From assembly GCA_964217375.1 (NCBI GenBank), contig CAXPJQ010000059.1, positions 11,208 through 75,207 of the forward strand: a stretch of 64,000 bases of DNA, read 5' to 3'. This DNA is from Bdellovibrionales bacterium. GTDB lineage: Archaea > Nanobdellota > Nanobdellia > Woesearchaeales > UBA583. The position numbers were made by a program, and so were the translations under genes. This document shows positions 1-64,000 of the stretch, piece after piece (position 1 is the stretch's first letter; each line of letters starts with the position of its first letter). The notes under the pieces were generated by a model. It ran no database searches, was not told the origin of the DNA, and saw only the letters and a program-made list of their open reading frames with translations.

Positions 1-147
1 GATTTGAAAGAAGAATTTGAAATTAAAGATAACAATAACAAAATTTTAATTTCAATAAATGATTTTGAAAGTGAAGCATTATATAAAGACATTTCAAAAG
101 ATTCAGAAATCAAAAAAGAAGGAACATCAGTTATAATAATTTCATAA
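1..147 (+). CDS. 3' end of an upstream gene cut by the window edge (…DLKEEFEIKDNNNKILISINDFESEALYKDISKDSEIKKEGTSVIIIS*)
   Basis: Open frame 1 from the first base to TAA at 145-147. No start codon lies in the window. Confidence 0.3.
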   Translation, partial: DLKEEFEIKDNNNKILISINDFESEALYKDISKDSEIKKEGTSVIIIS

Positions 148-148
148 A

Positions 149-2092
149 ATGGAAGAAATAAAAAATATTTTTGAATTAATTTATTCACTAAATAAAAAAT
201 CACCTCTTGAAGAAGAAATAAACATAGTTCATAAAATAAATAATGAAATAATTAATGATAAAAAACTAATTAAAAAGAAAAATACAATTTCTTTTTTTAT
301 AAATGAAATTAAACTTGAAAAAAATGAATCAATTATTATTAAAGATATCCCTGTAAATTTCATATCTTTTTTTGGAATAATTATTGGAGAAAATAGTAAA
401 TTAGTTTCATTTAAAAGAAAAAGTAATGAGACTATTTTTTTTTCAGATGAAGAAAATTTACAATATTTCTCAGATATTGAAGAGAAATCAATTAAAAAAG
501 TTAATCCTTTAATATTAAGAGATAAAAAAATTGAAAACATAGTTGAAAATCAAGACATTTCTGAAATTAAAAAATATTTAATTGAAGTTAGAAAATTAGA
601 TTTAAATAAAATTCATTTAGTTAACTCAAATAAGTTAGAATTATTTCTCCCAACAATTAAAAGAGAACATTTTAGAATTGCAAAAAAACTTAAAATTCCC
701 CTTAAGGAATTAATTAATAAAAATTTTATTAAAGTTAATATAAATTCAAAGAAAATACAAGAAATTAATATTTATGATACTCAAGAAATTAAAAATGTTT
801 TAAATCCAATTAAGGAAATAAAAGAAATAAGTAAAATTAAAACTCTAAATAACAATATTATTTTTAAAGATATTTCCAGAGAACTAATTATAAAAGTTAA
901 TATTGAAAGAATTAAAAGTAAAATTAAAAATATTGAAAATACAAATATTAACTTAGACGAATTCCAAGAATACTTGAAAGGAAAAGAAACACTTTTAATT
1001 GGTACAAAAAATAAAGAAAAATATATTCTCCCTATTTTTAAGAATAAAGAAATTAAAATATTTAGAAATCGAAAAGATTTTGAAAAAAATACTGGTGTTA
1101 TATATAAAGATGATAAAAATTTTTTAAATAGTGTTAAAGTTCAAAAAAATTCCAAAGAAGATTACTCCTTTTTAAATTATTATCTAAACCCAAAACTTAA
1201 TTTTTTAATAGAAAAAAACAATATTACAAATAATTTAACTAAATCTTATACAACAACTTTACTTAAATTAATATTAAAAGATTTAAATGAAAATCTTTTC
1301 TCAGATGAAGAGATAAATATTTCTCAAGTGTCAGAATTAATTAAACATATTAAAGCAGTTACAAAGTTCACAATAAATAAATCTATCTTATTTAACAAAA
1401 TTCCAACAACAATAAGAGCTCAAACTATTACTCAAAAATATTTAATTAGTAAAATTTCTAGTTTATATTTAAATATTGAAGATTATAAAAAAAATAAATC
1501 TAAAAAAAAATTACTTAGAGAATCTCTTAAAATTGCCCAAAAGATATCTGAATTTAAAAAAGAATTTAAAATTAAAGAAGATGATCTCTATTTTTATCAC
1601 CAATGTATTTTAATTTATCTTGAGGTCTTAAAAATATTTAAAGAAGAAACATCAACTCAAATCTCAGAATTACTTTTAAGTTATTTTAAAGAAAATAAAA
1701 TCAAAATATTCAAATCTAAAATTGATAAAAGTATTGAAACAATTATTGAAGACTTAATTTTAGCATCTAAACTCTCAAAAAATAAAAATATCATGCTTCA
1801 AATTAAAGAGAGTTCATATAATAAATTAATTTCTAAAAGAATAACTATTATGCCAACAACTTCTAAAATCACTAAAACTCAATATAGAGGAAATATCCCA
1901 AATTTAAGAAAAATCGCACCATATTCATATAAAAAAATATTAAAAAAAATAAATGGAAATTCCAAATTAGAATATATAAAAATTAATAATAAAGAAATCA
2001 AATTAAATAATACATTAATTAAGGAAACAAATTTTCATAATAATTTTAAAGAAATTAAATCAAATAAAATATTTTCAATATTTAAGAACTAA
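149..2092 (+). CDS. hypothetical Lys/Ile/Asn-rich low-complexity protein
   Basis: 647-aa ORF with no recognisable catalytic motif. Composition is typical of AT-rich small-genome archaea. Confidence 0.4.
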   Translation: MEEIKNIFELIYSLNKKSPLEEEINIVHKINNEIINDKKLIKKKNTISFFINEIKLEKNESIIIKDIPVNFISFFGIIIGENSKLVSFKRKSNETIFFSDEENLQYFSDIEEKSIKKVNPLILRDKKIENIVENQDISEIKKYLIEVRKLDLNKIHLVNSNKLELFLPTIKREHFRIAKKLKIPLKELINKNFIKVNINSKKIQEINIYDTQEIKNVLNPIKEIKEISKIKTLNNNIIFKDISRELIIKVNIERIKSKIKNIENTNINLDEFQEYLKGKETLLIGTKNKEKYILPIFKNKEIKIFRNRKDFEKNTGVIYKDDKNFLNSVKVQKNSKEDYSFLNYYLNPKLNFLIEKNNITNNLTKSYTTTLLKLILKDLNENLFSDEEINISQVSELIKHIKAVTKFTINKSILFNKIPTTIRAQTITQKYLISKISSLYLNIEDYKKNKSKKKLLRESLKIAQKISEFKKEFKIKEDDLYFYHQCILIYLEVLKIFKEETSTQISELLLSYFKENKIKIFKSKIDKSIETIIEDLILASKLSKNKNIMLQIKESSYNKLISKRITIMPTTSKITKTQYRGNIPNLRKIAPYSYKKILKKINGNSKLEYIKINNKEIKLNNTLIKETNFHNNFKEIKSNKIFSIFKN

Positions 2093-2644
2093 AAACCCTG
2101 AATCTATTTCAATTAATTCACTTGAACTAAATAAATTCTCAACTTCTGAGATAAATTTTCTCATATATGAATGCGACAAAACATTATCACATACCAAAAT
2201 AGTTTCTTTTTTAATTAATTTTTTTTCAATTAATTCTTTAACTAGTTTTAAATAATCTTGATGTGCTGCATCCAAAAAGATGAAATCAAAATATGAATTT
2301 AATTTATTTTTATCCAACACTTCAAAAACATTTCCAAGTATTGGTTCAACTAAAAAATCAATCTCTGCATCTTTAAAATTAAGTTTTGCTTGATTTTGTC
2401 TCTCCTCATTTATTTCAATTGTTGTAATTTTAGATTCTAATTTTAAACCCAAACTCATAAATAAAGTTGAAAAACCATTTGAAGTCCCAATCTCTAAAAC
2501 TTTTTTTGGTTGATATAATTCTATTAATTCTTTTAAAATAATACCTAATCTCCAGGAAATATTCCAATTATTTGAGAATTGTTTTTGCTTTTGTAGTTTT
2601 TTAAGAATAAGTAAAACTTTTTCCTTATTTATTGAAGGAACCAT
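2075..2644 (-). CDS. class I SAM-dependent O-methyltransferase (family 3, YrrM/TrmR-like)
   Basis: SAM-binding motif 'VLEIGTSNGFSTL' followed by the acidic post-motif 'FIFLDAAHQDY'. Length of 189 aa fits O-MTase family 3. Confidence 0.7.
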   Translation of the reverse strand: MVPSINKEKVLLILKKLQKQKQFSNNWNISWRLGIILKELIELYQPKKVLEIGTSNGFSTLFMSLGLKLESKITTIEINEERQNQAKLNFKDAEIDFLVEPILGNVFEVLDKNKLNSYFDFIFLDAAHQDYLKLVKELIEKKLIKKETILVCDNVLSHSYMRKFISEVENLFSSSELIEIDSGFLVLKY

Positions 2645-2670
2645 GTTTATCTAGATTTATATTAAGAAAA

Positions 2671-2775
2671 TTATCTATTATTTCTTAATTTTCTTTTTCT
2701 AGCTCTCATAATTTTTTTTTGCCATTTCCATCTCATTTGGCCTTTTTTCTTCCATCTTCTTGAACTTCTTTTCAT
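2671..2775 (-). CDS. rpl41e: ribosomal protein L41e-like small basic protein (34 aa: MKRSSRRWKKKGQMRWKWQKKIMRARKRKLRNNR)
   Basis: Hand-translated minus-strand ORF absent from the ORF track because it is too short. It is extremely Arg/Lys/Trp-rich. The 'RWKKKGxMRWKW' pattern recalls archaeal L41e. It sits in an otherwise empty 310-bp spacer. Confidence 0.45.
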   Translation of the reverse strand: MKRSSRRWKKKGQMRWKWQKKIMRARKRKLRNNR

Positions 2776-2955
2776 TTTTAATAAACCTCATTAATTAAGA
2801 TATTAAACTCCTAAATTCTCACAAAACTTAAGAGCTCAATGATTAATGTCTACTAAAATCTAATTTAAATCTCTTTTTAAATCTTATGGAAACTAAGTAC
2901 TAACTCCTCAGAATTAATTACTAAAATATATAAAATAAAAATCCAAACAAAATAT

Positions 2956-3441
2956 ATGTTTAAAAGCAAAGTAGCTCAAATCCCTATTATTAAAATGACT
3001 TTAATTATTTTAGTTACTTCTATATTATTTATTTTTTTTCTTTTCCAATTCTTTAGTGCATCAACTATAATATTAAATGAAAAAGATTTAACTCAGCAAA
3101 TTATTTCAAATAAAATTATTCAAAAAAGTTGTACTTCTGAAAAATTTGGTATTATCAACCTAAATTCCTATGAAAAAAATCTTGAGGATTGTTTAAGTGA
3201 ATTTGATGATTCAAACATAATTAAAATTGAAATTGAAAAGATTGCAAAAGATTTCACCTCAACTCAAAATATAGTTTTAACAAATTATATTAATACTCAA
3301 GAAAATGAATTCTTAAAAGAAAAACAATTTTGTTCAATTTTATCTACTAAAAAATGTTTCAAAGAAATATATCCAATCTTAATAAAAACTGATTCTGAAG
3401 CATTATATCCTGCAAATTTAGAGTTGCAAATCATTTCTTAA
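2956..3441 (+). CDS. hypothetical membrane-anchored protein (N-terminal TM helix)
   Basis: Hydrophobic N-terminus 'IPIIKMTLIILVTSILFIFFLFQFF'. No known motifs. Confidence 0.35.
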   Translation: MFKSKVAQIPIIKMTLIILVTSILFIFFLFQFFSASTIILNEKDLTQQIISNKIIQKSCTSEKFGIINLNSYEKNLEDCLSEFDDSNIIKIEIEKIAKDFTSTQNIVLTNYINTQENEFLKEKQFCSILSTKKCFKEIYPILIKTDSEALYPANLELQIIS

Positions 3442-3538
3442 AAGTAATTACAAAAAATTAGTACTATTAAATTATAATAGAAACATTTAAATACTATCAA
3501 TTAGGAAAAATTACTATTAAACAAAAGTTAAAAAAATT

Positions 3539-3592
3539 CGTGTTTTATAATACTCATCAAAGGGTATTATTGTTTAGTTAAAACAATACACG
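3539..3592. promoter_or_regulatory. palindromic element and TATA-like box upstream of the TrmB-family regulator gene
   Basis: Flanks 'cgtgt…acacg' enclose 'TTTATAA', the imperfect inverted repeat 'ATACTC-N6-GGGTAT', and 'ttgtttagttaaaacaa'. A second 'tttataaata' lies about 45 nt before the ATG at 3642. Confidence 0.25.
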
Positions 3593-3641
3593 AACATTTA
3601 TAAATAACAAAAAGTTAAATAAATATATACATAAATAAAAA

Positions 3642-4442
3642 ATGATAGTTAAAGAAGAGTTTCTAAATATGCTTCGGCAATACTTCAGCCTAAATTTATA
3701 TGAAGTAAAAATCTGGACTGCTTTACTTTCAAGAAAAGTAGCAACTGCAGGAGAGCTAAGTGACCTAGCTGTTGTTCCTAGATCAAGAACATATGATGTT
3801 CTAGAATCACTTGAAAAAAAAGGATTTGTAATGGTTAAACTTGGAAAACCTATTAAATATATTGCTATTTCTCCAAAAGATGTAATTGATAGAGTTAAAA
3901 AAAGAGTTGCAGAAAAATCAGAAGAAAAACTTCAAAAATTAGAAGCACTAAGAGATTCTGAAGTTTTAAAAGATCTAGAACAATTACACGAACAAGGAAT
4001 TCAATTAGTTGAGCCATCCGATTTATCAGGTGCTCTAAAAGGTAGATATAACTTATATAACCACTTAGAAGCTATGGTAAAATCAGCTGAATCAGAAGTA
4101 ATTATTATGACAACATCAACTGGATTTTTAAGAAAAGTTGAAGCATTAAAAGGTATTTTTGAAGAGTTACAAGGTAGAGGAGTTTCAATTAAAATTGCTT
4201 GTCCTAAAACTGAAAAAACTAGTGAAATTAAAGAAGATCTTAAAGATGTTGCTGAAGTTAGATTCACAGATGAAATTGAAGCAAGATTCTGTATTATTGA
4301 TGGAGAAGAAGTTTTATTCATGACACTTCATGATAAAGATATATATCCTGCATATGATATTGGAGTTTGGGTAAATACACCTTTCTTCTCACAAGCACTT
4401 CAACAAATGTTTGAAATTTCTTGGAGAGAAATGGAAAAATAA
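3642..4442 (+). CDS. TrmB-family transcriptional regulator (archaeal sugar-responsive type)
   Basis: N-terminal winged HTH 'ELSDLAVVPRSRTYDVLESLEKKGFV'. The 266-aa length with a C-terminal effector domain fits the TrmB architecture. Confidence 0.7.
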   Translation: MIVKEEFLNMLRQYFSLNLYEVKIWTALLSRKVATAGELSDLAVVPRSRTYDVLESLEKKGFVMVKLGKPIKYIAISPKDVIDRVKKRVAEKSEEKLQKLEALRDSEVLKDLEQLHEQGIQLVEPSDLSGALKGRYNLYNHLEAMVKSAESEVIIMTTSTGFLRKVEALKGIFEELQGRGVSIKIACPKTEKTSEIKEDLKDVAEVRFTDEIEARFCIIDGEEVLFMTLHDKDIYPAYDIGVWVNTPFFSQALQQMFEISWREMEK

Positions 4443-4553
4443 TTTTTTCCAAACAAAACTAAAATTAAAAAATTTAACTTAAAAATTTTTAATAACTTTT
4501 TCTTTTTTAAAAACAAAATAAATAGAAATAAAATTTTAATATAAAAATAAGAA

Positions 4554-4970
4554 TTATTTTTTCTTAAGTTCTTGAAGTTCTTTATGCATTTGATTTGCAG
4601 CAATTTCATATTTTCTTAATTTAACATTAGTTTTAAGTAAAATATTTGAAACATCATTTAAAATTCCTGAAAACTCAGAAGTATCAAATTTTAAAGTATC
4701 AGGTTCAACAATTTCAACAGAAGTTGGAGTATAATCTGCAACAAAACCAAGTAATTTTGAAATATCATCAAATTTACATTCTAAATCTAAAAACCCAACA
4801 TATAACCCATTTTCTTCATTTAATTCAGGTTTATTTAAATCAATTTCAATTAATTTGAAATTTTCGTTCTCTTCTTCAAATCTACTTTTAAATTTTTCAA
4901 GAGCAACACTTACATTTTGTACAGGTTTACCTGCAATTTCAATAATAAATCTTGAAACTATCTTTGTCAT
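4554..4970 (-). CDS. hypothetical protein with C-terminal coiled coil
   Basis: 138-aa ORF with no recognised motifs. Confidence 0.3.
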   Translation of the reverse strand: MTKIVSRFIIEIAGKPVQNVSVALEKFKSRFEEENENFKLIEIDLNKPELNEENGLYVGFLDLECKFDDISKLLGFVADYTPTSVEIVEPDTLKFDTSEFSGILNDVSNILLKTNVKLRKYEIAANQMHKELQELKKK

Positions 4971-5021
4971 AAATTAACTAAAGAAAAAGAAGTTTATAAA
5001 TATTAAGGTAAAATAAGAAGA

Positions 5022-5513
5022 TTAAAGATGTATTCTCTCTTGAATTTGTTCTTTAATAAAATCTGGTTTTTTAATATCTTTAATAATTAAAGAACTATCA
5101 TTATCTGAATCTAAATCATTTCCAGTATGAATTATTAAGTTTCCCACCCCACAAATCCTATCCCATAAATCTTTTTTAACTTCAATATCTGTAATTTGTT
5201 TATAGTTAATACTATGAGTTTCTTCTTTAAAAAAAGTAAACTTTTCTTCAATATGATGTGAATAAAACCTATATTCCCTAAAGTAAATGTTAAAAAAATC
5301 TCTTGAAACCTTCACAAAAGAAAAAAATAAAGTAAAAAAAACTAATGATAAAAATATACTTAAGTCATAAGAAAAATTAAAAAATAAATCTAATACCCAA
5401 TAAATTGAATATAAAAAAACTAAAAATGCAGAATTATAAAATGCATGTTTTAAAAATTTAGGTAGGATTGAATTTATTAAAGATGATTTTACCAATAAAA
5501 AATTTGAATCCAT
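5022..5513 (-). CDS. membrane protein with bacterial-type PH (YdbS/YdbT-like, DUF304) domain
   Basis: Two N-terminal TM helices followed by 'ICGVGNLIIHTGN', which is characteristic of bPH_2 domains. Confidence 0.5.
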   Translation of the reverse strand: MDSNFLLVKSSLINSILPKFLKHAFYNSAFLVFLYSIYWVLDLFFNFSYDLSIFLSLVFFTLFFSFVKVSRDFFNIYFREYRFYSHHIEEKFTFFKEETHSINYKQITDIEVKKDLWDRICGVGNLIIHTGNDLDSDNDSSLIIKDIKKPDFIKEQIQERIHL

Positions 5514-5526
5514 TTTTATTTAAAAT

Positions 5527-6000
5527 TTATAAAGGTAAATTCTCTAAAAATGTTCCCATAACTAAATTTTCAATCATAGGTCTCACTAAATCAATATAAT
5601 ATGGAGCAAAACCAATTAAAGCTGAAACTAAAATTTTATGCCAAAACTTCTCAGAAAACCCTGACCCTGAAACTCCTTTAATTGCATGAGATGCAACCAT
5701 TTTAACCATCATAAAAATCGTAATAATTACTGAAATTACAATTGACCTTCCCATATCATCAATCATTAAAATCCCATTTAAAAAGTCTGGGAAAAAATCT
5801 TGTGCAACTAAAGTTGGAACATTTGATGCAACTAAAACTCCAATTACTGCAAAAAGTAATCCATGCCACATATCTCCAAGAAAATCTTTTCCTGAAGTCA
5901 TATTTTCATCTTCATATACAAAATATGCCTCTAATACTCCAACAATTAGTCCTACAATTATTGGAATTACTATTGTTAATGCTACTTCTTCTACTGCCAT
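5527..6000 (-). CDS. hypothetical polytopic membrane protein
   Basis: 157 aa with 4-5 hydrophobic segments. No motifs recognised. Confidence 0.35.
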   Translation of the reverse strand: MAVEEVALTIVIPIIVGLIVGVLEAYFVYEDENMTSGKDFLGDMWHGLLFAVIGVLVASNVPTLVAQDFFPDFLNGILMIDDMGRSIVISVIITIFMMVKMVASHAIKGVSGSGFSEKFWHKILVSALIGFAPYYIDLVRPMIENLVMGTFLENLPL

Positions 6001-6003
6001 TTT

Positions 6004-6855
6004 TTAATTATCATCAATTTCATGTATTGTTATTTTTCCAAAATGTTTATCTTGTTTGACTTCAACTTTTGTTTGATTATGTAAATGAAGTAATGGAATA
6101 AATTTTTCCAATATATCCATTTTAGTTTCCAAATTTTGAGTTAAAGTATCAAATTCTACATGAGCTTTTTTTTGTGCAAACTCTTCTAAAATAAAACTAT
6201 GCAACTCTTCAATAATTTGTTTTAAATCCTTAGGTTTTTTTTCATATTCAGGACCTGTATATTTGATTTCAGAATTTTTAAGTAGGAAGTTTTTTCTTCT
6301 TCTATTACTTTGAATAAATGTTTTTTCCAAAGTTTTAATTAAATCAAAAATATTTACTTTCCTTTTTCTTGCAATTGGGTTTCTAACTTTTAGAGAATAC
6401 TTTTCTTTTTTTTTATTTTCTCCAATTAAATCCAATTCAGAATCAAAATCTTCCAGTAAATCTAGATCCATATCTGAATCTTGAGATTCAACTAAACCTA
6501 TTTTTTCTTCAATCCCTCTGATATCTCTCTCAACTAAATATTCTGCCTTTGTTTTTAATAAAAAAACAGCAATTGTTAAAAGTTTTCCTGAAATATCAAA
6601 ATCAATTGATTTTACTTTTTTTAATTCATTCAAATAAGTATGAGTTAAAACTCCCAGATCAACATCCCAAGGATTTAATCCTTCCCTATGAATTAAATTA
6701 TACAGAAAACCTCTCCAATCTAATTCATCTCTATTTGTTGCAACTGCATAAATTCTATCCTCTGGTCTTACATACTCTAAAATGGATTCCTCAGATTCTG
6801 AGTTATTTTCATTTCTAGAGTGTTCTAAAACCTCATTTGAAGAACTTGAATGCAT
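6004..6855 (-). CDS. scpA: segregation and condensation protein A (kleisin ScpA)
   Basis: N-terminal block 'NPWDVDLGVLTHTYLNELKKVKSIDFDISGKLLTIAVFLLKTKAEYL' matches the ScpA signature (…DI-I…YL… …aaE-L…A--Ll-iK). An acidic middle and a C-terminal winged helix follow. Confidence 0.55.
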   Translation of the reverse strand: MHSSSSNEVLEHSRNENNSESEESILEYVRPEDRIYAVATNRDELDWRGFLYNLIHREGLNPWDVDLGVLTHTYLNELKKVKSIDFDISGKLLTIAVFLLKTKAEYLVERDIRGIEEKIGLVESQDSDMDLDLLEDFDSELDLIGENKKKEKYSLKVRNPIARKRKVNIFDLIKTLEKTFIQSNRRRKNFLLKNSEIKYTGPEYEKKPKDLKQIIEELHSFILEEFAQKKAHVEFDTLTQNLETKMDILEKFIPLLHLHNQTKVEVKQDKHFGKITIHEIDDN

Positions 6856-6945
6856 AGTTAAAATTCAAGATCTACCTTTTTAAATAAGTGTTATAACTCA
6901 GTTAGAAGACTTAAAACTTATATAAACAGATTATTATAAAAAGAT

Positions 6946-8154
6946 ATGAGAAAAATAATAATTCTATTTTTACTTATTTTATCAATACCAAATATATTTT
7001 CTTCATTCTATTTAGAGAGAGATGGTTGGTGTGTTGACATGCCAACCCCCTTTACTGTATACAATCAAACTCAATGGAATAATAGAGAAGAAATCGAAGA
7101 TGATGATGATTTAAATTTTTCAAAATTAAGTATTACTGTTACTGTTTATGACGGACCATTTAAAGATGAAGATAATATATATTTTGAAGAAGAATTTAAA
7201 AAAGTAGAATTACCTAGCTTTGAAATTAATTTTGATAGAGAAGGAATATTTCTTATTGAAATTTATGAAACAAATAATAAATCAAATGATTATGAAGAAG
7301 AAATTGATATCTTAGAATGTAGAAGAAATTATGTTGCTCCTGAAATTAAATATAATTATTCTCTTGAAATTAAAAATGAATTAGAAGTTACTTTAATTAA
7401 TACTTTAATTGAAGATTCAAATTCTATTTCTTTAAAAATTGAAGAAATGATGAATTTTGAAAATATTGAAGATATTAGTAAAATATTTACAATAAATAGT
7501 TCTGAAGAATTAAGTGGAAATTTAAGTTTTAAAATTAAATTAGATGACTCTAATTTAAATAACTCTTTAGTTAAATATAATAAAAATACAAAAAAGTTCG
7601 AAAATGTTGAAAATTTTATGATTAAAAATGAAAAAATTATTTTAAATAATACTCAATTTGGAACATATGGAATACTATCTAAAGAAATAATCACTGGAAT
7701 TGAAGAAGAAGAAGTCGTAGAAGAAAAATTATCTGAAGAAGAAATTGAAGCTCAAAAACAATTAGAAGAAGAAGAAAAACTTCTTCAACAGCAAAGAGAA
7801 GAAGAAATTAAAGCACAAAAAGAGGAAATTGAAGCAATTAGTGAGGATTTAGAGTTAGAATCAAATCCTCTTAAAGATTATTCTAAAGTTTTAATTATTG
7901 GTTCAATTATTGTTTTAGTTTTAATTTTTTCTCCAAAATTATTTAAATCAAAAACTGACAAGCAAGCATATCATGAAGAAAGAAATAAAAAAACAAAAAA
8001 TCAAATTACAACATATAAAGAAGCATATTACAAAACTAAAGAATATGTTCAAAAACATAAAACAAAATTTTCAAGAGATTCAATTCAAGCTGCACTTAAG
8101 AGTTCAAACATTCCTGATGAAATAATTCAAATTGTTTTTGATGAAGAATATTAA
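6946..8154 (+). CDS. secreted or type-I membrane protein with Glu-rich coiled coil
   Basis: Signal peptide 'MRKIIILFLLILSIPNIFSS', an EEEx coiled-coil stretch, and a single C-terminal TM 'VLIIGSIIVLVLIF'. Confidence 0.4.
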   Translation: MRKIIILFLLILSIPNIFSSFYLERDGWCVDMPTPFTVYNQTQWNNREEIEDDDDLNFSKLSITVTVYDGPFKDEDNIYFEEEFKKVELPSFEINFDREGIFLIEIYETNNKSNDYEEEIDILECRRNYVAPEIKYNYSLEIKNELEVTLINTLIEDSNSISLKIEEMMNFENIEDISKIFTINSSEELSGNLSFKIKLDDSNLNNSLVKYNKNTKKFENVENFMIKNEKIILNNTQFGTYGILSKEIITGIEEEEVVEEKLSEEEIEAQKQLEEEEKLLQQQREEEIKAQKEEIEAISEDLELESNPLKDYSKVLIIGSIIVLVLIFSPKLFKSKTDKQAYHEERNKKTKNQITTYKEAYYKTKEYVQKHKTKFSRDSIQAALKSSNIPDEIIQIVFDEEY

Positions 8155-8164
8155 ATTAATTATT

Positions 8165-8539
8165 TTATCTATTAAACAACAGTTCTCCTGAATGTAATGA
8201 GTAAAATAATCTATCAATTAATTCATCTTTCTTTCTTAATTTAACATCCAAAAGAGCAGTCTCATCGATAAAAGTATTTCTAGATAATGAAGTTATTGTC
8301 TCTTCTGATGCTCGAGATAATGAACAAGAAAAACTCCCACAATATTTAGTAGATGATATAGGAGAGTATAAAGAAAACCCCAATTGAATCATTTTTGGTA
8401 ATTTTTCAGGTATTGATTTAGCAAATAATACTTCTCTTGAGAATTCACTACATTCAAAGTTAAAAGTCCCAAAATCAGAAATATATCTCTCTGCAAAATA
8501 TTTAAAAGTATCAAAAAAAGGCATTACTCTTGAATTCAT
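8165..8539 (-). CDS. hypothetical protein
   Basis: 124-aa ORF with no motifs. Confidence 0.3.
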   Translation of the reverse strand: MNSRVMPFFDTFKYFAERYISDFGTFNFECSEFSREVLFAKSIPEKLPKMIQLGFSLYSPISSTKYCGSFSCSLSRASEETITSLSRNTFIDETALLDVKLRKKDELIDRLFYSLHSGELLFNR

Positions 8540-8716
8540 AATAAAAGAAAAATAATTAATAAAAGTATCTAAAAATAAAGAAATAATCCCAATTAGTAAT
8601 CTGTGTATAAAAAGTACTTAGCATAGAAGAACTTAAGTATAAATAAGTAGAAAATTACCCATAACTTTCTCTTAAATATGTAACAAATTTAAAAAAATAA
8701 AAATATTTAAAATTAA

Positions 8717-10660
8717 TTATTTAATTCCAAATTCTTTTTTAATTTGATCTCTAATTTTTTTATGTTTTGGTTTCCAATCTAAAATATTTTCTAAAACTTC
8801 TCCAAAGTTTGTAACAGGAATAATTTTAATTGATTTTTTAATTTCATCTGAAATTACTAAATCCTGCATATTAGAGTGTGGAACTAAAACTGTTTTAATT
8901 CCAGATTCATGAGCTCCTTCAATTTTTGCTGAAACACCTCCAATTGGTAAAACTTCCCCTCTAATTGATAATGAACCTGTCATTGCAGTATCTTGTTTTA
9001 AACCTATATCTTTTAGGGCTGAAACAATACAAGATGCAATTGCAATTGATGCAGAATCCCCTTCAACTCCTGAATGAGTTTGAATAAATTGGATATATAC
9101 GCTATAATCTTTTGCTAAATCCTCATTAAACATTTTTTTAATTAATGCGGAGATATTAGTAACACTCTCTTTTGCAATTTCTCCTAATTTTCCTGTTGCA
9201 ATAAATTGAGCTGAACCTTTTCCACCTTTAACTACTTCAGCTTCAATTGGCATAACCATTCCTGCATATGGTGGAGTTGATCCAATTACTGCTAAACCAT
9301 TAACTTTTCCAACTTCAACCCCTTTAGTATTAATAATTGAATATTGTTTTTTAGTTTCAATATACTTTGAAATCATTTGACCCTCAACTGATTTTACTTT
9401 ACTAAATGCCTCAAGTACATCACTCTCCTCAACAATATTTTTTCCAGCTCTTGATGCTATATCTCCAGCAGCTCTCACAATTCCTCCTAATTCCCTAAAT
9501 CTTGTAGTTAATTTATTTCCTTTATCTGCTCTTCTTTTAGCATCTAAAACAATTCTCTCACAAGCATCTGCTGTAAAGTGAGGTATTTTTGCATCTGATT
9601 TTACTTCTTGGGCAATAAATTGAATAACTTTCTTTCTATTCTCAACATTATCATCCATTGTATCATTCATATAAATCTCATACCCATACCCTCTAATTCT
9701 AGATCTAAGGGCAGGATGCATATGATTTAGAGTATCTAAATTTCCTGCTGCAACTAAAATGAAATCTGTTGGTGCTGGAGTTGATCTAACCATTGCCCCA
9801 GCAGATCTCTCTGATCTCCCAGTAATTGGCATTTGTTTCTCTTGAAGTGCAGTTAATAATTCTTGTTGCATTTCAGGTTTTAGAGTTGCAATCTCATCAA
9901 TAAATAAAACTCCACCATTGGATTTATGAATCATTCCAGGTACAATTCTTTGATGAGCTGGAGTTCCTAAACCTCCAGATTGGAAAGGATCATGTAAAAC
10001 ATCTCCAAGTAATGCTCCCTCATGAGCTCCTGAGGCATCCTCAAAAATCATTTTTTTATTTGAGTTATCAACAAATAATTTAGGTGCAGATGAATCATTT
10101 CCACCCATACCTCCCATTCTTTTTGACATTGATGATGAAAGTGAAAGAGCAATTATAATTGCAAAAAATAAAATAACTGTTGAAACTATTTCTGCTGCAT
10201 ATATTGTATCAAAAACTTCAGCCCCTCTACTTTGCCATCTAAAATAATTCCATATAGATAAAGCAAATATAATTAAAATCATAAATATCATTCCAGCCCC
10301 TTGCCCTTTACCTACATTTTTAATCATTAAAGATTTAGATTTATCAACTATTTTTTGTCCATCTCCAGCCTTAGTAATTTTAATGATTGGATTATTTTCA
10401 TCTTTTTCATTTGGATATGCAAGCATGTCAACTGCATTTTTAGTTGATAAAATTTCAGCTAAAGCTTTACCAAGCATTGATTTTCCAACACCAGGCTCTC
10501 CAAGTAATAAAACATGTCTTCTCTGATCAGCTGCCTTTCTAATAATTTCTAATGCTTCATCTTGTCCAATTACTTTATCAATAATTTTAGATTCAACGTT
10601 AATTTCCGATGTATCTTTAAAATTAAGATATTCTTTAGAATCCTCATTTTTTTTAGCCAT
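8717..10660 (-). CDS. lon: archaeal membrane-bound ATP-dependent Lon protease (LonB)
   Basis: Walker A 'LLGEPGVGKSMLGKAL'. Two TM helices are inserted in the AAA+ domain ('GMIFMILIIFALSIW', 'IVSTVILFFAIIIAL'). The Lon proteolytic domain carries the Ser-Lys dyad context 'GDSASIAIASCIVSAL'. Length 647 aa. Confidence 0.9.
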   Translation of the reverse strand: MAKKNEDSKEYLNFKDTSEINVESKIIDKVIGQDEALEIIRKAADQRRHVLLLGEPGVGKSMLGKALAEILSTKNAVDMLAYPNEKDENNPIIKITKAGDGQKIVDKSKSLMIKNVGKGQGAGMIFMILIIFALSIWNYFRWQSRGAEVFDTIYAAEIVSTVILFFAIIIALSLSSSMSKRMGGMGGNDSSAPKLFVDNSNKKMIFEDASGAHEGALLGDVLHDPFQSGGLGTPAHQRIVPGMIHKSNGGVLFIDEIATLKPEMQQELLTALQEKQMPITGRSERSAGAMVRSTPAPTDFILVAAGNLDTLNHMHPALRSRIRGYGYEIYMNDTMDDNVENRKKVIQFIAQEVKSDAKIPHFTADACERIVLDAKRRADKGNKLTTRFRELGGIVRAAGDIASRAGKNIVEESDVLEAFSKVKSVEGQMISKYIETKKQYSIINTKGVEVGKVNGLAVIGSTPPYAGMVMPIEAEVVKGGKGSAQFIATGKLGEIAKESVTNISALIKKMFNEDLAKDYSVYIQFIQTHSGVEGDSASIAIASCIVSALKDIGLKQDTAMTGSLSIRGEVLPIGGVSAKIEGAHESGIKTVLVPHSNMQDLVISDEIKKSIKIIPVTNFGEVLENILDWKPKHKKIRDQIKKEFGIK

Positions 10661-10707
10661 TATAGTATATAATAATAATTTTAATGTTTTTAAAGATTAG
10701 CTTTACT

Positions 10708-11064
10708 CTAAAATAACAAATCTAAAATTTGGATAATATTCATTGAAATTATGCTCTCATTAAACTCAATTAAATCAAATAAAGAATAAATTAGTTTATA
10801 ATTATTTGAATCAAGCCAAAAAGTATTATATTCAAAATCAATTATTTTTTGATTTGATAAAGAAAGTTTTGAATAAATTAATTTTGTATCCTCAGTTACT
10901 ATAAACTCACCAAAAGATAAATCATTTTTTAAAAAATAAAAATCTATTTTTTTTGGTAAAGTTGAATTAAAACCAATAATTGCAATATTTTTTATTTCAT
11001 CTTTTTCAACAAAAACAACTATATCTCTACTCTCAAAATTAAATAAAAACCCTAAAAATCCCAT
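10708..11064 (-). CDS. hypothetical protein
   Basis: 118-aa ORF with no motifs. Confidence 0.3.
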   Translation of the reverse strand: MGFLGFLFNFESRDIVVFVEKDEIKNIAIIGFNSTLPKKIDFYFLKNDLSFGEFIVTEDTKLIYSKLSLSNQKIIDFEYNTFWLDSNNYKLIYSLFDLIEFNESIISMNIIQILDLLF

Positions 11065-11069
11065 TTTAA

Positions 11070-11657
11070 TTATAAGTTATCTAATTCATAATTTAAAATT
11101 GTAATAGCTTGAGACGTTAGATACATTTGATTTCCAAGCGAGAGTCTAGTTGTATTTTTTTTTAAAAATTTTCTCGTTTGCTTATCAAAACCCTCATGAT
11201 CTCCTAAAACAAATAAAGGATGTTCTAATTCATTTTTTTTATTTTCAATAATTTCTTTTATATGTAAACCATTTGCATCTAACATAAATACTCCTGTAAT
11301 TTTAGATTCTAACTCTGCAAGTACTTCATCAATTTTCATATTATCAACAAATACTCCTGGATGTACTTCTCTTCTCTCCCCTTCCTTACATTTCCTTAAA
11401 CATATCTCAATTAATTTTTTCATATCTTTTTTAGAAATTGTATTCTCAGAGTTATATTCAATTGATATGTGTCTTGGTGCCTTTGGAGGGCCCATTAAAA
11501 TTAAATGTAGTTTTACATCTTCTCTCATTGTATTTGATGCAAATAAAGAAGATACTATTGAATGTAATAAAATGTCAATTCTCCCTGCACTTTTTAAATC
11601 TTTAATAATTGGAGCAGTTGAAGCTGTTGCAGAATAAACAAGAAATTCCCTTACCAT
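11070..11657 (-). CDS. trmY: tRNA (pseudouridine54-N1)-methyltransferase TrmY-like SPOUT protein (COG1901/DUF358)
   Basis: 'GRIDILLHSIVSSLFASNTMREDVKLHLILMGPPKAPRHISI' parallels the TrmY 'GRLDLLCR…S.R.D..F.LVL.GPP.PP..I' block. Size is about 195 aa. Confidence 0.55.
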   Translation of the reverse strand: MVREFLVYSATASTAPIIKDLKSAGRIDILLHSIVSSLFASNTMREDVKLHLILMGPPKAPRHISIEYNSENTISKKDMKKLIEICLRKCKEGERREVHPGVFVDNMKIDEVLAELESKITGVFMLDANGLHIKEIIENKKNELEHPLFVLGDHEGFDKQTRKFLKKNTTRLSLGNQMYLTSQAITILNYELDNL

Positions 11658-11713
11658 AACTAAGATAAAATAACGAGTTTTATAAATTATTCTAAACTCT
11701 TATTTAATAGATA

Positions 11714-12706
11714 ATGGGAAAAAAATCAAAAGTTAATTTAAAAGATTTACCTCTAAGAGAACAAATCAAACCAATTTTTAAAGAAAGGTTTAAGGAATTA
11801 CTTGGTGAAATTGAATATGAAAAATTTGAAAATTGTATTTTAGATCCTCAAAGAAAATCATTTAGAATTAATACATATAAAGTTAAAGATACTACAAAAT
11901 TCGTTGAAAATTTAAGATCTAAAGGTTTAGATATAACTGAAGTTCCTTGGTCTAAAAATGCATTTTTTTTAAATTTTGATAAAGAAAAAAGATCAGATCT
12001 TGGAAATTTATTTGAACATTTTCTTGGTGAAATATATGTTCAGGAAGCAACATCTATGACTCCTCCTGAAGTTTTAGAAATTCCTGAAGAAATAGATAAT
12101 AATTTTAAAGTTCTTGATATGTGTTCAGCACCTGGTTCAAAAACTACTCAAATTGCTGCAATGATGAAAAATAAAGGACTTCTTGTTGCAAATGAACTTG
12201 ATTATAAAAGATTAGGTCCTCTAAAAATTAATTTAGAAAGATCAGGTTTTTCAAATATTGTAATTATTAATAATGATGGTGCAAGAATTGATGGTGTTGA
12301 AATTTATGATAGAATTTGTTTAGATGCTCCCTGTTCAGGATCAGGAGTAATTAGAAAATCTCCTGGAACTCTTAGAGCATATAACCCTAAAAAATTAAAA
12401 GGTATTCAAAACATTCAATTAAGACTTGCAAAAAGAGCATTTGAGTTATTAAAAAAAGGTGGAATTATGACATATTCTACATGTTCAATTGATCCTGAAG
12501 AAAATGAAATTTTAATTAAAAGATTCTTAGAAGAAGTTCCTGAAGCTAAATTAGTTGAATGTAAATTAAATGGAATTATTTTAAATAATAAAGTTAAAGA
12601 ATTTAGAGGAGAAATTATCCCTGAAGAAATTACTCAAAAAACAATTAGAATTTGGCCTCAAGATAATGATACAAATGGATTTTATTTAGCTAAAATTGTT
12701 AAATAA
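11714..12706 (+). CDS. RNA (cytosine-C5)-methyltransferase, NOL1/NOP2/Sun family
   Basis: Motif I 'LDMCSAPGSKTTQIAAMM', motif IV 'DRICLDAPCSGSGVIRKSP' with the catalytic PC, and motif VI 'TYSTCSIDPEENE' with the TC Cys. Confidence 0.8.
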   Translation: MGKKSKVNLKDLPLREQIKPIFKERFKELLGEIEYEKFENCILDPQRKSFRINTYKVKDTTKFVENLRSKGLDITEVPWSKNAFFLNFDKEKRSDLGNLFEHFLGEIYVQEATSMTPPEVLEIPEEIDNNFKVLDMCSAPGSKTTQIAAMMKNKGLLVANELDYKRLGPLKINLERSGFSNIVIINNDGARIDGVEIYDRICLDAPCSGSGVIRKSPGTLRAYNPKKLKGIQNIQLRLAKRAFELLKKGGIMTYSTCSIDPEENEILIKRFLEEVPEAKLVECKLNGIILNNKVKEFRGEIIPEEITQKTIRIWPQDNDTNGFYLAKIVK

Positions 12707-12707
12707 A

Positions 12708-12923
12708 TTAACTCAATCCACTAAATACATCTTTTGTTTTTTCTCCTGAAGATTCAAATTCTCCAGTAATAATTGAAATTAAATAAAGTAAAACTAAAAG
12801 TGCAACTAATGCAATTATAATTTTTCCCATATTTGATAGTGCTAAATCTCCTTTTTTATTTTTAAAAAAGGTAACCAAGAATCTTTGATTATTGAGATCT
12901 CCTTTTTGATTTCTAATTAACAT
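12708..12923 (-). CDS. small hypothetical membrane protein
   Basis: 71 aa with a single hydrophobic helix. Confidence 0.25.
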   Translation of the reverse strand: MLIRNQKGDLNNQRFLVTFFKNKKGDLALSNMGKIIIALVALLVLLYLISIITGEFESSGEKTKDVFSGLS

Positions 12924-12924
12924 T

Positions 12925-13776
12925 TTACATCACATAAATACTAAATTTCCCTTTAGAAATTTCTTTTTTAAAATCTTTTACTTCAACCCCACTTTGAGCA
13001 ATTATAAATTTATCTGAAACTAATTTAAAACCTTCCTTTTTAGACATCACTGAAGTAAATATTTCCATTAAAAATCCCATATCAAAATTTCCATCTAATT
13101 TAAATTCATTTGATTTAGAAGATATTATCTGGTTAACATAACTTCCTTTTAATTCTTTTTTTAAATTTTCAATTTCTTTTTTTTGATCTTTCCATTCATT
13201 AAAAAATTTATCTGCAGTTTTTTCAAGTTGGGAATCTTGAACACTAAAAATTGTTTTTGTTTTATTTAAAATTTCTTGTTTTTCTTCAATAAACTTTTGA
13301 GCAAATTCTCTTACTACATACTTTAATCTAATTACTCCATCTTGAATTTTTGAAGATTCTACTATTTTAATTAAACCAATTCCTCCAGTAGATTCCATGT
13401 GAATTCCACCACATGCTTCAATATCATTATCCATAACATGAATTACTCTTAGAGTTTTCATAGGAATTGCTCCTCCTTGATATAAAATAAATCCATGTTT
13501 TTTTTCAGCCTCAGTCCTATCTAATTCCTCAATACTTACTTTTTTATTTGAAAAAACAACTTCATTTGCTTTTTTTTCAATTTCGAAAATTTGTTGTTGA
13601 GTTAATTGATCATAATGAGTAATATCTAAACTTCCCTCCTCAGGTTTTAAATTAGAACCATTTTGCCAAACGTGATTTCCTAAAACTTCTCTTGCACAAA
13701 AATTAATAATATGGGTTGCAGTATGTAATCTCCTTAACTGCTCTCGTCTATTCATATCAACTGATATTTTTACCAT
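12925..13776 (-). CDS. alaX: AlaX-type editing-domain protein (Ala-tRNA synthetase editing domain homolog, tRNA_SAD)
   Basis: Zinc-binding motifs 'HTATHII' and 'CGGIHMESTG', diagnostic of the AlaRS/ThrRS editing domain. It is a standalone 283-aa protein. Confidence 0.6.
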   Translation of the reverse strand: MVKISVDMNRREQLRRLHTATHIINFCAREVLGNHVWQNGSNLKPEEGSLDITHYDQLTQQQIFEIEKKANEVVFSNKKVSIEELDRTEAEKKHGFILYQGGAIPMKTLRVIHVMDNDIEACGGIHMESTGGIGLIKIVESSKIQDGVIRLKYVVREFAQKFIEEKQEILNKTKTIFSVQDSQLEKTADKFFNEWKDQKKEIENLKKELKGSYVNQIISSKSNEFKLDGNFDMGFLMEIFTSVMSKKEGFKLVSDKFIIAQSGVEVKDFKKEISKGKFSIYVM

Positions 13777-13827
13777 AACTTAAACTATAATTGATACTTT
13801 ATAAAGTTATTTTTAAAAAGAAAAAAA

Positions 13828-14082
13828 TTATTTTAAAATCAAACCTATAATTAAAAAAATCATTCCATAAATTAAGTAATTCCAACCTCCATCTAAAATT
13901 GGAAAAAATGTAGCAGTTAACTCAACAATTGCAATTGAAATAAAAACAACTGCTAAAACAAATGCAAGAGACATCTCAGTAAATCTAACTACTTTTTTAG
14001 TAACTTTTTCTTTTACATATTCTCCTGCCATATCACAAATTTCTTCTTCAAATAATCCAAAAAGACCTTTTTTTCTTGCCAT
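13828..14082 (-). CDS. small hypothetical membrane protein (2 TM)
   Basis: 84 aa with two hydrophobic helices. Confidence 0.25.
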   Translation of the reverse strand: MARKKGLFGLFEEEICDMAGEYVKEKVTKKVVRFTEMSLAFVLAVVFISIAIVELTATFFPILDGGWNYLIYGMIFLIIGLILK

Positions 14083-14116
14083 AACATTTATAACTTAATT
14101 TAAAATATATAAAGTT

Positions 14117-14707
14117 ATGGAGAAACTAAGTGAGGGTGCAGAATCAATTATTGAAATTATAGATCAAAAAACTCTACAAAAAACAAGACTACCCAAAACT
14201 TATAGAAATAGTGAACTTGATTTAAAGTTAAGAAAATTTAGAACAAAAAGAGAATTTAAAATTTTAAATAAACTAAAAGAAAATAACGTTAATGTCCCAA
14301 AAACAAATGATATTAATTTAGATAATACTTCATTTACTTTTGAATATTTAAATGGTAAAATCTTAAAAGAATCTCTCTCAAAAGAACTTTTAATTAAAAC
14401 AATTAAAGAAATTGCTAAAATGCATAAATTTGGAGTAACTCATGGAGATTTAACTACATTAAACATGTTAAATGTTGATAATGAAGTATATATTATTGAT
14501 TTTGGTCTCTCAGAATTTAGTGAAAATATTGAAGAGCGAGGTGTTGATTTAAACTTATTTTTTTTATGCATAGAAAATGAACATAATGAATTTTTCCATA
14601 TGAAATCAGAGCTCATTGAAATATATAAAAACGAAATTGAAAATGGAGTAGAAGTTATTAAAAGACTTGAAAATATTGAAAAAAGAGGAAGAAACAAAAA
14701 TAAATAA
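14117..14707 (+). CDS. bud32: Bud32/PRPK-type atypical protein kinase (KEOPS complex subunit)
   Basis: About 196 aa, the minimal RIO/Bud32 size. Catalytic loop 'HGDLTTLNML' and metal-binding 'IIDFGLSEF'. Confidence 0.65.
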   Translation: MEKLSEGAESIIEIIDQKTLQKTRLPKTYRNSELDLKLRKFRTKREFKILNKLKENNVNVPKTNDINLDNTSFTFEYLNGKILKESLSKELLIKTIKEIAKMHKFGVTHGDLTTLNMLNVDNEVYIIDFGLSEFSENIEERGVDLNLFFLCIENEHNEFFHMKSELIEIYKNEIENGVEVIKRLENIEKRGRNKNK

Positions 14708-14732
14708 ATTATTTTTGAAATTAATAATAAAA

Positions 14733-15713
14733 TTAAATTAATCTAAGTATTGCTCTTGCTAATTTTTTAGGGCTATGTCTAACTAATTTATCTTCATCAA
14801 TAAAATTTCCCTTAATTATATTTACTTTTTTCAAATTATTCATATCAAGGGGTATTGGATGTTTATCTTCTTTTCTATATTCAGCTAAAGCAGTAGAAGT
14901 TGGAATATGTGAATTTGCAATAATATGAGTCAAATTGGATTTCAAATATTTTTCAAGTTCCCCTTTAAAATCAGATACACAAAAGTTATCTGTTTCTCCT
15001 GGTTTTGACATCACCGAACTAATTAAAACTTTTTTTGAATTTTTATTTGATTTTATTGCATCTTGAATATCTTTAAATAAAATATTTGGAAGAATTGAAG
15101 TATATAAATCTCCTGGGCCAAAAACAATTACATCTGCTTCTTTTAATGATTTAATTGCAGAAAAATTTGCCTTTGTTCTTTTTTTCAAATAAATTTTATC
15201 AATAATTTTATTTTTAGTTGTATCAATTATACTCTCTCCTTCTAAAATATCACCATTATCAAGTTTTGCCATTAAAGTATTATCACTTAATGAAACTGGA
15301 ATTACTTTTCCTTTTATTTTTAAAATTTTTGAAGCAACTTTAACTGCACTCTCAAAATTACCAGTAATATCACATAATGCTGTTAATAATAAATTTCCAA
15401 AGTTATGATTTGATAAATTATTATCAAACCTATATTGAAACAAAGCTCCAATATTTTCAACCTCATCACTTAAAGCTACCATACAATTTCTAACATCCCC
15501 TGGCGGCAATATTCCATATTGTGTCCTTAAAACTCCAGAAGATCCTCCTGAATCCATTGTAGTTACAATTGCAGTAATATTATTTCTTGATTTTGCATAC
15601 TCTTTAAGTCCTGAGAGTAAAGAAAATTGACCAGTACCTCCTCCAATACAAACTATTTTTTTATTTTTAAGAGTTAATTTAGGTTTTTTCTTAGAATTAA
15701 AAAGTTTAAACAT
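14733..15713 (-). CDS. CofD/YvcK (UPF0052) family protein, gluconeogenesis-factor or LPPG-transferase-like
   Basis: N-terminal 'KIVCIGGGTGQFSLLSGLK' (GGGTG loop), typical of the CofD/YvcK family. 326 aa. Confidence 0.65.
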   Translation of the reverse strand: MFKLFNSKKKPKLTLKNKKIVCIGGGTGQFSLLSGLKEYAKSRNNITAIVTTMDSGGSSGVLRTQYGILPPGDVRNCMVALSDEVENIGALFQYRFDNNLSNHNFGNLLLTALCDITGNFESAVKVASKILKIKGKVIPVSLSDNTLMAKLDNGDILEGESIIDTTKNKIIDKIYLKKRTKANFSAIKSLKEADVIVFGPGDLYTSILPNILFKDIQDAIKSNKNSKKVLISSVMSKPGETDNFCVSDFKGELEKYLKSNLTHIIANSHIPTSTALAEYRKEDKHPIPLDMNNLKKVNIIKGNFIDEDKLVRHSPKKLARAILRLI

Positions 15714-15785
15714 AATTATAACTATTGAGTTATAAATATAAATTTTTTGTAAAAATAAATCATTAAAATTAATTAAAAAATGAAA

Positions 15786-16529
15786 TTATTTCATTTTTTT
15801 CATAAATTCTCCAAATTCCATTGGAAAGAAAATAAATTTAGTTGACGCATCTCCTGAGATATCATTAATTGTTTGTAAATTTCTTAACTGCATTGCACCA
15901 GGTGATTTTGCTAAAGTTAATGAAGCTTTTGCTAAGTTTTGTGAAGCAATTACTTCTCCCTCAGATTTAATAATAATTCCTCTTTTTTCCCTCTCAGCTT
16001 CTGCTTCTCTTGCCATCATTCTTTGCATTGATGATGGTAATTCTACGTGTTTTAATTCAACTCTATCAACTTTGATACCCCACTGATCAGAACCTGCATC
16101 AATGATTTTTTTAATTTTAGTTGAAATTGCATCTCTATTTGCTAAAAGTTCATCTAAAGTAACTTCTCCAATTACATCTCTCATTGTAGTTTGAGATAAT
16201 TGTGAAATTGCATAATAAAAATCTTCAACATCAAGAATTGATTTTTTAACATCAAAAACATAATAATAAGAAACTGCATCAACATTAACTGAAACATTAT
16301 CTTTAGTAATACAATCTTGTTTAGGAACATCAACTGTTTTAACCCTAATATCTACTCTCTCATATGATTGAAAAATTGGAATTACAATATTTAACCCTGG
16401 ACCCATATCACTTGAGTATCTACCTAAAGTAAATTTTAATCCTCTTTCATATTCCATAATCTGTTTAATTCCTGATAATACAAAAATAATTACAAGAACT
16501 ACAATAACAATAATAAACTCTGAAGCCAT
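15786..16529 (-). CDS. SPFH/band-7 (stomatin/prohibitin) family membrane protein
   Basis: N-terminal TM followed by 'EYERGLKFTLGRY…GPGLNIVIPIFQSYERVDIRV', and a C-terminal coiled coil 'AREAEAEREKRG'. Confidence 0.75.
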   Translation of the reverse strand: MASEFIIVIVVLVIIFVLSGIKQIMEYERGLKFTLGRYSSDMGPGLNIVIPIFQSYERVDIRVKTVDVPKQDCITKDNVSVNVDAVSYYYVFDVKKSILDVEDFYYAISQLSQTTMRDVIGEVTLDELLANRDAISTKIKKIIDAGSDQWGIKVDRVELKHVELPSSMQRMMAREAEAEREKRGIIIKSEGEVIASQNLAKASLTLAKSPGAMQLRNLQTINDISGDASTKFIFFPMEFGEFMKKMK

Positions 16530-16567
16530 TTTTTAAAAATTAAGTAAAATAAAAATTAAATTAGAAC

Positions 16568-17641
16568 TTAATAAACAGTTCTAATTCCTAAATCGTGAGA
16601 AACTCTCTCTGTATTTTGTTGTTTTTCCTCTTTTGTTTCATTTCCTAAAACATGAGGTGATTGAACTCCAGTCATAATACTCATAACTGTAACTCTTTTA
16701 GCATGTGACTCATCTACTCTAGCTCCCCAAATAACATTTGCATCTGCGTGAACTGATTGAGTAACTAATTGCCCTGCTCTATCAATTTCTTCTAAAGTCA
16801 TATCTGGACCTCCAGTAATATGAATTAAAGCACCTGTTGCTCCTTTATAATCAATTTCTAAAAGAGGGTTAGCTAAAGCTTCTTCTACAGCTTCTTCACA
16901 TCTTCTATTTGTATCTGAAGTTCCAATACCTACAGTTGCCACTCCTCCTGAGGACATAATTGCTTTAACATCAGCAAAGTCAAGGTTAACTAATGAAGGA
17001 ATAGCAATAATTTCAACAATACCTTTAATCATAACTGAAACTAATTCATTAGCTACAGCAAAAGCTTGTTGAACTGGAAGATTTCCTGCAATTTTAACTA
17101 ATCTATTGTTATCAATTACAACAACCGTATCTGAAACTGCTCTTAATTTTTGTAATCCAAATTCTGCTTTATCAATTCTTGCTCTCTCAATACTAAAAGG
17201 CATAGTTGTAACTCCAATTACAATAGCACCCATATCTTTTGCAACTTTTGCAACTACTGCAGCTGAACCTGTTCCAGTTCCTCCACCCATTCCTGCACAA
17301 ATAAAAACCATATCTGCTCCTTGAACAGCATCTTTAATTTCTTGAATTGATTCTTGAGCAGCTGCAGCTCCTTTTTCAGGCATTCCTCCAGCTCCCAATC
17401 CTCTAGTTACTTCCTTACCGATTAAAATTTTTTTATCTGCTGATTTTAATTTTAAATCTTGTAAGTCTGTGTTAACTGCAACAATGTCAGCTCCATCAAT
17501 TCCTTTTTGATGTAACCAATTAACCATATTTTGTCCTGCTCCTCCACAGCCTACAACTACCATTTTAGCTTGACCAACTTCATAATTGTCAAGCGCTTCT
17601 TCTCCCATATTTTGTAATGCGTCTTTTACTAAAAAGTCCAT
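16568..17641 (-). CDS. ftsZ: cell division GTPase FtsZ
   Basis: Tubulin signature 'GGGTGTGSAAVVAKVAK' and the N-terminal GTP-binding 'VVGCGGAGQN'. A TATA-like 'tttataaa' and 'gaggt' precede the ATG on the minus strand. Confidence 0.9.
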   Translation of the reverse strand: MDFLVKDALQNMGEEALDNYEVGQAKMVVVGCGGAGQNMVNWLHQKGIDGADIVAVNTDLQDLKLKSADKKILIGKEVTRGLGAGGMPEKGAAAAQESIQEIKDAVQGADMVFICAGMGGGTGTGSAAVVAKVAKDMGAIVIGVTTMPFSIERARIDKAEFGLQKLRAVSDTVVVIDNNRLVKIAGNLPVQQAFAVANELVSVMIKGIVEIIAIPSLVNLDFADVKAIMSSGGVATVGIGTSDTNRRCEEAVEEALANPLLEIDYKGATGALIHITGGPDMTLEEIDRAGQLVTQSVHADANVIWGARVDESHAKRVTVMSIMTGVQSPHVLGNETKEEKQQNTERVSHDLGIRTVY

Positions 17642-17815
17642 TTTTTTGACCTCAATTTTGATGATTTATAAATACAGCCCTAAATTATATTAAAATAATG
17701 TAGTTTCGCTTTATTATGTATAAAAAATAAAAAAAGAAGTATTAAAAGATTACTATTCACAACAAGATAGTAATAAGGGTGTGTTTTAATATTCACAAAA
17801 ACAATTTAATTCAAA

Positions 17816-18424
17816 TTAATCTTCTTTTTTTAAAGGAATATCATCATTTTTTTCATCTAAATTCTCAGTATTTTCTTCCAAATTTGGAATATCTTCTAAA
17901 AATGTTTGAATAGATTTATTTGCTTGATCTCTAAAATCTTCATCTTCGTCTAATTTAAAATAATCATAGAATTTTTTAGTTACTTTGTAATATTTTCCAA
18001 TTCCATTTTTTTCATATGATAAGAATTTGTTTCTATATAAATATTCAACTTCAGTTTTAACTGATTTTCCTAAAATCTCAGATAATCTTGTTTTAGTAAC
18101 TGGTTGTTCATATGCAATTACTGAGAGAACTCTTAATACATTTTGAGGTATTTCAGTCCCTGAAATTAAATCTGAAACTAAATCTGAAAAATCTGATTTA
18201 AGAGCCATTCTATATTTATTATCATCATTTTTTTCAATTGTAAAAGAAAATCCTTCTTTATATTTTTGTTCTAATTCCCCTAAAGCATTTTTAACCATCA
18301 TCTCAGAATCTACCATTAAAGTGTGAGCAATATCTTTAATTGAGAGCCAATCTCCAAAAGAAAATAAAAGTGCTTCAGTTTGAAGTCTTAAAAGTTCAAA
18401 TCCTTTGGAATCATCTTGTGTCAT
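17816..18424 (-). CDS. scpB: segregation and condensation protein B (ScpB)
   Basis: 'TEALLFSFGDWLSIKDIAHTL' matches the ScpB N-terminal wHTH (iEALLF…). The second wHTH 'LRVLSVIAYEQPVTKTRLSEILG' matches 'LAIIAYkQPITRaEIEeIRG'. Confidence 0.65.
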   Translation of the reverse strand: MTQDDSKGFELLRLQTEALLFSFGDWLSIKDIAHTLMVDSEMMVKNALGELEQKYKEGFSFTIEKNDDNKYRMALKSDFSDLVSDLISGTEIPQNVLRVLSVIAYEQPVTKTRLSEILGKSVKTEVEYLYRNKFLSYEKNGIGKYYKVTKKFYDYFKLDEDEDFRDQANKSIQTFLEDIPNLEENTENLDEKNDDIPLKKED

Positions 18425-18489
18425 AGAAGTAAATACAGAAAAATATTTTATAAACTTGTGTTACTTTAAGAAGTTAAAAAAATAAATGT

Positions 18490-19491
18490 TTAATTAAAAA
18501 TTACTTGGGATTTTTCCCCAATATTTATTTTAGTTGATTTACCTTTCAATTCTACTTTTTTTCCAATTAAAGAATCTTTTAAAATTAAATTCTCAATAAA
18601 TGAATTTTTATTAACAATTGAATTTTCAATAACTGAATTTTGAATTTGAACCCCTTCACTAATTGAAACATTTGGTCCAATTACGGAGTTTTTAATTATT
18701 GCTTTTTTTGAAATAAAAACTGGAGGAATAATAATACAGCTATCTTTTTTAGATATTTTATTTGTAGATTTTTTTTCAAGAAAATATTTATTTGAGTCAA
18801 GTAAAATCTCAAGCCTTCCACAATCAAACCATTTCTTAACTTCTGAACATGAAACAACCTTAGAATTATCATTTACTAAAGATTGCAAAACTTGTGCTAT
18901 TCTATACTCTCCCTTAATTGTTTGAAAATTACTATAAAATGAATTAAGTAATTTTTTTACTTCAAGTAATGATTTGAAATAATAAGTTCCAATTATTGCC
19001 ATATCTGATTTTGGGTTTTGGGGTTTTTCTTCAATTTGAATTATCTCATTTCTTTCATTTAAATTCATAACACCATAATGTTGAGGTTCATCAACTCTCA
19101 TTCCAAAGACAATTGAATCATATTGATTACTTTTAGAAATTGCAGATTTCAAATTAAAATCAATTAAAGTATCTCCAAAGATTACTACTAATTCATCATC
19201 TTTAGAATAACTTTCTAAACCAATTCTTACTGCAGACCCATCTCCATCTCTAACTTCTTGTTCTACAAATTTAGAATTAATATTAGGATAAGTTTTTTTA
19301 ATATGTCTAATAATTGAATCTTTCTTATACCCTACAATAAAAACAATTTCATCAGGGTTAACACTTAGAGCATCATCAATTACATAATCAATCATTACTT
19401 TCCCTGCAACTTCCATTAAAGGTTTTGCTGTTGTATTTGTATGAGGTTTTAGTCTGGAACCAACTCCTGCTACAGGTATAATTACTTTCAT
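18490..19491 (-). CDS. sugar-phosphate nucleotidyltransferase with C-terminal left-handed beta-helix (GlmU/RmlA-like)
   Basis: N-terminal 'MKVIIPVAGVGSRLKPHTNTTAKPLMEVAGKVMIDYVI' is the NTP_transferase signature. The C-terminus has hexapeptide-like repeats ('VIGPNVSISEGVQIQNSVIENSIV'). Confidence 0.7.
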   Translation of the reverse strand: MKVIIPVAGVGSRLKPHTNTTAKPLMEVAGKVMIDYVIDDALSVNPDEIVFIVGYKKDSIIRHIKKTYPNINSKFVEQEVRDGDGSAVRIGLESYSKDDELVVIFGDTLIDFNLKSAISKSNQYDSIVFGMRVDEPQHYGVMNLNERNEIIQIEEKPQNPKSDMAIIGTYYFKSLLEVKKLLNSFYSNFQTIKGEYRIAQVLQSLVNDNSKVVSCSEVKKWFDCGRLEILLDSNKYFLEKKSTNKISKKDSCIIIPPVFISKKAIIKNSVIGPNVSISEGVQIQNSVIENSIVNKNSFIENLILKDSLIGKKVELKGKSTKINIGEKSQVIFN

Positions 19492-19538
19492 AAATAAGTA
19501 AATCTAATTAAGATTATATAAATTTACTTAATATTAAA

Positions 19539-21323
19539 TTATAATCCCCAAAGTGTATCTTCTTTTCTCATAATTTCTGCAATTTCTTTTAATGTATTAA
19601 CTTCATCTTTTGAGAGTAAATCCATATTTTTCTTTAACTTCCTAAAATTTTCTTCCCCCATAAAAGTATATAATACTGAATCTTCTTGAGCATGTCTCCC
19701 AACTACTAAATCATCCATTGAAACTGCTGCTTGTTCTCCTAATTTAAGTTCTTGTAGTGTTTCATCCCTATCTTTAATTGTTTTAATTGAACCTACTTTT
19801 TTACCATAATCAGTCATTAAAGCAACATTTGGTTTAGTACTTCCACCCATTGTCTCAACACCCACAACTGCAGGTCCTGATGCTCTAAATATACAGTTTC
19901 TTAAAATTTTAATTTTAAAAGGCATTGTTAATTCTGAGAGTCTTGCCCTTTGAATTTCAGCCTCTTTTTTCTCAAGCCAATCCTGTGCATCTTCAATTAA
20001 TTTATATATAATATCATTACTTATAATTTCAACTCCATACTCTTTTGCCATTGCTAAGATTTCATCATCTATTTTTTGAGAAAAATTTAAAATTAAAGCA
20101 TTTTTAGGGTTTTTCTTTAAATCTGCCCCTGCATCAATAATATCTTTTTTAGTAATTTTACCAATAACTGCTTTTCTAAGTGGAATCTCATGTTCATCTA
20201 AAATGTGTGCTAAAGCTTCAAGGGAACCAAGAGTATCTGCTTTAACTAAAATCCCCTCAACACCTGCAACCAAATTAATATCTGCTTGTTCATTTTCAAG
20301 TTCGTCTCTAAGTGCTTCAATTTCGTCTTTTGAGGCATTTTTTCTATATGTAATTATAGGCATACCTGCTTTAATATCCTCAAAATCTGGACATGCAAGT
20401 TTAACTCCTGAGGCTGACTGACATTCCTTAATTGTTGTAAATTTAGTTGAAGAATCTCTAATTTCTTTCATTTCATTTGGTTTTAAGATACTTTTTAATC
20501 TTGATTCCTGAACTCCATCAACATCTAAAGCTAAAACTTGATCTCCTGCTTTGGCAACTCCATCGTGTAAAATAACATCAATTGTTTTACCTAAACCAGG
20601 ATAATCTTTAACCTCTAAAATTACTCCTCTTGAAATATTTTCATTTTCAATAGTTAATTTTTTCTCCATAAATTTTTGAGTTAAACCAACAAGAGTTGAA
20701 ATTAATTCTTTAACACCTTCTCCAGATTTTGCTGAAATTGGAACTACTGCAACTTTCCTTGTAAAGTCATCAACTCTATCATATCTATCTGCTTCAAAAC
20801 CAAATTCATTTAATTTCCCTACAATTTCATAAACTTTCTCTTCTAATTTATAAATTACATCTTGTCTTTGTTTATCAATTGTATTCAATAATTTATCTTT
20901 GGGATTTCCTTGCCACCCTGGCATATTATCAACTTTATTTGCTGCAACAATAAATGGTGTTTTCATTGACTTTAAAATCTCAACAGCTTCAATTGTTTGA
21001 GGTTTAAATCCTTCATTAATATCTACAATTAAAATACCAATATCTGAAATTGATCCACCTCTTTTTCTAAGTGAAGTAAAAGCTTTATGTCCAGGAGTGT
21101 CAATAAATAAAAGTCCTGGAACTTTAAGTGCTTCTTTTGGTATAAATCCATCAACTGTTTTAATTAAATCTTTTTTTGGAACTTCTGTAGCTCCAATGTG
21201 CTGAGTAATTCCTCCAGCCTCCTTTGCAATAATTGTTGAATTTCTAATATAATCAAGAAGTGAAGTTTTCCCATGATCTACATGTCCTAAAACTGAAATA
21301 ATTGGTTGTCTTAAATATGCCAT
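19539..21323 (-). CDS. infB: translation initiation factor aIF5B (IF-2 homolog)
   Basis: G1 'GHVDHGKTSLLD', G3 'DTPGH', G4 'NKVD'. The 594-aa length is typical of aIF5B. Confidence 0.9.
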   Translation of the reverse strand: MAYLRQPIISVLGHVDHGKTSLLDYIRNSTIIAKEAGGITQHIGATEVPKKDLIKTVDGFIPKEALKVPGLLFIDTPGHKAFTSLRKRGGSISDIGILIVDINEGFKPQTIEAVEILKSMKTPFIVAANKVDNMPGWQGNPKDKLLNTIDKQRQDVIYKLEEKVYEIVGKLNEFGFEADRYDRVDDFTRKVAVVPISAKSGEGVKELISTLVGLTQKFMEKKLTIENENISRGVILEVKDYPGLGKTIDVILHDGVAKAGDQVLALDVDGVQESRLKSILKPNEMKEIRDSSTKFTTIKECQSASGVKLACPDFEDIKAGMPIITYRKNASKDEIEALRDELENEQADINLVAGVEGILVKADTLGSLEALAHILDEHEIPLRKAVIGKITKKDIIDAGADLKKNPKNALILNFSQKIDDEILAMAKEYGVEIISNDIIYKLIEDAQDWLEKKEAEIQRARLSELTMPFKIKILRNCIFRASGPAVVGVETMGGSTKPNVALMTDYGKKVGSIKTIKDRDETLQELKLGEQAAVSMDDLVVGRHAQEDSVLYTFMGEENFRKLKKNMDLLSKDEVNTLKEIAEIMRKEDTLWGL

Positions 21324-21395
21324 TTTAAATATAATCTCTAAAAATATAAAAATATTTTAAATCTACTAAAAATAAAGTATAAAATATTTATAAAG

Positions 21396-22193
21396 TTAAT
21401 TAGAATTAAACCCAAAATATTTCAAATAAGATTGAATTAAAGTAGTATTATATTCTCCATGTGTTAAATTTACCATAAATGGAAATTCCAAATGATTTCC
21501 AGATACTAAAAATTTACTTGCTTCATTAAATAACCTCTCCTCTAATTTTCCAGAACTCTGTTCAAATACATCTTCTTTTCTAAATTTTGGTAAAGCTTCA
21601 CTTAAACCTTCCTTAAGAAGATCTAAAAATTTAATTTTAAAATTAGAAACACTCTCTAGGTTCGAATAAAAGTTTAAACTAGAAGTATTACTTGAAGGTT
21701 CAAATTCTTCAGATTCTGGTTTTTCTACAAAAGGCTCTAAACCTGAATAAGATAGGGCCAAATTCTTTTTAGTTTGATTTAAATATCTAATTGAAATAGA
21801 TAAATCACTAAAAAAATAAGTTTTTTCCCTATTTTTTAAAATAGAATCTAGGTTTTGAGAAATCCTACCTTTAATATACAAAGAAACTAAATCATTAAAC
21901 TCTTTTTTTGAATGTTTAACTGAAGTTTTATTACTCAAAACTTTAGTACTTCTAATTTCTAAATCAGCCCCAACTATTTGATAAGAATTTTCTTGAGGTG
22001 ACCTAAAACTAATCAATGAATGTCCTAAAGTTCCTTTATTTGCAATAAAAAAATCAACCGAATCTCTTTGAAATAAATCTAATAAACTCCTATTTAGAAT
22101 TAATTGATTTAATTTATAAAAAATTGGATCTTCATCCACTACAATTTCATAATCTTTGAATTCGACAGAATTCATCTTTGAAAATTTAACCAC
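21396..22193 (-). CDS. hypothetical protein
   Basis: 265-aa ORF with no motifs recognised. Confidence 0.3.
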   Translation of the reverse strand: MVKFSKMNSVEFKDYEIVVDEDPIFYKLNQLILNRSLLDLFQRDSVDFFIANKGTLGHSLISFRSPQENSYQIVGADLEIRSTKVLSNKTSVKHSKKEFNDLVSLYIKGRISQNLDSILKNREKTYFFSDLSISIRYLNQTKKNLALSYSGLEPFVEKPESEEFEPSSNTSSLNFYSNLESVSNFKIKFLDLLKEGLSEALPKFRKEDVFEQSSGKLEERLFNEASKFLVSGNHLEFPFMVNLTHGEYNTTLIQSYLKYFGFNSN

Positions 22194-22217
22194 TAACTAG
22201 AGATAAGATTTCAAATT

Positions 22218-22865
22218 TTATAATTCTTTCCAAATAAAATCAAATAATTTTTCATGGTTTTCAAATATTTTATATGAACTTTTAAGGTTCTCTCGAGTAT
22301 TAGAAGTTAATACACTTAATACTCTAAATCCTCCATCAATCCCACTTTTAACTCCTGAGGGGGCATCTTCAACTACAAAACAATTTTCTTTTTCTTTTTC
22401 ACCACATAATTCAAAAGCTTTTAAATATGGTTCAGGGTGAGGTTTTCTATTTTTAAAATCTTCAGCACAAAGTACTTTCTCAAATATATCTTTAAAATAA
22501 ATTGAAATTACTTTTTCAACAAAAACTCTCTTTGAAGATGTAACTATATATAATTTAATTCCTTGATTTTTTAATTTAATTAAATCCTCTAAAATGTTAA
22601 ATGGTTTAATTAAATCTATTTTTTCATTTAGAAATTTAATTTTTAATTTTTGAATTTTATTTAATTCATCTTCATTAAGAGAAATTCCTTTTTCCTTTGA
22701 AACAATTTTTATTGTCTCTCTAAATTGAACTCCTCCTAATTGCATTAAATCATTTCTTGATGGGAATAAGTTATATTCTCTTAAAGATTCTTACCAAGAC
22801 TTAACATGTGCATCCATTGAATCAATTAAAGTTCCATCTAAATCAAAAAATAAAGCTTTCAACAT
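22218..22865 (-). pseudogene. HAD-superfamily (beta-phosphoglucomutase-like) hydrolase interrupted by an in-frame TAA; the ORF track shows only the downstream 175-aa part
   Basis: Hand translation upstream of the annotated ATG, in the same frame, gives 'MLKALFFDLDGTLIDSMDAHVKSW*ESLREYNLFPSRNDLMQLGG…'. This is HAD motif I (DxDGT) plus the following helix, with the stop at complement(22791..22793). It aligns with the intact paralog 22874..23548 (…FLSWQKVLSEIGL…), where the stop replaces a Gln codon (CAA to TAA). Confidence 0.55.
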
Positions 22866-22873
22866 TTTATAAT

Positions 22874-23548
22874 TTAATTCAATAAGTTTTGTACTTTAAT
22901 TTTTTCTTCAAGTAAATTAAATAACTCTAAATGATTATCCACATAATAATCAGCCTCAGATAAATGGTCTCTATGAAGAGTTGAACCAATTGCAATTACT
23001 TCAAACCCACCATTTTTACCTGCTTTAATTCCAAGTGGCGCATTCTCAACTACAATACATTCATCAATTTCATACCCTGTCAACTCAAATGCTCTAAGAT
23101 ATGGTTCAGGGTGTGGTTTACCTAAACTTACATCGCATGCAGAGATGAAATCTTCAAAAATCCCTGGGAAAAAGTTACTTACTCCATCAAGTACTCTCTC
23201 TCTTGGAGATCCTGAAACTATATACATTTTAAACCCAAGTTCCTTTAAATAAATTAATTTTTCAGTAATTGGATATGGTTCAATTGAAAAAAAATTCTTT
23301 TGCATAATTCTTTTTTCTTTTTGTAAAAGTAAAATTTCATCTAAAGATATTTCAAAGTTATACATCATTGCAATTTCTTGAATCATTACTTCAGATTTCA
23401 TTCCCTCATATAATTTTAATTCCTCAAGGGAAACATTTAATCCTATTTCAGATAATACTTTTTGCCAAGATAAAAAATTTCCTTCAACTGAGTCTACAAG
23501 TACTCCATCCATGTCAAAAAATATTGCCTTTTTCATATCTAATAGCAA
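22874..23548 (-). CDS. HAD-superfamily hydrolase, subfamily IA (beta-phosphoglucomutase/phosphatase-like)
   Basis: Motif I 'AIFFDMDGVLVDS', motif III/IV 'VVENAPLGIKAGKNGG'. It is a paralog of the adjacent pseudogene. The probable start is the internal Met of 'MKKAIFFDMDG'. Confidence 0.7.
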   Translation of the reverse strand: MLLDMKKAIFFDMDGVLVDSVEGNFLSWQKVLSEIGLNVSLEELKLYEGMKSEVMIQEIAMMYNFEISLDEILLLQKEKRIMQKNFFSIEPYPITEKLIYLKELGFKMYIVSGSPRERVLDGVSNFFPGIFEDFISACDVSLGKPHPEPYLRAFELTGYEIDECIVVENAPLGIKAGKNGGFEVIAIGSTLHRDHLSEADYYVDNHLELFNLLEEKIKVQNLLN

Positions 23549-23612
23549 TTTAATAGTAATTCCTTATAAATATTTATTTTATCTAAAAAGAAATAACACA
23601 CTTAGATGTGAT

Positions 23613-24470
23613 TTATCTGATTTTTAATTCAACTCCACAATTTCTGCAATGTCTTGAATCTTTTGGATGAGTTTTAACTCCACATCCTTTACAAGAGATA
23701 TTTAATTGATGTTTCTCCTCAGCTAAATATTTAACCATAGTTGTAATGTGAACTGGTACAATAACTAAAAAAGATACAATTGAAATCATTAATATTCCTT
23801 TTGCCAAATCAGTCACAGGAGTAATATCTCCATAACCTACAGTTGTAACTGAAACTAAAACAAAATAAAATGAATCCCAAAACGAATTAATACTATCATT
23901 TACAAGATATTCAACCTGATAAATCATAGCTGATGAAACAAACATTAACATAAAGACTGTAAATATAATCCTAAATATAAATAATTTCTCTAAATCAAAG
24001 TCACTAAATCCTTCATCTTGCATATATTTTCTTGATATGTTTAAAAATCTTAAAAACCTAAATATTCTAAATAGTCTAAACATTCTAATTGTTTGTGATG
24101 AGAACCCAAACCAAAAAGGAACCACTGCAAAAATATCAATCCAAGTATAAAATGAAGTAAAAAATTTTAACTTTTTCCTTGCAATATAGAATCTAAGTAA
24201 TAACTCTACTGAGAATATAATTAAAATAATGTAATCTAAAACCTTAAAGAAATATATCCAAAATGATGATTCTACTGTTGTTTCAAAAACAAAAACAACT
24301 GCAGATAAAAAGATTAAAATCATTAAAAATACATCAAAATTTAAAGATTTCTTTGTAACTGAATCTCCAAATAATTCTTCTAAAGTTTCTTCAAATTTAT
24401 TTGGAATCAATTTATTTACCATAATATATAATAAAAATAGATCTTTCTTATTAAAAAAACTAGCAACCAC
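23613..24470 (-). CDS. voltage-gated K+ channel (6TM Kv/KvAP-like) with C-terminal zinc-ribbon
   Basis: Selectivity filter 'TTVGYGDITP'. S4 voltage sensor with Arg every third residue, 'RMFRLFRIFRFLRFL'. C-terminal 'CKGCGVKTHPKDSRHCRNCG' is a CxxC…CxxC motif. Confidence 0.8.
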   Translation of the reverse strand: MVASFFNKKDLFLLYIMVNKLIPNKFEETLEELFGDSVTKKSLNFDVFLMILIFLSAVVFVFETTVESSFWIYFFKVLDYIILIIFSVELLLRFYIARKKLKFFTSFYTWIDIFAVVPFWFGFSSQTIRMFRLFRIFRFLRFLNISRKYMQDEGFSDFDLEKLFIFRIIFTVFMLMFVSSAMIYQVEYLVNDSINSFWDSFYFVLVSVTTVGYGDITPVTDLAKGILMISIVSFLVIVPVHITTMVKYLAEEKHQLNISCKGCGVKTHPKDSRHCRNCGVELKIR

Positions 24471-24524
24471 TAAAAAGAGATTCTCAATAAAAGAGTTTAA
24501 AAATCAGATTGTAATTATATTTAT

Positions 24525-24998
24525 ATGGATAAAATCAATTTAACTATAATTAAAATGTTTGAAGAATCAATTGAAGTAATCTCAAAGTTAGCTTCAATTC
24601 AATTTTTTATCATAATTATAATTACTACATATATATTAAACATTGAAGAAATATTTAAAGGTTTAATTCTAGGATTAATTCTAATTACTCTTATAGGTTC
24701 AAGTATTAGGTTTTTTTTATTTAAAGATAGACCAAAAAAAGAAAAATTTGATAACTTTATTGAAAAAATAAAAGCATCTTCATTCCCATCCATGCATTCT
24801 GCAAGAATGTCATTTTTAATTTTATTTTTTTATGGAATTATTAACAATATAAATTTAGAAATTTTTTTATTAATCCTATACTTAATTGTATGTTTTCAAA
24901 GATATTATAGTAAAAAACACGATTTATATGATTTAATTGGAGGATTAATATTAGGTATTTGTGTTAGTTTATTTATTTCAAATTTAAAAGGGTTTTAA
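24525..24998 (+). CDS. PAP2-family membrane phosphatase (phosphatidic-acid-phosphatase type 2-like)
   Basis: 'SSFPSMHSARMS' resembles PAP2 motif 2 (SFPSGH) and 'KKHDLYDLIGGLILG' resembles motif 3 (SRxxxxxHxxxD). Polytopic. Confidence 0.5.
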   Translation: MDKINLTIIKMFEESIEVISKLASIQFFIIIIITTYILNIEEIFKGLILGLILITLIGSSIRFFLFKDRPKKEKFDNFIEKIKASSFPSMHSARMSFLILFFYGIINNINLEIFLLILYLIVCFQRYYSKKHDLYDLIGGLILGICVSLFISNLKGF

Positions 24999-25015
24999 AT
25001 TTAAATATTTAAACT

Positions 25016-28000
25016 CTATTCAATTAAAATATCTACAAATAACTTTTTCAATTTCTCATAAATTAAAATAATTGGAGTTGATTCCGAGATATCATCATCA
25101 TTTTCTGCCCTAAATGCAATTTCAAGCTCAGCTTTTTGAGTTGAATCAATGATATATGAACTCAAATCAATATTATATATATTTTCTCCCTCTAAGTATT
25201 CTCCTAAAATTCTAGATTCTCCATTTATATATATCTCAACAACTGCATTTTGAGTTAAATCAATTCCAAAACTTAATTCATCTCCAAAGTAAAAATAATC
25301 TCCTCCAAAGTTATATGCTCCTGAAATTAATCTAGAATTTATATCTAAACTATTTTGATTATCTCCAGTTCCAGGATTTTCATTCCCCCCACTTTGATCA
25401 TCATCGTCATCCTCTTCATCTCTTATTACTTCAAATTCAACATCTTCTCCCTCATCATCATCTCCTCCTGAATCTCCAGAACCATCATCAACTTGAGTTT
25501 CATCTTCAGTTACTACATAATTTAAAATCAAATTATATGTATTTAATCCAATTGCTGAATCAATTAAACAAATAAAATTAACTCCATCAAAATCACAAGT
25601 ATAACTCTCATAAGCTCTATCTAAACTCTCAACTGAAATAGATTCAATTAATTTATTTGATACGACACTTCCTTGAATATAATTTTCTTTACTCTCAACT
25701 CTAAAATCATTTCCATTAAAATAAACTTTCTCAAAATTTGAAATACTCATCCCAAAATTTTCAACCACAATAGTTTCATCAACTACATTTCCAAATGCAT
25801 CTTGAGCTACTAATTCTACTTGATCTTGTGGAATTATGAAACAATATCCTAAACTAAATTTACTCACGCAACCTGTATCTAAATTCTCTTTAATAGACTT
25901 TCCCTCACTTAAAATATCATAACTTGCCAAAAAAGAATAACTTGAATCTAAATGTAGATAATTAAATCCTTCATCTTGTTCAAAAATATATTGAGGTTTT
26001 GTTGAATCTAATGTAAGTAAATATTGAATTTCTGAATTTCTATGTGATAATGAATTTCTTCCAATTAAATTAAATACTGATATCCCTTCTCTTTGTTCAG
26101 CAGAATATATAAAATTATTATTTAGATTTGTTCTCTTAAAATTTGAATTTTCTAGGGAAACTAATTCTTCTTCTCCTAAATAATCATTAAATATATCGCC
26201 CACATAAAAATTAACCCCCTCTCCTAAATTTGAAGTGAAATCATTTGAATCCTCAGATAAAGTATTTTGTAAATTAAGAGAAGCCATTCCCCTCCCAAAT
26301 ATATCACTTCCTGCAAAGTCAAAAGAACCATCCTCAACATTTACAAAAGCTTCAAAATAATTATCTCCAAAAACATTTGAAACTAAATTATTATTAATAG
26401 TAAATGAACCAACATTAAATATCTCACTTTGAACTCTTCCACTTAACCTAACATATTTTTTTAATCCTACATCACTTGATCTAACATAATTAGTTAATGA
26501 ATCTAATTTTACTTTAGGTGAAGATTCAATTACATAATATGTATATTCTTTTGTAAATTCATTACCTGATCCATCTTGATAAATAAATTCAACTTTCCCA
26601 CTATCATCGCTAAATTCTAAACTTTGAACATCTAAATTTAATCCTGAATTTAGAGTATAATTTGTATGGTCAATATCATCAACATAAATATGTTTAAATG
26701 AAATTGGTTGAGATAACTTTGCTTGAAAAGATGCTTCATCTTCTGAAACAAAAATGATATCTCCTAAAAATACTATTTCATTTGAACTAAATTCTCCAAA
26801 ATCTCCAAAATTTGAATTAATATTTACTCTTCCATCTAAATTAATAGAATTTCCTAAATAATCCTCAGCTGATAAACTATATTGATAATTACCATCATCT
26901 AAATTGGAGATATCAAAGATATAATAATTCCCATACCTTGAAGAGTAATCTAAATCAATTGAATTTATATTTAATTTAATTGAAGATAAATCTAAACCTA
27001 TATCATCTTTAATTTCAAATACTAAATTATTTGCAAACCCTACATTATTAAAATTTAAATTTGAAATCTCTGGGTTTTGTGAATCTCTATATACAATAAA
27101 TTCTCTATATTCTCCATTACTTCCATATAATTCAACAACTGATCTTTTTTTAGTTACTCCATTTACATTAATTAAAAAATCTAAATTCTCAAAACTTGTT
27201 TCATATGAACTTTTATACACTCCATCAACATATATTAAAAATTCTCCAGGAATTGTTGTTGAACCTGAGATACTAAAAAAATCTCCTGAAAACACTTTTT
27301 GATAATAAAAAGAATTAAATCTAAAACTTTGATCTAAATACTCAATTTCATAGATTTCTCCCTCTCCATTTCTATCTACAACTTCAATTTGATTAACACC
27401 TACATTTAATTCAACAAATGCTCCAAACTTATTAGAAATAACTGGAATTCTTTGCCCATTTACATAAACAATTGTTCCATCTTGGGCTTGAGTTGAACCC
27501 TCAATATAAAAATTTCTTTTATATGTTTGAGAGTTATATACTTTATTTACTAAATTAATTACCTCTAAATTTAAAGAAATAGTTGAATCTAAATTTTCAT
27601 ATGAAAAATTTGGTCTCTCCTGAGAATATACATATCTCTCAACAGGTTCAGAGTTTAATCCATTTTGAGATACTGCAATGAATTTTAAATAACCTCCATA
27701 CCCATTTAAATTTAAATTAAAACTTTTATCATTATTTACTGAAGTTGTTGCAATTAAATTATTATTATAATCTCTTGCCTCAATTGTATCTCCACTATGA
27801 TCTCCAAATCCACTTACTTGAGATGACTCAATAATTAAAGGAATTTGAGGAGGTGTTGGTTGATTCAAATCTACAACTAATTCAAAACTTTTTTGTGCAA
27901 GTAACTGGTCAACATCATCATATGATTTCACATTCAAATCATAAACACCAGATTTAACTAAAGCATTTTCAAGTTCAAAATTTGAATTTGAAACTTCCTC

Positions 28001-28216
28001 ATTCAAATTAGTCCATCTTGAATTTTCATTTTGAATTGATAATGTAGATTTACTAACTAAATCAATATTTTCTCCAAAACTTAAAGAGATATCTCCCAAG
28101 CCAGTATAATACCTTGGACACTGTGTTAAATTTGAATTCTCAAAGCTACAACTTGCATAACTTGAACTAAAAAATAGAGAAAAAATCCCTAAAAACAAAA
28201 ATAAACTTCTAAACAT
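25016..28216 (-). CDS. large secreted cell-surface protein (S-layer/adhesin candidate) with poly-acidic linker
   Basis: Signal peptide 'MFRSLFLFLGIFSLFFSSSYASC'. 1066 aa, rich in Asn/Ser/Tyr beta-type sequence. Acidic run 'DDGSGDSGGDDDEGEDVEFEVIRDEEDDDDDQSGGNENPGTGDNQ'. Confidence 0.5.
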   Translation of the reverse strand: MFRSLFLFLGIFSLFFSSSYASCSFENSNLTQCPRYYTGLGDISLSFGENIDLVSKSTLSIQNENSRWTNLNEEVSNSNFELENALVKSGVYDLNVKSYDDVDQLLAQKSFELVVDLNQPTPPQIPLIIESSQVSGFGDHSGDTIEARDYNNNLIATTSVNNDKSFNLNLNGYGGYLKFIAVSQNGLNSEPVERYVYSQERPNFSYENLDSTISLNLEVINLVNKVYNSQTYKRNFYIEGSTQAQDGTIVYVNGQRIPVISNKFGAFVELNVGVNQIEVVDRNGEGEIYEIEYLDQSFRFNSFYYQKVFSGDFFSISGSTTIPGEFLIYVDGVYKSSYETSFENLDFLINVNGVTKKRSVVELYGSNGEYREFIVYRDSQNPEISNLNFNNVGFANNLVFEIKDDIGLDLSSIKLNINSIDLDYSSRYGNYYIFDISNLDDGNYQYSLSAEDYLGNSINLDGRVNINSNFGDFGEFSSNEIVFLGDIIFVSEDEASFQAKLSQPISFKHIYVDDIDHTNYTLNSGLNLDVQSLEFSDDSGKVEFIYQDGSGNEFTKEYTYYVIESSPKVKLDSLTNYVRSSDVGLKKYVRLSGRVQSEIFNVGSFTINNNLVSNVFGDNYFEAFVNVEDGSFDFAGSDIFGRGMASLNLQNTLSEDSNDFTSNLGEGVNFYVGDIFNDYLGEEELVSLENSNFKRTNLNNNFIYSAEQREGISVFNLIGRNSLSHRNSEIQYLLTLDSTKPQYIFEQDEGFNYLHLDSSYSFLASYDILSEGKSIKENLDTGCVSKFSLGYCFIIPQDQVELVAQDAFGNVVDETIVVENFGMSISNFEKVYFNGNDFRVESKENYIQGSVVSNKLIESISVESLDRAYESYTCDFDGVNFICLIDSAIGLNTYNLILNYVVTEDETQVDDGSGDSGGDDDEGEDVEFEVIRDEEDDDDDQSGGNENPGTGDNQNSLDINSRLISGAYNFGGDYFYFGDELSFGIDLTQNAVVEIYINGESRILGEYLEGENIYNIDLSSYIIDSTQKAELEIAFRAENDDDISESTPIILIYEKLKKLFVDILIE

Positions 28217-28290
28217 AAGAGAAAATGCATAAAAATAATTTAAAATACTTTGTATTAAATTTAAGGGAAAAAAATAAAAAAATAATTAAT

Positions 28291-30117
28291 TTATAAATAA
28301 ACTTCTTCAACTTTAAAGAGTTTTTTAACTGCTTTTAATAAAGAATCATCTAAATTAAGGGCTGAGAATTTTGAAGTATCCACATAGTTATCTCTAGTTT
28401 TCTCAACTTTTTCAAATGAAGTTTTTTTCATCTCATAACAATCTCCACTTGATACATCAATTAAAACTCTAACTCCATCATAATTAAAAACTTCACAAGT
28501 TTTATTTTCTGAATGTGTTAATGTTAATTTTCTTCTATTTAATTCTGATAAAATGCTTTTATCCCTAAAATCTTTAATTTCAGCTAAAACATTTCTTACA
28601 TCTTTTAATACTTTATTTACTTCAGTTGTTGTAATTTTTCCTGAATCAAAATCTTTTTTCCCTTTAATAATTGAGGCAAGAGATTTTTTCACAAAAGGTT
28701 GTAATTTTCCTGAATTAACAAAATCACTCTCAAATTGAGTCATAATTTTTTTCTCGGAAATTTCCCCTAACCCTGGTAATGTTCTTAATTGTGTTAATAA
28801 CTCCCCATATGCTGAAATTACTGACTCTTTAGTTTTATCCTCAGTTACTTCCTCAAACATTTTTTTCATATTTTTTAAGAAAGAATCTGCATTTTTAAGC
28901 ATTTTATCAACATCTCCTCCTTTAACTTCAGTTTCTCTATCATGTTCAATTTTTTTAAACATTGCAACTGTATCCTCAAGAGTTTTAACATCTTTTGCTG
29001 AAACACATTTTTCTTTCTCAAGTAAAACCTCTTTAAAAATTTTAACTGTCTCTTTAGGAGTTGTAGGGTTAAATCCTTTAAGCATTAAAATTGCTTGAGC
29101 TGGGTTTAATACTGCATAATACACATCATTCATTACAATTTCAGATAACTGTTTTTTAGCTCTATCAGTTAATTGATGTGCAACATTCATATGCATATCA
29201 ATTGCCTCTGGTGATGGTCTAATTTTCCCTAACTTTAACAATTCTTTCCAAGAATTATATAATCCTCTATCATAAAATGGAACTCCATCTCTTAAGAAAG
29301 TAAACATAACTGGATGTGCATCTTTTAGAGCATCCCAGAAATCAGTTAATAAATATACTTGAGTATGTACATTAATTCCTGTAAGTTGTGCAACTTCTTG
29401 AGCCATTTGCCAAATAATTCTAGTTAATTGTTCTTTAACTTGCATCCTAGGCATTCTCTTAACATCAGTATCATCAACCACAACAAAAACATCAAAATCA
29501 TTTGATTTCTCTCCTCTAAGCCAAGATCCAGCTCCTGCGTAAACTACAACATACTTCTCAAATTTTTGTAAAAGCATATTTCTATGAATATCAATTGATT
29601 TTAAAGCTGAAATAAATCCTCTTGGGTCTTCAAATACAAATGATGAACCAAGAGATTTTAAGTCATCATATACTGAATCAAAACAGTTCTCTCTTAAAAT
29701 TGAAATTGATGATCCAACAAATTTAATTTCTTTATTATCTTTAAAATGATATTGAGCATATTCTTGTCCATATTCATCTTTTTTCTTCTCTTCAATTAAA
29801 AAATTTTCAAATTCTTCTTGAAGTAATAACTTAGGGTCAAATACTGGAATTGGTTTATCAAAGTCATCAAGTAAAAAATTAAATGTCAATTTATCAAAAT
29901 TAGGTATAGCTTGGTTATTTTTAACTTCAATACTTGGGTTAATGTAAAATCCCATGGATTTACCCATTGCCTTTTTATTTACAATATCTGCAAATTTTCT
30001 AAAAAAATCTTTATGTTTTTCAAGTTTTGATTTAATATCTTGAGGTAATCTTGCAATTTCTTTCTCAAAAATTGAGATTTCCTCTTTTTTCTCTACTTTT
30101 TTCTCAGTCTGAGCCAT
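28291..30117 (-). CDS. pol-beta-superfamily nucleotidyltransferase-domain protein of unknown function (608 aa)
   Basis: Central 'VVVYAGAGSWLRGEKSNDFDVFVVVDD', matching G[GS]x9-13 D-x-D, with a later acidic 'LLTDFWDAL'. Long helical N- and C-terminal regions without recognisable motifs. Confidence 0.4.
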   Translation of the reverse strand: MAQTEKKVEKKEEISIFEKEIARLPQDIKSKLEKHKDFFRKFADIVNKKAMGKSMGFYINPSIEVKNNQAIPNFDKLTFNFLLDDFDKPIPVFDPKLLLQEEFENFLIEEKKKDEYGQEYAQYHFKDNKEIKFVGSSISILRENCFDSVYDDLKSLGSSFVFEDPRGFISALKSIDIHRNMLLQKFEKYVVVYAGAGSWLRGEKSNDFDVFVVVDDTDVKRMPRMQVKEQLTRIIWQMAQEVAQLTGINVHTQVYLLTDFWDALKDAHPVMFTFLRDGVPFYDRGLYNSWKELLKLGKIRPSPEAIDMHMNVAHQLTDRAKKQLSEIVMNDVYYAVLNPAQAILMLKGFNPTTPKETVKIFKEVLLEKEKCVSAKDVKTLEDTVAMFKKIEHDRETEVKGGDVDKMLKNADSFLKNMKKMFEEVTEDKTKESVISAYGELLTQLRTLPGLGEISEKKIMTQFESDFVNSGKLQPFVKKSLASIIKGKKDFDSGKITTTEVNKVLKDVRNVLAEIKDFRDKSILSELNRRKLTLTHSENKTCEVFNYDGVRVLIDVSSGDCYEMKKTSFEKVEKTRDNYVDTSKFSALNLDDSLLKAVKKLFKVEEVYL

Positions 30118-30179
30118 ACCATTATAACTTAAATAATACTTTATAAGTTTTACTTTAATTTGTCAAGTTAAAAAAATAT

Positions 30180-31019
30180 TTATCCATAAGCCTCGTATTT
30201 TTTTAAACCTATTTTCCAATTAAAATAAATTAAAATATTTAAAATTAAAATAATTAAAAAAAATATTAAAAATAAATCCAAATAAAAAAAATAATCTATA
30301 TTAATATCATTTAATAAGGGAATTATTAATTTTCCAATAATATATGCAGGAAATAAAAAAAATAAATTAACTAATTTAAATTTATTAAAAAAAGGTGCAG
30401 GATATAAAACAAAAAGTGAGTTAGTCCTATATAATAGATTAGTTAAATTTTTTTCAAAATTTTTATAAAAAAAAGCAATTGAATAAATTAAATTATACAA
30501 AGAAAAATAAATTAAAATACAAAACAAAAAAAGAATTAGCAAGAAAATACAATTTAATAAATTCATCTGAAAACTCATAATTAAAATTATTAAAATTGGA
30601 ACATTAACAATTACATATGTTAATGAGGATGGAGATAAATCTGAAAAATGATATTTAAATAATAATTCTCCAGGTCTTACTAATAAATTATTTAGTTCTC
30701 CTTTTAAAATTATTTCAGTAAGAAAATCACTCTTCCATGCAAAAATTCCTGCAGTTGTCCTTAGAGTATCTTCAATTAAAATAAATGTAAAAATTAAAAC
30801 TGAACTCCAAGTAATAATTTCATCAAAATTTTGATTTAAAACTAAAACGAAAATAAAAAAAGTTGAAAGGTAAAAAATTTGTTCAAAAAAAGCTGAATAA
30901 AAATTTGATTTATACTCAATTAATCTCTTTAACATAATCTTAACATTCTCAAAAATATAATTAATATAAAAATTCATTTTTATCCAAAAGCCTCGTATTT
31001 TTTTAGGCCAATTTTCCAA
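30180..31019 (-). CDS. ABC-2/DUF990-like polytopic permease paralog 1 of the tandem array (probable true start at the Met of 'MNFYINYIF', about 30977)
   Basis: About 265 aa and polytopic. Family motifs 'G.LN..L.KP.NPF' (here 'GELNNLLVRPGELLF') and C-terminal 'FNWKIGLKKYEAYG*'. The annotated N-terminus 'MENWPKKIRGFWIKM' is the preceding paralog's 3' end read in another frame. Confidence 0.6.
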   Translation of the reverse strand: MENWPKKIRGFWIKMNFYINYIFENVKIMLKRLIEYKSNFYSAFFEQIFYLSTFFIFVLVLNQNFDEIITWSSVLIFTFILIEDTLRTTAGIFAWKSDFLTEIILKGELNNLLVRPGELLFKYHFSDLSPSSLTYVIVNVPILIILIMSFQMNLLNCIFLLILFLFCILIYFSLYNLIYSIAFFYKNFEKNLTNLLYRTNSLFVLYPAPFFNKFKLVNLFFLFPAYIIGKLIIPLLNDINIDYFFYLDLFLIFFLIILILNILIYFNWKIGLKKYEAYG

Positions 31020-31813
31020 TTAAATAAAAATAGTATTAAGTAAATAAAAATTGCCATAAACAAATAAAAAAATAAATCAAATCTTGATATATTTAAATTA
31101 TTTGGAAATAAAAATAAAACTAAAATTGAGTGGAAAAAAATAAATAAAAGAAATTTAAATTTAATCAACTTAAAAAAATTAATCGGATAATTTGATAAAA
31201 TTCCACTAACTGGATAAAATATTTTTAAAATCTCAAAATCTAATTTTTTATAATAAAAACCTAAAGTTTCAATTAATTGATGAAAAAGAAATTGATAAAC
31301 AATTAATATTAATACTAATAAAAACCAAACTAAAAGATTAATCTCTCTTTCATTAAAAAAAATTAATAAAACAAATAATTCAAATAAAGAAAATAAAAAA
31401 TAAATCAATGCAGAAGAAGATAAATTATGAAAATAATATTTTAACTTTATATTAAGAGGCATTACTAAATGATTATTAAATTGAGAATTAATAATTGAAT
31501 AAGAAATTGATTTTCCCCAGATAAAAAAACCAATGAATTGATAAATAATTTTAATTAAAACCTGATAAATAAGAAAATCAACAAAACTCCAACCTATCAC
31601 ATCTCCAAAATTTTTAGCAACAATGAAACTTACAAAATAAGAAATTATAACATAAATTATTTGTATTAAAAACACAGAGTATAAGTTTGCTCTATACTCT
31701 TTCATTGTTTGAAACATCAAAAATAAGTTTACTTTAAACAAATCAAAATATCTTGAATTAAACTCTTTCATTTTTATCCAAAAGCCTCGTATTTTTTTAG
31801 GCCAATTTTCCAA
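30980..31813 (-). CDS. ABC-2/DUF990-like permease paralog 2 (probable start at 'MKEFNSRYF', about 31771)
   Basis: Ends 'FNWKIGLKKYEAFG*' and has the internal 'NNHLVMPLNIKLKYYF' block. Its stop and the next gene's ATG are 2 nt apart. Confidence 0.6.
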   Translation of the reverse strand: MENWPKKIRGFWIKMKEFNSRYFDLFKVNLFLMFQTMKEYRANLYSVFLIQIIYVIISYFVSFIVAKNFGDVIGWSFVDFLIYQVLIKIIYQFIGFFIWGKSISYSIINSQFNNHLVMPLNIKLKYYFHNLSSSALIYFLFSLFELFVLLIFFNEREINLLVWFLLVLILIVYQFLFHQLIETLGFYYKKLDFEILKIFYPVSGILSNYPINFFKLIKFKFLLFIFFHSILVLFLFPNNLNISRFDLFFYLFMAIFIYLILFLFNWKIGLKKYEAFG

Positions 31814-32583
31814 TTAAATATTAATATAATTAACAAAACTAAATTTATTAAAAAAAATATGTGTATTGAATTAATAATGTTTAAATAATTATTATCAAAT
31901 AAAGGAATTAAAAAATAACCTATTGAAAATAATGGAAAGAAAATAAAAATTTTATGTAAAAAAAAATTTGAGAATAAAGGTGCAGGTAAATATTTAAAAT
32001 TAATATCGGTAAAAACTAATTTAGATCTAATATTATTGATTGATTTTTTAAATTTAAATCCAAAAGAATCAATAAAATGATAAAATATTAAGTATTGGAT
32101 AAAAAATAAAAAAATAAGTAAAAAAAATATAATTAAAGATAAAAAGGTAATATTAGTTTTAAACATAAAATAAATTATAAATGGAATATAAATCAAATTA
32201 ATAATAACTGTATTAAATGAATGTGAAAAAATATAGTTAAAAAAAGGATTTACAGGTTTTGTAAGTAAAATATTTAATTTCCCTGTTACAATATACTCAG
32301 CAAGAGATCTTCCAAAAAAAGTAACTCCTGCTACATTATTAAGAAAAGTCCCAATTAGATATAATAATAAAAAATCAATATAACTCCAATCAATTAATAA
32401 AGAAAAATTTTGAATTGAAATTGTTGCAGTTGCTAAAACAAAAAACAAGTCTGAAATTTCTCCTAAAATTAAAGCATAAAAAGTTGGTTTATATTCTAAA
32501 AGAGATTTTATTGAAATTTTAAAATTAGTTAAAAATATTTCAAAATATTTTTTAAAAATACCCCTAGTTTTTAAATATGCCAT
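31774..32583 (-). CDS. ABC-2/DUF990-like permease paralog 3
   Basis: N-terminal 'SLLEYKPTFYAL', 'GKLNILLTKPVNPFFNY', and C-terminal 'FNWKIGLKKYEAFG*'. Confidence 0.6.
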   Translation of the reverse strand: MAYLKTRGIFKKYFEIFLTNFKISIKSLLEYKPTFYALILGEISDLFFVLATATISIQNFSLLIDWSYIDFLLLYLIGTFLNNVAGVTFFGRSLAEYIVTGKLNILLTKPVNPFFNYIFSHSFNTVIINLIYIPFIIYFMFKTNITFLSLIIFFLLIFLFFIQYLIFYHFIDSFGFKFKKSINNIRSKLVFTDINFKYLPAPLFSNFFLHKIFIFFPLFSIGYFLIPLFDNNYLNIINSIHIFFLINLVLLIILIFNWKIGLKKYEAFG

Positions 32584-32585
32584 TT

Positions 32586-33383
32586 TTATCCAAAAGCCTC
32601 ATACTTTTTTAAGCCATAATGCCACTCAATTAATAATATAATAAAACAAATTAATCCAAAAAATAAAAAATTAGGTAAATATACAAATACTTCAGTTGTT
32701 CTTCCTTTAAGAATTTCTATGAAGAAGTAATCAATAAAAGCAACTGGAAATAAATAAACTAACTCAACTATTTTTGTATTCTCAAAAAATTTAGGAGTAT
32801 AAGTTTCAACAGTAGAATTTAAATTTCTATAATATATTTCAAAAAGGTAATTAACTAACCCTTTTGTAAAAAAAGCCATACTAAATATTACATTTAAAAA
32901 TAAAACTTGAATTAAAAAACCTATTAATACTATTAAAAAAGCAAATAAAAAATTGCTATAGTCTTGACTTATAAAAATTAAAGATAATGTAATTATAAAT
33001 AAAATAAATGTAAAAGGTATAAATGAACCTCTAATCTCGTGTAAAACTAAAAAAAAAAATGGATTAACTGGTTTTGATAAAATTGTATTTAACTTACCTC
33101 TCTTTAAAATAAATACTAACATTCTAACCCAAAAAAATCTTAAAAATAGTGAAGAAAAAAACCCCATAAAAAAAAATAAAATGAAATCATAAAAATTCCA
33201 ATCTAAAATTCCATTACTCAAGTCATTAAAAAAATAATAAAAAAATAAATATGTTATAGTTAAAGAAACATTTACTAAAAAGCCCATAAAAAAATCAATT
33301 TTATATTCTTTTAATTGTTTCAAAGCTAAGATAAATTGAATTTTATAAACTGAAAAAATATTGGTTTTCATTTTTTTATCCAT
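32586..33383 (-). CDS. ABC-2/DUF990-like permease paralog 4 (probable start at 'MKTNIFS', about 33371)
   Basis: 'LKEYKIDFF', 'RGKLNTILSKPVNPFFF', and C-terminal 'EWHYGLKKYEAFG*'. Confidence 0.6.
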   Translation of the reverse strand: MDKKMKTNIFSVYKIQFILALKQLKEYKIDFFMGFLVNVSLTITYLFFYYFFNDLSNGILDWNFYDFILFFFMGFFSSLFLRFFWVRMLVFILKRGKLNTILSKPVNPFFFLVLHEIRGSFIPFTFILFIITLSLIFISQDYSNFLFAFLIVLIGFLIQVLFLNVIFSMAFFTKGLVNYLFEIYYRNLNSTVETYTPKFFENTKIVELVYLFPVAFIDYFFIEILKGRTTEVFVYLPNFLFFGLICFIILLIEWHYGLKKYEAFG

Positions 33384-34183
33384 AAGCCTCGTATTTTTTT
33401 AATCCGTAATGCCAAAGTAAATATGTTCCAAGTATAAAAAAATAAGAATGTGAATAATATTCCAAAAAAATAATAATAAAACTCCAAAAAATTATTTTTT
33501 AAAATCTCAATATAAAAGTATCCAATTAAAGCATTAGGTAGTAAATATAAAAACCAAAGAATTGAATCTCTAAATACTCTTGGTGTGAATTGCTCATTTA
33601 AATAATGTAGTTGATTTGAAACACTCACAATAAATGAAATATCTTTAATGAAAAATGCAAATGATTGAAAAAAAGAGATAAAAAATACATAATAAATCAA
33701 ACCAAAAAATAAAATTAAAAATGAAAATAGATAATTTGAGTATTCTCCAAAAAAAAGTAATATTAAAAGTATTGGGATAAAAATAAAAGTAGTATAAATT
33801 GCTGAATCTTTATCTCTAAGAGATAAAGCTAAAAATGGATTAATTGGTTTTGAAATCCATATATTTAAGTCTCCATTTAATAGCTTTAAATTAAAATATC
33901 TTAACCTAAACCAATAAGTTGCTTTTGTAATTAATGAAATACTCACATAAAATAAAATAAAATCATAATAACTCCAAGATAAAAATTCTTTTGAAATATC
34001 TTGAAAGATATTATAAAAAAGCAAATATACTAAGGTTAAAATTATATCAAAATAAAATACTGAAAAAAAATTAGCAGGATACTCTTTTATCTGTTTAAAA
34101 GCTTGAGAATAAATTTCTTTCATAAAGTTAATATGTTTTCTAAATGTATTTATTTTATTAATCTCTTTCATTTTTTTATCCAT
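33368..34183 (-). CDS. ABC-2/DUF990-like permease paralog 5, 3'-terminally frameshifted relative to the family
   Basis: 'IKEYPANFF' and 'GDLNIWISKPINPFLAL' are present, but the ORF ends '…TWNIFTLALRIKKIRGLWIKK*'. The family C-terminus 'LLWHYGLKKYEAYG*' is encoded in the adjacent reading frame of the same DNA at 33376..33420. The nearest paralog is 39605..40381. Confidence 0.5.
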   Translation of the reverse strand: MDKKMKEINKINTFRKHINFMKEIYSQAFKQIKEYPANFFSVFYFDIILTLVYLLFYNIFQDISKEFLSWSYYDFILFYVSISLITKATYWFRLRYFNLKLLNGDLNIWISKPINPFLALSLRDKDSAIYTTFIFIPILLILLFFGEYSNYLFSFLILFFGLIYYVFFISFFQSFAFFIKDISFIVSVSNQLHYLNEQFTPRVFRDSILWFLYLLPNALIGYFYIEILKNNFLEFYYYFFGILFTFLFFYTWNIFTLALRIKKIRGLWIKK

Positions 34184-34988
34184 AAGCCTCGTATTTTTTT
34201 AATCCATAATACCAAAGTAAATATGTTCCTAAAATAAAGAAAATAAAACTTGAAAGTATTACTTCAAAATACTTAAAAAATAAATAATTTCCTTTCAAAA
34301 TATTAACTAGAATAAAACTTCCCAAAGCAGAAGGGAAAATATAAATAAATTTCAAAAATAAATTATCCCTAAATGAATTTGGAGTGAATTCTTTTATTCT
34401 ATTATTTATCTTACTAGAAATATCAACTAAAAAAAAATTATTTTTAATAAAAAAAGCAGTTGAAATAAAAAAAGTTACAAATATTATTTGATAAATTGCA
34501 GAAAAAATAAAGTAAAATAAAAAGATAAAATTAAATTGATAAAAATAGAAAAGTAAAAATAGAAAAGATAAAAAAACTAAAGATGAAACAACTAAAACTG
34601 CTCCATTAAATCTAGTTGAAAAATAAAAAAATGGATTAATTGGTTTTGATAAAACAATATTTAATTTACCTTCTAATAAATCCCTATTTAATCTCTTAAC
34701 TGAAAAAACTATTACAAATTTTCCAAGTAATAATAAAATAAAAATAAACATTAAATAATCTACTTCATTCCAATTTGAAATTGAAGAAATTAAAGGAAAA
34801 AAAGCTAAATAAAAAGAAATCATAACTAAAATATAAACTAAATTAATTAGTAAAGCAGACCATAAATTAGCTTTATACTCTTTATTTTGTTTTAAAGCAA
34901 CACTAAAAATCTCAACTAAAACATCAAAATATTTAATGAAAATACTTCTATCTCTAAACTCTTTCATTTTTCTATCCAAAAGCCTCAT
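34176..34988 (-). CDS. ABC-2/DUF990-like permease paralog 6 (probable start at 'MKEFRDRSIF', about 34967)
   Basis: 'NKEYKANLW', 'GKLNIVLSKPINPFFYF', and C-terminal 'WYYGLKKYEAYG*'. Confidence 0.6.
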   Translation of the reverse strand: MRLLDRKMKEFRDRSIFIKYFDVLVEIFSVALKQNKEYKANLWSALLINLVYILVMISFYLAFFPLISSISNWNEVDYLMFIFILLLLGKFVIVFSVKRLNRDLLEGKLNIVLSKPINPFFYFSTRFNGAVLVVSSLVFLSFLFLLFYFYQFNFIFLFYFIFSAIYQIIFVTFFISTAFFIKNNFFLVDISSKINNRIKEFTPNSFRDNLFLKFIYIFPSALGSFILVNILKGNYLFFKYFEVILSSFIFFILGTYLLWYYGLKKYEAYG

Positions 34989-35784
34989 ATTTTTTTAAAC
35001 CATAATGCCAAATTATTTTTTCAAGAAAAATTAAAAAAATTAAAAATAAACCTCCTAAAATATAACTCAAATAAATTAAATCTAGAGAAACTTTTCCAAA
35101 GTAAAAAGAAATAGGTAAAACTCCATAAAGAGAAAAACCTATTATTAAACCAAAGAAAAATAAACTATTTTCAAATAATATTATTGGAAATTGGTGATAT
35201 AATCCGTCAAATCTTCTAAAAAATTTTAAAATTAAATAATTTTCTTTAATAAAAAAAGCAAGAGAATCTAAAACTCTAAATTCAAAAACTAAAATTCCTA
35301 TACCAATTAAGGAAATTAAAAAAGTTAGAATATAACTAGGATTTAAAAAGTTAAAATATAATCCAAAAAATAAAAATAAAATTAAATCAAAAAAGCAATA
35401 AAATAAAGCATAATATGGAAAATAAGTAATTGTACAAAAAAAATTAGTTAAAATTGGTTTAGTTAAATATAAATTTAAATCTCCTAATTTAATAGTATTT
35501 GAAAATTTTTTATACCACAAAAACAACCCAAAACTCATAACTAAAACTTGAGAATGTAAAAACATAAATATAATTTCAAAAATTGTAAAATCAATAAAAG
35601 AAAAATTATTTAATACAACTATTGTTGAAAAAATCATTACTAAATTAAATGTTAAATGGGAAATTGTTCCAGTATAAAACTGAGCCTTATATTGAAGAGC
35701 TTCTTTAATCCCAATACTAAATCTAGTTAAGAAAACATCAAAATATTTACCAATACAATTCCTTTTAACAAATTCTAAACTCAT
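34972..35784 (-). CDS. ABC-2/DUF990-like permease paralog 7
   Basis: 'ALQYKAQFY', 'GDLNLYLTKPILTNFF', and C-terminal 'WHYGLKKYEAFG*'. Confidence 0.6.
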   Translation of the reverse strand: MSLEFVKRNCIGKYFDVFLTRFSIGIKEALQYKAQFYTGTISHLTFNLVMIFSTIVVLNNFSFIDFTIFEIIFMFLHSQVLVMSFGLFLWYKKFSNTIKLGDLNLYLTKPILTNFFCTITYFPYYALFYCFFDLILFLFFGLYFNFLNPSYILTFLISLIGIGILVFEFRVLDSLAFFIKENYLILKFFRRFDGLYHQFPIILFENSLFFFGLIIGFSLYGVLPISFYFGKVSLDLIYLSYILGGLFLIFLIFLEKIIWHYGLKKYEAFG

Positions 35785-35793
35785 AAGAGAGTT

Positions 35794-36633
35794 TTAACCT
35801 CCAAAACTCTCTAATTTTGCAAATCCTTTTTTATATAAATATCTCATAAGTAATGCAAGTAAAATAATCCAGAAAGTGAAAATCCCCATAGCTTTTAATG
35901 CTTCAATTAAAGTTAATTTCCCAAGATATAGTGATGCAAAAGTAAATTCTAAATATAAAAAAGGAGTCCACGCTAAAAAGCTCTGCATCCACATTGGAAA
36001 TAAAGTTAGAGGTAATACCCTTCCTGATAAAATCCATAAAATTTGTTCAATTGATGCTTTAATCCCCCAAATTTCTACAAACCAAAAAGATAACCCTCCA
36101 ATAATTACATACAATACTATATCAAAAATTAACATTAAAAATAAATAAATTACAAATACAATCCAAATTGATCCACTTGGTGTTGGCAAATCAAATAGAT
36201 AAGTCATTACAATTAAAAGAATTGTAAATACAAATAAATTAACTACTTTAGATCCAATTCCATCTGTAAGTAAAGACTTTACAAAATTTACTGGCCTACA
36301 TAAAAAAATTGAAATATCTCCAGATTTAATTGTCTGAGAAATTCTATCTGCAATTTCTGAGGATCTTGCAGTATTTAAAAGTAAACCAATTATTAAATAA
36401 ACCATCATTTCCTGAAAAGTAAATCCTCCAATTGTAAATTCTGAAAGTGATGATACTAAAGCTGTTCCCTCAGCAAGAGCTGTCTCAAATTTTACTTGAT
36501 AAATATAAGACCAAATGTAATAAAAAAACACCCCCATAAATGCAGGTGTTACTAATGCTCCAATTAAATATGACTTATATTCAATTGAAGTTTTAAATCC
36601 AAGTTTAAAATATTCTAAATATTTGTTTGACAT
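35794..36633 (-). CDS. ABC-2/DUF990-like permease, divergent second type (first permease downstream of the nuclease gene)
   Basis: 'SIEYKSYLIGAL', 'GDISIFLCRPVNFVKS', and a divergent C-terminus 'YKKGFAKLESFGG*'. It is less Ile/Phe-biased than the other copies. Confidence 0.55.
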   Translation of the reverse strand: MSNKYLEYFKLGFKTSIEYKSYLIGALVTPAFMGVFFYYIWSYIYQVKFETALAEGTALVSSLSEFTIGGFTFQEMMVYLIIGLLLNTARSSEIADRISQTIKSGDISIFLCRPVNFVKSLLTDGIGSKVVNLFVFTILLIVMTYLFDLPTPSGSIWIVFVIYLFLMLIFDIVLYVIIGGLSFWFVEIWGIKASIEQILWILSGRVLPLTLFPMWMQSFLAWTPFLYLEFTFASLYLGKLTLIEALKAMGIFTFWIILLALLMRYLYKKGFAKLESFGG

Positions 36634-36636
36634 TTT

Positions 36637-37689
36637 TTAATTTAATTCCTCCAATGTTTTTTTTAACTCTTCTACACTTGGAAGCAACCCTTCAAATTTT
36701 TTAGGGAGACTTTTTGTAGTATTGTAGGTTCCAACACCAATTGGTTTTGAAGAATCTTTAAGAGAATATTCTACAATGGTTCTATTTTTTTCTTTACACA
36801 ATATAATTCCAATAGAAGGATTTTCATGTTTTAATTTAACTTTTTCATTTAGAGCAGATAAATAAAAATTCATTTTTCCTGCAAATTCTGGTTTAAATTC
36901 AGTTATTTTTAATTCAATTGCAACTAAACATTGGAGCTCTCTATGAAACAAAAGTACATCAATAAAATATTCTTGATCTCCTATTTCTAATTTATATTGT
37001 GTTCCAACTAAAGAAAAAAAGCCTCCAAATTCTTGTAAACTTTTTTTAATATGTAAAATTAAAGATTCTTCTAGTTCTCTTTCTGAATGTTCTGCACTAA
37101 GCTCTAAAAAATCAAAAGTATATTCATCTTTTATTGCAAGTTTTGCCTGAGACTTAAGATGATTAGGTAAACTTTTTTCAAAATTTGTTTGATTTGTCAT
37201 ATACTTTTCATAAGATTGGTTTTCAATTTGATGTTTTAAAACATTTTTTGTCCATCCAAATTTTTTTGTCATCTTAATGTAAAACTCTCTTTCTAATTCA
37301 TTTTTACATTTTTCAAAAATTAAAACATTTTTTGTCCAACTAATTTCACGCACCAATGGTGCGAGTTTTTCATTATCAAAATAAGAAGAGTAAAATGCTT
37401 TCATTCTTCTAAGAGTTCCAGCTGAGAAACCTGAAATTCCTGGAAATTCTAATTGTAATTCTTTTGAAAGGTTCTCAACAACAGAATCTCCCCAAGAATA
37501 TTTTTTTTGTTTCTCAACAATAAATTTACCTAAATTCCAATATAAATTAATTAATTCTTTATTTACAGTTTTAAGTGCTTTATATTGAGATTCTAAAATT
37601 AAAGATTTCACCTCAACTACAAAATTTTTAAAATTTTTATCTAAATCTGACATTTTATTCTCCTTTATTTTGTTCATACATCTCTGCAA
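36637..37689 (-). CDS. YhcG/DUF1016-family PD-(D/E)xK nuclease (RecB-like restriction-endonuclease fold); probable start at 'MSDLDKNF', about 37653
   Basis: N-terminal DUF1016 block 'NKELINLYWNLGKFIVEKQKKYSWGDSVVENLSKELQLEFPGISGFSAGTLRRMKAFYSSY'. C-terminal nuclease core 'EYFIDVLLFHRELQCLVAIELKITEFKPEFAGKMNFYLS…IGIILCKEKN', in which D, E and K form the PD-(D/E)xK triad. Confidence 0.6.
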   Translation of the reverse strand: MQRCMNKIKENKMSDLDKNFKNFVVEVKSLILESQYKALKTVNKELINLYWNLGKFIVEKQKKYSWGDSVVENLSKELQLEFPGISGFSAGTLRRMKAFYSSYFDNEKLAPLVREISWTKNVLIFEKCKNELEREFYIKMTKKFGWTKNVLKHQIENQSYEKYMTNQTNFEKSLPNHLKSQAKLAIKDEYTFDFLELSAEHSERELEESLILHIKKSLQEFGGFFSLVGTQYKLEIGDQEYFIDVLLFHRELQCLVAIELKITEFKPEFAGKMNFYLSALNEKVKLKHENPSIGIILCKEKNRTIVEYSLKDSSKPIGVGTYNTTKSLPKKFEGLLPSVEELKKTLEELN

Positions 37690-38686
37690 TTATATGTTCT
37701 AAATTTGGTTCTTGAATTGATAAATCATGAATTTCAATTGATTTTACAACATCTGTTAAAAATTTACCTAAAGAGTTTTTCATAGGAAATTCAAAAATAA
37801 TTGATTTAGGGATTTCACTTTTTCTATTTGGAACTTTTTCTTTTAATTTATTCCACAATTCTTTATCTAAAACTTTTTTATAATGAATTGTAACATCTTT
37901 TGAATTTGCATAAGTTTCTTTGAAATTTTTAACTGAACCCTCATATGCAAGAGTTCCTTTATCAATTACTACAATTCTTTGACATAACTCTTCAATATCA
38001 TCCATGTCATGAGTTGTAATCATAATTGTAACTTCCTCTTCCTTGTTAATTTGTTTTAAAAAATTTCTAATTGAAATTTTAGCTTGTGCATCAAGTCCAA
38101 TTGTTGGTTCATCTAAAAAAACAATTTTTGGTTTATGTAGAAATGAAGCCGCAAGTTCACATCTCATTTTCTCTCCAAGAGATAACATCCGATATGGTGT
38201 TTCAAAAAAAGGTTCAATCCCAAGCATTTCAACTAAATATTTTACTCTTTTTTGATAAAATTCCTCAGATAATCCATAAATTGCTTTAAATAATCTAAAT
38301 GAATCTCTAACTGGGATATCATATGCAAGAATTGATCTTTGTCCAAATACAACTCCAATGTTTTGAGTATATTCATTTCTATTTTCAATTGGATTTAAAT
38401 TCCCCATTACTTTAATTTCTCCTGAAGTTGGATGTAAAATTCCAGTAAGCATTTTAATTGTAGTTGATTTACCTGCACCATTTGGCCCAAGATATCCTAA
38501 AATTTCTCCCTTTTTAACTTCTAAATTAATATCTTCCACAGCTACTTTTTTTTCCCATTCTCTATAAAACCAAGATAACCTTTTTTTAACTGTAGAGAGA
38601 TTTTTTTCCTTTTTAGGAACTTTAAATTCTTTTTTCAAATCCTTAACTTCAATAATATTTTTCATTTTTTTAATTGATAAAAACAT
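37655..38686 (-). CDS. ABC transporter ATP-binding protein (COG4586-like, partner of the DUF990 permeases)
   Basis: Walker A 'GPNGAGKSTTIKMLTG', signature 'LSLGEKMRCELAAS', Walker B 'IVFLDEPTIGLD', and H-loop 'ITTHD'. About 330 aa with a C-terminal extension. Confidence 0.85.
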   Translation of the reverse strand: MFLSIKKMKNIIEVKDLKKEFKVPKKEKNLSTVKKRLSWFYREWEKKVAVEDINLEVKKGEILGYLGPNGAGKSTTIKMLTGILHPTSGEIKVMGNLNPIENRNEYTQNIGVVFGQRSILAYDIPVRDSFRLFKAIYGLSEEFYQKRVKYLVEMLGIEPFFETPYRMLSLGEKMRCELAASFLHKPKIVFLDEPTIGLDAQAKISIRNFLKQINKEEEVTIMITTHDMDDIEELCQRIVVIDKGTLAYEGSVKNFKETYANSKDVTIHYKKVLDKELWNKLKEKVPNRKSEIPKSIIFEFPMKNSLGKFLTDVVKSIEIHDLSIQEPNLEHIIAEMYEQNKGE

Positions 38687-38818
38687 AAATATTTTCTTTA
38701 TAAATTAAAATTATTTTTTTTCTTTAAAATAGTTTGTATTTAATTTTAGATATTAATTAGAAATAATATCCATATTTTGCAAATTAAAACTAAAAAAAAA
38801 TAATTCTGCTTTCATATT

Positions 38819-39601
38819 TTAACCAAAAGCCTCATACTTTTTTAGTCCTTGTCTCCAAATAAATAAGTTAATAACTCCTAATATAAATAAATATGAAATT
38901 AATACTAATATATAGTTATAAAAATAAGTTAAGTTTCCAAGTAAGATTTGATATGTTAAATAACAAACAACTCCTTGAGGTAAAAAAACAAATATTATCT
39001 TAGCAAAATAGATATGATTCTCAAAAGCTGCATATGTAAATCTTTGAGATATCTCCTCAACACTTTTTGACATTAATTTAATTGATGAACTGTCTTTGAT
39101 AAAAAAACCTAAGATTTCTATAGTATTTGAAAAAAATAATGATCCCATAAATCCTATTATCCAAAATAAAAAACTTAGAAAATAATTTTCAAGTGTATAT
39201 AAAAATAAAACTATTACTAGAATAATTAAATATATGAAAAGTACTACTACCTTTCCCTGTTTAAAATTATTTGTTAAATATACAAAATAAGTAGATATAG
39301 GTTTAAATAAATGAATATTTAAATTTCCTTTTAATAATTCCTTACTAAAGTTAGAAAAATAAAAAATATTGTTTAATCTTAATGAAAATTTTGTAAGAAT
39401 ATAAAAAAATATTAAATCATATACGTCCCAGTTTAAAATAAAATCTCCAACTAAATCAATATATACTAAATAAAATATTATTGTAATTCCAAAAGTAAAA
39501 ATTTCTTTTAAAAAAATAGCATAAAAATCAGATTTATATTCTAAAAATGACTTAATTGAAATAATTAATTTCTCATAAAAATATTCAAAATATTTATTCA
39601 T
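38819..39601 (-). CDS. ABC-2/DUF990-like permease paralog (upstream pair, member 1)
   Basis: 'SFLEYKSDFY', 'GNLNIHLFKPISTYF', and C-terminal 'WRQGLKKYEAFG*'. Confidence 0.6.
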   Translation of the reverse strand: MNKYFEYFYEKLIISIKSFLEYKSDFYAIFLKEIFTFGITIIFYLVYIDLVGDFILNWDVYDLIFFYILTKFSLRLNNIFYFSNFSKELLKGNLNIHLFKPISTYFVYLTNNFKQGKVVVLFIYLIILVIVLFLYTLENYFLSFLFWIIGFMGSLFFSNTIEILGFFIKDSSSIKLMSKSVEEISQRFTYAAFENHIYFAKIIFVFLPQGVVCYLTYQILLGNLTYFYNYILVLISYLFILGVINLFIWRQGLKKYEAFG

Positions 39602-39604
39602 ATT

Positions 39605-40381
39605 TTAACCAAAAGCCTCATACTTTTTCAAGCCAATTTTCCATAAAATATAATTTCCAAATATAAAAATTAAAAATGAAATAATAATAAATATAAAATA
39701 CTTAGAAAGATAATCAAATCTATTATTAACTAATTCAATAAAATAAAAACCAAATAAAGCAGTAGGCAAGTAAAATAAAAAATTTAATTTAGTACCCTCA
39801 AATACCTTTGGAGTAAATCTATCATTTAGGTATGCAACATCTTTGCTAATTCTTATGATAAAATTATTTTGTTTTATAAAAAAAGCTAATGACTCAAAAA
39901 AATCTGTATATACTATGTAATATATTAAACTAAAAAACAACAACAAAATTCCCTGAAATATATTTTGATAAGGTCCATAAAGGTATAATATAATTAAAAA
40001 AAATAAAAAAATAAAAGTTGTAAAAATTGCTCCATCCTTTGCTCTCGAAGACATTCCAATAAAAGGATTAATTGGTTTAGATTTCCAGATATTTAAATCT
40101 CCTAAAAGTAATTGTTTATTTAAACTCCTTAAAATAAAAAAATATGTTCCTTTACTTATCATTTGAATAGTTACATATAGTAAAATAAAGTCTAAATAAG
40201 TCCAACTTAAAAAATTAAGAGATAAGGATTGAATAATTGAATAAAAAAATAGATATACAATAGTCAAAGAAATATCAAAATAAACAATACTCCAAAAATT
40301 AATAGGATATTCTTTAATTTGTTTAAATGCTTGAAAATATATCTCTTTCATAAAATTAAAGTGATTTTTTACAATGTTCAT
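39605..40381 (-). CDS. ABC-2/DUF990-like permease paralog (upstream pair, member 2)
   Basis: 'IKEYPINFW', 'GDLNIWKSKPINPFIGM', and C-terminal 'WKIGLKKYEAFG*'. Its N-terminal third is near-identical to that of paralog 5. Confidence 0.6.
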   Translation of the reverse strand: MNIVKNHFNFMKEIYFQAFKQIKEYPINFWSIVYFDISLTIVYLFFYSIIQSLSLNFLSWTYLDFILLYVTIQMISKGTYFFILRSLNKQLLLGDLNIWKSKPINPFIGMSSRAKDGAIFTTFIFLFFLIILYLYGPYQNIFQGILLLFFSLIYYIVYTDFFESLAFFIKQNNFIIRISKDVAYLNDRFTPKVFEGTKLNFLFYLPTALFGFYFIELVNNRFDYLSKYFIFIIISFLIFIFGNYILWKIGLKKYEAFG

Positions 40382-42117
40382 TTTTGCATATTTAACATAT
40401 TATAAAATTTAGACTTTTTATCTTTTATTAATTCTTTGTAGTTACCTTGTTCAATTATTTTTCCTTGTTCAAATACAAAAATTCTATCTACATTTTTTAA
40501 TGTGGATAATCTATGTGCAATAATTAAAATTGTTTTATTTTTAATTAAGTCAATTCCTTTTTGAATTTTCATTTCAGTTTTAGAATCAAGAGCTGAAGTT
40601 GCCTCATCTAGAATTAAGATCTCTGAATTTTTACAAATTGCTCTTGCAATTCCAACTCTTTGTCTTTGCCCTCCAGATAATTTATATCCTTTCTCACCAA
40701 TAATTGTATCAAGTCCATTTGGTAATTCTTTAATTACCTCATTAAGTTGAGATATTTCAATTGCTTTTCTCAAAGTTTTGGAATCTATCTCCTTAAACAT
40801 TGTAATATTTTCTTTGAGAGTTACATTTAACATCTCAGTTTCTTGCATAACTTGAGATAAATTATCTAAAAGAGATTGATGTGAAAAATCATAGTAATTA
40901 GTATGATCTACTTTTATTTCTCCTTCATTTATTTGATAAAGTCCTAAAAATAATTTTGAAAGAGTTGATTTTCCTGAACCTGAATGTCCAACAATTCCAA
41001 TTTTTTCATGTTTTTTAATTTTAAATGAAATGTTATCTAAATTATTTTTTTTATTATCATAAGAGAAAGATACATTATTGAAAGAAATTGTTTTCCAATC
41101 TTTTTTAAATTCTTCTTCTCCAAAATACTTTTCTTCTTTAGTTTCAAAAATAGGTATGATTCTATTCATTGCAGATCTAATTGATATAAGATCATTAAGT
41201 ATTGAATTTGATCTCCAAAATGATGCTGTAATTTGATTAAAATATACAAATGAAGTAGCAATAAATCCAACTTCAACTAGTTCATTTGATACAAAGTGTC
41301 CTAGTAATAATAAGAAAAAAAATAAACCAAAAGCGATTAAGTAATTCACATGTTTTGTTCTAGTGTTTCCGATTTTAATTGCTCTGAACTGAACTTCTTT
41401 GAAAGTAATTTCTCCTTTTTTCATAGATGATTTCAAAGATTGAGAAGAACCACTAGATTTTATGGATAAGATATTGTTTGCTCCTTCATTAAGAGACCCT
41501 GAAACTTTTTCTAATACTTTATTTTTCTCTTCTTCTATATCAGCTTGCTTTTTTAAAAAAGATTTCATAATTAAAATAAAAACTCCAACATAGACTATAA
41601 AAAATAATAAAAAATACAAATCTAAAAATAAAAAAATAATAATAACTCCTGAAAAAGTTAATATTAACCCAAGAGCATCTTGATTAAATACATTAATTAA
41701 CTGTCTATAACTACTAGATCCATTGTTTACTTTTTGAAGTTTTGAACCTGAACCATCTTTTTCGTGCCATTTTAATGAAAAATTTAAAAGTTTTTCAAAA
41801 GCAAAATTTCTTGCTTTAAAAGTTGTATTAACACCAATCTCCTTTAGTTTTCTTTTTGCAACCATTCTCACTTGAGAAGTTAATAATCCTGAAAAGAGAA
41901 TTATTCCTGTGTATATGTAAAATAAATTTAATGAATCTCCTTTATTATATTCTGTAAAAAAATTAATTATCAACCCAATAATATATGGGATAATTAGTGT
42001 ATTGGAATGAGATAAAAAATTAAGACTCATATAAAATGAAAACTTTAATCTCTCACCCTCTAAAAAGTGCCATAATGACTTAAACATATGTGTCCATGTA
42101 ATTATTTCTTTGTTCAT
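40378..42117 (-). CDS. fused TMD-NBD ABC exporter (MsbA/multidrug-exporter type)
   Basis: Six predicted TM helices, then Walker A 'GHSGSGKSTLSKLF', signature 'LSGGQRQRVGIARA', Walker B 'ILILDEATSALD', and H-loop 'IIAHRLS'. A 4-nt ATGA overlap joins it to the neighbouring genes on both sides. Confidence 0.85.
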   Translation of the reverse strand: MNKEIITWTHMFKSLWHFLEGERLKFSFYMSLNFLSHSNTLIIPYIIGLIINFFTEYNKGDSLNLFYIYTGIILFSGLLTSQVRMVAKRKLKEIGVNTTFKARNFAFEKLLNFSLKWHEKDGSGSKLQKVNNGSSSYRQLINVFNQDALGLILTFSGVIIIFLFLDLYFLLFFIVYVGVFILIMKSFLKKQADIEEEKNKVLEKVSGSLNEGANNILSIKSSGSSQSLKSSMKKGEITFKEVQFRAIKIGNTRTKHVNYLIAFGLFFFLLLLGHFVSNELVEVGFIATSFVYFNQITASFWRSNSILNDLISIRSAMNRIIPIFETKEEKYFGEEEFKKDWKTISFNNVSFSYDNKKNNLDNISFKIKKHEKIGIVGHSGSGKSTLSKLFLGLYQINEGEIKVDHTNYYDFSHQSLLDNLSQVMQETEMLNVTLKENITMFKEIDSKTLRKAIEISQLNEVIKELPNGLDTIIGEKGYKLSGGQRQRVGIARAICKNSEILILDEATSALDSKTEMKIQKGIDLIKNKTILIIAHRLSTLKNVDRIFVFEQGKIIEQGNYKELIKDKKSKFYNMLNMQK

Positions 42118-43073
42118 TTTAGTATGTTATGAATTTCTTCTAATTTATTTAAGCAATTATTTCTCATGGTATCTTTTCTTTTTATTGTCTGAGGCTCATC
42201 TAAGTTCCTCCATTTATGAGACTTTAATTTGGATAGTCTACTTAAATTTTTCATCCATGTATAAAAATAATATAATCTCTCCCAATTTTCAGGCAATTCA
42301 TTATATTTTGAATATCCTTTTACAATTGAAGTTTTGTACTTAAATTTTTCATCACCAAAATCAAATCCAGAAAAAAGGTCTTCTATTGTCCCACTAACTC
42401 TTGCGAATTCGAAATCTATGATACCATGAATTAGGTTATTTTTTATTATAAGGTTTGTGTTTGATGCATCTCCATGACATAATCTAGGTTCTGATTCTAA
42501 AGAAAGTAAGTGCTTATGTTTTTGATAAAATTGAGATTCTGTTTCAATTTGTTCTTCTGAGATAATATTATCTTCTTTTAATCTTTCAAACATTTTATTA
42601 ATTTCATTTTCTTTTTTTTCTTGCCATGATTCATATGAATGTCTTTGTTCTAGTTTATAATTTAATTCAGAATATTTTTCATATTTAAAAGAATGAAACA
42701 TTCCATAAATCTCACCATATTGTTCAAATAATTTCTCTTTATTTGTTATTTTATTGTAAACCTTCTTTAATGATTTTCCTTCAATTTTTTCTAAAATAAT
42801 AAATGAATAATTTACTTCTTTTTTTGAATAATTATCATAAATAATATCTGCAATTGGAAAGTTTGGATATTTATTTTGAAGTAATTCTTTTAGGGCTTTT
42901 TGTTTTAATGCTAATTTTTTATCTTCGAGTAATTTTATTTTCTTGAAAACTATACCTTTGTTTTCTAGCTTGATATCATAAGCTACATTATTATATCCCT
43001 CTTCAAATTCTTTTATTTCTAAGATTTTTTCATTAGGAAAAATTTTAGTTAGTAATTGTTTTATTTCTTTCAT
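42114..43073 (-). CDS. aminoglycoside-phosphotransferase (APH)/choline-kinase-family small-molecule kinase
   Basis: Brenner motif 'LCHGDASNTNLII' and the downstream 'IIDFEFARVSG', which is the DFG equivalent. 319 aa. Confidence 0.65.
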   Translation of the reverse strand: MKEIKQLLTKIFPNEKILEIKEFEEGYNNVAYDIKLENKGIVFKKIKLLEDKKLALKQKALKELLQNKYPNFPIADIIYDNYSKKEVNYSFIILEKIEGKSLKKVYNKITNKEKLFEQYGEIYGMFHSFKYEKYSELNYKLEQRHSYESWQEKKENEINKMFERLKEDNIISEEQIETESQFYQKHKHLLSLESEPRLCHGDASNTNLIIKNNLIHGIIDFEFARVSGTIEDLFSGFDFGDEKFKYKTSIVKGYSKYNELPENWERLYYFYTWMKNLSRLSKLKSHKWRNLDEPQTIKRKDTMRNNCLNKLEEIHNILK

Positions 43074-43480
43074 TTTAATTGTTTAATTAATTCTATTTCA
43101 TTTAATGAATTAGTTTTATTTGTCTTTTGATAATTTAGTTTCTCATAAAACATTATTGCTTTTTTATTATCTTCTTCTACATATAATTTTATTTGAAAGA
43201 AATTTTTAATTTTTATTTCATTTTCTAAGAATTTGATTAAATTTGAACCAAAACCCTTTGATCTCAAATTCTCATCAATATATATATCTTCAAGAATTGG
43301 AATTTTTTTCCACAAAATTCTACCATGTCCAATTGGGTTATCATTGTCCCATATAATATAAAATAAACTTTCTTTTTTCTTTTGAGACTCTAATCTCTTT
43401 TCAAAAGGTTCTCTTACACTCCATTTTTTTTCTATAATATCTAGATCTGATTCTTGAAGATTTTTTATTTGGATATTCAT
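43070..43480 (-). CDS. GNAT-family N-acetyltransferase
   Basis: 136 aa. Motif A region 'ENLRSKGFGSNLIKFLENE' (R/Q-x-x-G-x-G/A). Confidence 0.6.
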   Translation of the reverse strand: MNIQIKNLQESDLDIIEKKWSVREPFEKRLESQKKKESLFYIIWDNDNPIGHGRILWKKIPILEDIYIDENLRSKGFGSNLIKFLENEIKIKNFFQIKLYVEEDNKKAIMFYEKLNYQKTNKTNSLNEIELIKQLK

Positions 43481-44094
43481 TCTATAATTAACACCTCTCC
43501 ATCTCTTAGAGTTCTATATGGAATATTATTTTCAATACAATATTGAACTTCTTTTTCAATATCTTCTGATTCAGGGTGATCCGAATCAAAGTGAGGTAGA
43601 ATCATATAATCTAAAATACCTAATCCTTCCCAAATTGTTTCTTTTATTTCCTTATATGGAAAATCATAAGGATCATCTACAATTTGTAATGACTTCATAT
43701 CTTTATACAAAATACAAAGAGCTGCACTAAATCCTGCATATAAAAAATCATTATTTAAATTTGTTTGTATATATCTATCAAATCCCGATAATTTCATTGC
43801 TTGTCTTAGAACAAAAGTATTTCCTCCATTAATCCAAATAGCTTTTACTTCATCTAATTTTTTAAATAATTCTTTTGATTTACCAAAGTAATCTCTTAAA
43901 TCTAATACTTCAGGTTCAAGCCCTAATTGTTTTAAACTATTAATTTGATTTGACATATTAATTTTTTTTCTTTCTAAATCCTTAGCTGTAAAATCCATTG
44001 CATTTGGAATATAGAAAATTTTTTTATTTGGAATCATTTCTTTTAATTTGTTTCCTTGATTTCCTATTTTATATGATGATAAATAAAATTTCAT
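43477..44094 (-). CDS. peptidase S51 (dipeptidase E/cyanophycinase-like) family protein
   Basis: 'AIWINGGNTFVLRQAM' matches the GGNTF nucleophile-elbow region of S51 peptidases. Size is about 205 aa. Confidence 0.5.
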   Translation of the reverse strand: MKFYLSSYKIGNQGNKLKEMIPNKKIFYIPNAMDFTAKDLERKKINMSNQINSLKQLGLEPEVLDLRDYFGKSKELFKKLDEVKAIWINGGNTFVLRQAMKLSGFDRYIQTNLNNDFLYAGFSAALCILYKDMKSLQIVDDPYDFPYKEIKETIWEGLGILDYMILPHFDSDHPESEDIEKEVQYCIENNIPYRTLRDGEVLIIE

Positions 44095-44624
44095 TTTTCT
44101 AAGTCCTCTCTAAGAAAATCATATTCTAGACAATCATACCAATTCCCCTTATCATCATGCCATGCTTTTCTAAATTGCCCCGCTTTTAGAAATCCAGCCT
44201 TTGAAAAGAGATTTTGCATTGCTACATTATCTTCTCTTGTTGAGCCTTCAATTCTTCTCACTTTTGGATAGTTTTTGAAAATATAGTTAATCATAAAACT
44301 GATTATTTCTAATCCATATCCTTTTCCTCTTTTTTTTGAGTTGATTCTAATGTCAAATTTAGGTGCTTCAGTTTCATCATTAATTAGATCATCTAATTTT
44401 AAGAATGCACAAATTTTTTCTTTCTCATAAATCAAAAAAGTAACTTGTTTTCTATTTGTGTAATAAGTTCCTTTGAGTCTCTCTTCGAGTTCTTTTCTTG
44501 TAAGTTTTGACGAACCGTGATATTTCCATTCTTCTGAGAGTAAAAATTGAATAAGATCTTCTGACAATTTCCTTGTAAATTTTTTATATATTAATTTCAT
44601 TTTTCTAGTTTCATTTGCATCCAA
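44091..44624 (-). CDS. GNAT-family N-acetyltransferase
   Basis: 'RINSKKRGKGYGLEIISFMINY' is motif A. 177 aa. Confidence 0.6.
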   Translation of the reverse strand: MDANETRKMKLIYKKFTRKLSEDLIQFLLSEEWKYHGSSKLTRKELEERLKGTYYTNRKQVTFLIYEKEKICAFLKLDDLINDETEAPKFDIRINSKKRGKGYGLEIISFMINYIFKNYPKVRRIEGSTREDNVAMQNLFSKAGFLKAGQFRKAWHDDKGNWYDCLEYDFLREDLEK

Positions 44625-45055
44625 TATGCTACAGTTTTAAATCCTAAATTTTGATATAATTCTAAATTACTCTCAAATGAATTTAATTCAACTTGATCAC
44701 ATCTCCCTTCTTTAGCAATTTGTTTTGCTTTTTCAATTAATTTTTTTGCATAACCTTTTTTTCTTTCATTTTTATTTACATATAGTTTTCCTATGATAAA
44801 TTTTTTCTTACCACTTTTTCCTTCTCTTATTGAATAGGTAAGATATCCAATTTGATTTTCAAGTATAATTGTATTACTTTTTGCTTTATCTAAAGAAAGA
44901 ATTTCTTCTTTAAACTTTTCTAAGCCAAATTTATTTGGTTTAAAGTCAGGATTACTTGAAAACATATCTTCAAATGTTGATAAAATATAATTCAAATCTT
45001 TTTCTTTATTGAAGTTTCTTATGTTCATTTTTCTGTTGGTGTTTTTATCCTCCAT
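44597..45055 (-). CDS. GNAT-family N-acetyltransferase (paralog of 49690..50133)
   Basis: 'VNKNERKKGYAKKLIEKAKQIAKE' is motif A. The N-terminus 'STFEDMFSSN' and C-terminus 'ELYQNLGFKTVAYWMQMKL' parallel those of the 49690..50133 protein. Confidence 0.6.
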   Translation of the reverse strand: MEDKNTNRKMNIRNFNKEKDLNYILSTFEDMFSSNPDFKPNKFGLEKFKEEILSLDKAKSNTIILENQIGYLTYSIREGKSGKKKFIIGKLYVNKNERKKGYAKKLIEKAKQIAKEGRCDQVELNSFESNLELYQNLGFKTVAYWMQMKLEK

Positions 45056-45792
45056 CCATCTACTTCAAGACCTCCCATGTTATCTAAAACATATTTTGAA
45101 ATTTTCTTTGAATATAGATACATTTTTTCTGTATCTGTTTCCTCGATTGCTTTAATGAATAAAGTTACAAATTTTTTGTCTGGAAATTCTGGTAAGTTAT
45201 ATTTTTTTTGATCTTTTTTTTCTTTTAAGAGTCTTCTAACTTTATTAATTGATACATTATGCCATCCTAAGAACTTAGAATATGTTTGAAATGTTTTATA
45301 CAATACATTATGATACACAAATGTAAAATCATTTTTTCCTCTTTTATATACTTCTTCTAAATTATCTTGTTCATCCCAAAGAAGATATTTTGAAATTTCA
45401 TTCTCTGTTTTACTTGGTTTTTTGAAGGTTTTATTCATATACTTTTTTGATAAATTTACTAATTCTTTTACTGAATTATTTTTATCAAAAATAATTTTTC
45501 CAGTTGTAAACATATGTGCTTCTGTTGATCTATTATTCTTGTAATTTCCTTCTAAATATTTTTCAATTTGGTGTGGGGGATTAACAAAATATTCAATCAA
45601 AAATCCATCTACAACTTCATTTCCTCTGAGTCTCCAAGTACAAGAATTATCTAAAATAATATGCAAATCAATGTCTGAGTTTTCAGTAGGTCTTCCAGTT
45701 ACATAACTTCCACAAACTAATGCTCCTTGGACTTCTTTTTTGTTCTCCCAATTTTTGAGAAATTTTCGTGTAGCTCTTTCCCAGTCTTTCAT
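45025..45792 (-). CDS. nucleotidyltransferase-fold protein (ANT/KNTase/Lnu-like minimal NTase)
   Basis: 'GALVCGSYVTGRPTENSDIDLHIIL' follows the GS…D-x-D pattern. The 255-aa size is similar to ANT(4'). Confidence 0.6.
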   Translation of the reverse strand: MKDWERATRKFLKNWENKKEVQGALVCGSYVTGRPTENSDIDLHIILDNSCTWRLRGNEVVDGFLIEYFVNPPHQIEKYLEGNYKNNRSTEAHMFTTGKIIFDKNNSVKELVNLSKKYMNKTFKKPSKTENEISKYLLWDEQDNLEEVYKRGKNDFTFVYHNVLYKTFQTYSKFLGWHNVSINKVRRLLKEKKDQKKYNLPEFPDKKFVTLFIKAIEETDTEKMYLYSKKISKYVLDNMGGLEVDGWRIKTPTEK

Positions 45793-45849
45793 TTTCTTCT
45801 TATTCCTAATTAAAATCTTTTAAAAAGATTATTCACTTATATAGTACAA

Positions 45850-46617
45850 TTATCTGTTTATTCTCTCTTCAAGAGTTTTTCCAAAATCATCTATAAAAGT
45901 AATCATTTCATCTGAGAAAGTCTTTGGAATATTATTTAATTCTCTTTGTTGTTCAAGTGCTTCTTCAAGTTCTTTTTTATTTTTTAATGTACTTACTCCT
46001 TTTGGTAAGTTATGAACAACAGATACTATTTGATCAAATTCCTCATAAGTCATATCAAATCTAGGTTTAGGTGGATTTTTACTCTCTTGATATTCAATAG
46101 AGTCACTTAATCCCATAACTGGAGAATAGCTTAGAGCAAGATGATTTGGAAAAAGATGAGGTACAACAATTTCAAAATATGGTGTGTTAATTCCAATTCC
46201 TGAATTTAGAGTTAAATATGCTCCAGACATTTCATTTCTCCCTTTTGGAATTCCTTTTACTCTCTTATATCTTGGCGAATCTAAATCATCTCCTGGAAAT
46301 TCTAAAAAAGTAACCTCTTCTTGAAAGGGTAATATCTGATCAAAAATCAATCCATATTTATGTGTTGATAGGTGATTTTGAGTATGTTGTAAAGATCTAT
46401 AAAAATCAAGAGTGTTGACATATTCAAAACCTTCATGATAAAGAGTTTCCCTTAGAGGATTTACACCACAACCTTCGTTTAAGTAAGAACAAAACATTTG
46501 TTCATTACCTGTTTCTATATCAAGTAAGTTTGAGAGTCCTTGTACTTCAAGTACTTTTATGAAACGAACAGGCGTATCTAAAAATTTCTCTTCTATCTTT
46601 GTTTGTATTAATTCCAT
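45850..46617 (-). CDS. hypothetical protein
   Basis: 255-aa ORF with no recognised motifs. It sits in the same co-directional string. Confidence 0.3.
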   Translation of the reverse strand: MELIQTKIEEKFLDTPVRFIKVLEVQGLSNLLDIETGNEQMFCSYLNEGCGVNPLRETLYHEGFEYVNTLDFYRSLQHTQNHLSTHKYGLIFDQILPFQEEVTFLEFPGDDLDSPRYKRVKGIPKGRNEMSGAYLTLNSGIGINTPYFEIVVPHLFPNHLALSYSPVMGLSDSIEYQESKNPPKPRFDMTYEEFDQIVSVVHNLPKGVSTLKNKKELEEALEQQRELNNIPKTFSDEMITFIDDFGKTLEERINR

Positions 46618-46620
46618 ATT

Positions 46621-47169
46621 TTATTTTTTCTCTCTTGAGCTATCAATTTTTTCTGCAATTCTCTGAGCTTCTCTATATTGGTTTGGTGTATTATTTTGAT
46701 TTCCTAATGAATTAAGTAATTTTTTTATTAATTCTCTGGAACTATTTCCTGAAGTTAAACCACTAATAGACTCAATTCTCCCATTTACATTATCAATAGT
46801 ATCTTCCAAACCTGGTGCTACTTGAGTTGAAAAATAATGTGCTTGGGCATCACCATATAACCATGGAAAAACTGGCAACTTATTTTCTCCTAAAAGAGCT
46901 TTTTCTCCAGTCTCTAATTGAATAGTATCAAAAAAACCATCACAGTTTGTATCATAAAAATTCGTACTATTTTTAATCTCAATTGAATTAATACAATAAT
47001 TTGATCTATCTGTTGTATATGTAACTTGTGTGTTATCTCCAATACTCATTTTGTATTGCTCTACTTCTTTTGCATCTAAACTTGCTGAATTTAATGCAAG
47101 TAGAGATGTTCCTAATATTTTTGTTAATTTTTTCATTTTTCTTTGTAAATTATAGTAGTAATTAAACAT
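46621..47169 (-). CDS. small secreted protein (signal peptide; probable start at 'MKKLTKILG')
   Basis: 'MKKLTKILGTSLLALNSASLDA' is a signal peptide. Two Cys are present ('NYCINS', 'TNCDGF'). Confidence 0.35.
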   Translation of the reverse strand: MFNYYYNLQRKMKKLTKILGTSLLALNSASLDAKEVEQYKMSIGDNTQVTYTTDRSNYCINSIEIKNSTNFYDTNCDGFFDTIQLETGEKALLGENKLPVFPWLYGDAQAHYFSTQVAPGLEDTIDNVNGRIESISGLTSGNSSRELIKKLLNSLGNQNNTPNQYREAQRIAEKIDSSREKK

Positions 47170-47381
47170 ATTTAAAATTAAATTTATTATTTTTTACAAA
47201 AATCTAATAAGTTTTAATTTCAATTAGAGTTTTTACTAATGATGTAATAATTAGTAGTATCTAAAACTACTTTAATCAAGGTTTTCACTTTGCTGATTAC
47301 TATTATTTATATTGTAAATATTAATAGTAACTTAAACTATATTAAATTAAATTGAGTTTTTTCTACAATTTTGGTTAAATA

Positions 47382-47840
47382 TTATTTCAATTTATTAAAT
47401 TCTCTTTCTATAATTGAGGTTAATCCTTTAATTTTTTGGACTCCTTCTTTGTAAGGTAAGTTCATATCAATATCTGAAACTATAAGTTCAACTCCATTAT
47501 CATCAATATAGTCATATTCATCTGCAAACTGAAAAATTGGAGAGTAACCTTGATTTTTCAATTCTTTTTCAATATTTGAAATAGTTAAATATCCTTTGAT
47601 AATTTTATCCATGTAATGTCCTTTTTTTTCTTCATTAATTCCATTATTATTGAGATAATTTATTTCTAAAATAAGAACTTTCTGTCGCTCAAAAAGTTCA
47701 AAATGCATATAACCCTGATCTACATCTAATGAAGGATTTCTATAATAAGTTAAACCATTTCCGTGGTCCCCTACAAGTTTAAATCCTAATTGCTCTAATG
47801 TGTGATATACACCTATTGGCGTTATTTGTTTGTTTTCCAT
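47382..47840 (-). CDS. hypothetical protein
   Basis: 152-aa ORF. It is the first gene of the minus-strand string and is divergent from the Lrp gene. Confidence 0.3.
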   Translation of the reverse strand: MENKQITPIGVYHTLEQLGFKLVGDHGNGLTYYRNPSLDVDQGYMHFELFERQKVLILEINYLNNNGINEEKKGHYMDKIIKGYLTISNIEKELKNQGYSPIFQFADEYDYIDDNGVELIVSDIDMNLPYKEGVQKIKGLTSIIEREFNKLK

Positions 47841-47941
47841 TGTAATGATAAGTAGTAACTAAAAATACTTAAAACCATTTTTTTAGAGTTAGAATTTTAT
47901 AACAATTAAATTTATAAATTGGTAAATATGTACTAAAATAT

Positions 47942-48910
47942 ATGAAATTAGATAAAAAAGATACATTATTATTAGAAATTTTAGAAACAAATTACAGAAC
48001 TACTAATTCGGAAATTGCTAAAAAGCTCAATATTAGTAAACAAAATGTGGAATATAGAATAAAAAAACTCGAAAAAGAAGAAATTATTTCCGGATATTAT
48101 CCTGTTTTAAATTTTGGAAAACTTGGGTATTTTTATATAAGAATTACATTCTCACTTCAGCATATGCTTGAAAATAAAAAAAATGAATTATTCCAATATC
48201 TTAAAAATAAAGAAGAATTTTTTTGGGTATTTCATCTCTCAGGTCCTTGTGACATTGGAGCTGCTCTTTTAGTTAAAGATTTTAAAACGTATAAAGAAAA
48301 AATCAATGAGTTATATGACAAATTTGGAGAATATATCTCAAATCAAGAAGAAACCATAATGACAACTCTAAGGTATTATTCATATCCATATTCTAAAGAG
48401 AATTCGAAAAGATTACTTTGTTCTCAACAAACTCCATCCTCAGAAATTATTAGTTTAGATGAAACAGATGAAATGATATTTAAGAGCCTTTGTTCTGATA
48501 AAAGACTCTCAGTTGTTGAAATTTCAAATACTTTAAATTTAACTTCAAAAATTATTTCTTATAGAATTAAAAAAATGATTGAACAAGAAATAATTTTAGC
48601 ATTTAGGGCAATTATTGATTATAAGAAAATAGGTTTTGAATATTATAAATTATTTATTAAATTGTCATCTTATGATTCTTCTAAAGTTAAAGACTTTAAA
48701 AAATTCTTAGCATCTCATAATAAAGTATTATATGAAGTTGAAGCAATTGGAATTAGTGATAAAATTGATATTGAAGTTTTAGTTTCAAGTAATTCTGAAT
48801 TACTTGAATTTCAAGATGAATTACGTAGAGAGTTTCCTGAACTAATTGTTTCTTTTGAAACTATGATTTTTAGAGAAAATATAAAAACAAGTTACTTTCC
48901 TAAAAATTAA
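47942..48910 (+). CDS. tandem-duplicated Lrp/AsnC-family transcriptional regulator (two HTH_AsnC + RAM modules)
   Basis: HTH 1 'LLEILETNYRTTNSEIAKKLNISKQNVEYRIKKLEKEEII'. HTH 2 'DEMIFKSLCSDKRLSVVEISNTLNLTSKIISYRIKKMIEQEII'. 322 aa. Confidence 0.6.
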   Translation: MKLDKKDTLLLEILETNYRTTNSEIAKKLNISKQNVEYRIKKLEKEEIISGYYPVLNFGKLGYFYIRITFSLQHMLENKKNELFQYLKNKEEFFWVFHLSGPCDIGAALLVKDFKTYKEKINELYDKFGEYISNQEETIMTTLRYYSYPYSKENSKRLLCSQQTPSSEIISLDETDEMIFKSLCSDKRLSVVEISNTLNLTSKIISYRIKKMIEQEIILAFRAIIDYKKIGFEYYKLFIKLSSYDSSKVKDFKKFLASHNKVLYEVEAIGISDKIDIEVLVSSNSELLEFQDELRREFPELIVSFETMIFRENIKTSYFPKN

Positions 48911-48945
48911 GTTCTTTTTATAAATTGTAAAAATATCTACATATT

Positions 48946-49653
48946 ATGAAAAAAGAAATTCTAAAAAATGCAGTTGATCCTAAGCAGTATGATAATGATA
49001 ATATTTATTGGGAACACAATCCTGAAAAAAATTTAATTATTCAAGATTTTTATTTTAGTCATCTTCTAAAATTTAAAGAAATATGGAAAAATAGGAATAT
49101 TTTAGAAATTGGTTGTGGTAATGGCTGGTTATTAAAAAAACTCTTAAAATATAAAGTAAAATCCATTGAAGGTATTGAGCCTTCCGTTCAAAATAATCAA
49201 TATCTTAAAAAAATACCTAATATAAATTTTTCAAATAATACATTAGATACATTTCAAAGTAAAAAACAATATGATGTTATAATTTCAGTAATGGTTTTTG
49301 GTCATATAGAAAACTTAGAAAATGCTTTTGAAAAGTTAAAGTCAATGTTAACTGAGAATGGATCAATAATTATAATAGTTTCTTCCTTTGAATTTTATTC
49401 TCAAAAAAGAGAAAATAAAATAATTGAAAAAATAAATAATGAAGAGGTACTTATTCAGATAAATAGTGAAGTTTACCACATATCTGAAATTATAAGAAAA
49501 GTAGATGTATATGAAAAAGCTGCTAAGAAGATAGGATTAAAAATTGATGAAATCATTCCAATGAAACCTTCAAAAGAATTAATTAAATTATCCCCAAGCA
49601 TTGCTAAAAATAAGGATATTCCTACTCAGTATTTGATTAAGTTTTCAAAATAG
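48946..49653 (+). CDS. class I SAM-dependent methyltransferase
   Basis: 'NILEIGCGNGWLLKKL' is motif I (GxGxG), with an acidic residue after beta-2 in '…KSIEGIEPS'. Confidence 0.6.
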   Translation: MKKEILKNAVDPKQYDNDNIYWEHNPEKNLIIQDFYFSHLLKFKEIWKNRNILEIGCGNGWLLKKLLKYKVKSIEGIEPSVQNNQYLKKIPNINFSNNTLDTFQSKKQYDVIISVMVFGHIENLENAFEKLKSMLTENGSIIIIVSSFEFYSQKRENKIIEKINNEEVLIQINSEVYHISEIIRKVDVYEKAAKKIGLKIDEIIPMKPSKELIKLSPSIAKNKDIPTQYLIKFSK

Positions 49654-49689
49654 GATAAGTATTATAAATAAAGAAAATAATTACTAACT

Positions 49690-50133
49690 ATGGAAATTAG
49701 AGCTGCTAATCATAAAAAAGATTTTGACTTTTTTATGTCGACTTTTGAAGATTTATTTGTATCAAATATTGAAAATTGGAAACCTTCTAAAAAAAATAAA
49801 AAAAAATTTGAAAAAAATTTTTATTTTAGTAAAGGAAAAAAGCTAACTAAATTATTTATTGGAGAAATTGATAATATACAGGTAGGATACATTGAAGTTT
49901 TTATAATTAAAAATCCTTATACTAAATCAAATGAAGCTAAAATTTCTAAAGTTTATATTTTACCAAGATACCGAAATAAAGGACATTCAAGAAAATTAAT
50001 CGAAAAAGCAAAAGAATTTGCTAAAGAACATAACTGTGAAACAATTTATCTCAACTCTTTTCCAAATAATTTTGAACTCTATAAAAAACTGAGTTTTGAA
50101 CCAATTAGTTTTTGGATGAAATCAAAAGTATAA
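49690..50133 (+). CDS. GNAT-family N-acetyltransferase (paralog of 44597..45055)
   Basis: 'RYRNKGHSRKLIEKAKEFAKEH' is motif A. 'STFEDLFVSN' and 'ELYKKLSFEPISFWMKSKV' parallel the other copy. Confidence 0.6.
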   Translation: MEIRAANHKKDFDFFMSTFEDLFVSNIENWKPSKKNKKKFEKNFYFSKGKKLTKLFIGEIDNIQVGYIEVFIIKNPYTKSNEAKISKVYILPRYRNKGHSRKLIEKAKEFAKEHNCETIYLNSFPNNFELYKKLSFEPISFWMKSKV

Positions 50134-50134
50134 G

Positions 50135-51127
50135 TTAATTATCTCTTAAACTTTCAATCATTTTTTGAGTTAAAAAAACTTCTTTGTGTTCTTTAAGCAA
50201 CATCTCAAATGTGTAATCTTTAATTGAATTTCCTAATTGTTCTCTTAGATCCAATAAAATCTCATTAAAATGAATTCTATTTTTAGAATAAACTCCAAGT
50301 AATAAGTTATATGTTCCTGCCATAAATGTTGCAAAATAAATATTTTTATTTGAATGTAAATATTTAATTACCTCTTTAGAATTATAATTTTCTAATTGAA
50401 TTGAAATATAATATCCTTCCAAATTAAATTTTGTCACATCAATTACTATTGTGTATCCTAAAATAATTTTCTTATTTTCTAAATTTTTAATTCTAATTCT
50501 AATAATATCTTCACCTAAATTTATTTTTTGTGCAAGTTCAATGTTTTTGATTTTAGAATTTTTTGATAATTCACTTAGAATAATTATATCTTTTTCATCT
50601 AATTTTATTTGATTATAATTTTTTTCAAAAATAGATCCTTCTTTTAACTCAAAATTATTTTTTTCAATATCTAAAACTTGAGCTCTTGAGAATTCAATTT
50701 CTTGTGTATATAATGAAATTGAATGTTTTATTAAATCTTCTTTTAGGTATTTGAGTATATTCTCCACAATTTCTCCTAAATTTTTAGGATTTAGATATAA
50801 AATAGTAATTGTTAAATCATATATCCCACAAATTTCACCAAACCAATTCACAGAACTATGATTTTCAAGAAACTCTAAAAAATCTACATATTTTTCATTT
50901 GAATTTCTTTTTATTTTCACATTAAGAGTTGCAGCACCACTACAAAAAAAAGATTGATTCAATCTAGTAATGTATGATTTTATTACTTTTTCTTCTTCTA
51001 ATCTTTTAATTCTATAATTTACCACTTCTCTACTAGCTCTTACTGCTTTTGAGAGCTTAGTCAAAGGAATTTTTGAGTTTTGTTCTAATTCAAATAAAAT
51101 CTTTCTATCTAATAAATCTAATTTCAT
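50135..51127 (-). CDS. tandem-duplicated Lrp/AsnC-family transcriptional regulator (paralog of 47942..48910)
   Basis: HTH 1 'LDRKILFELEQNSKIPLTKLSKAVRASREVVNYRIKRLEEEKVI'. HTH 2 'DEKDIIILSELSKNSKIKNIELAQKINLGEDIIRIRIKNLENKKII'. Confidence 0.55.
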   Translation of the reverse strand: MKLDLLDRKILFELEQNSKIPLTKLSKAVRASREVVNYRIKRLEEEKVIKSYITRLNQSFFCSGAATLNVKIKRNSNEKYVDFLEFLENHSSVNWFGEICGIYDLTITILYLNPKNLGEIVENILKYLKEDLIKHSISLYTQEIEFSRAQVLDIEKNNFELKEGSIFEKNYNQIKLDEKDIIILSELSKNSKIKNIELAQKINLGEDIIRIRIKNLENKKIILGYTIVIDVTKFNLEGYYISIQLENYNSKEVIKYLHSNKNIYFATFMAGTYNLLLGVYSKNRIHFNEILLDLREQLGNSIKDYTFEMLLKEHKEVFLTQKMIESLRDN

Positions 51128-51223
51128 ATAGTTAATAATCTAATAAATTATATAAAACTTTAGATTTTTGTAAAAAATAAAAAATTTAATTTTAAATATA
51201 TTTAATTACTACTTATTGATATT

Positions 51224-52111
51224 ATGGAATTAAATCAAATACAAAGATATGGAATCACTGAAAATTTAGATGTTTTAAATCAAAAAATTGATTTAAATTT
51301 ACTAACTCAAAATTTATCTACTGTAGCAAAAAATAGATTATTACTTAATATTGGAGGATATAATCCTCAAATTATTGATGAATTTGGAATTGAATATACA
51401 CAAGAGCAATATGATTCTCATTTCTGGAATACTAGTAGTGTTCCTGACATGATATATGGTGGATCAAAAGAAATTATTGGGGAAAAAATATTATACTCTT
51501 CAGAAGTTTCAAAGTTTGAACAAGAACTTACAAATGGAGATTTAGCTAGACTTCTTAGTTCATTTAAAGATACCCTAGTTAGTGATGATCAAAATACTTG
51601 TCCTCATTATCTAAAAGGTTATGGTAGATTAGATATAGATACTCTTGAGAAATATTGTAATCAAAAAAGACTTTTGACAAGAGATATTAAATTAGTAGGA
51701 TTTGATGAAGAAAAAACTAATATTTCAATGATTTATCAAATATTTGGAAATATTCCAGTTACATCCTCTGGAAGAAATGCCTGGGAAAGAAATAACCAAC
51801 ATGATAGAATAAGAAGAGAAGAATATTCAGATGAAAAGCTTAAAGAGAAAATTTTAGGTGGAGTATTACATAAAAAAGATTCCAATTATTATAGGCAATG
51901 TAGAAAATCAAAAATAGAATATAATGAAGAAGATGTTCCAAAATTAGAATTTAGTGAGTTAAAAACACTAACTCAGAAAAGAGCTTTAATGTATTTAAAA
52001 TTTAGAGAACAAGGATTAAAAGAATTACCTCAAGAATATATTGATCTAGAAACAAAAAGGTTGAAATCATTAGAAAGAGCAAAAACTCTAGAGAATAAAT
52101 TATTTTCTTAA
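51224..52111 (+). CDS. hypothetical protein
   Basis: 295-aa ORF with no motifs. Confidence 0.3.
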   Translation: MELNQIQRYGITENLDVLNQKIDLNLLTQNLSTVAKNRLLLNIGGYNPQIIDEFGIEYTQEQYDSHFWNTSSVPDMIYGGSKEIIGEKILYSSEVSKFEQELTNGDLARLLSSFKDTLVSDDQNTCPHYLKGYGRLDIDTLEKYCNQKRLLTRDIKLVGFDEEKTNISMIYQIFGNIPVTSSGRNAWERNNQHDRIRREEYSDEKLKEKILGGVLHKKDSNYYRQCRKSKIEYNEEDVPKLEFSELKTLTQKRALMYLKFREQGLKELPQEYIDLETKRLKSLERAKTLENKLFS

Positions 52112-52373
52112 AATTTAGATTGAAAATAAATCACTTCCTTGTTTCATAAATTAAAGCATGTGAATAATCTCTCCCATCTCTTTGAATTTCATGAAAGTGA
52201 CTTTGAACCCTTAACTCAAATTAATATTTATTCAAATTTTGTATCAACTATTGTATGGTCAAAAGAACCTATAGGAACTCTAATTGAAAATGAAGAAGTT
52301 GCAAATAGTTATAAAAAATATTTTGACATTCTTTGGAAACAAAGTAAAAAATAAAAATTTATTTTTCTTAAAT

Positions 52374-53189
52374 TCACCCAAAAGCCTCATATTTTTTCAA
52401 GCCAATTTTCCAATTAATAATCAATCCAAAAAATGAAATTAAAAAAAATATTATAAAAAATAGAATTTGTAATTTTAAATTATAAATCTCGCTTCCTCTT
52501 AAAATTGGAATTATTATTGAAGAAACAATAAAAGTTGGAATTAAAAGTAAAAATAATTTTATTTTTAACTTTGAGAAAAATTGAAAGGGGTAAGATTGAG
52601 CCATATCTGAAATACTAAAGTAAAATATTGAAAGTAGTACTTCACCTAATTTTAAAAAATAAAAAGCAAAAGAAGATAAAAAATGATACCATAAAACTAA
52701 GATTACTAATAGGAATATAAAAAATAAAACTAAAATGAATAATGAAAATAAAGTAATTTTAATATAAAATAATAAAAAAGTTACAATTAAAGAATATATT
52801 GTAACTGGAATTATTGTGTTAAATGAAAAACCTAAAATGTAATTTAAAAATACATTCCCTGGTTTTGATAAATAAGTATTAAGTGAGCCTTCCTTTAATT
52901 TATATGATAATCCTTTATTATAGACAAAAAAACCTGAGATATCATTTGCTAGCTGAACTATGTAATATAGTAATAAAAAGTCAATAAAATTCCACCCAAT
53001 TATATCTCCAAAGTTCTCAGAAAAAATAAAACTAAAAGAAACAAATGCAATTGCTAAAAACAATTCAATTAAAATTAAATTATATAAATTTGTTTTAAAT
53101 TCAATTAAAGATTTAAAACTAATTTTAAAATTTTCAAAAAAATAAATTAAATAATGTTTAAATCCTAAACTCATAAATAAAAAATACAA
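52374..53189 (-). CDS. ABC-2/DUF990-like permease paralog (orphan copy, 12 kb from the array)
   Basis: 'SLIEFKTNLY', 'GSLNTYLSKPGNVFLNY', and C-terminal 'NWKIGLKKYEAFG*'. The same 3' DNA repeat 'ccaaaagcctcatatttttt' is present. Confidence 0.6.
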   Translation of the reverse strand: MYFLFMSLGFKHYLIYFFENFKISFKSLIEFKTNLYNLILIELFLAIAFVSFSFIFSENFGDIIGWNFIDFLLLYYIVQLANDISGFFVYNKGLSYKLKEGSLNTYLSKPGNVFLNYILGFSFNTIIPVTIYSLIVTFLLFYIKITLFSLFILVLFFIFLLVILVLWYHFLSSFAFYFLKLGEVLLSIFYFSISDMAQSYPFQFFSKLKIKLFLLLIPTFIVSSIIIPILRGSEIYNLKLQILFFIIFFLISFFGLIINWKIGLKKYEAFG

Positions 53190-53213
53190 TTATTTTATTT
53201 AAATGTTTTTCAA

Positions 53214-53261
53214 ATCCAAAATAAATATAATTCAAAACATCATGAAATTGATTTATAATGA
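53214..53261. repeat. direct repeat copy A (48 nt); partner at 54122..54168
   Basis: 'atccaaaataaatataattcaaaacatcatgaaattgatttataatga' matches the second copy 'atccaaaataaatataatccaaaacatcatgaaattgattataatga' with one substitution and one 1-nt indel. Confidence 0.6.
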
Positions 53262-53274
53262 ATTAGAAAAATTA

Positions 53275-53613
53275 CTATAAAAGATCACTGCTAATCGTAT
53301 ATATTAATGCCTTTTGATTTTCTTCGTCTATTATTTGATATGCATATAAAAATTTACCTCCTGGTACAACCCCGCATTCAAATAATTGTTCCTCTTCAGG
53401 TTTTTTTCCTATTAATGCTTCTATACCTCTACCTTCTGAAAATTCTCTCCTGTCTTCAGTTTTTGAAGGATTGTATAATGGCCTCAGGTCCTCATTATTA
53501 GAAGAAGGACCCCAGATGTTTAATCCATCCATTCCTTTATAACTTAAAACCTCATTAATACGATCTTTAGGAGTTTGAGTTTCACTTTTTTTCATTGAAG
53601 TAAATTTTTCCAT
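53275..53613 (-). CDS. hypothetical protein
   Basis: 112-aa ORF located between the direct-repeat copies. Confidence 0.3.
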   Translation of the reverse strand: MEKFTSMKKSETQTPKDRINEVLSYKGMDGLNIWGPSSNNEDLRPLYNPSKTEDRREFSEGRGIEALIGKKPEEEQLFECGVVPGGKFLYAYQIIDEENQKALIYTISSDLL

Positions 53614-53914
53614 AATAATATTAATAATAAATATTTTATAAAGTTTTTTCTTTTGTTACTATTAGTGACAACACCTATATTGTCTAGAAATTTTAGAATA
53701 TCTAATTAATTCAAAAAAAGAAAACTATATAAATAGGTAAAACGATATATTTCTCTTGATGAAATTCACTAACTCTAAAATTAATTTGAATTTAAACTTA
53801 TTAGTCTTAGTTTTAGTATTTTCTATTTTAAATTAAGTCCCATCCAACTAATAAGAATTTAGAATGGTTGGGGCTCTATAAATTAACTATTTCTAAATTC
53901 ATAAATTTAAAAAA

Positions 53915-54199
53915 ATGAATAAAGTAAATCTAGAAGAATATGTAAGAAGTAATGATATGAAATTCATAATGAAGAAAAACTCTTCAACTACAAATATTAG
54001 TAATATACTTGGAGTTCTATTAAATGATATGGGCCAAAATTTAGATGACTCTCAAAGTTATATTAGAGCAATTAAACATCTACAAGAATATCAAATTCAA
54101 GGTTGTCATACTCTTAATTGTATCCAAAATAAATATAATCCAAAACATCATGAAATTGATTATAATGATGTAAATTCAAACATTCAAAGATATCATTAA
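53915..54199 (+). CDS. hypothetical small protein; its 3' end contains direct-repeat copy B
   Basis: 94-aa ORF. The C-terminus '…IQNKYNPKHHEIDYND' is encoded by the repeat. Copy A reads in a different, disrupted frame. Confidence 0.25.
   Translation: MNKVNLEEYVRSNDMKFIMKKNSSTTNISNILGVLLNDMGQNLDDSQSYIRAIKHLQEYQIQGCHTLNCIQNKYNPKHHEIDYNDVNSNIQRYH
54122..54168. repeat. direct repeat copy B (47 nt); partner at 53214..53261
   Basis: See copy A. The copies are about 908 bp apart. Confidence 0.6.
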
Positions 54200-54246
54200 T
54201 TAAATATAATCACAATATTTAAATAATAAAAAAAATAATTTTTTTT

Positions 54247-55797
54247 ATGACTATTGAATCTAATAAAGAATTAATATATTCATTATCTGAAATTGAAAGA
54301 AAAATTCTAAAATATTTAGAAAATACTAATTCAATTGAAGATGTTTCTAATAATTCAAAACTCTCTATTGCAGAAACTACAACTGCAATTCAACTTCTTG
54401 AACAAAGAGATTTAACTAAATTCCTAAAAGAAGAAAAAACAGTAATTATCTTAGATAAATTTGGGATTTTATTTTCTAAAACAGATTTACCTGAAGCCCA
54501 AGTTTTAAAAAACCTTGAAAAAAAATCAAAATCAATGAATGAATTTCAAAAAGAAATAATTAGTTCTGCAATGGGTGAACTTAAAAAAAATCAACTTGTA
54601 AATTCCAATAAAACAGCTCAAGGAATTGAATTAGAAATTACTCAAAAAGGAAAAGATTTCTTGAAATCATATACTAATCCATTAACTCAATTTGAAAATG
54701 GTATTGAAAAAGAAAATTTAACAAAAAATCAACTAGAAATTTTAAATTCATTTAAACAAAGAAAAGGATTTCTAAAAGAAGATGTTAAAAAAAGTTTTAG
54801 TTTTGAGTTAACAAAAAAAGGTTTAGAAATCGTAAAAGAATTCAAAAAAAAATATTCAAACATTAACCTTCTTGAAACTCTCTCTCAAGATGATTTAAAA
54901 ACGGGAAATTGGAAAAATAAAGAATTCAGACACTATGACATTAATGTTCAAACAAGTATCCCTCAAATTGGGAGATTACATCCAATGCTTGAGGCAAATG
55001 ACATTTTATCAAAAGTATTTATTGAAATGGGATTTAAAGAAATGCAAGGGCCAATGGTTGAGAGTGCATTTTGGAACATGGACTCAATGTGGATCCCTCA
55101 AGACCACCCTGCAAGAGATGAACAAGATACATTCTATTTAGAAGATGAATGTGAATTACCTCAAGATTATGTTAATAAAGTAAAAGAAATGCATGAGAGT
55201 GGACTTAAAAAAACACATACTCCTAAAGGAGAATTCTCTCAAAAAATTACTTCAAAACAATTACTTAGAACTCATTCCACTTCAACTTCATTTAGAACTC
55301 TTGCAGACCTTGGTAAAAAATTGAAAAATAAAGAGAATATTAATGGAAAATATTTTTATCTTGCAAATGTATTTAGAAATGAAGCAGTTGATGCAACTCA
55401 CCTTGCTGAATTTTATCAAGGGGAAGGGTTTATTATTGGAGATGATTTATCTCTAGCTGATTTAATGGGTTTTGTTAAACAGTATCTAGCTAAATTAGGT
55501 TTTGATAAAATTAAATTCAAACCAACATTTAACCCCTACACTGAACCCTCAATGGAGGCACACTACTATGACCCTGAGATTGGAAAATGGTATGCTCTAA
55601 TTAATTCTGGAATATTTAGACCTGAGACATTAAAACCTTTTGGACTTGAAAATAAAACAATTATTGCATGGGGATTTGGAGCTTCAAGAATTGCAGCAAA
55701 GCTTGCAAATAAAGAATCAATGAGAGATATCACTGGAACAACTTGTGATTTAGAATGGTTAAAAACAAGAGAGCAGATGCAAAGGAGGTTAAATTAA
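54247..55797 (+). CDS. pheS: phenylalanine--tRNA ligase alpha subunit (archaeal/eukaryotic type)
   Basis: N-terminal winged-helix repeats, then the class II core with motif 1 'LHPMLEANDILSKVFIEMGFKEMQGP', motif 2 region 'LLRTHSTSTSFR', and motif 3 'IAWGFGASRIA'. 516 aa. Confidence 0.85.
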   Translation: MTIESNKELIYSLSEIERKILKYLENTNSIEDVSNNSKLSIAETTTAIQLLEQRDLTKFLKEEKTVIILDKFGILFSKTDLPEAQVLKNLEKKSKSMNEFQKEIISSAMGELKKNQLVNSNKTAQGIELEITQKGKDFLKSYTNPLTQFENGIEKENLTKNQLEILNSFKQRKGFLKEDVKKSFSFELTKKGLEIVKEFKKKYSNINLLETLSQDDLKTGNWKNKEFRHYDINVQTSIPQIGRLHPMLEANDILSKVFIEMGFKEMQGPMVESAFWNMDSMWIPQDHPARDEQDTFYLEDECELPQDYVNKVKEMHESGLKKTHTPKGEFSQKITSKQLLRTHSTSTSFRTLADLGKKLKNKENINGKYFYLANVFRNEAVDATHLAEFYQGEGFIIGDDLSLADLMGFVKQYLAKLGFDKIKFKPTFNPYTEPSMEAHYYDPEIGKWYALINSGIFRPETLKPFGLENKTIIAWGFGASRIAAKLANKESMRDITGTTCDLEWLKTREQMQRRLN

Positions 55798-55799
55798 AA

Positions 55800-57476
55800 A
55801 TGGTATATGTATATAGTAAAAAGTCAGAGTTGAACAAACATTTAAAACAAGAACTAACAACTGAACAAATTAAAGAAACTTTAATTGATCTTGGGATGGA
55901 TTTGAAAGGAGAATCAAGTGATAAAGATCCTGAATTAAAAATTGAAATTACTGCTGAGAAATTAGATATGATTTCAACAATTGGAATTGCAAGAGCAATT
56001 AATTTCCATAGAGGTTTTCTAAAAGAGTTACCTAAATATTCTATTAAAAATTCAAACCTTGAATTAAATGTTAAAGAGAGTGCAAATAAAGTTAGACCTA
56101 AAACTGTTTGTTGTTTAATTAAAAATGCTCCAATGAATGAAGAACTTTTAAATGAAATGATTACAATCCAGGAAAAAATTCATGACTCTTTTGGAAGACA
56201 TAGAAAAAAAGCTGCAATTGGAATTTATCCAATGGAAAAAATTGAATTCCCAGTTACCTTTGCTGCAGAAAAACCTGAAAATATTATTTTTCAACCACTT
56301 GAATCACAAGTAGAATTAAATGGACTTGAAATTTTAGAAAAACACGAAACAGGTAAAAAGTTTGCCCACCTTCTAAAAGATAAAGAATTCTTTCCAGTAT
56401 TTAGAGATAACTCTGGAAAAATCTTATCAATGCCTCCAATTATTAATTCTCATGACACAGGTAGAGTTGAGAGTCATCATAAAGATTTATTTATTGAAGT
56501 CTCAGGCCACAATTTAAATCATTTAGATAACATATTAAAAGTTCTTGCAACAACATTTGTTGAATTTGGATGTGAGGTTGAATCAATTAAAGTTAACTAT
56601 TCAGATAAATCTACTTATGAGTTATCTCTTGATTCTACAACTGATACAATTTCTCTTGAATATGTAAATAAACTAATTGGAGTTAATCTAAAAGAAGATG
56701 AAATAAAAAATCTACTTCCAAAAGTTCAATATCAATGTAAAGCAATTAAAGAGGGTGAAATTATTGTTGAAGTTCCATGTTACAAATCTGATGTATTTTA
56801 TGACTGTGACATAGCTGATGATATTGCAAGAGCATATGGATATAACAATATTATTCCTAAATTCCCAACAATTGATTCCCTAGGTGAGGAACTTGATATT
56901 ACTAATTTTAGAAATCAAATTAGATCTCAATTAGTTTCTTTAGGATTTCTAGAATTATATACATACATGCTCACATCAACTAAAGATCAATTTGAGTTAA
57001 TGAATTTAGAAATTGAAAAAGAAATAATTAAAATCAATGATTCAGCAGAAGAAGGAATTAATATGGTAAGAACATGGATTCTTCCTGAGAATTTAAAATC
57101 TTTAACAATTAATAGAAAAAATAAATATCCTCAAAAAGTTTTTGAATGTGGGTTTACAATTCAAAAAGATAAATCTCAAGAAACAAAAGCAAGAAATGAA
57201 TTACATCTAAGTGTATCAATTGCAGATCCTCAATCTAATTACACAAAAATAAAAGAAATAATTGATACTCTAAATACTTTAAATAACTGGAATTTAAAAT
57301 TTGAAAAATTAAAACATAACTCTTTTATTGAAGGTAGATGTGCAAAAATTATATTTAAAGGTCAAGAAGTTGGATTTCTTGGGGAATTAAATCCTAAAGT
57401 TTTAGAAAATAATAACTTAATTGTACCAATTTCATCATTAGAGTTAAATATTGAAAAAATATTTAATTTGAAATAA
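55800..57476 (+). CDS. pheT: phenylalanine--tRNA ligase beta subunit (archaeal type); start reassigned to ATG 55800 ('MVYVYSKK…')
   Basis: The ORF-track start at 55755 would overlap pheS by 43 nt. The ATG at 55800 lies 2 nt after the pheS stop and 9 nt after 'aggagg' (55785-55790). B3/B4 and B5 features are present ('SMPPIINSHDTG', 'DIADDIARAYGYNNI'). It also has the C-terminal catalytic-like domain typical of archaeal PheT. Confidence 0.8.
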   Translation: MVYVYSKKSELNKHLKQELTTEQIKETLIDLGMDLKGESSDKDPELKIEITAEKLDMISTIGIARAINFHRGFLKELPKYSIKNSNLELNVKESANKVRPKTVCCLIKNAPMNEELLNEMITIQEKIHDSFGRHRKKAAIGIYPMEKIEFPVTFAAEKPENIIFQPLESQVELNGLEILEKHETGKKFAHLLKDKEFFPVFRDNSGKILSMPPIINSHDTGRVESHHKDLFIEVSGHNLNHLDNILKVLATTFVEFGCEVESIKVNYSDKSTYELSLDSTTDTISLEYVNKLIGVNLKEDEIKNLLPKVQYQCKAIKEGEIIVEVPCYKSDVFYDCDIADDIARAYGYNNIIPKFPTIDSLGEELDITNFRNQIRSQLVSLGFLELYTYMLTSTKDQFELMNLEIEKEIIKINDSAEEGINMVRTWILPENLKSLTINRKNKYPQKVFECGFTIQKDKSQETKARNELHLSVSIADPQSNYTKIKEIIDTLNTLNNWNLKFEKLKHNSFIEGRCAKIIFKGQEVGFLGELNPKVLENNNLIVPISSLELNIEKIFNLK

Positions 57477-58910
57477 TTAATCTTTTTTCTTTTTTCCCTT
57501 TTTATTTTCTTGAGTTTTAAGTAATGTAAATGAATGATGTAGCGGCGTTCTAATTTTAACTGATTTAAAAAAATTAATATCTTTATCAATAATATCCTGA
57601 GTAATTCCAATTTGTTTAAAGTAATTATCATTTGAAAATTTAGGCGGAGATATTTTTCCTTCTTGAGATTTAAACCAAGAAATCTGAGCCTTAACATAGT
57701 TATCTTTTAATGGTTCTTCTTGTTTTGAATTCCATTCCTTAATTAAGTCTTCAATTGTTTCATATGTCCAATTAATTGAAGTTAAATAAGTTAAAAGAAG
57801 AAATAACGCTCTTTTTTTTCCATCAACAAAATTATGTTGCAAAGCAAACTGAATTGTCTCTGGGAAATCTTTTAATTCAATAGTTCCATCAATTTCAAAA
57901 ACTTCCCCTCCTGAAGCTAAAATCATTTTCCCCATACTTTCTCTCTTTCTATTTTGTATAATTGATATTTTCTCCTCTAAATCTCCCGAATCAATATATG
58001 ATCCACCCTCTCCTAAAAATGCATCTTCATCGGGTTCTTCAATTAAATGTAAGATTTTATCTCCATCTTTTCCATATTTTAAATCATACTTTAAAAATTC
58101 AAAGTCAACATATTTACTTGGATCTACATTTTGTGGTTTTGCTTCTTCCTTTTCAAATTCCATCATTCTATTTTTATGTACTGGAATTGAAATTAATCCT
58201 GACTTCTCATTAAATGAATAAGGCGCCCTAAATAAATGTCTTGATGTAATTAAAATTGTATCAATTTCAATTACTTTCATAAAATCAAAGTTATGTGACC
58301 CTTCATCTTTATTTACTAATTCTTCCATTTGGATGTCATACTTTTTAGAAACTCCTTCAATACCCCCATCCCTTTCTAAAATTTGTTTTGAGATCTCTCC
58401 TCTTAATTCATACATTAAAAACATTGCAATTTTTTTTGCAACATCTGGAAACATTAATCTTGTTTCATTTAACCCATTATACTTTGAAAAACTCTCAAAA
58501 GGAAGTGCAATGTGAAATCCTTTATTTCCTGAAAATTTCACAGATACATTTTGTATTCCAATTTTTGTAAAGTAATCAATTATAATTTTCCCAACAATTT
58601 GAGAATATTCAAAACAAACTCCATCTAAATCTAAAATCAAATCCCATCCAAGCCTATTATCATCTCTTTCTGAGGGTTTTTTTTCAGAACCTAGAATAAG
58701 TGCATTAAGCCATCTCTCTTCAGAGCAATGAAATGATCTAACTCCTTTATTAATTAATTGCTGTAAATCAAATTTATTTTCTATAACATCAGGTCTTTTC
58801 CCAAAATACCCATCAAACATTACACCAATTTCTCTATCTTTTGCAAAATGTAAAATTCTCTCTTGAATATCTTCTCTTGAGTAAAATTCTTTTGCTAAAG
58901 ATTCATCCAT
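57477..58910 (-). CDS. priS: DNA primase catalytic subunit PriS (AEP superfamily) with ~130-aa C-terminal helical extension
   Basis: N-terminal 'REIGVMFDGYFGKRPDVIENKFDLQQLINKGVRSFHCSEERW' parallels archaeal p41 'REFGF…R…YSDIRDLEDYI…YSSVAFY'. Motif I 'WDLILDLDGV' (D-x-D) and motif II 'FSGNKGFHIALPF' (SGxRG-H). At 477 aa it is longer than the ~330-350 aa canonical length. The extension has no Cys, so no PriL-type Fe-S domain. Confidence 0.6.
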   Translation of the reverse strand: MDESLAKEFYSREDIQERILHFAKDREIGVMFDGYFGKRPDVIENKFDLQQLINKGVRSFHCSEERWLNALILGSEKKPSERDDNRLGWDLILDLDGVCFEYSQIVGKIIIDYFTKIGIQNVSVKFSGNKGFHIALPFESFSKYNGLNETRLMFPDVAKKIAMFLMYELRGEISKQILERDGGIEGVSKKYDIQMEELVNKDEGSHNFDFMKVIEIDTILITSRHLFRAPYSFNEKSGLISIPVHKNRMMEFEKEEAKPQNVDPSKYVDFEFLKYDLKYGKDGDKILHLIEEPDEDAFLGEGGSYIDSGDLEEKISIIQNRKRESMGKMILASGGEVFEIDGTIELKDFPETIQFALQHNFVDGKKRALFLLLTYLTSINWTYETIEDLIKEWNSKQEEPLKDNYVKAQISWFKSQEGKISPPKFSNDNYFKQIGITQDIIDKDINFFKSVKIRTPLHHSFTLLKTQENKKGKKKKD

Positions 58911-59016
58911 TATATAATTATCAAGAAAATATTGTTTAAAAAGTTAATGTCTTATATAAGTAGAAAAAGTTATAAATAAAATAATTTATTTCTTAATTAA
59001 CTCTTCTTAATCTTAA

Positions 59017-59091
59017 GAGCTATTAGCTCAGTCTGGTTAGAGCGACGGACTCTTAATCCGTAGGCCGCGGGTTCAAATCCCGTATAGCTCG
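59017..59091 (+). tRNA. tRNA-Lys (anticodon CUU), no encoded CCA
   Basis: Hand-folded cloverleaf. Acceptor GAGCTAT/ATAGCTC, D-stem GCTC/GAGC, anticodon stem ACGGA/TCCGT with loop CT-CTT-AA, T-stem GCGGG/CCCGT with loop TTCAAAT, and discriminator G. It is followed by T9, a likely terminator. Confidence 0.85.
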
Positions 59092-59100
59092 CTTTTTTTT
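59092..59100 (+). terminator. oligo-T tract downstream of tRNA-Lys (archaeal intrinsic termination signal)
   Basis: 'cttttttttt' lies immediately after the discriminator base. Confidence 0.4.
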
Positions 59101-59146
59101 AGTTTCTCAAATAAATTTAAATAATATTAAATATATAACTTTTAAT

Positions 59147-59791
59147 ATGGAAAAAATAATTTTTTTTGACTGGGATGGAACTCTTTGTTCAACTAGAGTC
59201 TCAGAACAAGCAAATGTTAAAAGAACTCAATTTTTCAACTCTCAACTAACTGAGAAAGAATTAATTAAATTACAACATAATAACAATAATAATCACTATA
59301 AATTAATTCAAGAAATAATTTCATCAAAACTTGGAGTTGAAATACCTGAAGTTACAAAGACAATCCAAGCAATTTTATTTGGAAACTTCTACATTCAAGA
59401 ATTTAGAAAAGAAGATTTATTATTTAATGTAGAAGAATTTAAAAAATTTAAAGAAAAAAATAACTTAAAATTTGTAATTGCAACATCTCTATGGGAGGGT
59501 GCAATTAAAGCATCTCTTAAAAAAGCAAACATTGAAAATTTATTTGATGGTGTATATGCATGCCCTCCAGATTTATCTACAAATAAACTTCAAAACTTAG
59601 AAAGAGCAATTAAAAATACACCTGGGACTCCCCTAGTTATGATTGGAGATCGTGGAGAAGATATTAATGCTGGTAAAGAATTTAATTTATCCACTATATT
59701 TTGTAACTATGGACATGGGCAAATTGAAAATGCAACATATTGTATTGAATCTCCAAAAGAACTTTTAGGTGTAACAAAGAAATTAATTTAA
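59147..59791 (+). CDS. HAD-superfamily hydrolase
   Basis: Motif I 'IIFFDWDGTLCS'. C-terminal 'MIGDRGEDINAGKE' is motif IV (GD-x3-D). Confidence 0.6.
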   Translation: MEKIIFFDWDGTLCSTRVSEQANVKRTQFFNSQLTEKELIKLQHNNNNNHYKLIQEIISSKLGVEIPEVTKTIQAILFGNFYIQEFRKEDLLFNVEEFKKFKEKNNLKFVIATSLWEGAIKASLKKANIENLFDGVYACPPDLSTNKLQNLERAIKNTPGTPLVMIGDRGEDINAGKEFNLSTIFCNYGHGQIENATYCIESPKELLGVTKKLI

Positions 59792-60069
59792 ATTAATTCT
59801 TCATCTGAACCATCATCATTTACTTTATGTAAATGTATACAATTAACTGGACAACTCTCTGCTGCATCCATGTTTGCATCAAAATCTTGAGTTAGAGGTT
59901 CTTGGTTTGTCCCTAAAACTTCTTCCTCTCCATTTCCTGTCTTTGTATGGCCAACAATTGATGACTTCCCATCACTCTCCATTATCCAATATTTTGGACA
60001 AACAGATGCACAAGCTGAACATCCAATACATATATCTCTATCGTGAACTAATTTATATTTATCTACCAT
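59788..60069 (-). CDS. small mono-cluster [4Fe-4S]/[3Fe-4S] ferredoxin
   Basis: 'CIGCSACASVCP' (CxxCxxC…CP) plus the distal 'CPVNCI'. 93 aa with an acidic C-terminus. Confidence 0.65.
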   Translation of the reverse strand: MVDKYKLVHDRDICIGCSACASVCPKYWIMESDGKSSIVGHTKTGNGEEEVLGTNQEPLTQDFDANMDAAESCPVNCIHLHKVNDDGSDEELI

Positions 60070-60117
60070 TTTTATTCCTATTAAAAATAATTAAAGTTTA
60101 ATTATAAAATTTATTAT

Positions 60118-60468
60118 TCATTTCAAAATTTCTTTAAAAGACTCAACTCCTAAATCCACGCAATGATTTTTCCCATCAGGCCACACTCCAATTCTATCTT
60201 TAATTAAATCTGAATTTAAAGAATTAATTTTATCAACTTCTTCCCCAATTAAATATTCACAAAAAACTTCAAATGTTGCAACATTTAATGCACATCCATT
60301 TAATTCATATTTTATATCTAAAAATTTATTATCCTTAATTACTACAAACAAAATTACAACATCCCCACATATTTTTGATTTATAATAAATTCTTTTAGAA
60401 TACTCATCTAAGGTTCCACTAAATTTTGGATCATTTAAAAAATTAATAATATTTTGAGTATATGACAT
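60118..60468 (-). CDS. NifU/IscU/SufU-type Fe-S cluster scaffold protein
   Basis: The three conserved Cys contexts are 'KICGDVV', 'NGCALNVAT' and 'NHCVDLG'. 116 aa. Confidence 0.6.
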   Translation of the reverse strand: MSYTQNIINFLNDPKFSGTLDEYSKRIYYKSKICGDVVILFVVIKDNKFLDIKYELNGCALNVATFEVFCEYLIGEEVDKINSLNSDLIKDRIGVWPDGKNHCVDLGVESFKEILK

Positions 60469-60502
60469 AATAAAATTAATAAATATTAATTTATATAATT
60501 AA

Positions 60503-61234
60503 TTAGAACTCAAATCCTTTTGATTCAATTCTATCTACTAATTCCATTCCCCCCACTTGAATAATTTTTCCATTTTTCATTACATGTACAAAATCAGGTT
60601 TTAAATATTTCAAAATTTTAGAATGATGTGTTACAAGTAAAATTCCCATATTTGTTTTCTCTTTAATTTTTAAAACTTGAGTTGAGAGTAATTTTAAAGC
60701 ATCCACATCAAGCCCTGAATCTAATTCATCAAGAAGTGCAAAATCAGGTTCAAGTAACGATAATTGTAATATCTCTGATCTTTTTTTCTCTCCCCCTGAA
60801 AATCCTACATTAACTGATCTTGTTCTAAATGATGGATCCATGTTTAATTCTTTCATTTTTTCTTTAATCATTTTATGGAAAGCAGTCATTTTCATTTCTT
60901 CCCCTTTAAATGCATTATATGTTGTTCTTAAAAAATTAACAAAAGTTACACCCTCAATTTCAATTGGACTTTGAAAAGATAAAAATACTCCTTGTTTTGC
61001 TCTCTCATTAACATCTAAATCAATCACACTCTCCCCATCATATAATATCTCTCCAGAAACAACATTATATTTTGGTAAACCTAAAATAGAATTTGAAATT
61101 GTTGACTTTCCTGCTCCATTTGGACCCATTAATACATGTATTTCTCCCTTATTTATTTTCAAGTCAATTCCATGTAAAATTTCTTTATCATCAACATTTA
61201 CTTTAAGTTTTTTAAGTTCAATTGATTTAACCAT
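60503..61234 (-). CDS. sufC: Fe-S cluster assembly ATPase SufC
   Basis: Walker A 'LMGPNGAGKSTISNSILG', 'YEVTSGEILYDG'-like 'VVSGEILYDGESV', signature 'FSGGEKKRSEILQL', Walker B 'FALLDELDSGLD', and H-loop 'LVTHH'. 243 aa. Confidence 0.8.
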   Translation of the reverse strand: MVKSIELKKLKVNVDDKEILHGIDLKINKGEIHVLMGPNGAGKSTISNSILGLPKYNVVSGEILYDGESVIDLDVNERAKQGVFLSFQSPIEIEGVTFVNFLRTTYNAFKGEEMKMTAFHKMIKEKMKELNMDPSFRTRSVNVGFSGGEKKRSEILQLSLLEPDFALLDELDSGLDVDALKLLSTQVLKIKEKTNMGILLVTHHSKILKYLKPDFVHVMKNGKIIQVGGMELVDRIESKGFEF

Positions 61235-61322
61235 AATTAAAATAATACTTTTATATTTATAAAAGTTAACGATTGTTAATAAAACAAAATTATATAAAAA
61301 ATAAATACTCTCAAATAAATAT

Positions 61323-61625
61323 ATGACAAATAAATTAAAAATTCATAACAAAAAAGGAGAGTTTGAACAAGAAATTATTCTCTCAGGTAAAAGATCTCTT
61401 CTTGATGATATGCTTGATAATGGAGCTCAAGTTTTCTTTGGATGTATGGGGGGGTCATGTTCTGCATGTAAATGTAAAATTACAAAAGGAATTGAGTATA
61501 TTGACAAAGAAGCAATGGGTGACCAAAGATATGATGACGTAGGTGATGATGAAATTTTAAGTTGTATTGCAAGAGTTAGACAAGATGTTGATGGTAAAGA
61601 CATTGAATTAAATAAATGTTTATAA
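61323..61625 (+). CDS. plant-type [2Fe-2S] ferredoxin-like protein
   Basis: 'CMGGSCSACKCKI' (C-x4-C-x2-C) plus the fourth Cys in 'ILSCIARV'. 100 aa. Confidence 0.55.
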   Translation: MTNKLKIHNKKGEFEQEIILSGKRSLLDDMLDNGAQVFFGCMGGSCSACKCKITKGIEYIDKEAMGDQRYDDVGDDEILSCIARVRQDVDGKDIELNKCL

Positions 61626-61630
61626 AAAAT

Positions 61631-63418
61631 TTATTTATTAAAGAAATAATAAACTTCTCCTCTTTTTGAATATGAATTAAATAATATATTTAAAATGAAA
61701 ATTAAAGTAAATACTCCAACTAAAACTAAAATCTCAAAAATTAAAGAACTAAACCCAACTGAAAATAATAAGACTTTTCTAAGTAGATTCTGCATTGCAA
61801 GATATGGGTTTACATATTCTAAGATATTAACTAAAAAGTTATTTAAAAGTTCTAGAGGCATTATAACACCTGAAGTTAAAAATAAAATAAATAATACAAA
61901 TAATAAAGATAAAAACAGTGACATTTGAGTTTTAACAATTTGTCCAAGGAAAATTCCTATTTGAACAAATACAATTAAAAATAAAAATAATAATAATAAA
62001 ACTACAACTAAATCTATATACATTGATTTAATAAATACAACATAAAATAAAACTGCAATCACTGAAAGTTGTAAATAAAGTAAAAATGTAACTGAGAGTA
62101 CTTGGGAAATTACTACTTTAATTGATGAGGGTGATGCTAAAACATTTCTAATTCTTGACTGTGAAGTTTTTTCTCTATAAGATAATATTGAGGATAAAAA
62201 TAAAGCTAAAATTAAAATTAATGAACCAAATACCATTGGAAATAAAGATGATAAATTTAAATTCTCAGATTTAAATGCATTCTCAATTTTAACATTAACT
62301 GGAGATAATATTTTATCTGAATCTCGAACATCATTTAATCTTGAAGATGCAAGGTTTTGATCAATTTCTAAATTCATTTGATTTAATTCTTGTTTCATTA
62401 AATCAAGATCTGAACTTAATTTTTCTAACTTCTCAATTTGATCCTCTGTTGATTCTCCTAAAAGTTCTTGGGTTCCCTCCAAGTCATCAACTAAAGTTTC
62501 AAGTTCATCAATTAACTGATTTAAATTATAACTATCTCCCCCATATGATTTAATTGTTCTTCTAATTTCAATTAAGTTATCTTCAATGTCTGAGGTTAAC
62601 CTTTTAAGTTGTAAAATTTTTTCTTCAGTTAAATTTGAATTTACAATTAAATTTTCTAAAGTTAAAGTATTATTAAGAGATAAATTAATATCATCTTCAG
62701 TATTTTTAATTAATTTATCTTTTGCATCTTTAATATTTTCAATTCTAGTTTCTAATTTTTCTAAATCTAAATTCTCTGTATTAAAAGCAAGGCTTGATTT
62801 TAAAGATAAAAATTTAATTTCATTTATTAAATCTTGAGTTTGATCTAATTTAGAGATTGTTTCATTATTATGTTTTTTAATTGCTATTAAATAATTTTCC
62901 AAATCAATTGTTGAATTTAAAAAACCATTAATTAAATTTGTTGAGATTTGATATTTACCTCCATCAAGAGATGTCTTTAATATATTTTCAACAACTTCTT
63001 TAACTTGAGTTTTAGAGTTGTCAACTAAAACTTCAATTTCTCTCTCATCTCCAATTTGAATATTTTCAGGGAAAATAATACAACTCTGAGTTCTTGCCTC
63101 TTCAAGTGCAATAAAACATTGCTCCCTTGAATCATATCTTGTAACTAAAAATCCATTTGAATTTAATTCATCTCTAATTTGTAAAAATATAAATGAATCA
63201 TCTGGACTTACAACTCCACTTTGAAAAGAAAAAGAATTTTCATTATAATACATTAAAGTCATTAAAAAAAGTAATATTATTGGTCCAAAAAATAATACAA
63301 AAAAAGATAACTTATTATTAATTAAAATCTTGATATTTTTCTTAAACATTAAAAAAAATTCTTTACCCATTTTTAATAAACCTCTTGAAATGACTTTGAA
63401 CTTGTTTTGGATTCTCAA
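61631..63418 (-). CDS. ABC-2-type transporter permease with large extracytoplasmic coiled-coil domain (YhgE/Pip-like); probable true start at 'MGKEFF', 63370
   Basis: N-terminal TM, a ~350-aa coiled-coil-rich external domain, and a C-terminal 5-TM bundle. The upstream ATPase stop at 63363-63365 makes the downstream ATG at 63368-63370 the likelier start. Confidence 0.5.
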   Translation of the reverse strand: MRIQNKFKVISRGLLKMGKEFFLMFKKNIKILINNKLSFFVLFFGPIILLFLMTLMYYNENSFSFQSGVVSPDDSFIFLQIRDELNSNGFLVTRYDSREQCFIALEEARTQSCIIFPENIQIGDEREIEVLVDNSKTQVKEVVENILKTSLDGGKYQISTNLINGFLNSTIDLENYLIAIKKHNNETISKLDQTQDLINEIKFLSLKSSLAFNTENLDLEKLETRIENIKDAKDKLIKNTEDDINLSLNNTLTLENLIVNSNLTEEKILQLKRLTSDIEDNLIEIRRTIKSYGGDSYNLNQLIDELETLVDDLEGTQELLGESTEDQIEKLEKLSSDLDLMKQELNQMNLEIDQNLASSRLNDVRDSDKILSPVNVKIENAFKSENLNLSSLFPMVFGSLILILALFLSSILSYREKTSQSRIRNVLASPSSIKVVISQVLSVTFLLYLQLSVIAVLFYVVFIKSMYIDLVVVLLLLFLFLIVFVQIGIFLGQIVKTQMSLFLSLLFVLFILFLTSGVIMPLELLNNFLVNILEYVNPYLAMQNLLRKVLLFSVGFSSLIFEILVLVGVFTLIFILNILFNSYSKRGEVYYFFNK

Positions 63419-64000
63419 TTATATCAATTTTTGAATTATTTAACATTAAAACCCTATTACATATCTTTTCAACTTCTTCTAAATTATGACTCACAAAAAT
63501 TACACTAACTCCATCTTTATTAATTTCTTTAATGTAATCAAGAAGCTCATCTCTTAATTTAAAATCTAAATTTGCAGTTGGTTCATCTAAAATTAAAATC
63601 TTTGGAGAATGTATTAATGAACATGCTAAATCTAATCTTTTTTTTTGCCCCTCAGATAAAGAAATTGATAAATTATTTCCAACCCTCTCAAGTTCAAACT
63701 TTTTAAGTAAATCTTTAATTCTTTGATTTAATTTCTCAATTTCAATGTTATAGAGTGTTCCAAAATATTCGAGGTTATCTTTTAGTGAGAGTTCATCATA
63801 AAATGAATGGTTTTGTGAAGAATATCCAAGTAAATTTTTTCTCTCTTTAACAAAAGCTGAACCAAACGAATGAGAATTAAATTTTATTTTCCCCTCATCT
63901 TTTTTTTCAAGACCACAAATTAAATTTAATAATGTTGATTTTCCTTGTCCTGAAAATCCAACAATTCCTAAAATTTCTCCCTCAAATAACTCAAAAGAAA
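63363..64000 (-). CDS. ABC transporter ATP-binding protein (5'-truncated by window edge)
   Basis: Hand translation of the minus strand gives '…FEGEILGIVGFSGQGKSTLLNLICGL…LSEGQKKRLDLACSL…ILILDEPTANLD…FVSHNLEEV…KNG*'. Walker A, signature, Walker B and H-loop are all present. The N-terminus lies beyond 64000. Confidence 0.8.
   Translation of the reverse strand, partial: SFELFEGEILGIVGFSGQGKSTLLNLICGLEKKDEGKIKFNSHSFGSAFVKERKNLLGYSSQNHSFYDELSLKDNLEYFGTLYNIEIEKLNQRIKDLLKKFELERVGNNLSISLSEGQKKRLDLACSLIHSPKILILDEPTANLDFKLRDELLDYIKEINKDGVSVIFVSHNLEEVEKICNRVLMLNNSKIDIIENPKQVQSHFKRFIKNG

Follow-up and report, generated by a model that had tools for sequence, protein, structure and literature searches.

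What do six enzyme genes chained to transporter genes do in a tiny symbiotic archaeon, and are they tied to the aminoglycosides, whose three classical inactivation chemistries they recall? We analysed a 64-kb stretch of DNA (the window) from a Woesearchaeota/Nanoarchaeota-like DPANN archaeon. The array lies on the minus strand and is transcribed from a nucleotidyltransferase gene (NTase; 45025..45792, 255 aa, Pfam Polbeta/NTP_transf_2) through GNAT acetyltransferase A (44597..45028, 143 aa, Acetyltransf_1/7/10), GNAT B (44091..44600, 169 aa, 47 bits to Acetyltransf_3, the RimJ/RimL-like type), a PepE-like S51 serine peptidase (43477..44094, 205 aa, Peptidase_S51, 70 bits), GNAT C (43070..43480, 136 aa, Acetyltransf_1/7/10/FR47) and an APH/choline-kinase-fold kinase (42114..43073, 319 aa, APH, 56 bits) to a fused TMD-NBD ABC exporter of the half-transporter kind (40378..42117, 579 aa, ABC_membrane and ABC_tran). 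Two permease genes of ABC2_membrane_6, which we take to be the DUF990/EVE family, follow (38819..40381), and then the rest of a co-directional efflux array (30180..38686, minus strand), with an ABC ATPase, a nuclease insertion and eight more DUF990 permease paralogues. The original prediction had described the enzyme run, its family labels and 4-nt overlaps from gene to gene and to the exporter; Pfam matches and ORF translations bore this out, and each of HGDASNTN, IIDFE, GGNTF and GS...SDIDL was present, with the catalytic motifs of all six enzymes intact. The enzymes had also been said to follow the exporter, which holds in plus-strand coordinates only; in transcription they precede it.

Reading of the DNA placed an ATGA overlap at all seven junctions from the NTase to the first permease, after which the permease pair is separated by a 3-nt gap. 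The unbroken chain presupposes ATG starts at 45028 (GNAT A) and 44600 (GNAT B), both of which were also chosen in an independent annotation of the public contig, identical in sequence. When all co-directional gene pairs in the window were compared, these seven were the only -4 overlaps; therefore, chaining of this kind does not characterise the genome at large. This speaks against the rather unlikely explanation that unrelated housekeeping genes, that is, RimI/RimJ/Naa-type protein N-acetyltransferases, a PepE-like peptide-scavenging dipeptidase and a metabolite or protein kinase, are co-transcribed in a compact genome without a common purpose. The chain is preceded by three minus-strand genes (45850..47840), whose products of 152, 182 and 255 aa, the second with a signal-peptide-like N-terminus, gave no match in Pfam, NCBIfam, PADLOC or PHROG. 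Beyond them, a divergent plus-strand gene (47942..48910) with two AsnC-type wHTH domains (Pfam HTH_24/HTH_AsnC-type) is a candidate regulator.

The NTase combines an N-terminal Pol-beta-type domain (G28-S29...D40-x-D42) with a helical C-terminal domain and belongs to a tight family of ∼255 aa proteins in which GS, DxD, E67 and D103 are invariant. Its AF2 model (pLDDT 95.8) was matched by Foldseek to the uncharacterised protein 3C18 best of all, and also to ANT(4')-Ia/KNTase (TM 0.60, E 4e-8), the closest fold among functionally characterised structures, to ANT(4')-IIb, LinB and ANT(6), and to the Hailong HalB NTase. The model thus predicts an ANT(4')/KNTase-like two-domain fold. The ANT-type enzymes share with the NTase its length, both domains and the GS...DxD motif (Foldseek probability 1.0, TM 0.5-0.6), but they are only 11-12% identical to it; the NTase matched no curated ANT/Lnu model, has a basic pI and, within its own family, conserves other residues.

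A similar picture was obtained for the kinase, which shares the HxDxxxxN and DFE motifs of APH(2'') kinases and hygromycin B 7''-O-kinase (Pfam APH, PF01636) in the form of a Brenner motif, HGDASNTN, and a Mg-binding IIDFE. When its profile was compared with the PDB, APH(2'')-Id/IVa scored highest over the full length (E 4e-8), hygromycin B 7''-O-kinase came next and APH(2'')-IIIa was also close; its structure model (pLDDT 60) was too poor for use. In contrast to these enzymes, the kinase belongs to a family of ∼33 members, all from DPANN-type metagenomes, and its NCBIfam AMR scores reached 19-30 bits where the cutoffs are 205-625 (30 against 205 for APH(3')). Matches to the Bud32 and homoserine kinase models were about equally weak.

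A dedicated locus for resistance to aminoglycosides or similar compounds, joining O-phosphorylation, N-acetylation and O-adenylylation to efflux, could account for these nearest structures and for the weak AAC(6')/AAC(3) model matches of the GNATs. However, the PDB is heavily enriched in APH and ANT structures, which biases nearest-structure results towards them, and scores lay 5-30 times under the cutoffs of all AMR models, so that the three chemistries named in the original prediction stand at the superfamily level but not as membership of resistance families. Characterised aminoglycoside-modifying enzymes are typically acidic, whereas the transferases of the array (NTase, GNATs and kinase) have a pI of 8.8-9.5, and the kinase family one of 8.8-10.0. 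Moreover, neither the NTase nor the kinase had a homologue among 72,556 plasmids, and close relatives can dispense with the kinase and with two of the three GNATs. Enzymes that modify aminoglycosides and are bifunctional or clustered, AAC(6')-Ie-APH(2'')-Ia for one, resemble the array in that different chemistries are physically linked, by translational coupling in the array and by fusion in P0112, a natural kinase-NTase fusion whose NTase is of a different family from that of the window; the array enzymes differ from them in lacking membership at the sequence level. We consider the aminoglycoside reading only weakly supported and such a locus very unlikely.

The three GNATs could not be assigned: their matches to polyamine, N-alpha-protein, AAC(6') and streptothricin acetyltransferases were weak and of much the same strength. 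GNAT A, which has a paralogue at 49690-50133 (E 2e-26), found Naa30 as its top PDB match; GNAT B gave weak and mixed PDB matches to AAC(6'), SpeG and polyamine acetyltransferases, with neither MccE nor RimL found in that search; GNAT C matches were likewise mixed and weak and included Naa50, ARD1 and HPA2. The Naa-type matches of GNATs A and C, together with rimI ranking among the top NCBIfam matches of all three, are what housekeeping acetyltransferases would give. The S51 peptidase shares with the PepE/S51 dipeptidases Lmo0363, DR_1070 and PepE the GGNTF signature and, in alignment, the nucleophile Ser123 (GFSAA motif) and His168 (LPH motif), but scored 33 bits against the PepE equivalog cutoff of 156 bits. 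Members of its family are common in CPR/DPANN-type contigs, where they stand alone, and NTase and kinase homologues are frequently stand-alone too, which again suits a housekeeping role; none of 80 S51 loci carried the NTase family or the kinase, and an S51 peptidase adjoins an NTase in a Patescibacteria genome (L024).

We then compared the array among close relatives. The stretch from the NTase to the second permease held four different gene sets in four relatives: that of the window, S51-GNAT C-esterase-kinase-exporter in L010, AAA_14/DUF4143-S51 in L014, and a different GNAT with remnants in L183. GNAT A is missing from L010, the 88%-identity relative, through a precise indel; GNAT B is missing from all three relatives; GNAT C occurs in L010 and is missing from L014 and L183; the S51 peptidase is kept in L010 and L014, and the kinase-exporter pair in L010. 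Housekeeping genes would not be expected to vary in this way between relatives sharing 88-98% protein identity. The flanks are conserved: the three upstream genes have orthologues upstream of the NTase in all three relatives, the AsnC-type gene has orthologues at the same array edge in L014 and L183, and the 38819-39601 permease has orthologues downstream of the slot in the same two. At its 5' end the array is anchored by the conserved NTase, and the second permease is the conserved 3' anchor of the variable slot. Near the array, relatives also carry a ParE toxin, AAA_14/DUF4143, BRO-N and the PDC-S02 nuclease, cargo of a kind typically seen in variable islands.

The whole-gene indels fall exactly on the stop/start overlap, with microhomologies of ∼11 nt, and their breakpoints were located at AGAAAAATGAA and AATTAAAATGA. 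The slot recalls integron gene-cassette arrays, in which promoter-less, co-oriented accessory genes also vary between relatives within a conserved platform, but it has no integrase, attC-like inverted repeats or any intergenic space. Its genes appear instead to be exchanged through 11-nt microhomologies where stop and start codons overlap.

The exporter resembles MsbA, NdvA and bacteriocin exporters generically, below all equivalog cutoffs, and is translationally coupled to the kinase, whose stop codon overlaps its start. Of the permeases, 38819-39601 matches Pfam ABC2_membrane_6, and 39605-40381, which has no Pfam match of its own, is homologous by phmmer to it and to the L026 and L014 permeases. 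The single ATPase of the efflux array (37655-38686) matches that of L026 with 533 bits and adjoins the nuclease insertion, YhcG-like and of PDDEXK type (36637-37689; PADLOC match PDC-S02). DUF990 proteins make up TCDB family 3.A.1.141, Ethyl Viologen Exporter, which is classed as a xenobiotic exporter (PMC5417439). Like EvrABC, the window combines such permeases with a cognate ATPase, but it has ten permease paralogues, instead of two, for one ATPase and carries enzyme cargo inside the operon.

Whether the enzymes keep together, a point on which the original prediction had partly staked its reading, depends on the distance of the genomes compared: they are clustered in close relatives, with differing contents, and mostly scattered in distant ones. 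Unrelated neighbours surround the NTase homologue at ∼70 of 80 loci, and the family's patchy distribution crosses domains, as expected of horizontally exchanged accessory genes. Pairings of NTase with efflux, NTase with GNAT and efflux, and kinase with transporter nevertheless recur. The NTase family adjoins DUF990/EVE-type efflux genes repeatedly, in Nanoarchaeia, another archaeon and gut Bacilli, the last with a GNAT between NTase and efflux genes (NTase-GNAT-ATPase-permease-permease in L093 and L096). In L026 the NTase stands between ATPase and permeases (ATPase-BRO-NTase-four permeases). L047 reads exporter-kinase-exporter-kinase-MNT-...-NTase, and L049 is another independent recurrence of modification with efflux. 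These recurrences and the translational coupling favour the link between modification and export in the original prediction, and independent assembly of similar enzyme-transporter arrays in other lineages argues against housekeeping.

Kinase homologues are also chained to ABC or MFS transporters, including a kinase-MFS-kinase and a triple-kinase-MFS array, and some adjoin MFS transporters with sugar isomerase-like AP_endonuc_2 genes, contexts compatible with salvage too, not with detoxification alone. DPANN archaea rely on hosts for metabolites, and the array might take up host amino sugars, amino alcohols or cyclitols, trap them by phosphorylation and nucleotidylate or acetylate them for the envelope, in the manner of the lic-type choline pathway or NahK-type sugar salvage; the weak Choline_kinase and Fructosamin_kin Pfam matches of the kinase family agree with this, and P0112 could represent consecutive steps. 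Yet the coupled transporters are of exporter type, the second-step activating enzymes of known salvage pathways have another NTase fold, and a fixed pathway would not be expected to vary in gene content as the array does, which leaves salvage distinctly unlikely. Tailoring of, and self-immunity to, an endogenous secreted product, or microcin C-like peptide-nucleotide immunity through the Acetyltransf_3 GNAT and the peptidase, is extremely improbable: GNAT B does lie directly 5' of the peptidase in a chain with an exporter, and in another archaeon a kinase homologue has a CDPS-GNAT pair ∼7 kb away, but no synthetase, CDPS, MccB-like enzyme or plausible precursor ORF was found in the window, the peptidase is S51 and not the S66 MccF type, and GNAT B had no MccE/RimL match in the PDB search and is missing from all three relatives. 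With neither biosynthetic core genes nor a precursor peptide found, the endogenous product suggested in the original prediction is not supported.

We tentatively favour, at slightly under an even chance, a hypervariable cargo slot in a long chromosomal efflux operon, whose detoxification-type enzymes act independently and are coupled to efflux. Between the ANT(4')-fold NTase (5') and the DUF990/EVE-type ABC-2 permeases (3'), the slot would take up GNATs, S51 peptidase, esterase, the APH-fold kinase together with an ABC exporter of its own, or AAA ATPase. Whole genes would come and go precisely at the ATGA overlap through the ∼11-nt microhomologies, so that translational coupling would always be preserved. 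The enzymes may each inactivate incoming small molecules, be they xenobiotics, antibiotics or toxic host metabolites, by adenylylation, acetylation, phosphorylation, or peptide or ester hydrolysis, and the co-translated exporters would expel the compounds or their products. The putative substrates need not be aminoglycosides. Against this reading stand the AMR scores below cutoff, the unassignable GNATs, the basic pI values, the S51 and NTase loci with mostly unrelated neighbours, the salvage-like contexts of some kinase homologues and the lack of NTase and kinase homologues among the plasmids. Taken together, the array of this tiny symbiotic archaeon looks like a swappable detoxification toolkit that nothing ties specifically to aminoglycosides.

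The six enzymes and the exporter are encoded in a single minus-strand chain. In transcription order, it comprises the nucleotidyltransferase (NTase, 45792-45025), the acetyltransferases GNAT_A (45028-44597) and GNAT_B (44600-44091), an S51 peptidase (44094-43477), a third acetyltransferase, GNAT_C (43480-43070), an APH-fold kinase (43073-42114), a fused ABC exporter (42117-40378) and, at the end of the chain, a pair of permeases of the DUF990 type (40381-38819). A gap of 132 nt separates them from the rest of the co-directional array, which extends down to 30180 and consists of an ABC ATPase, a YhcG-like nuclease and a further eight DUF990 permease paralogues. The 4-nt overlaps noticed initially were verified in the DNA, which reads ATGA at each of the seven gene boundaries that link the NTase to the first permease, mostly within an AAAATGA context. 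Since these seven are the only -4 overlaps among all co-directional gene pairs of the window, the chain was confirmed as a property of the array and not a genome-wide habit. Every enzyme family named in the original prediction was backed by Pfam, and the motifs quoted for them could be read in the translations. The sole correction to that observation concerns gene order: the enzymes had been described as following the exporter and in the transcript they lie upstream of it.

The window has a G+C content of ∼24% and encodes informational proteins of archaeal type (LonB, aIF5B, the PriS primase subunit, archaeal PheRS alpha and beta) together with FtsZ. An identical kinase sequence is encoded on a MAG contig (GCA_041240545.1), and the closest homologues with a taxonomic name belong to MAGs of Candidatus Woesearchaeota, Nanoarchaeota and Nanoarchaeales. 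We infer a DPANN archaeon as the host and a chromosomal location for the locus. Homologues of the NTase and the kinase were absent from 72,556 plasmids, and a link with a mobile resistome was rejected on this ground.

Comparison of four related contigs, including the window, revealed common flanks: a double-wHTH regulator, a 152-aa gene, a 182-aa-like gene, the NTase and, on the other side, a permease orthologous to that at 38819-39601. The slot between the last two differs in each of them. In the window it holds GNAT_A, GNAT_B, the S51 peptidase, GNAT_C, the kinase, the exporter and the first permease; in L010, whose kinase is 88% identical, it holds the S51 peptidase, GNAT_C, a 377-aa esterase, the kinase and the exporter; in L014 (NTase 75% identical), an AAA_14/DUF4143 ATPase, the S51 peptidase and a 42-aa remnant; and in L183 (NTase 86% identical), remnants together with an unrelated GNAT, which occupies the same ATGA junction. 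DNA alignment with L010 showed that GNAT_A and GNAT_B (45023-44101) together constitute a clean indel with AGAAAAATGAA at both edges, and that the L010 esterase is likewise a clean indel, bounded by AATTAAAATGA. The same neighbourhood of the relatives contains island-type cargo (a ParE toxin, AAA_14/DUF4143 and BRO-N), and that of the window contains the YhcG-like nuclease. The region is a hypervariable accessory region and not a fixed pathway. An integron-like structure was rejected, as no attC-like repeats were found; the cassettes have no intergenic DNA, no integrase was present among the scanned neighbours and a repeat search returned only low-complexity chance repeats.

On the plus strand, a regulator-methyltransferase-GNAT unit (47942-50133) adjoins the array; its GNAT (49690-50133) and GNAT_A are paralogues. 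In L183 (1118-2563) the methyltransferase is missing and the GNAT lies directly 3′ of the regulator, forming another clean indel. In 7 of 80 genomes, a SAM-methyltransferase is likewise encoded no more than 3 kb from the NTase family. Upstream of the NTase, three conserved minus-strand genes (45850-47840) encode proteins of 152 aa, of 182 aa with a signal-peptide-like N-terminus, and of 255 aa with an acidic pI of 4.9; none of the three gave a family in Pfam, NCBIfam, PADLOC or PHROGs.

The NTase belongs to a tight family of ∼255 aa with a patchy distribution, which includes members from DPANN, Bathyarchaeia, Lokiarchaeum, Patescibacteria, Bacillaceae, gut Bacilli, Zixibacteria and Phycisphaerae. 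Its predicted model (pLDDT 95.8) shows the two domains of the ANT(4′)/KNTase type, a Pol-beta NTase domain and a helical substrate-binding domain, and Foldseek matched it to 6NMK, 6UN8, 1KNY and 1KAN (TM 0.59-0.61, E 4e-8 to 1e-6). Apart from the uncharacterised JCSG protein 3C18, the model most resembles ANT(4′)-Ia/KNTase (TM 0.60), followed by ANT(4′)-IIb, LinB, ANT(6) and the Hailong HalB NTase (11-17% identity). Therefore, the description of this enzyme as ANT-like is right at the level of the predicted fold but does not extend to sequence-level membership, identity with the ANT(4′)/KNTase enzymes being only 11-12%. Its sole NCBIfam match was an MntA fragment (23 bits; cutoff 60), the ANT and Lnu models of NCBIfam gave none, and a PDB profile search, which aligned only the GS...DxD catalytic segment, led us to reject a sequence-level link with ANT enzymes.

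The kinase is a member of the APH superfamily (Pfam PF01636, 56.5 bits; cutoff 23.2), and both its catalytic loop (H200-G-D202...N207) and the Mg-binding D220 are invariant in the family alignment. It scored below the curated NCBIfam resistance cutoffs, with 30.3 bits for APH_3p (cutoff 205), 19 for APH(2″)-IIa (625) and 25 for APH(3′)-I (400), and the Bud32 and homoserine kinase models matched it as strongly as APH(3′). In PDB searches, the sequence alone barely reached APH(2″) structures (E about 1e-3); the family profile matched APH(2″)-Id/IVa over its full length (E 4e-8) and then hygromycin B 7″-O-kinase and APH(2″)-IIIa, a ranking to be read with the over-representation of such antibiotic kinases in the PDB in mind. 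An AF2 model built from 10 sequences was left out of the fold search and pocket analysis because its pLDDT was only 60. With about 33 clusters in 5.8 billion proteins, the kinase family is small, and DPANN-type contigs are its only sources. Some homologues stand alone, others form an APH-MFS-APH arrangement and, in a further case, an MFS transporter is chained to three APH genes. A salvage or activation module, supported by the MFS and sugar-isomerase surroundings of some homologues, is a serious rival explanation that we nevertheless consider quite unlikely.

A natural kinase-NTase fusion of 577 aa, P0112, was found at 2262-3995 of contig L179. Its kinase part is 56% identical to the window's kinase and its C-terminal part is a minimal NTase that has a helical domain. 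Only one contig, of 5.5 kb, carries the fusion, which may be an assembly artefact. Because the fused NTase belongs to a different family (hhalign probability 10%), P0112 was rejected as a Rosetta stone for the NTase of the window.

The three GNATs belong to the GNAT superfamily, scoring above the Pfam threshold and preserving the acetyl-CoA motif A (R/Q-x-x-G-x-G/A), which reads RKKGYA, RGKGYG and RSKGFG in the translations. Their best scores against the curated AAC(6′), AAC(3) and Sat/Sat4 models were 16-26 bits, against cutoffs of 140-380, and in PDB and NCBIfam their matches to polyamine, N-alpha-protein, AAC(6′) and streptothricin acetyltransferases were all weak and of about the same strength. 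Basic pI values were obtained for the NTase, GNATs and kinase (8.8-9.5; 8.8-10.0 across the kinase family) and aminoglycoside-modifying enzymes are typically acidic; this argues only weakly against an aminoglycoside role, as the proteome is Lys-rich. The original prediction had read the three modification chemistries as pointing to aminoglycosides. Every match to an antimicrobial-resistance model fell far below its cutoff, and we regard specificity of the locus for these compounds as improbable.

The peptidase is an S51 member (Pfam Peptidase_S51, 70.2 bits; cutoff 23.9), with the nucleophile Ser123 and His168 aligning with the motifs of Lmo0363, DR_1070 and PepE. It failed the models for the PepE aspartyl dipeptidase equivalog (33 bits against 156) and cyanophycinase (19.7 against 126.6). 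Among 80 metagenomic loci whose S51 genes are 50-62% identical to it, the NTase family and the kinase are both absent. Its presence in the slot is probably fortuitous, the enzyme being a general peptidase, and we rejected a general functional pairing with this NTase family. In six of these 80 loci, the S51 gene is directly followed by another gene, of 267 aa, which lacks a Pfam match and has a GS...DxD motif like that of an NTase (L135:970-2453, L143, L144, L145, L158 and L164, all CPR-like contigs). This is a second, different S51-NTase adjacency, and the loci probably come from closely related CPR lineages. Immunity of the microcin C type, formed by the MccE GNAT and the S66 (LD-carboxypeptidase-like) peptidase MccF, does not fit a peptidase of family S51, and GNAT_B, of the Acetyltransf_3 type, had no MccE/RimL match in the PDB at E<=0.01. 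More broadly, that the locus makes a product or protects its own producer is very improbable, as no core genes were found; a RiPP or other biosynthetic reading was discarded in the face of no precursor-like small ORFs and no synthetases.

Across 80 species-level genomes, the neighbourhoods of the NTase family were mostly unrelated. A few associations recur in very different lineages. In one, the NTase lies in or beside an operon of an ATPase and DUF990 permeases, as in L026 and L049. In L026 (Nanoarchaeia) it sits between the ATPase and four permeases, and in the gut Bacilli L093 and L096 the order is NTase-GNAT(Acetyltransf_3)-ATPase-permease-permease. In L024 (Patescibacteria) the NTase is followed by a close S51 homologue. 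The archaeal order represented by L047 presents exporter, unknown gene, APH, exporter, APH, MNT, Na/H exchanger, NTase and CYTH and, farther along, a methyltransferase and a cytidine-deaminase-like gene, with many 4-nt overlaps at the junctions. Long ATGA-chained arrays of other DPANN-type archaea (L047:32-11908 and JGI 3300072015 contigs) mix APH-fold kinases, ABC/MFS transporters, MNT-type NTases and AP_endonuc_2 with methyltransferase, cytidine-deaminase-like and unknown ~200-aa genes; they look like a recurrent, undescribed architecture. On a Woesearchaeota-type contig (L005/L007:2319-3474), a cyclodipeptide synthase (CDPS) gene overlaps a GNAT gene beside a double-wHTH regulator, ∼7 kb from a kinase homologue.

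As judged from sequence, the ABC2_membrane_6 permeases and their cognate ABC ATPase would form an ABC-2 exporter of the EVE/DUF990 type, a family listed in TCDB under the name Ethyl Viologen Exporter (3.A.1.141; PMC5417439). This family normally has two permeases per ATPase; unusually, the window has ten tandem paralogues (30180-36633 and 38819-40381, minus strand) to one ABC ATPase (37655-38686). Nearly all their C-termini read GLKKYEA(F/Y)G, two TTG-start ORFs of the permease array open with an identical MENWPKKIRGFWIKM, and the ORF at 33368-34183 ends in a string resembling it, IKKIRGLWIKK; these similarities suggest recombination or frameshifts among the paralogues. Between the ATPase and the permeases lies a YhcG-like PDDEXK nuclease (DUF1016_N and YhcG_C; 36637-37689, minus strand) that scored 453 bits against the PADLOC candidate defence family PDC-S02, and in L026 its place is taken by a BRO-N protein and the NTase. 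Directly 3′ of the permease array, the minus-strand region 25016-30117 encodes two proteins, one of 1066 aa that has a signal-like N-terminus as well as a D/E/G-rich acidic stretch, and one of 608 aa with no Pfam match.

Taken together, the best fit, which we hold tentatively, is a set of modular, independently acting enzymes that inactivate small molecules and whose expression is hard-wired to efflux. We favour it because the transporters are of the exporter type, the group-transfer and hydrolytic enzymes are intact, whole genes are present or absent at strain level, other island-type cargo shares the region and similar enzyme-transporter arrays have been re-assembled independently elsewhere. 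Of the earlier detoxification proposal, the general idea of detoxification coupled to an exporter is retained, and the aminoglycoside specificity and the biosynthetic or self-immunity option are dropped. Alternatively, the enzymes could be unrelated housekeeping transferases co-transcribed in a compact genome, a serious rival that we regard as unlikely; the locus would then be just a compact operon in a variable region. Anti-phage defence was discarded as the role of the six enzymes for lack of PADLOC support and PHROG matches: in the PADLOC scan five of them had no match and the NTase only a weak MNT-like one (<=23 bits). Rfam and tRNA scans of the region found nothing.

A further proposal, to which we assign a low probability, is that cassettes are exchanged at the ATGA junctions without a recombinase and supply a reshufflable detoxification toolkit. 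Whole enzyme genes would be swapped at the overlapping stop/start codons (…AAAATGA…) by microhomology-mediated recombination, giving ultra-small DPANN archaea rapidly reshuffled, always co-translated detoxifying transferases wired to efflux pumps. The toolkit would include the undescribed ANT(4′)-fold NTase family and the DPANN-specific APH-like kinase family, with new substrate specificities.

The array proteins are all divergent representatives of superfamilies already known, and clusters combining modification with efflux are likewise of a known kind. What is new is the archaeal DPANN setting, the two uncharacterised families (the ANT(4′)-fold NTase and the DPANN-specific APH-like kinase) and the way in which cassettes are cleanly gained and lost where stop and start codons overlap. 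If the detoxification reading is true, in silico claims of "resistance-like" gene richness in ultra-small CPR bacteria (PMC8651080) would reach DPANN archaea, and two enzyme families deserving biochemistry, a patchy cross-domain NTase and a DPANN-restricted kinase, would be defined. Operons would have a simple route to gain or lose whole genes with translational coupling unbroken, and host-dependent archaea with tiny genomes would invest in a flexible module that pairs modifying enzymes with efflux for chemical defence.
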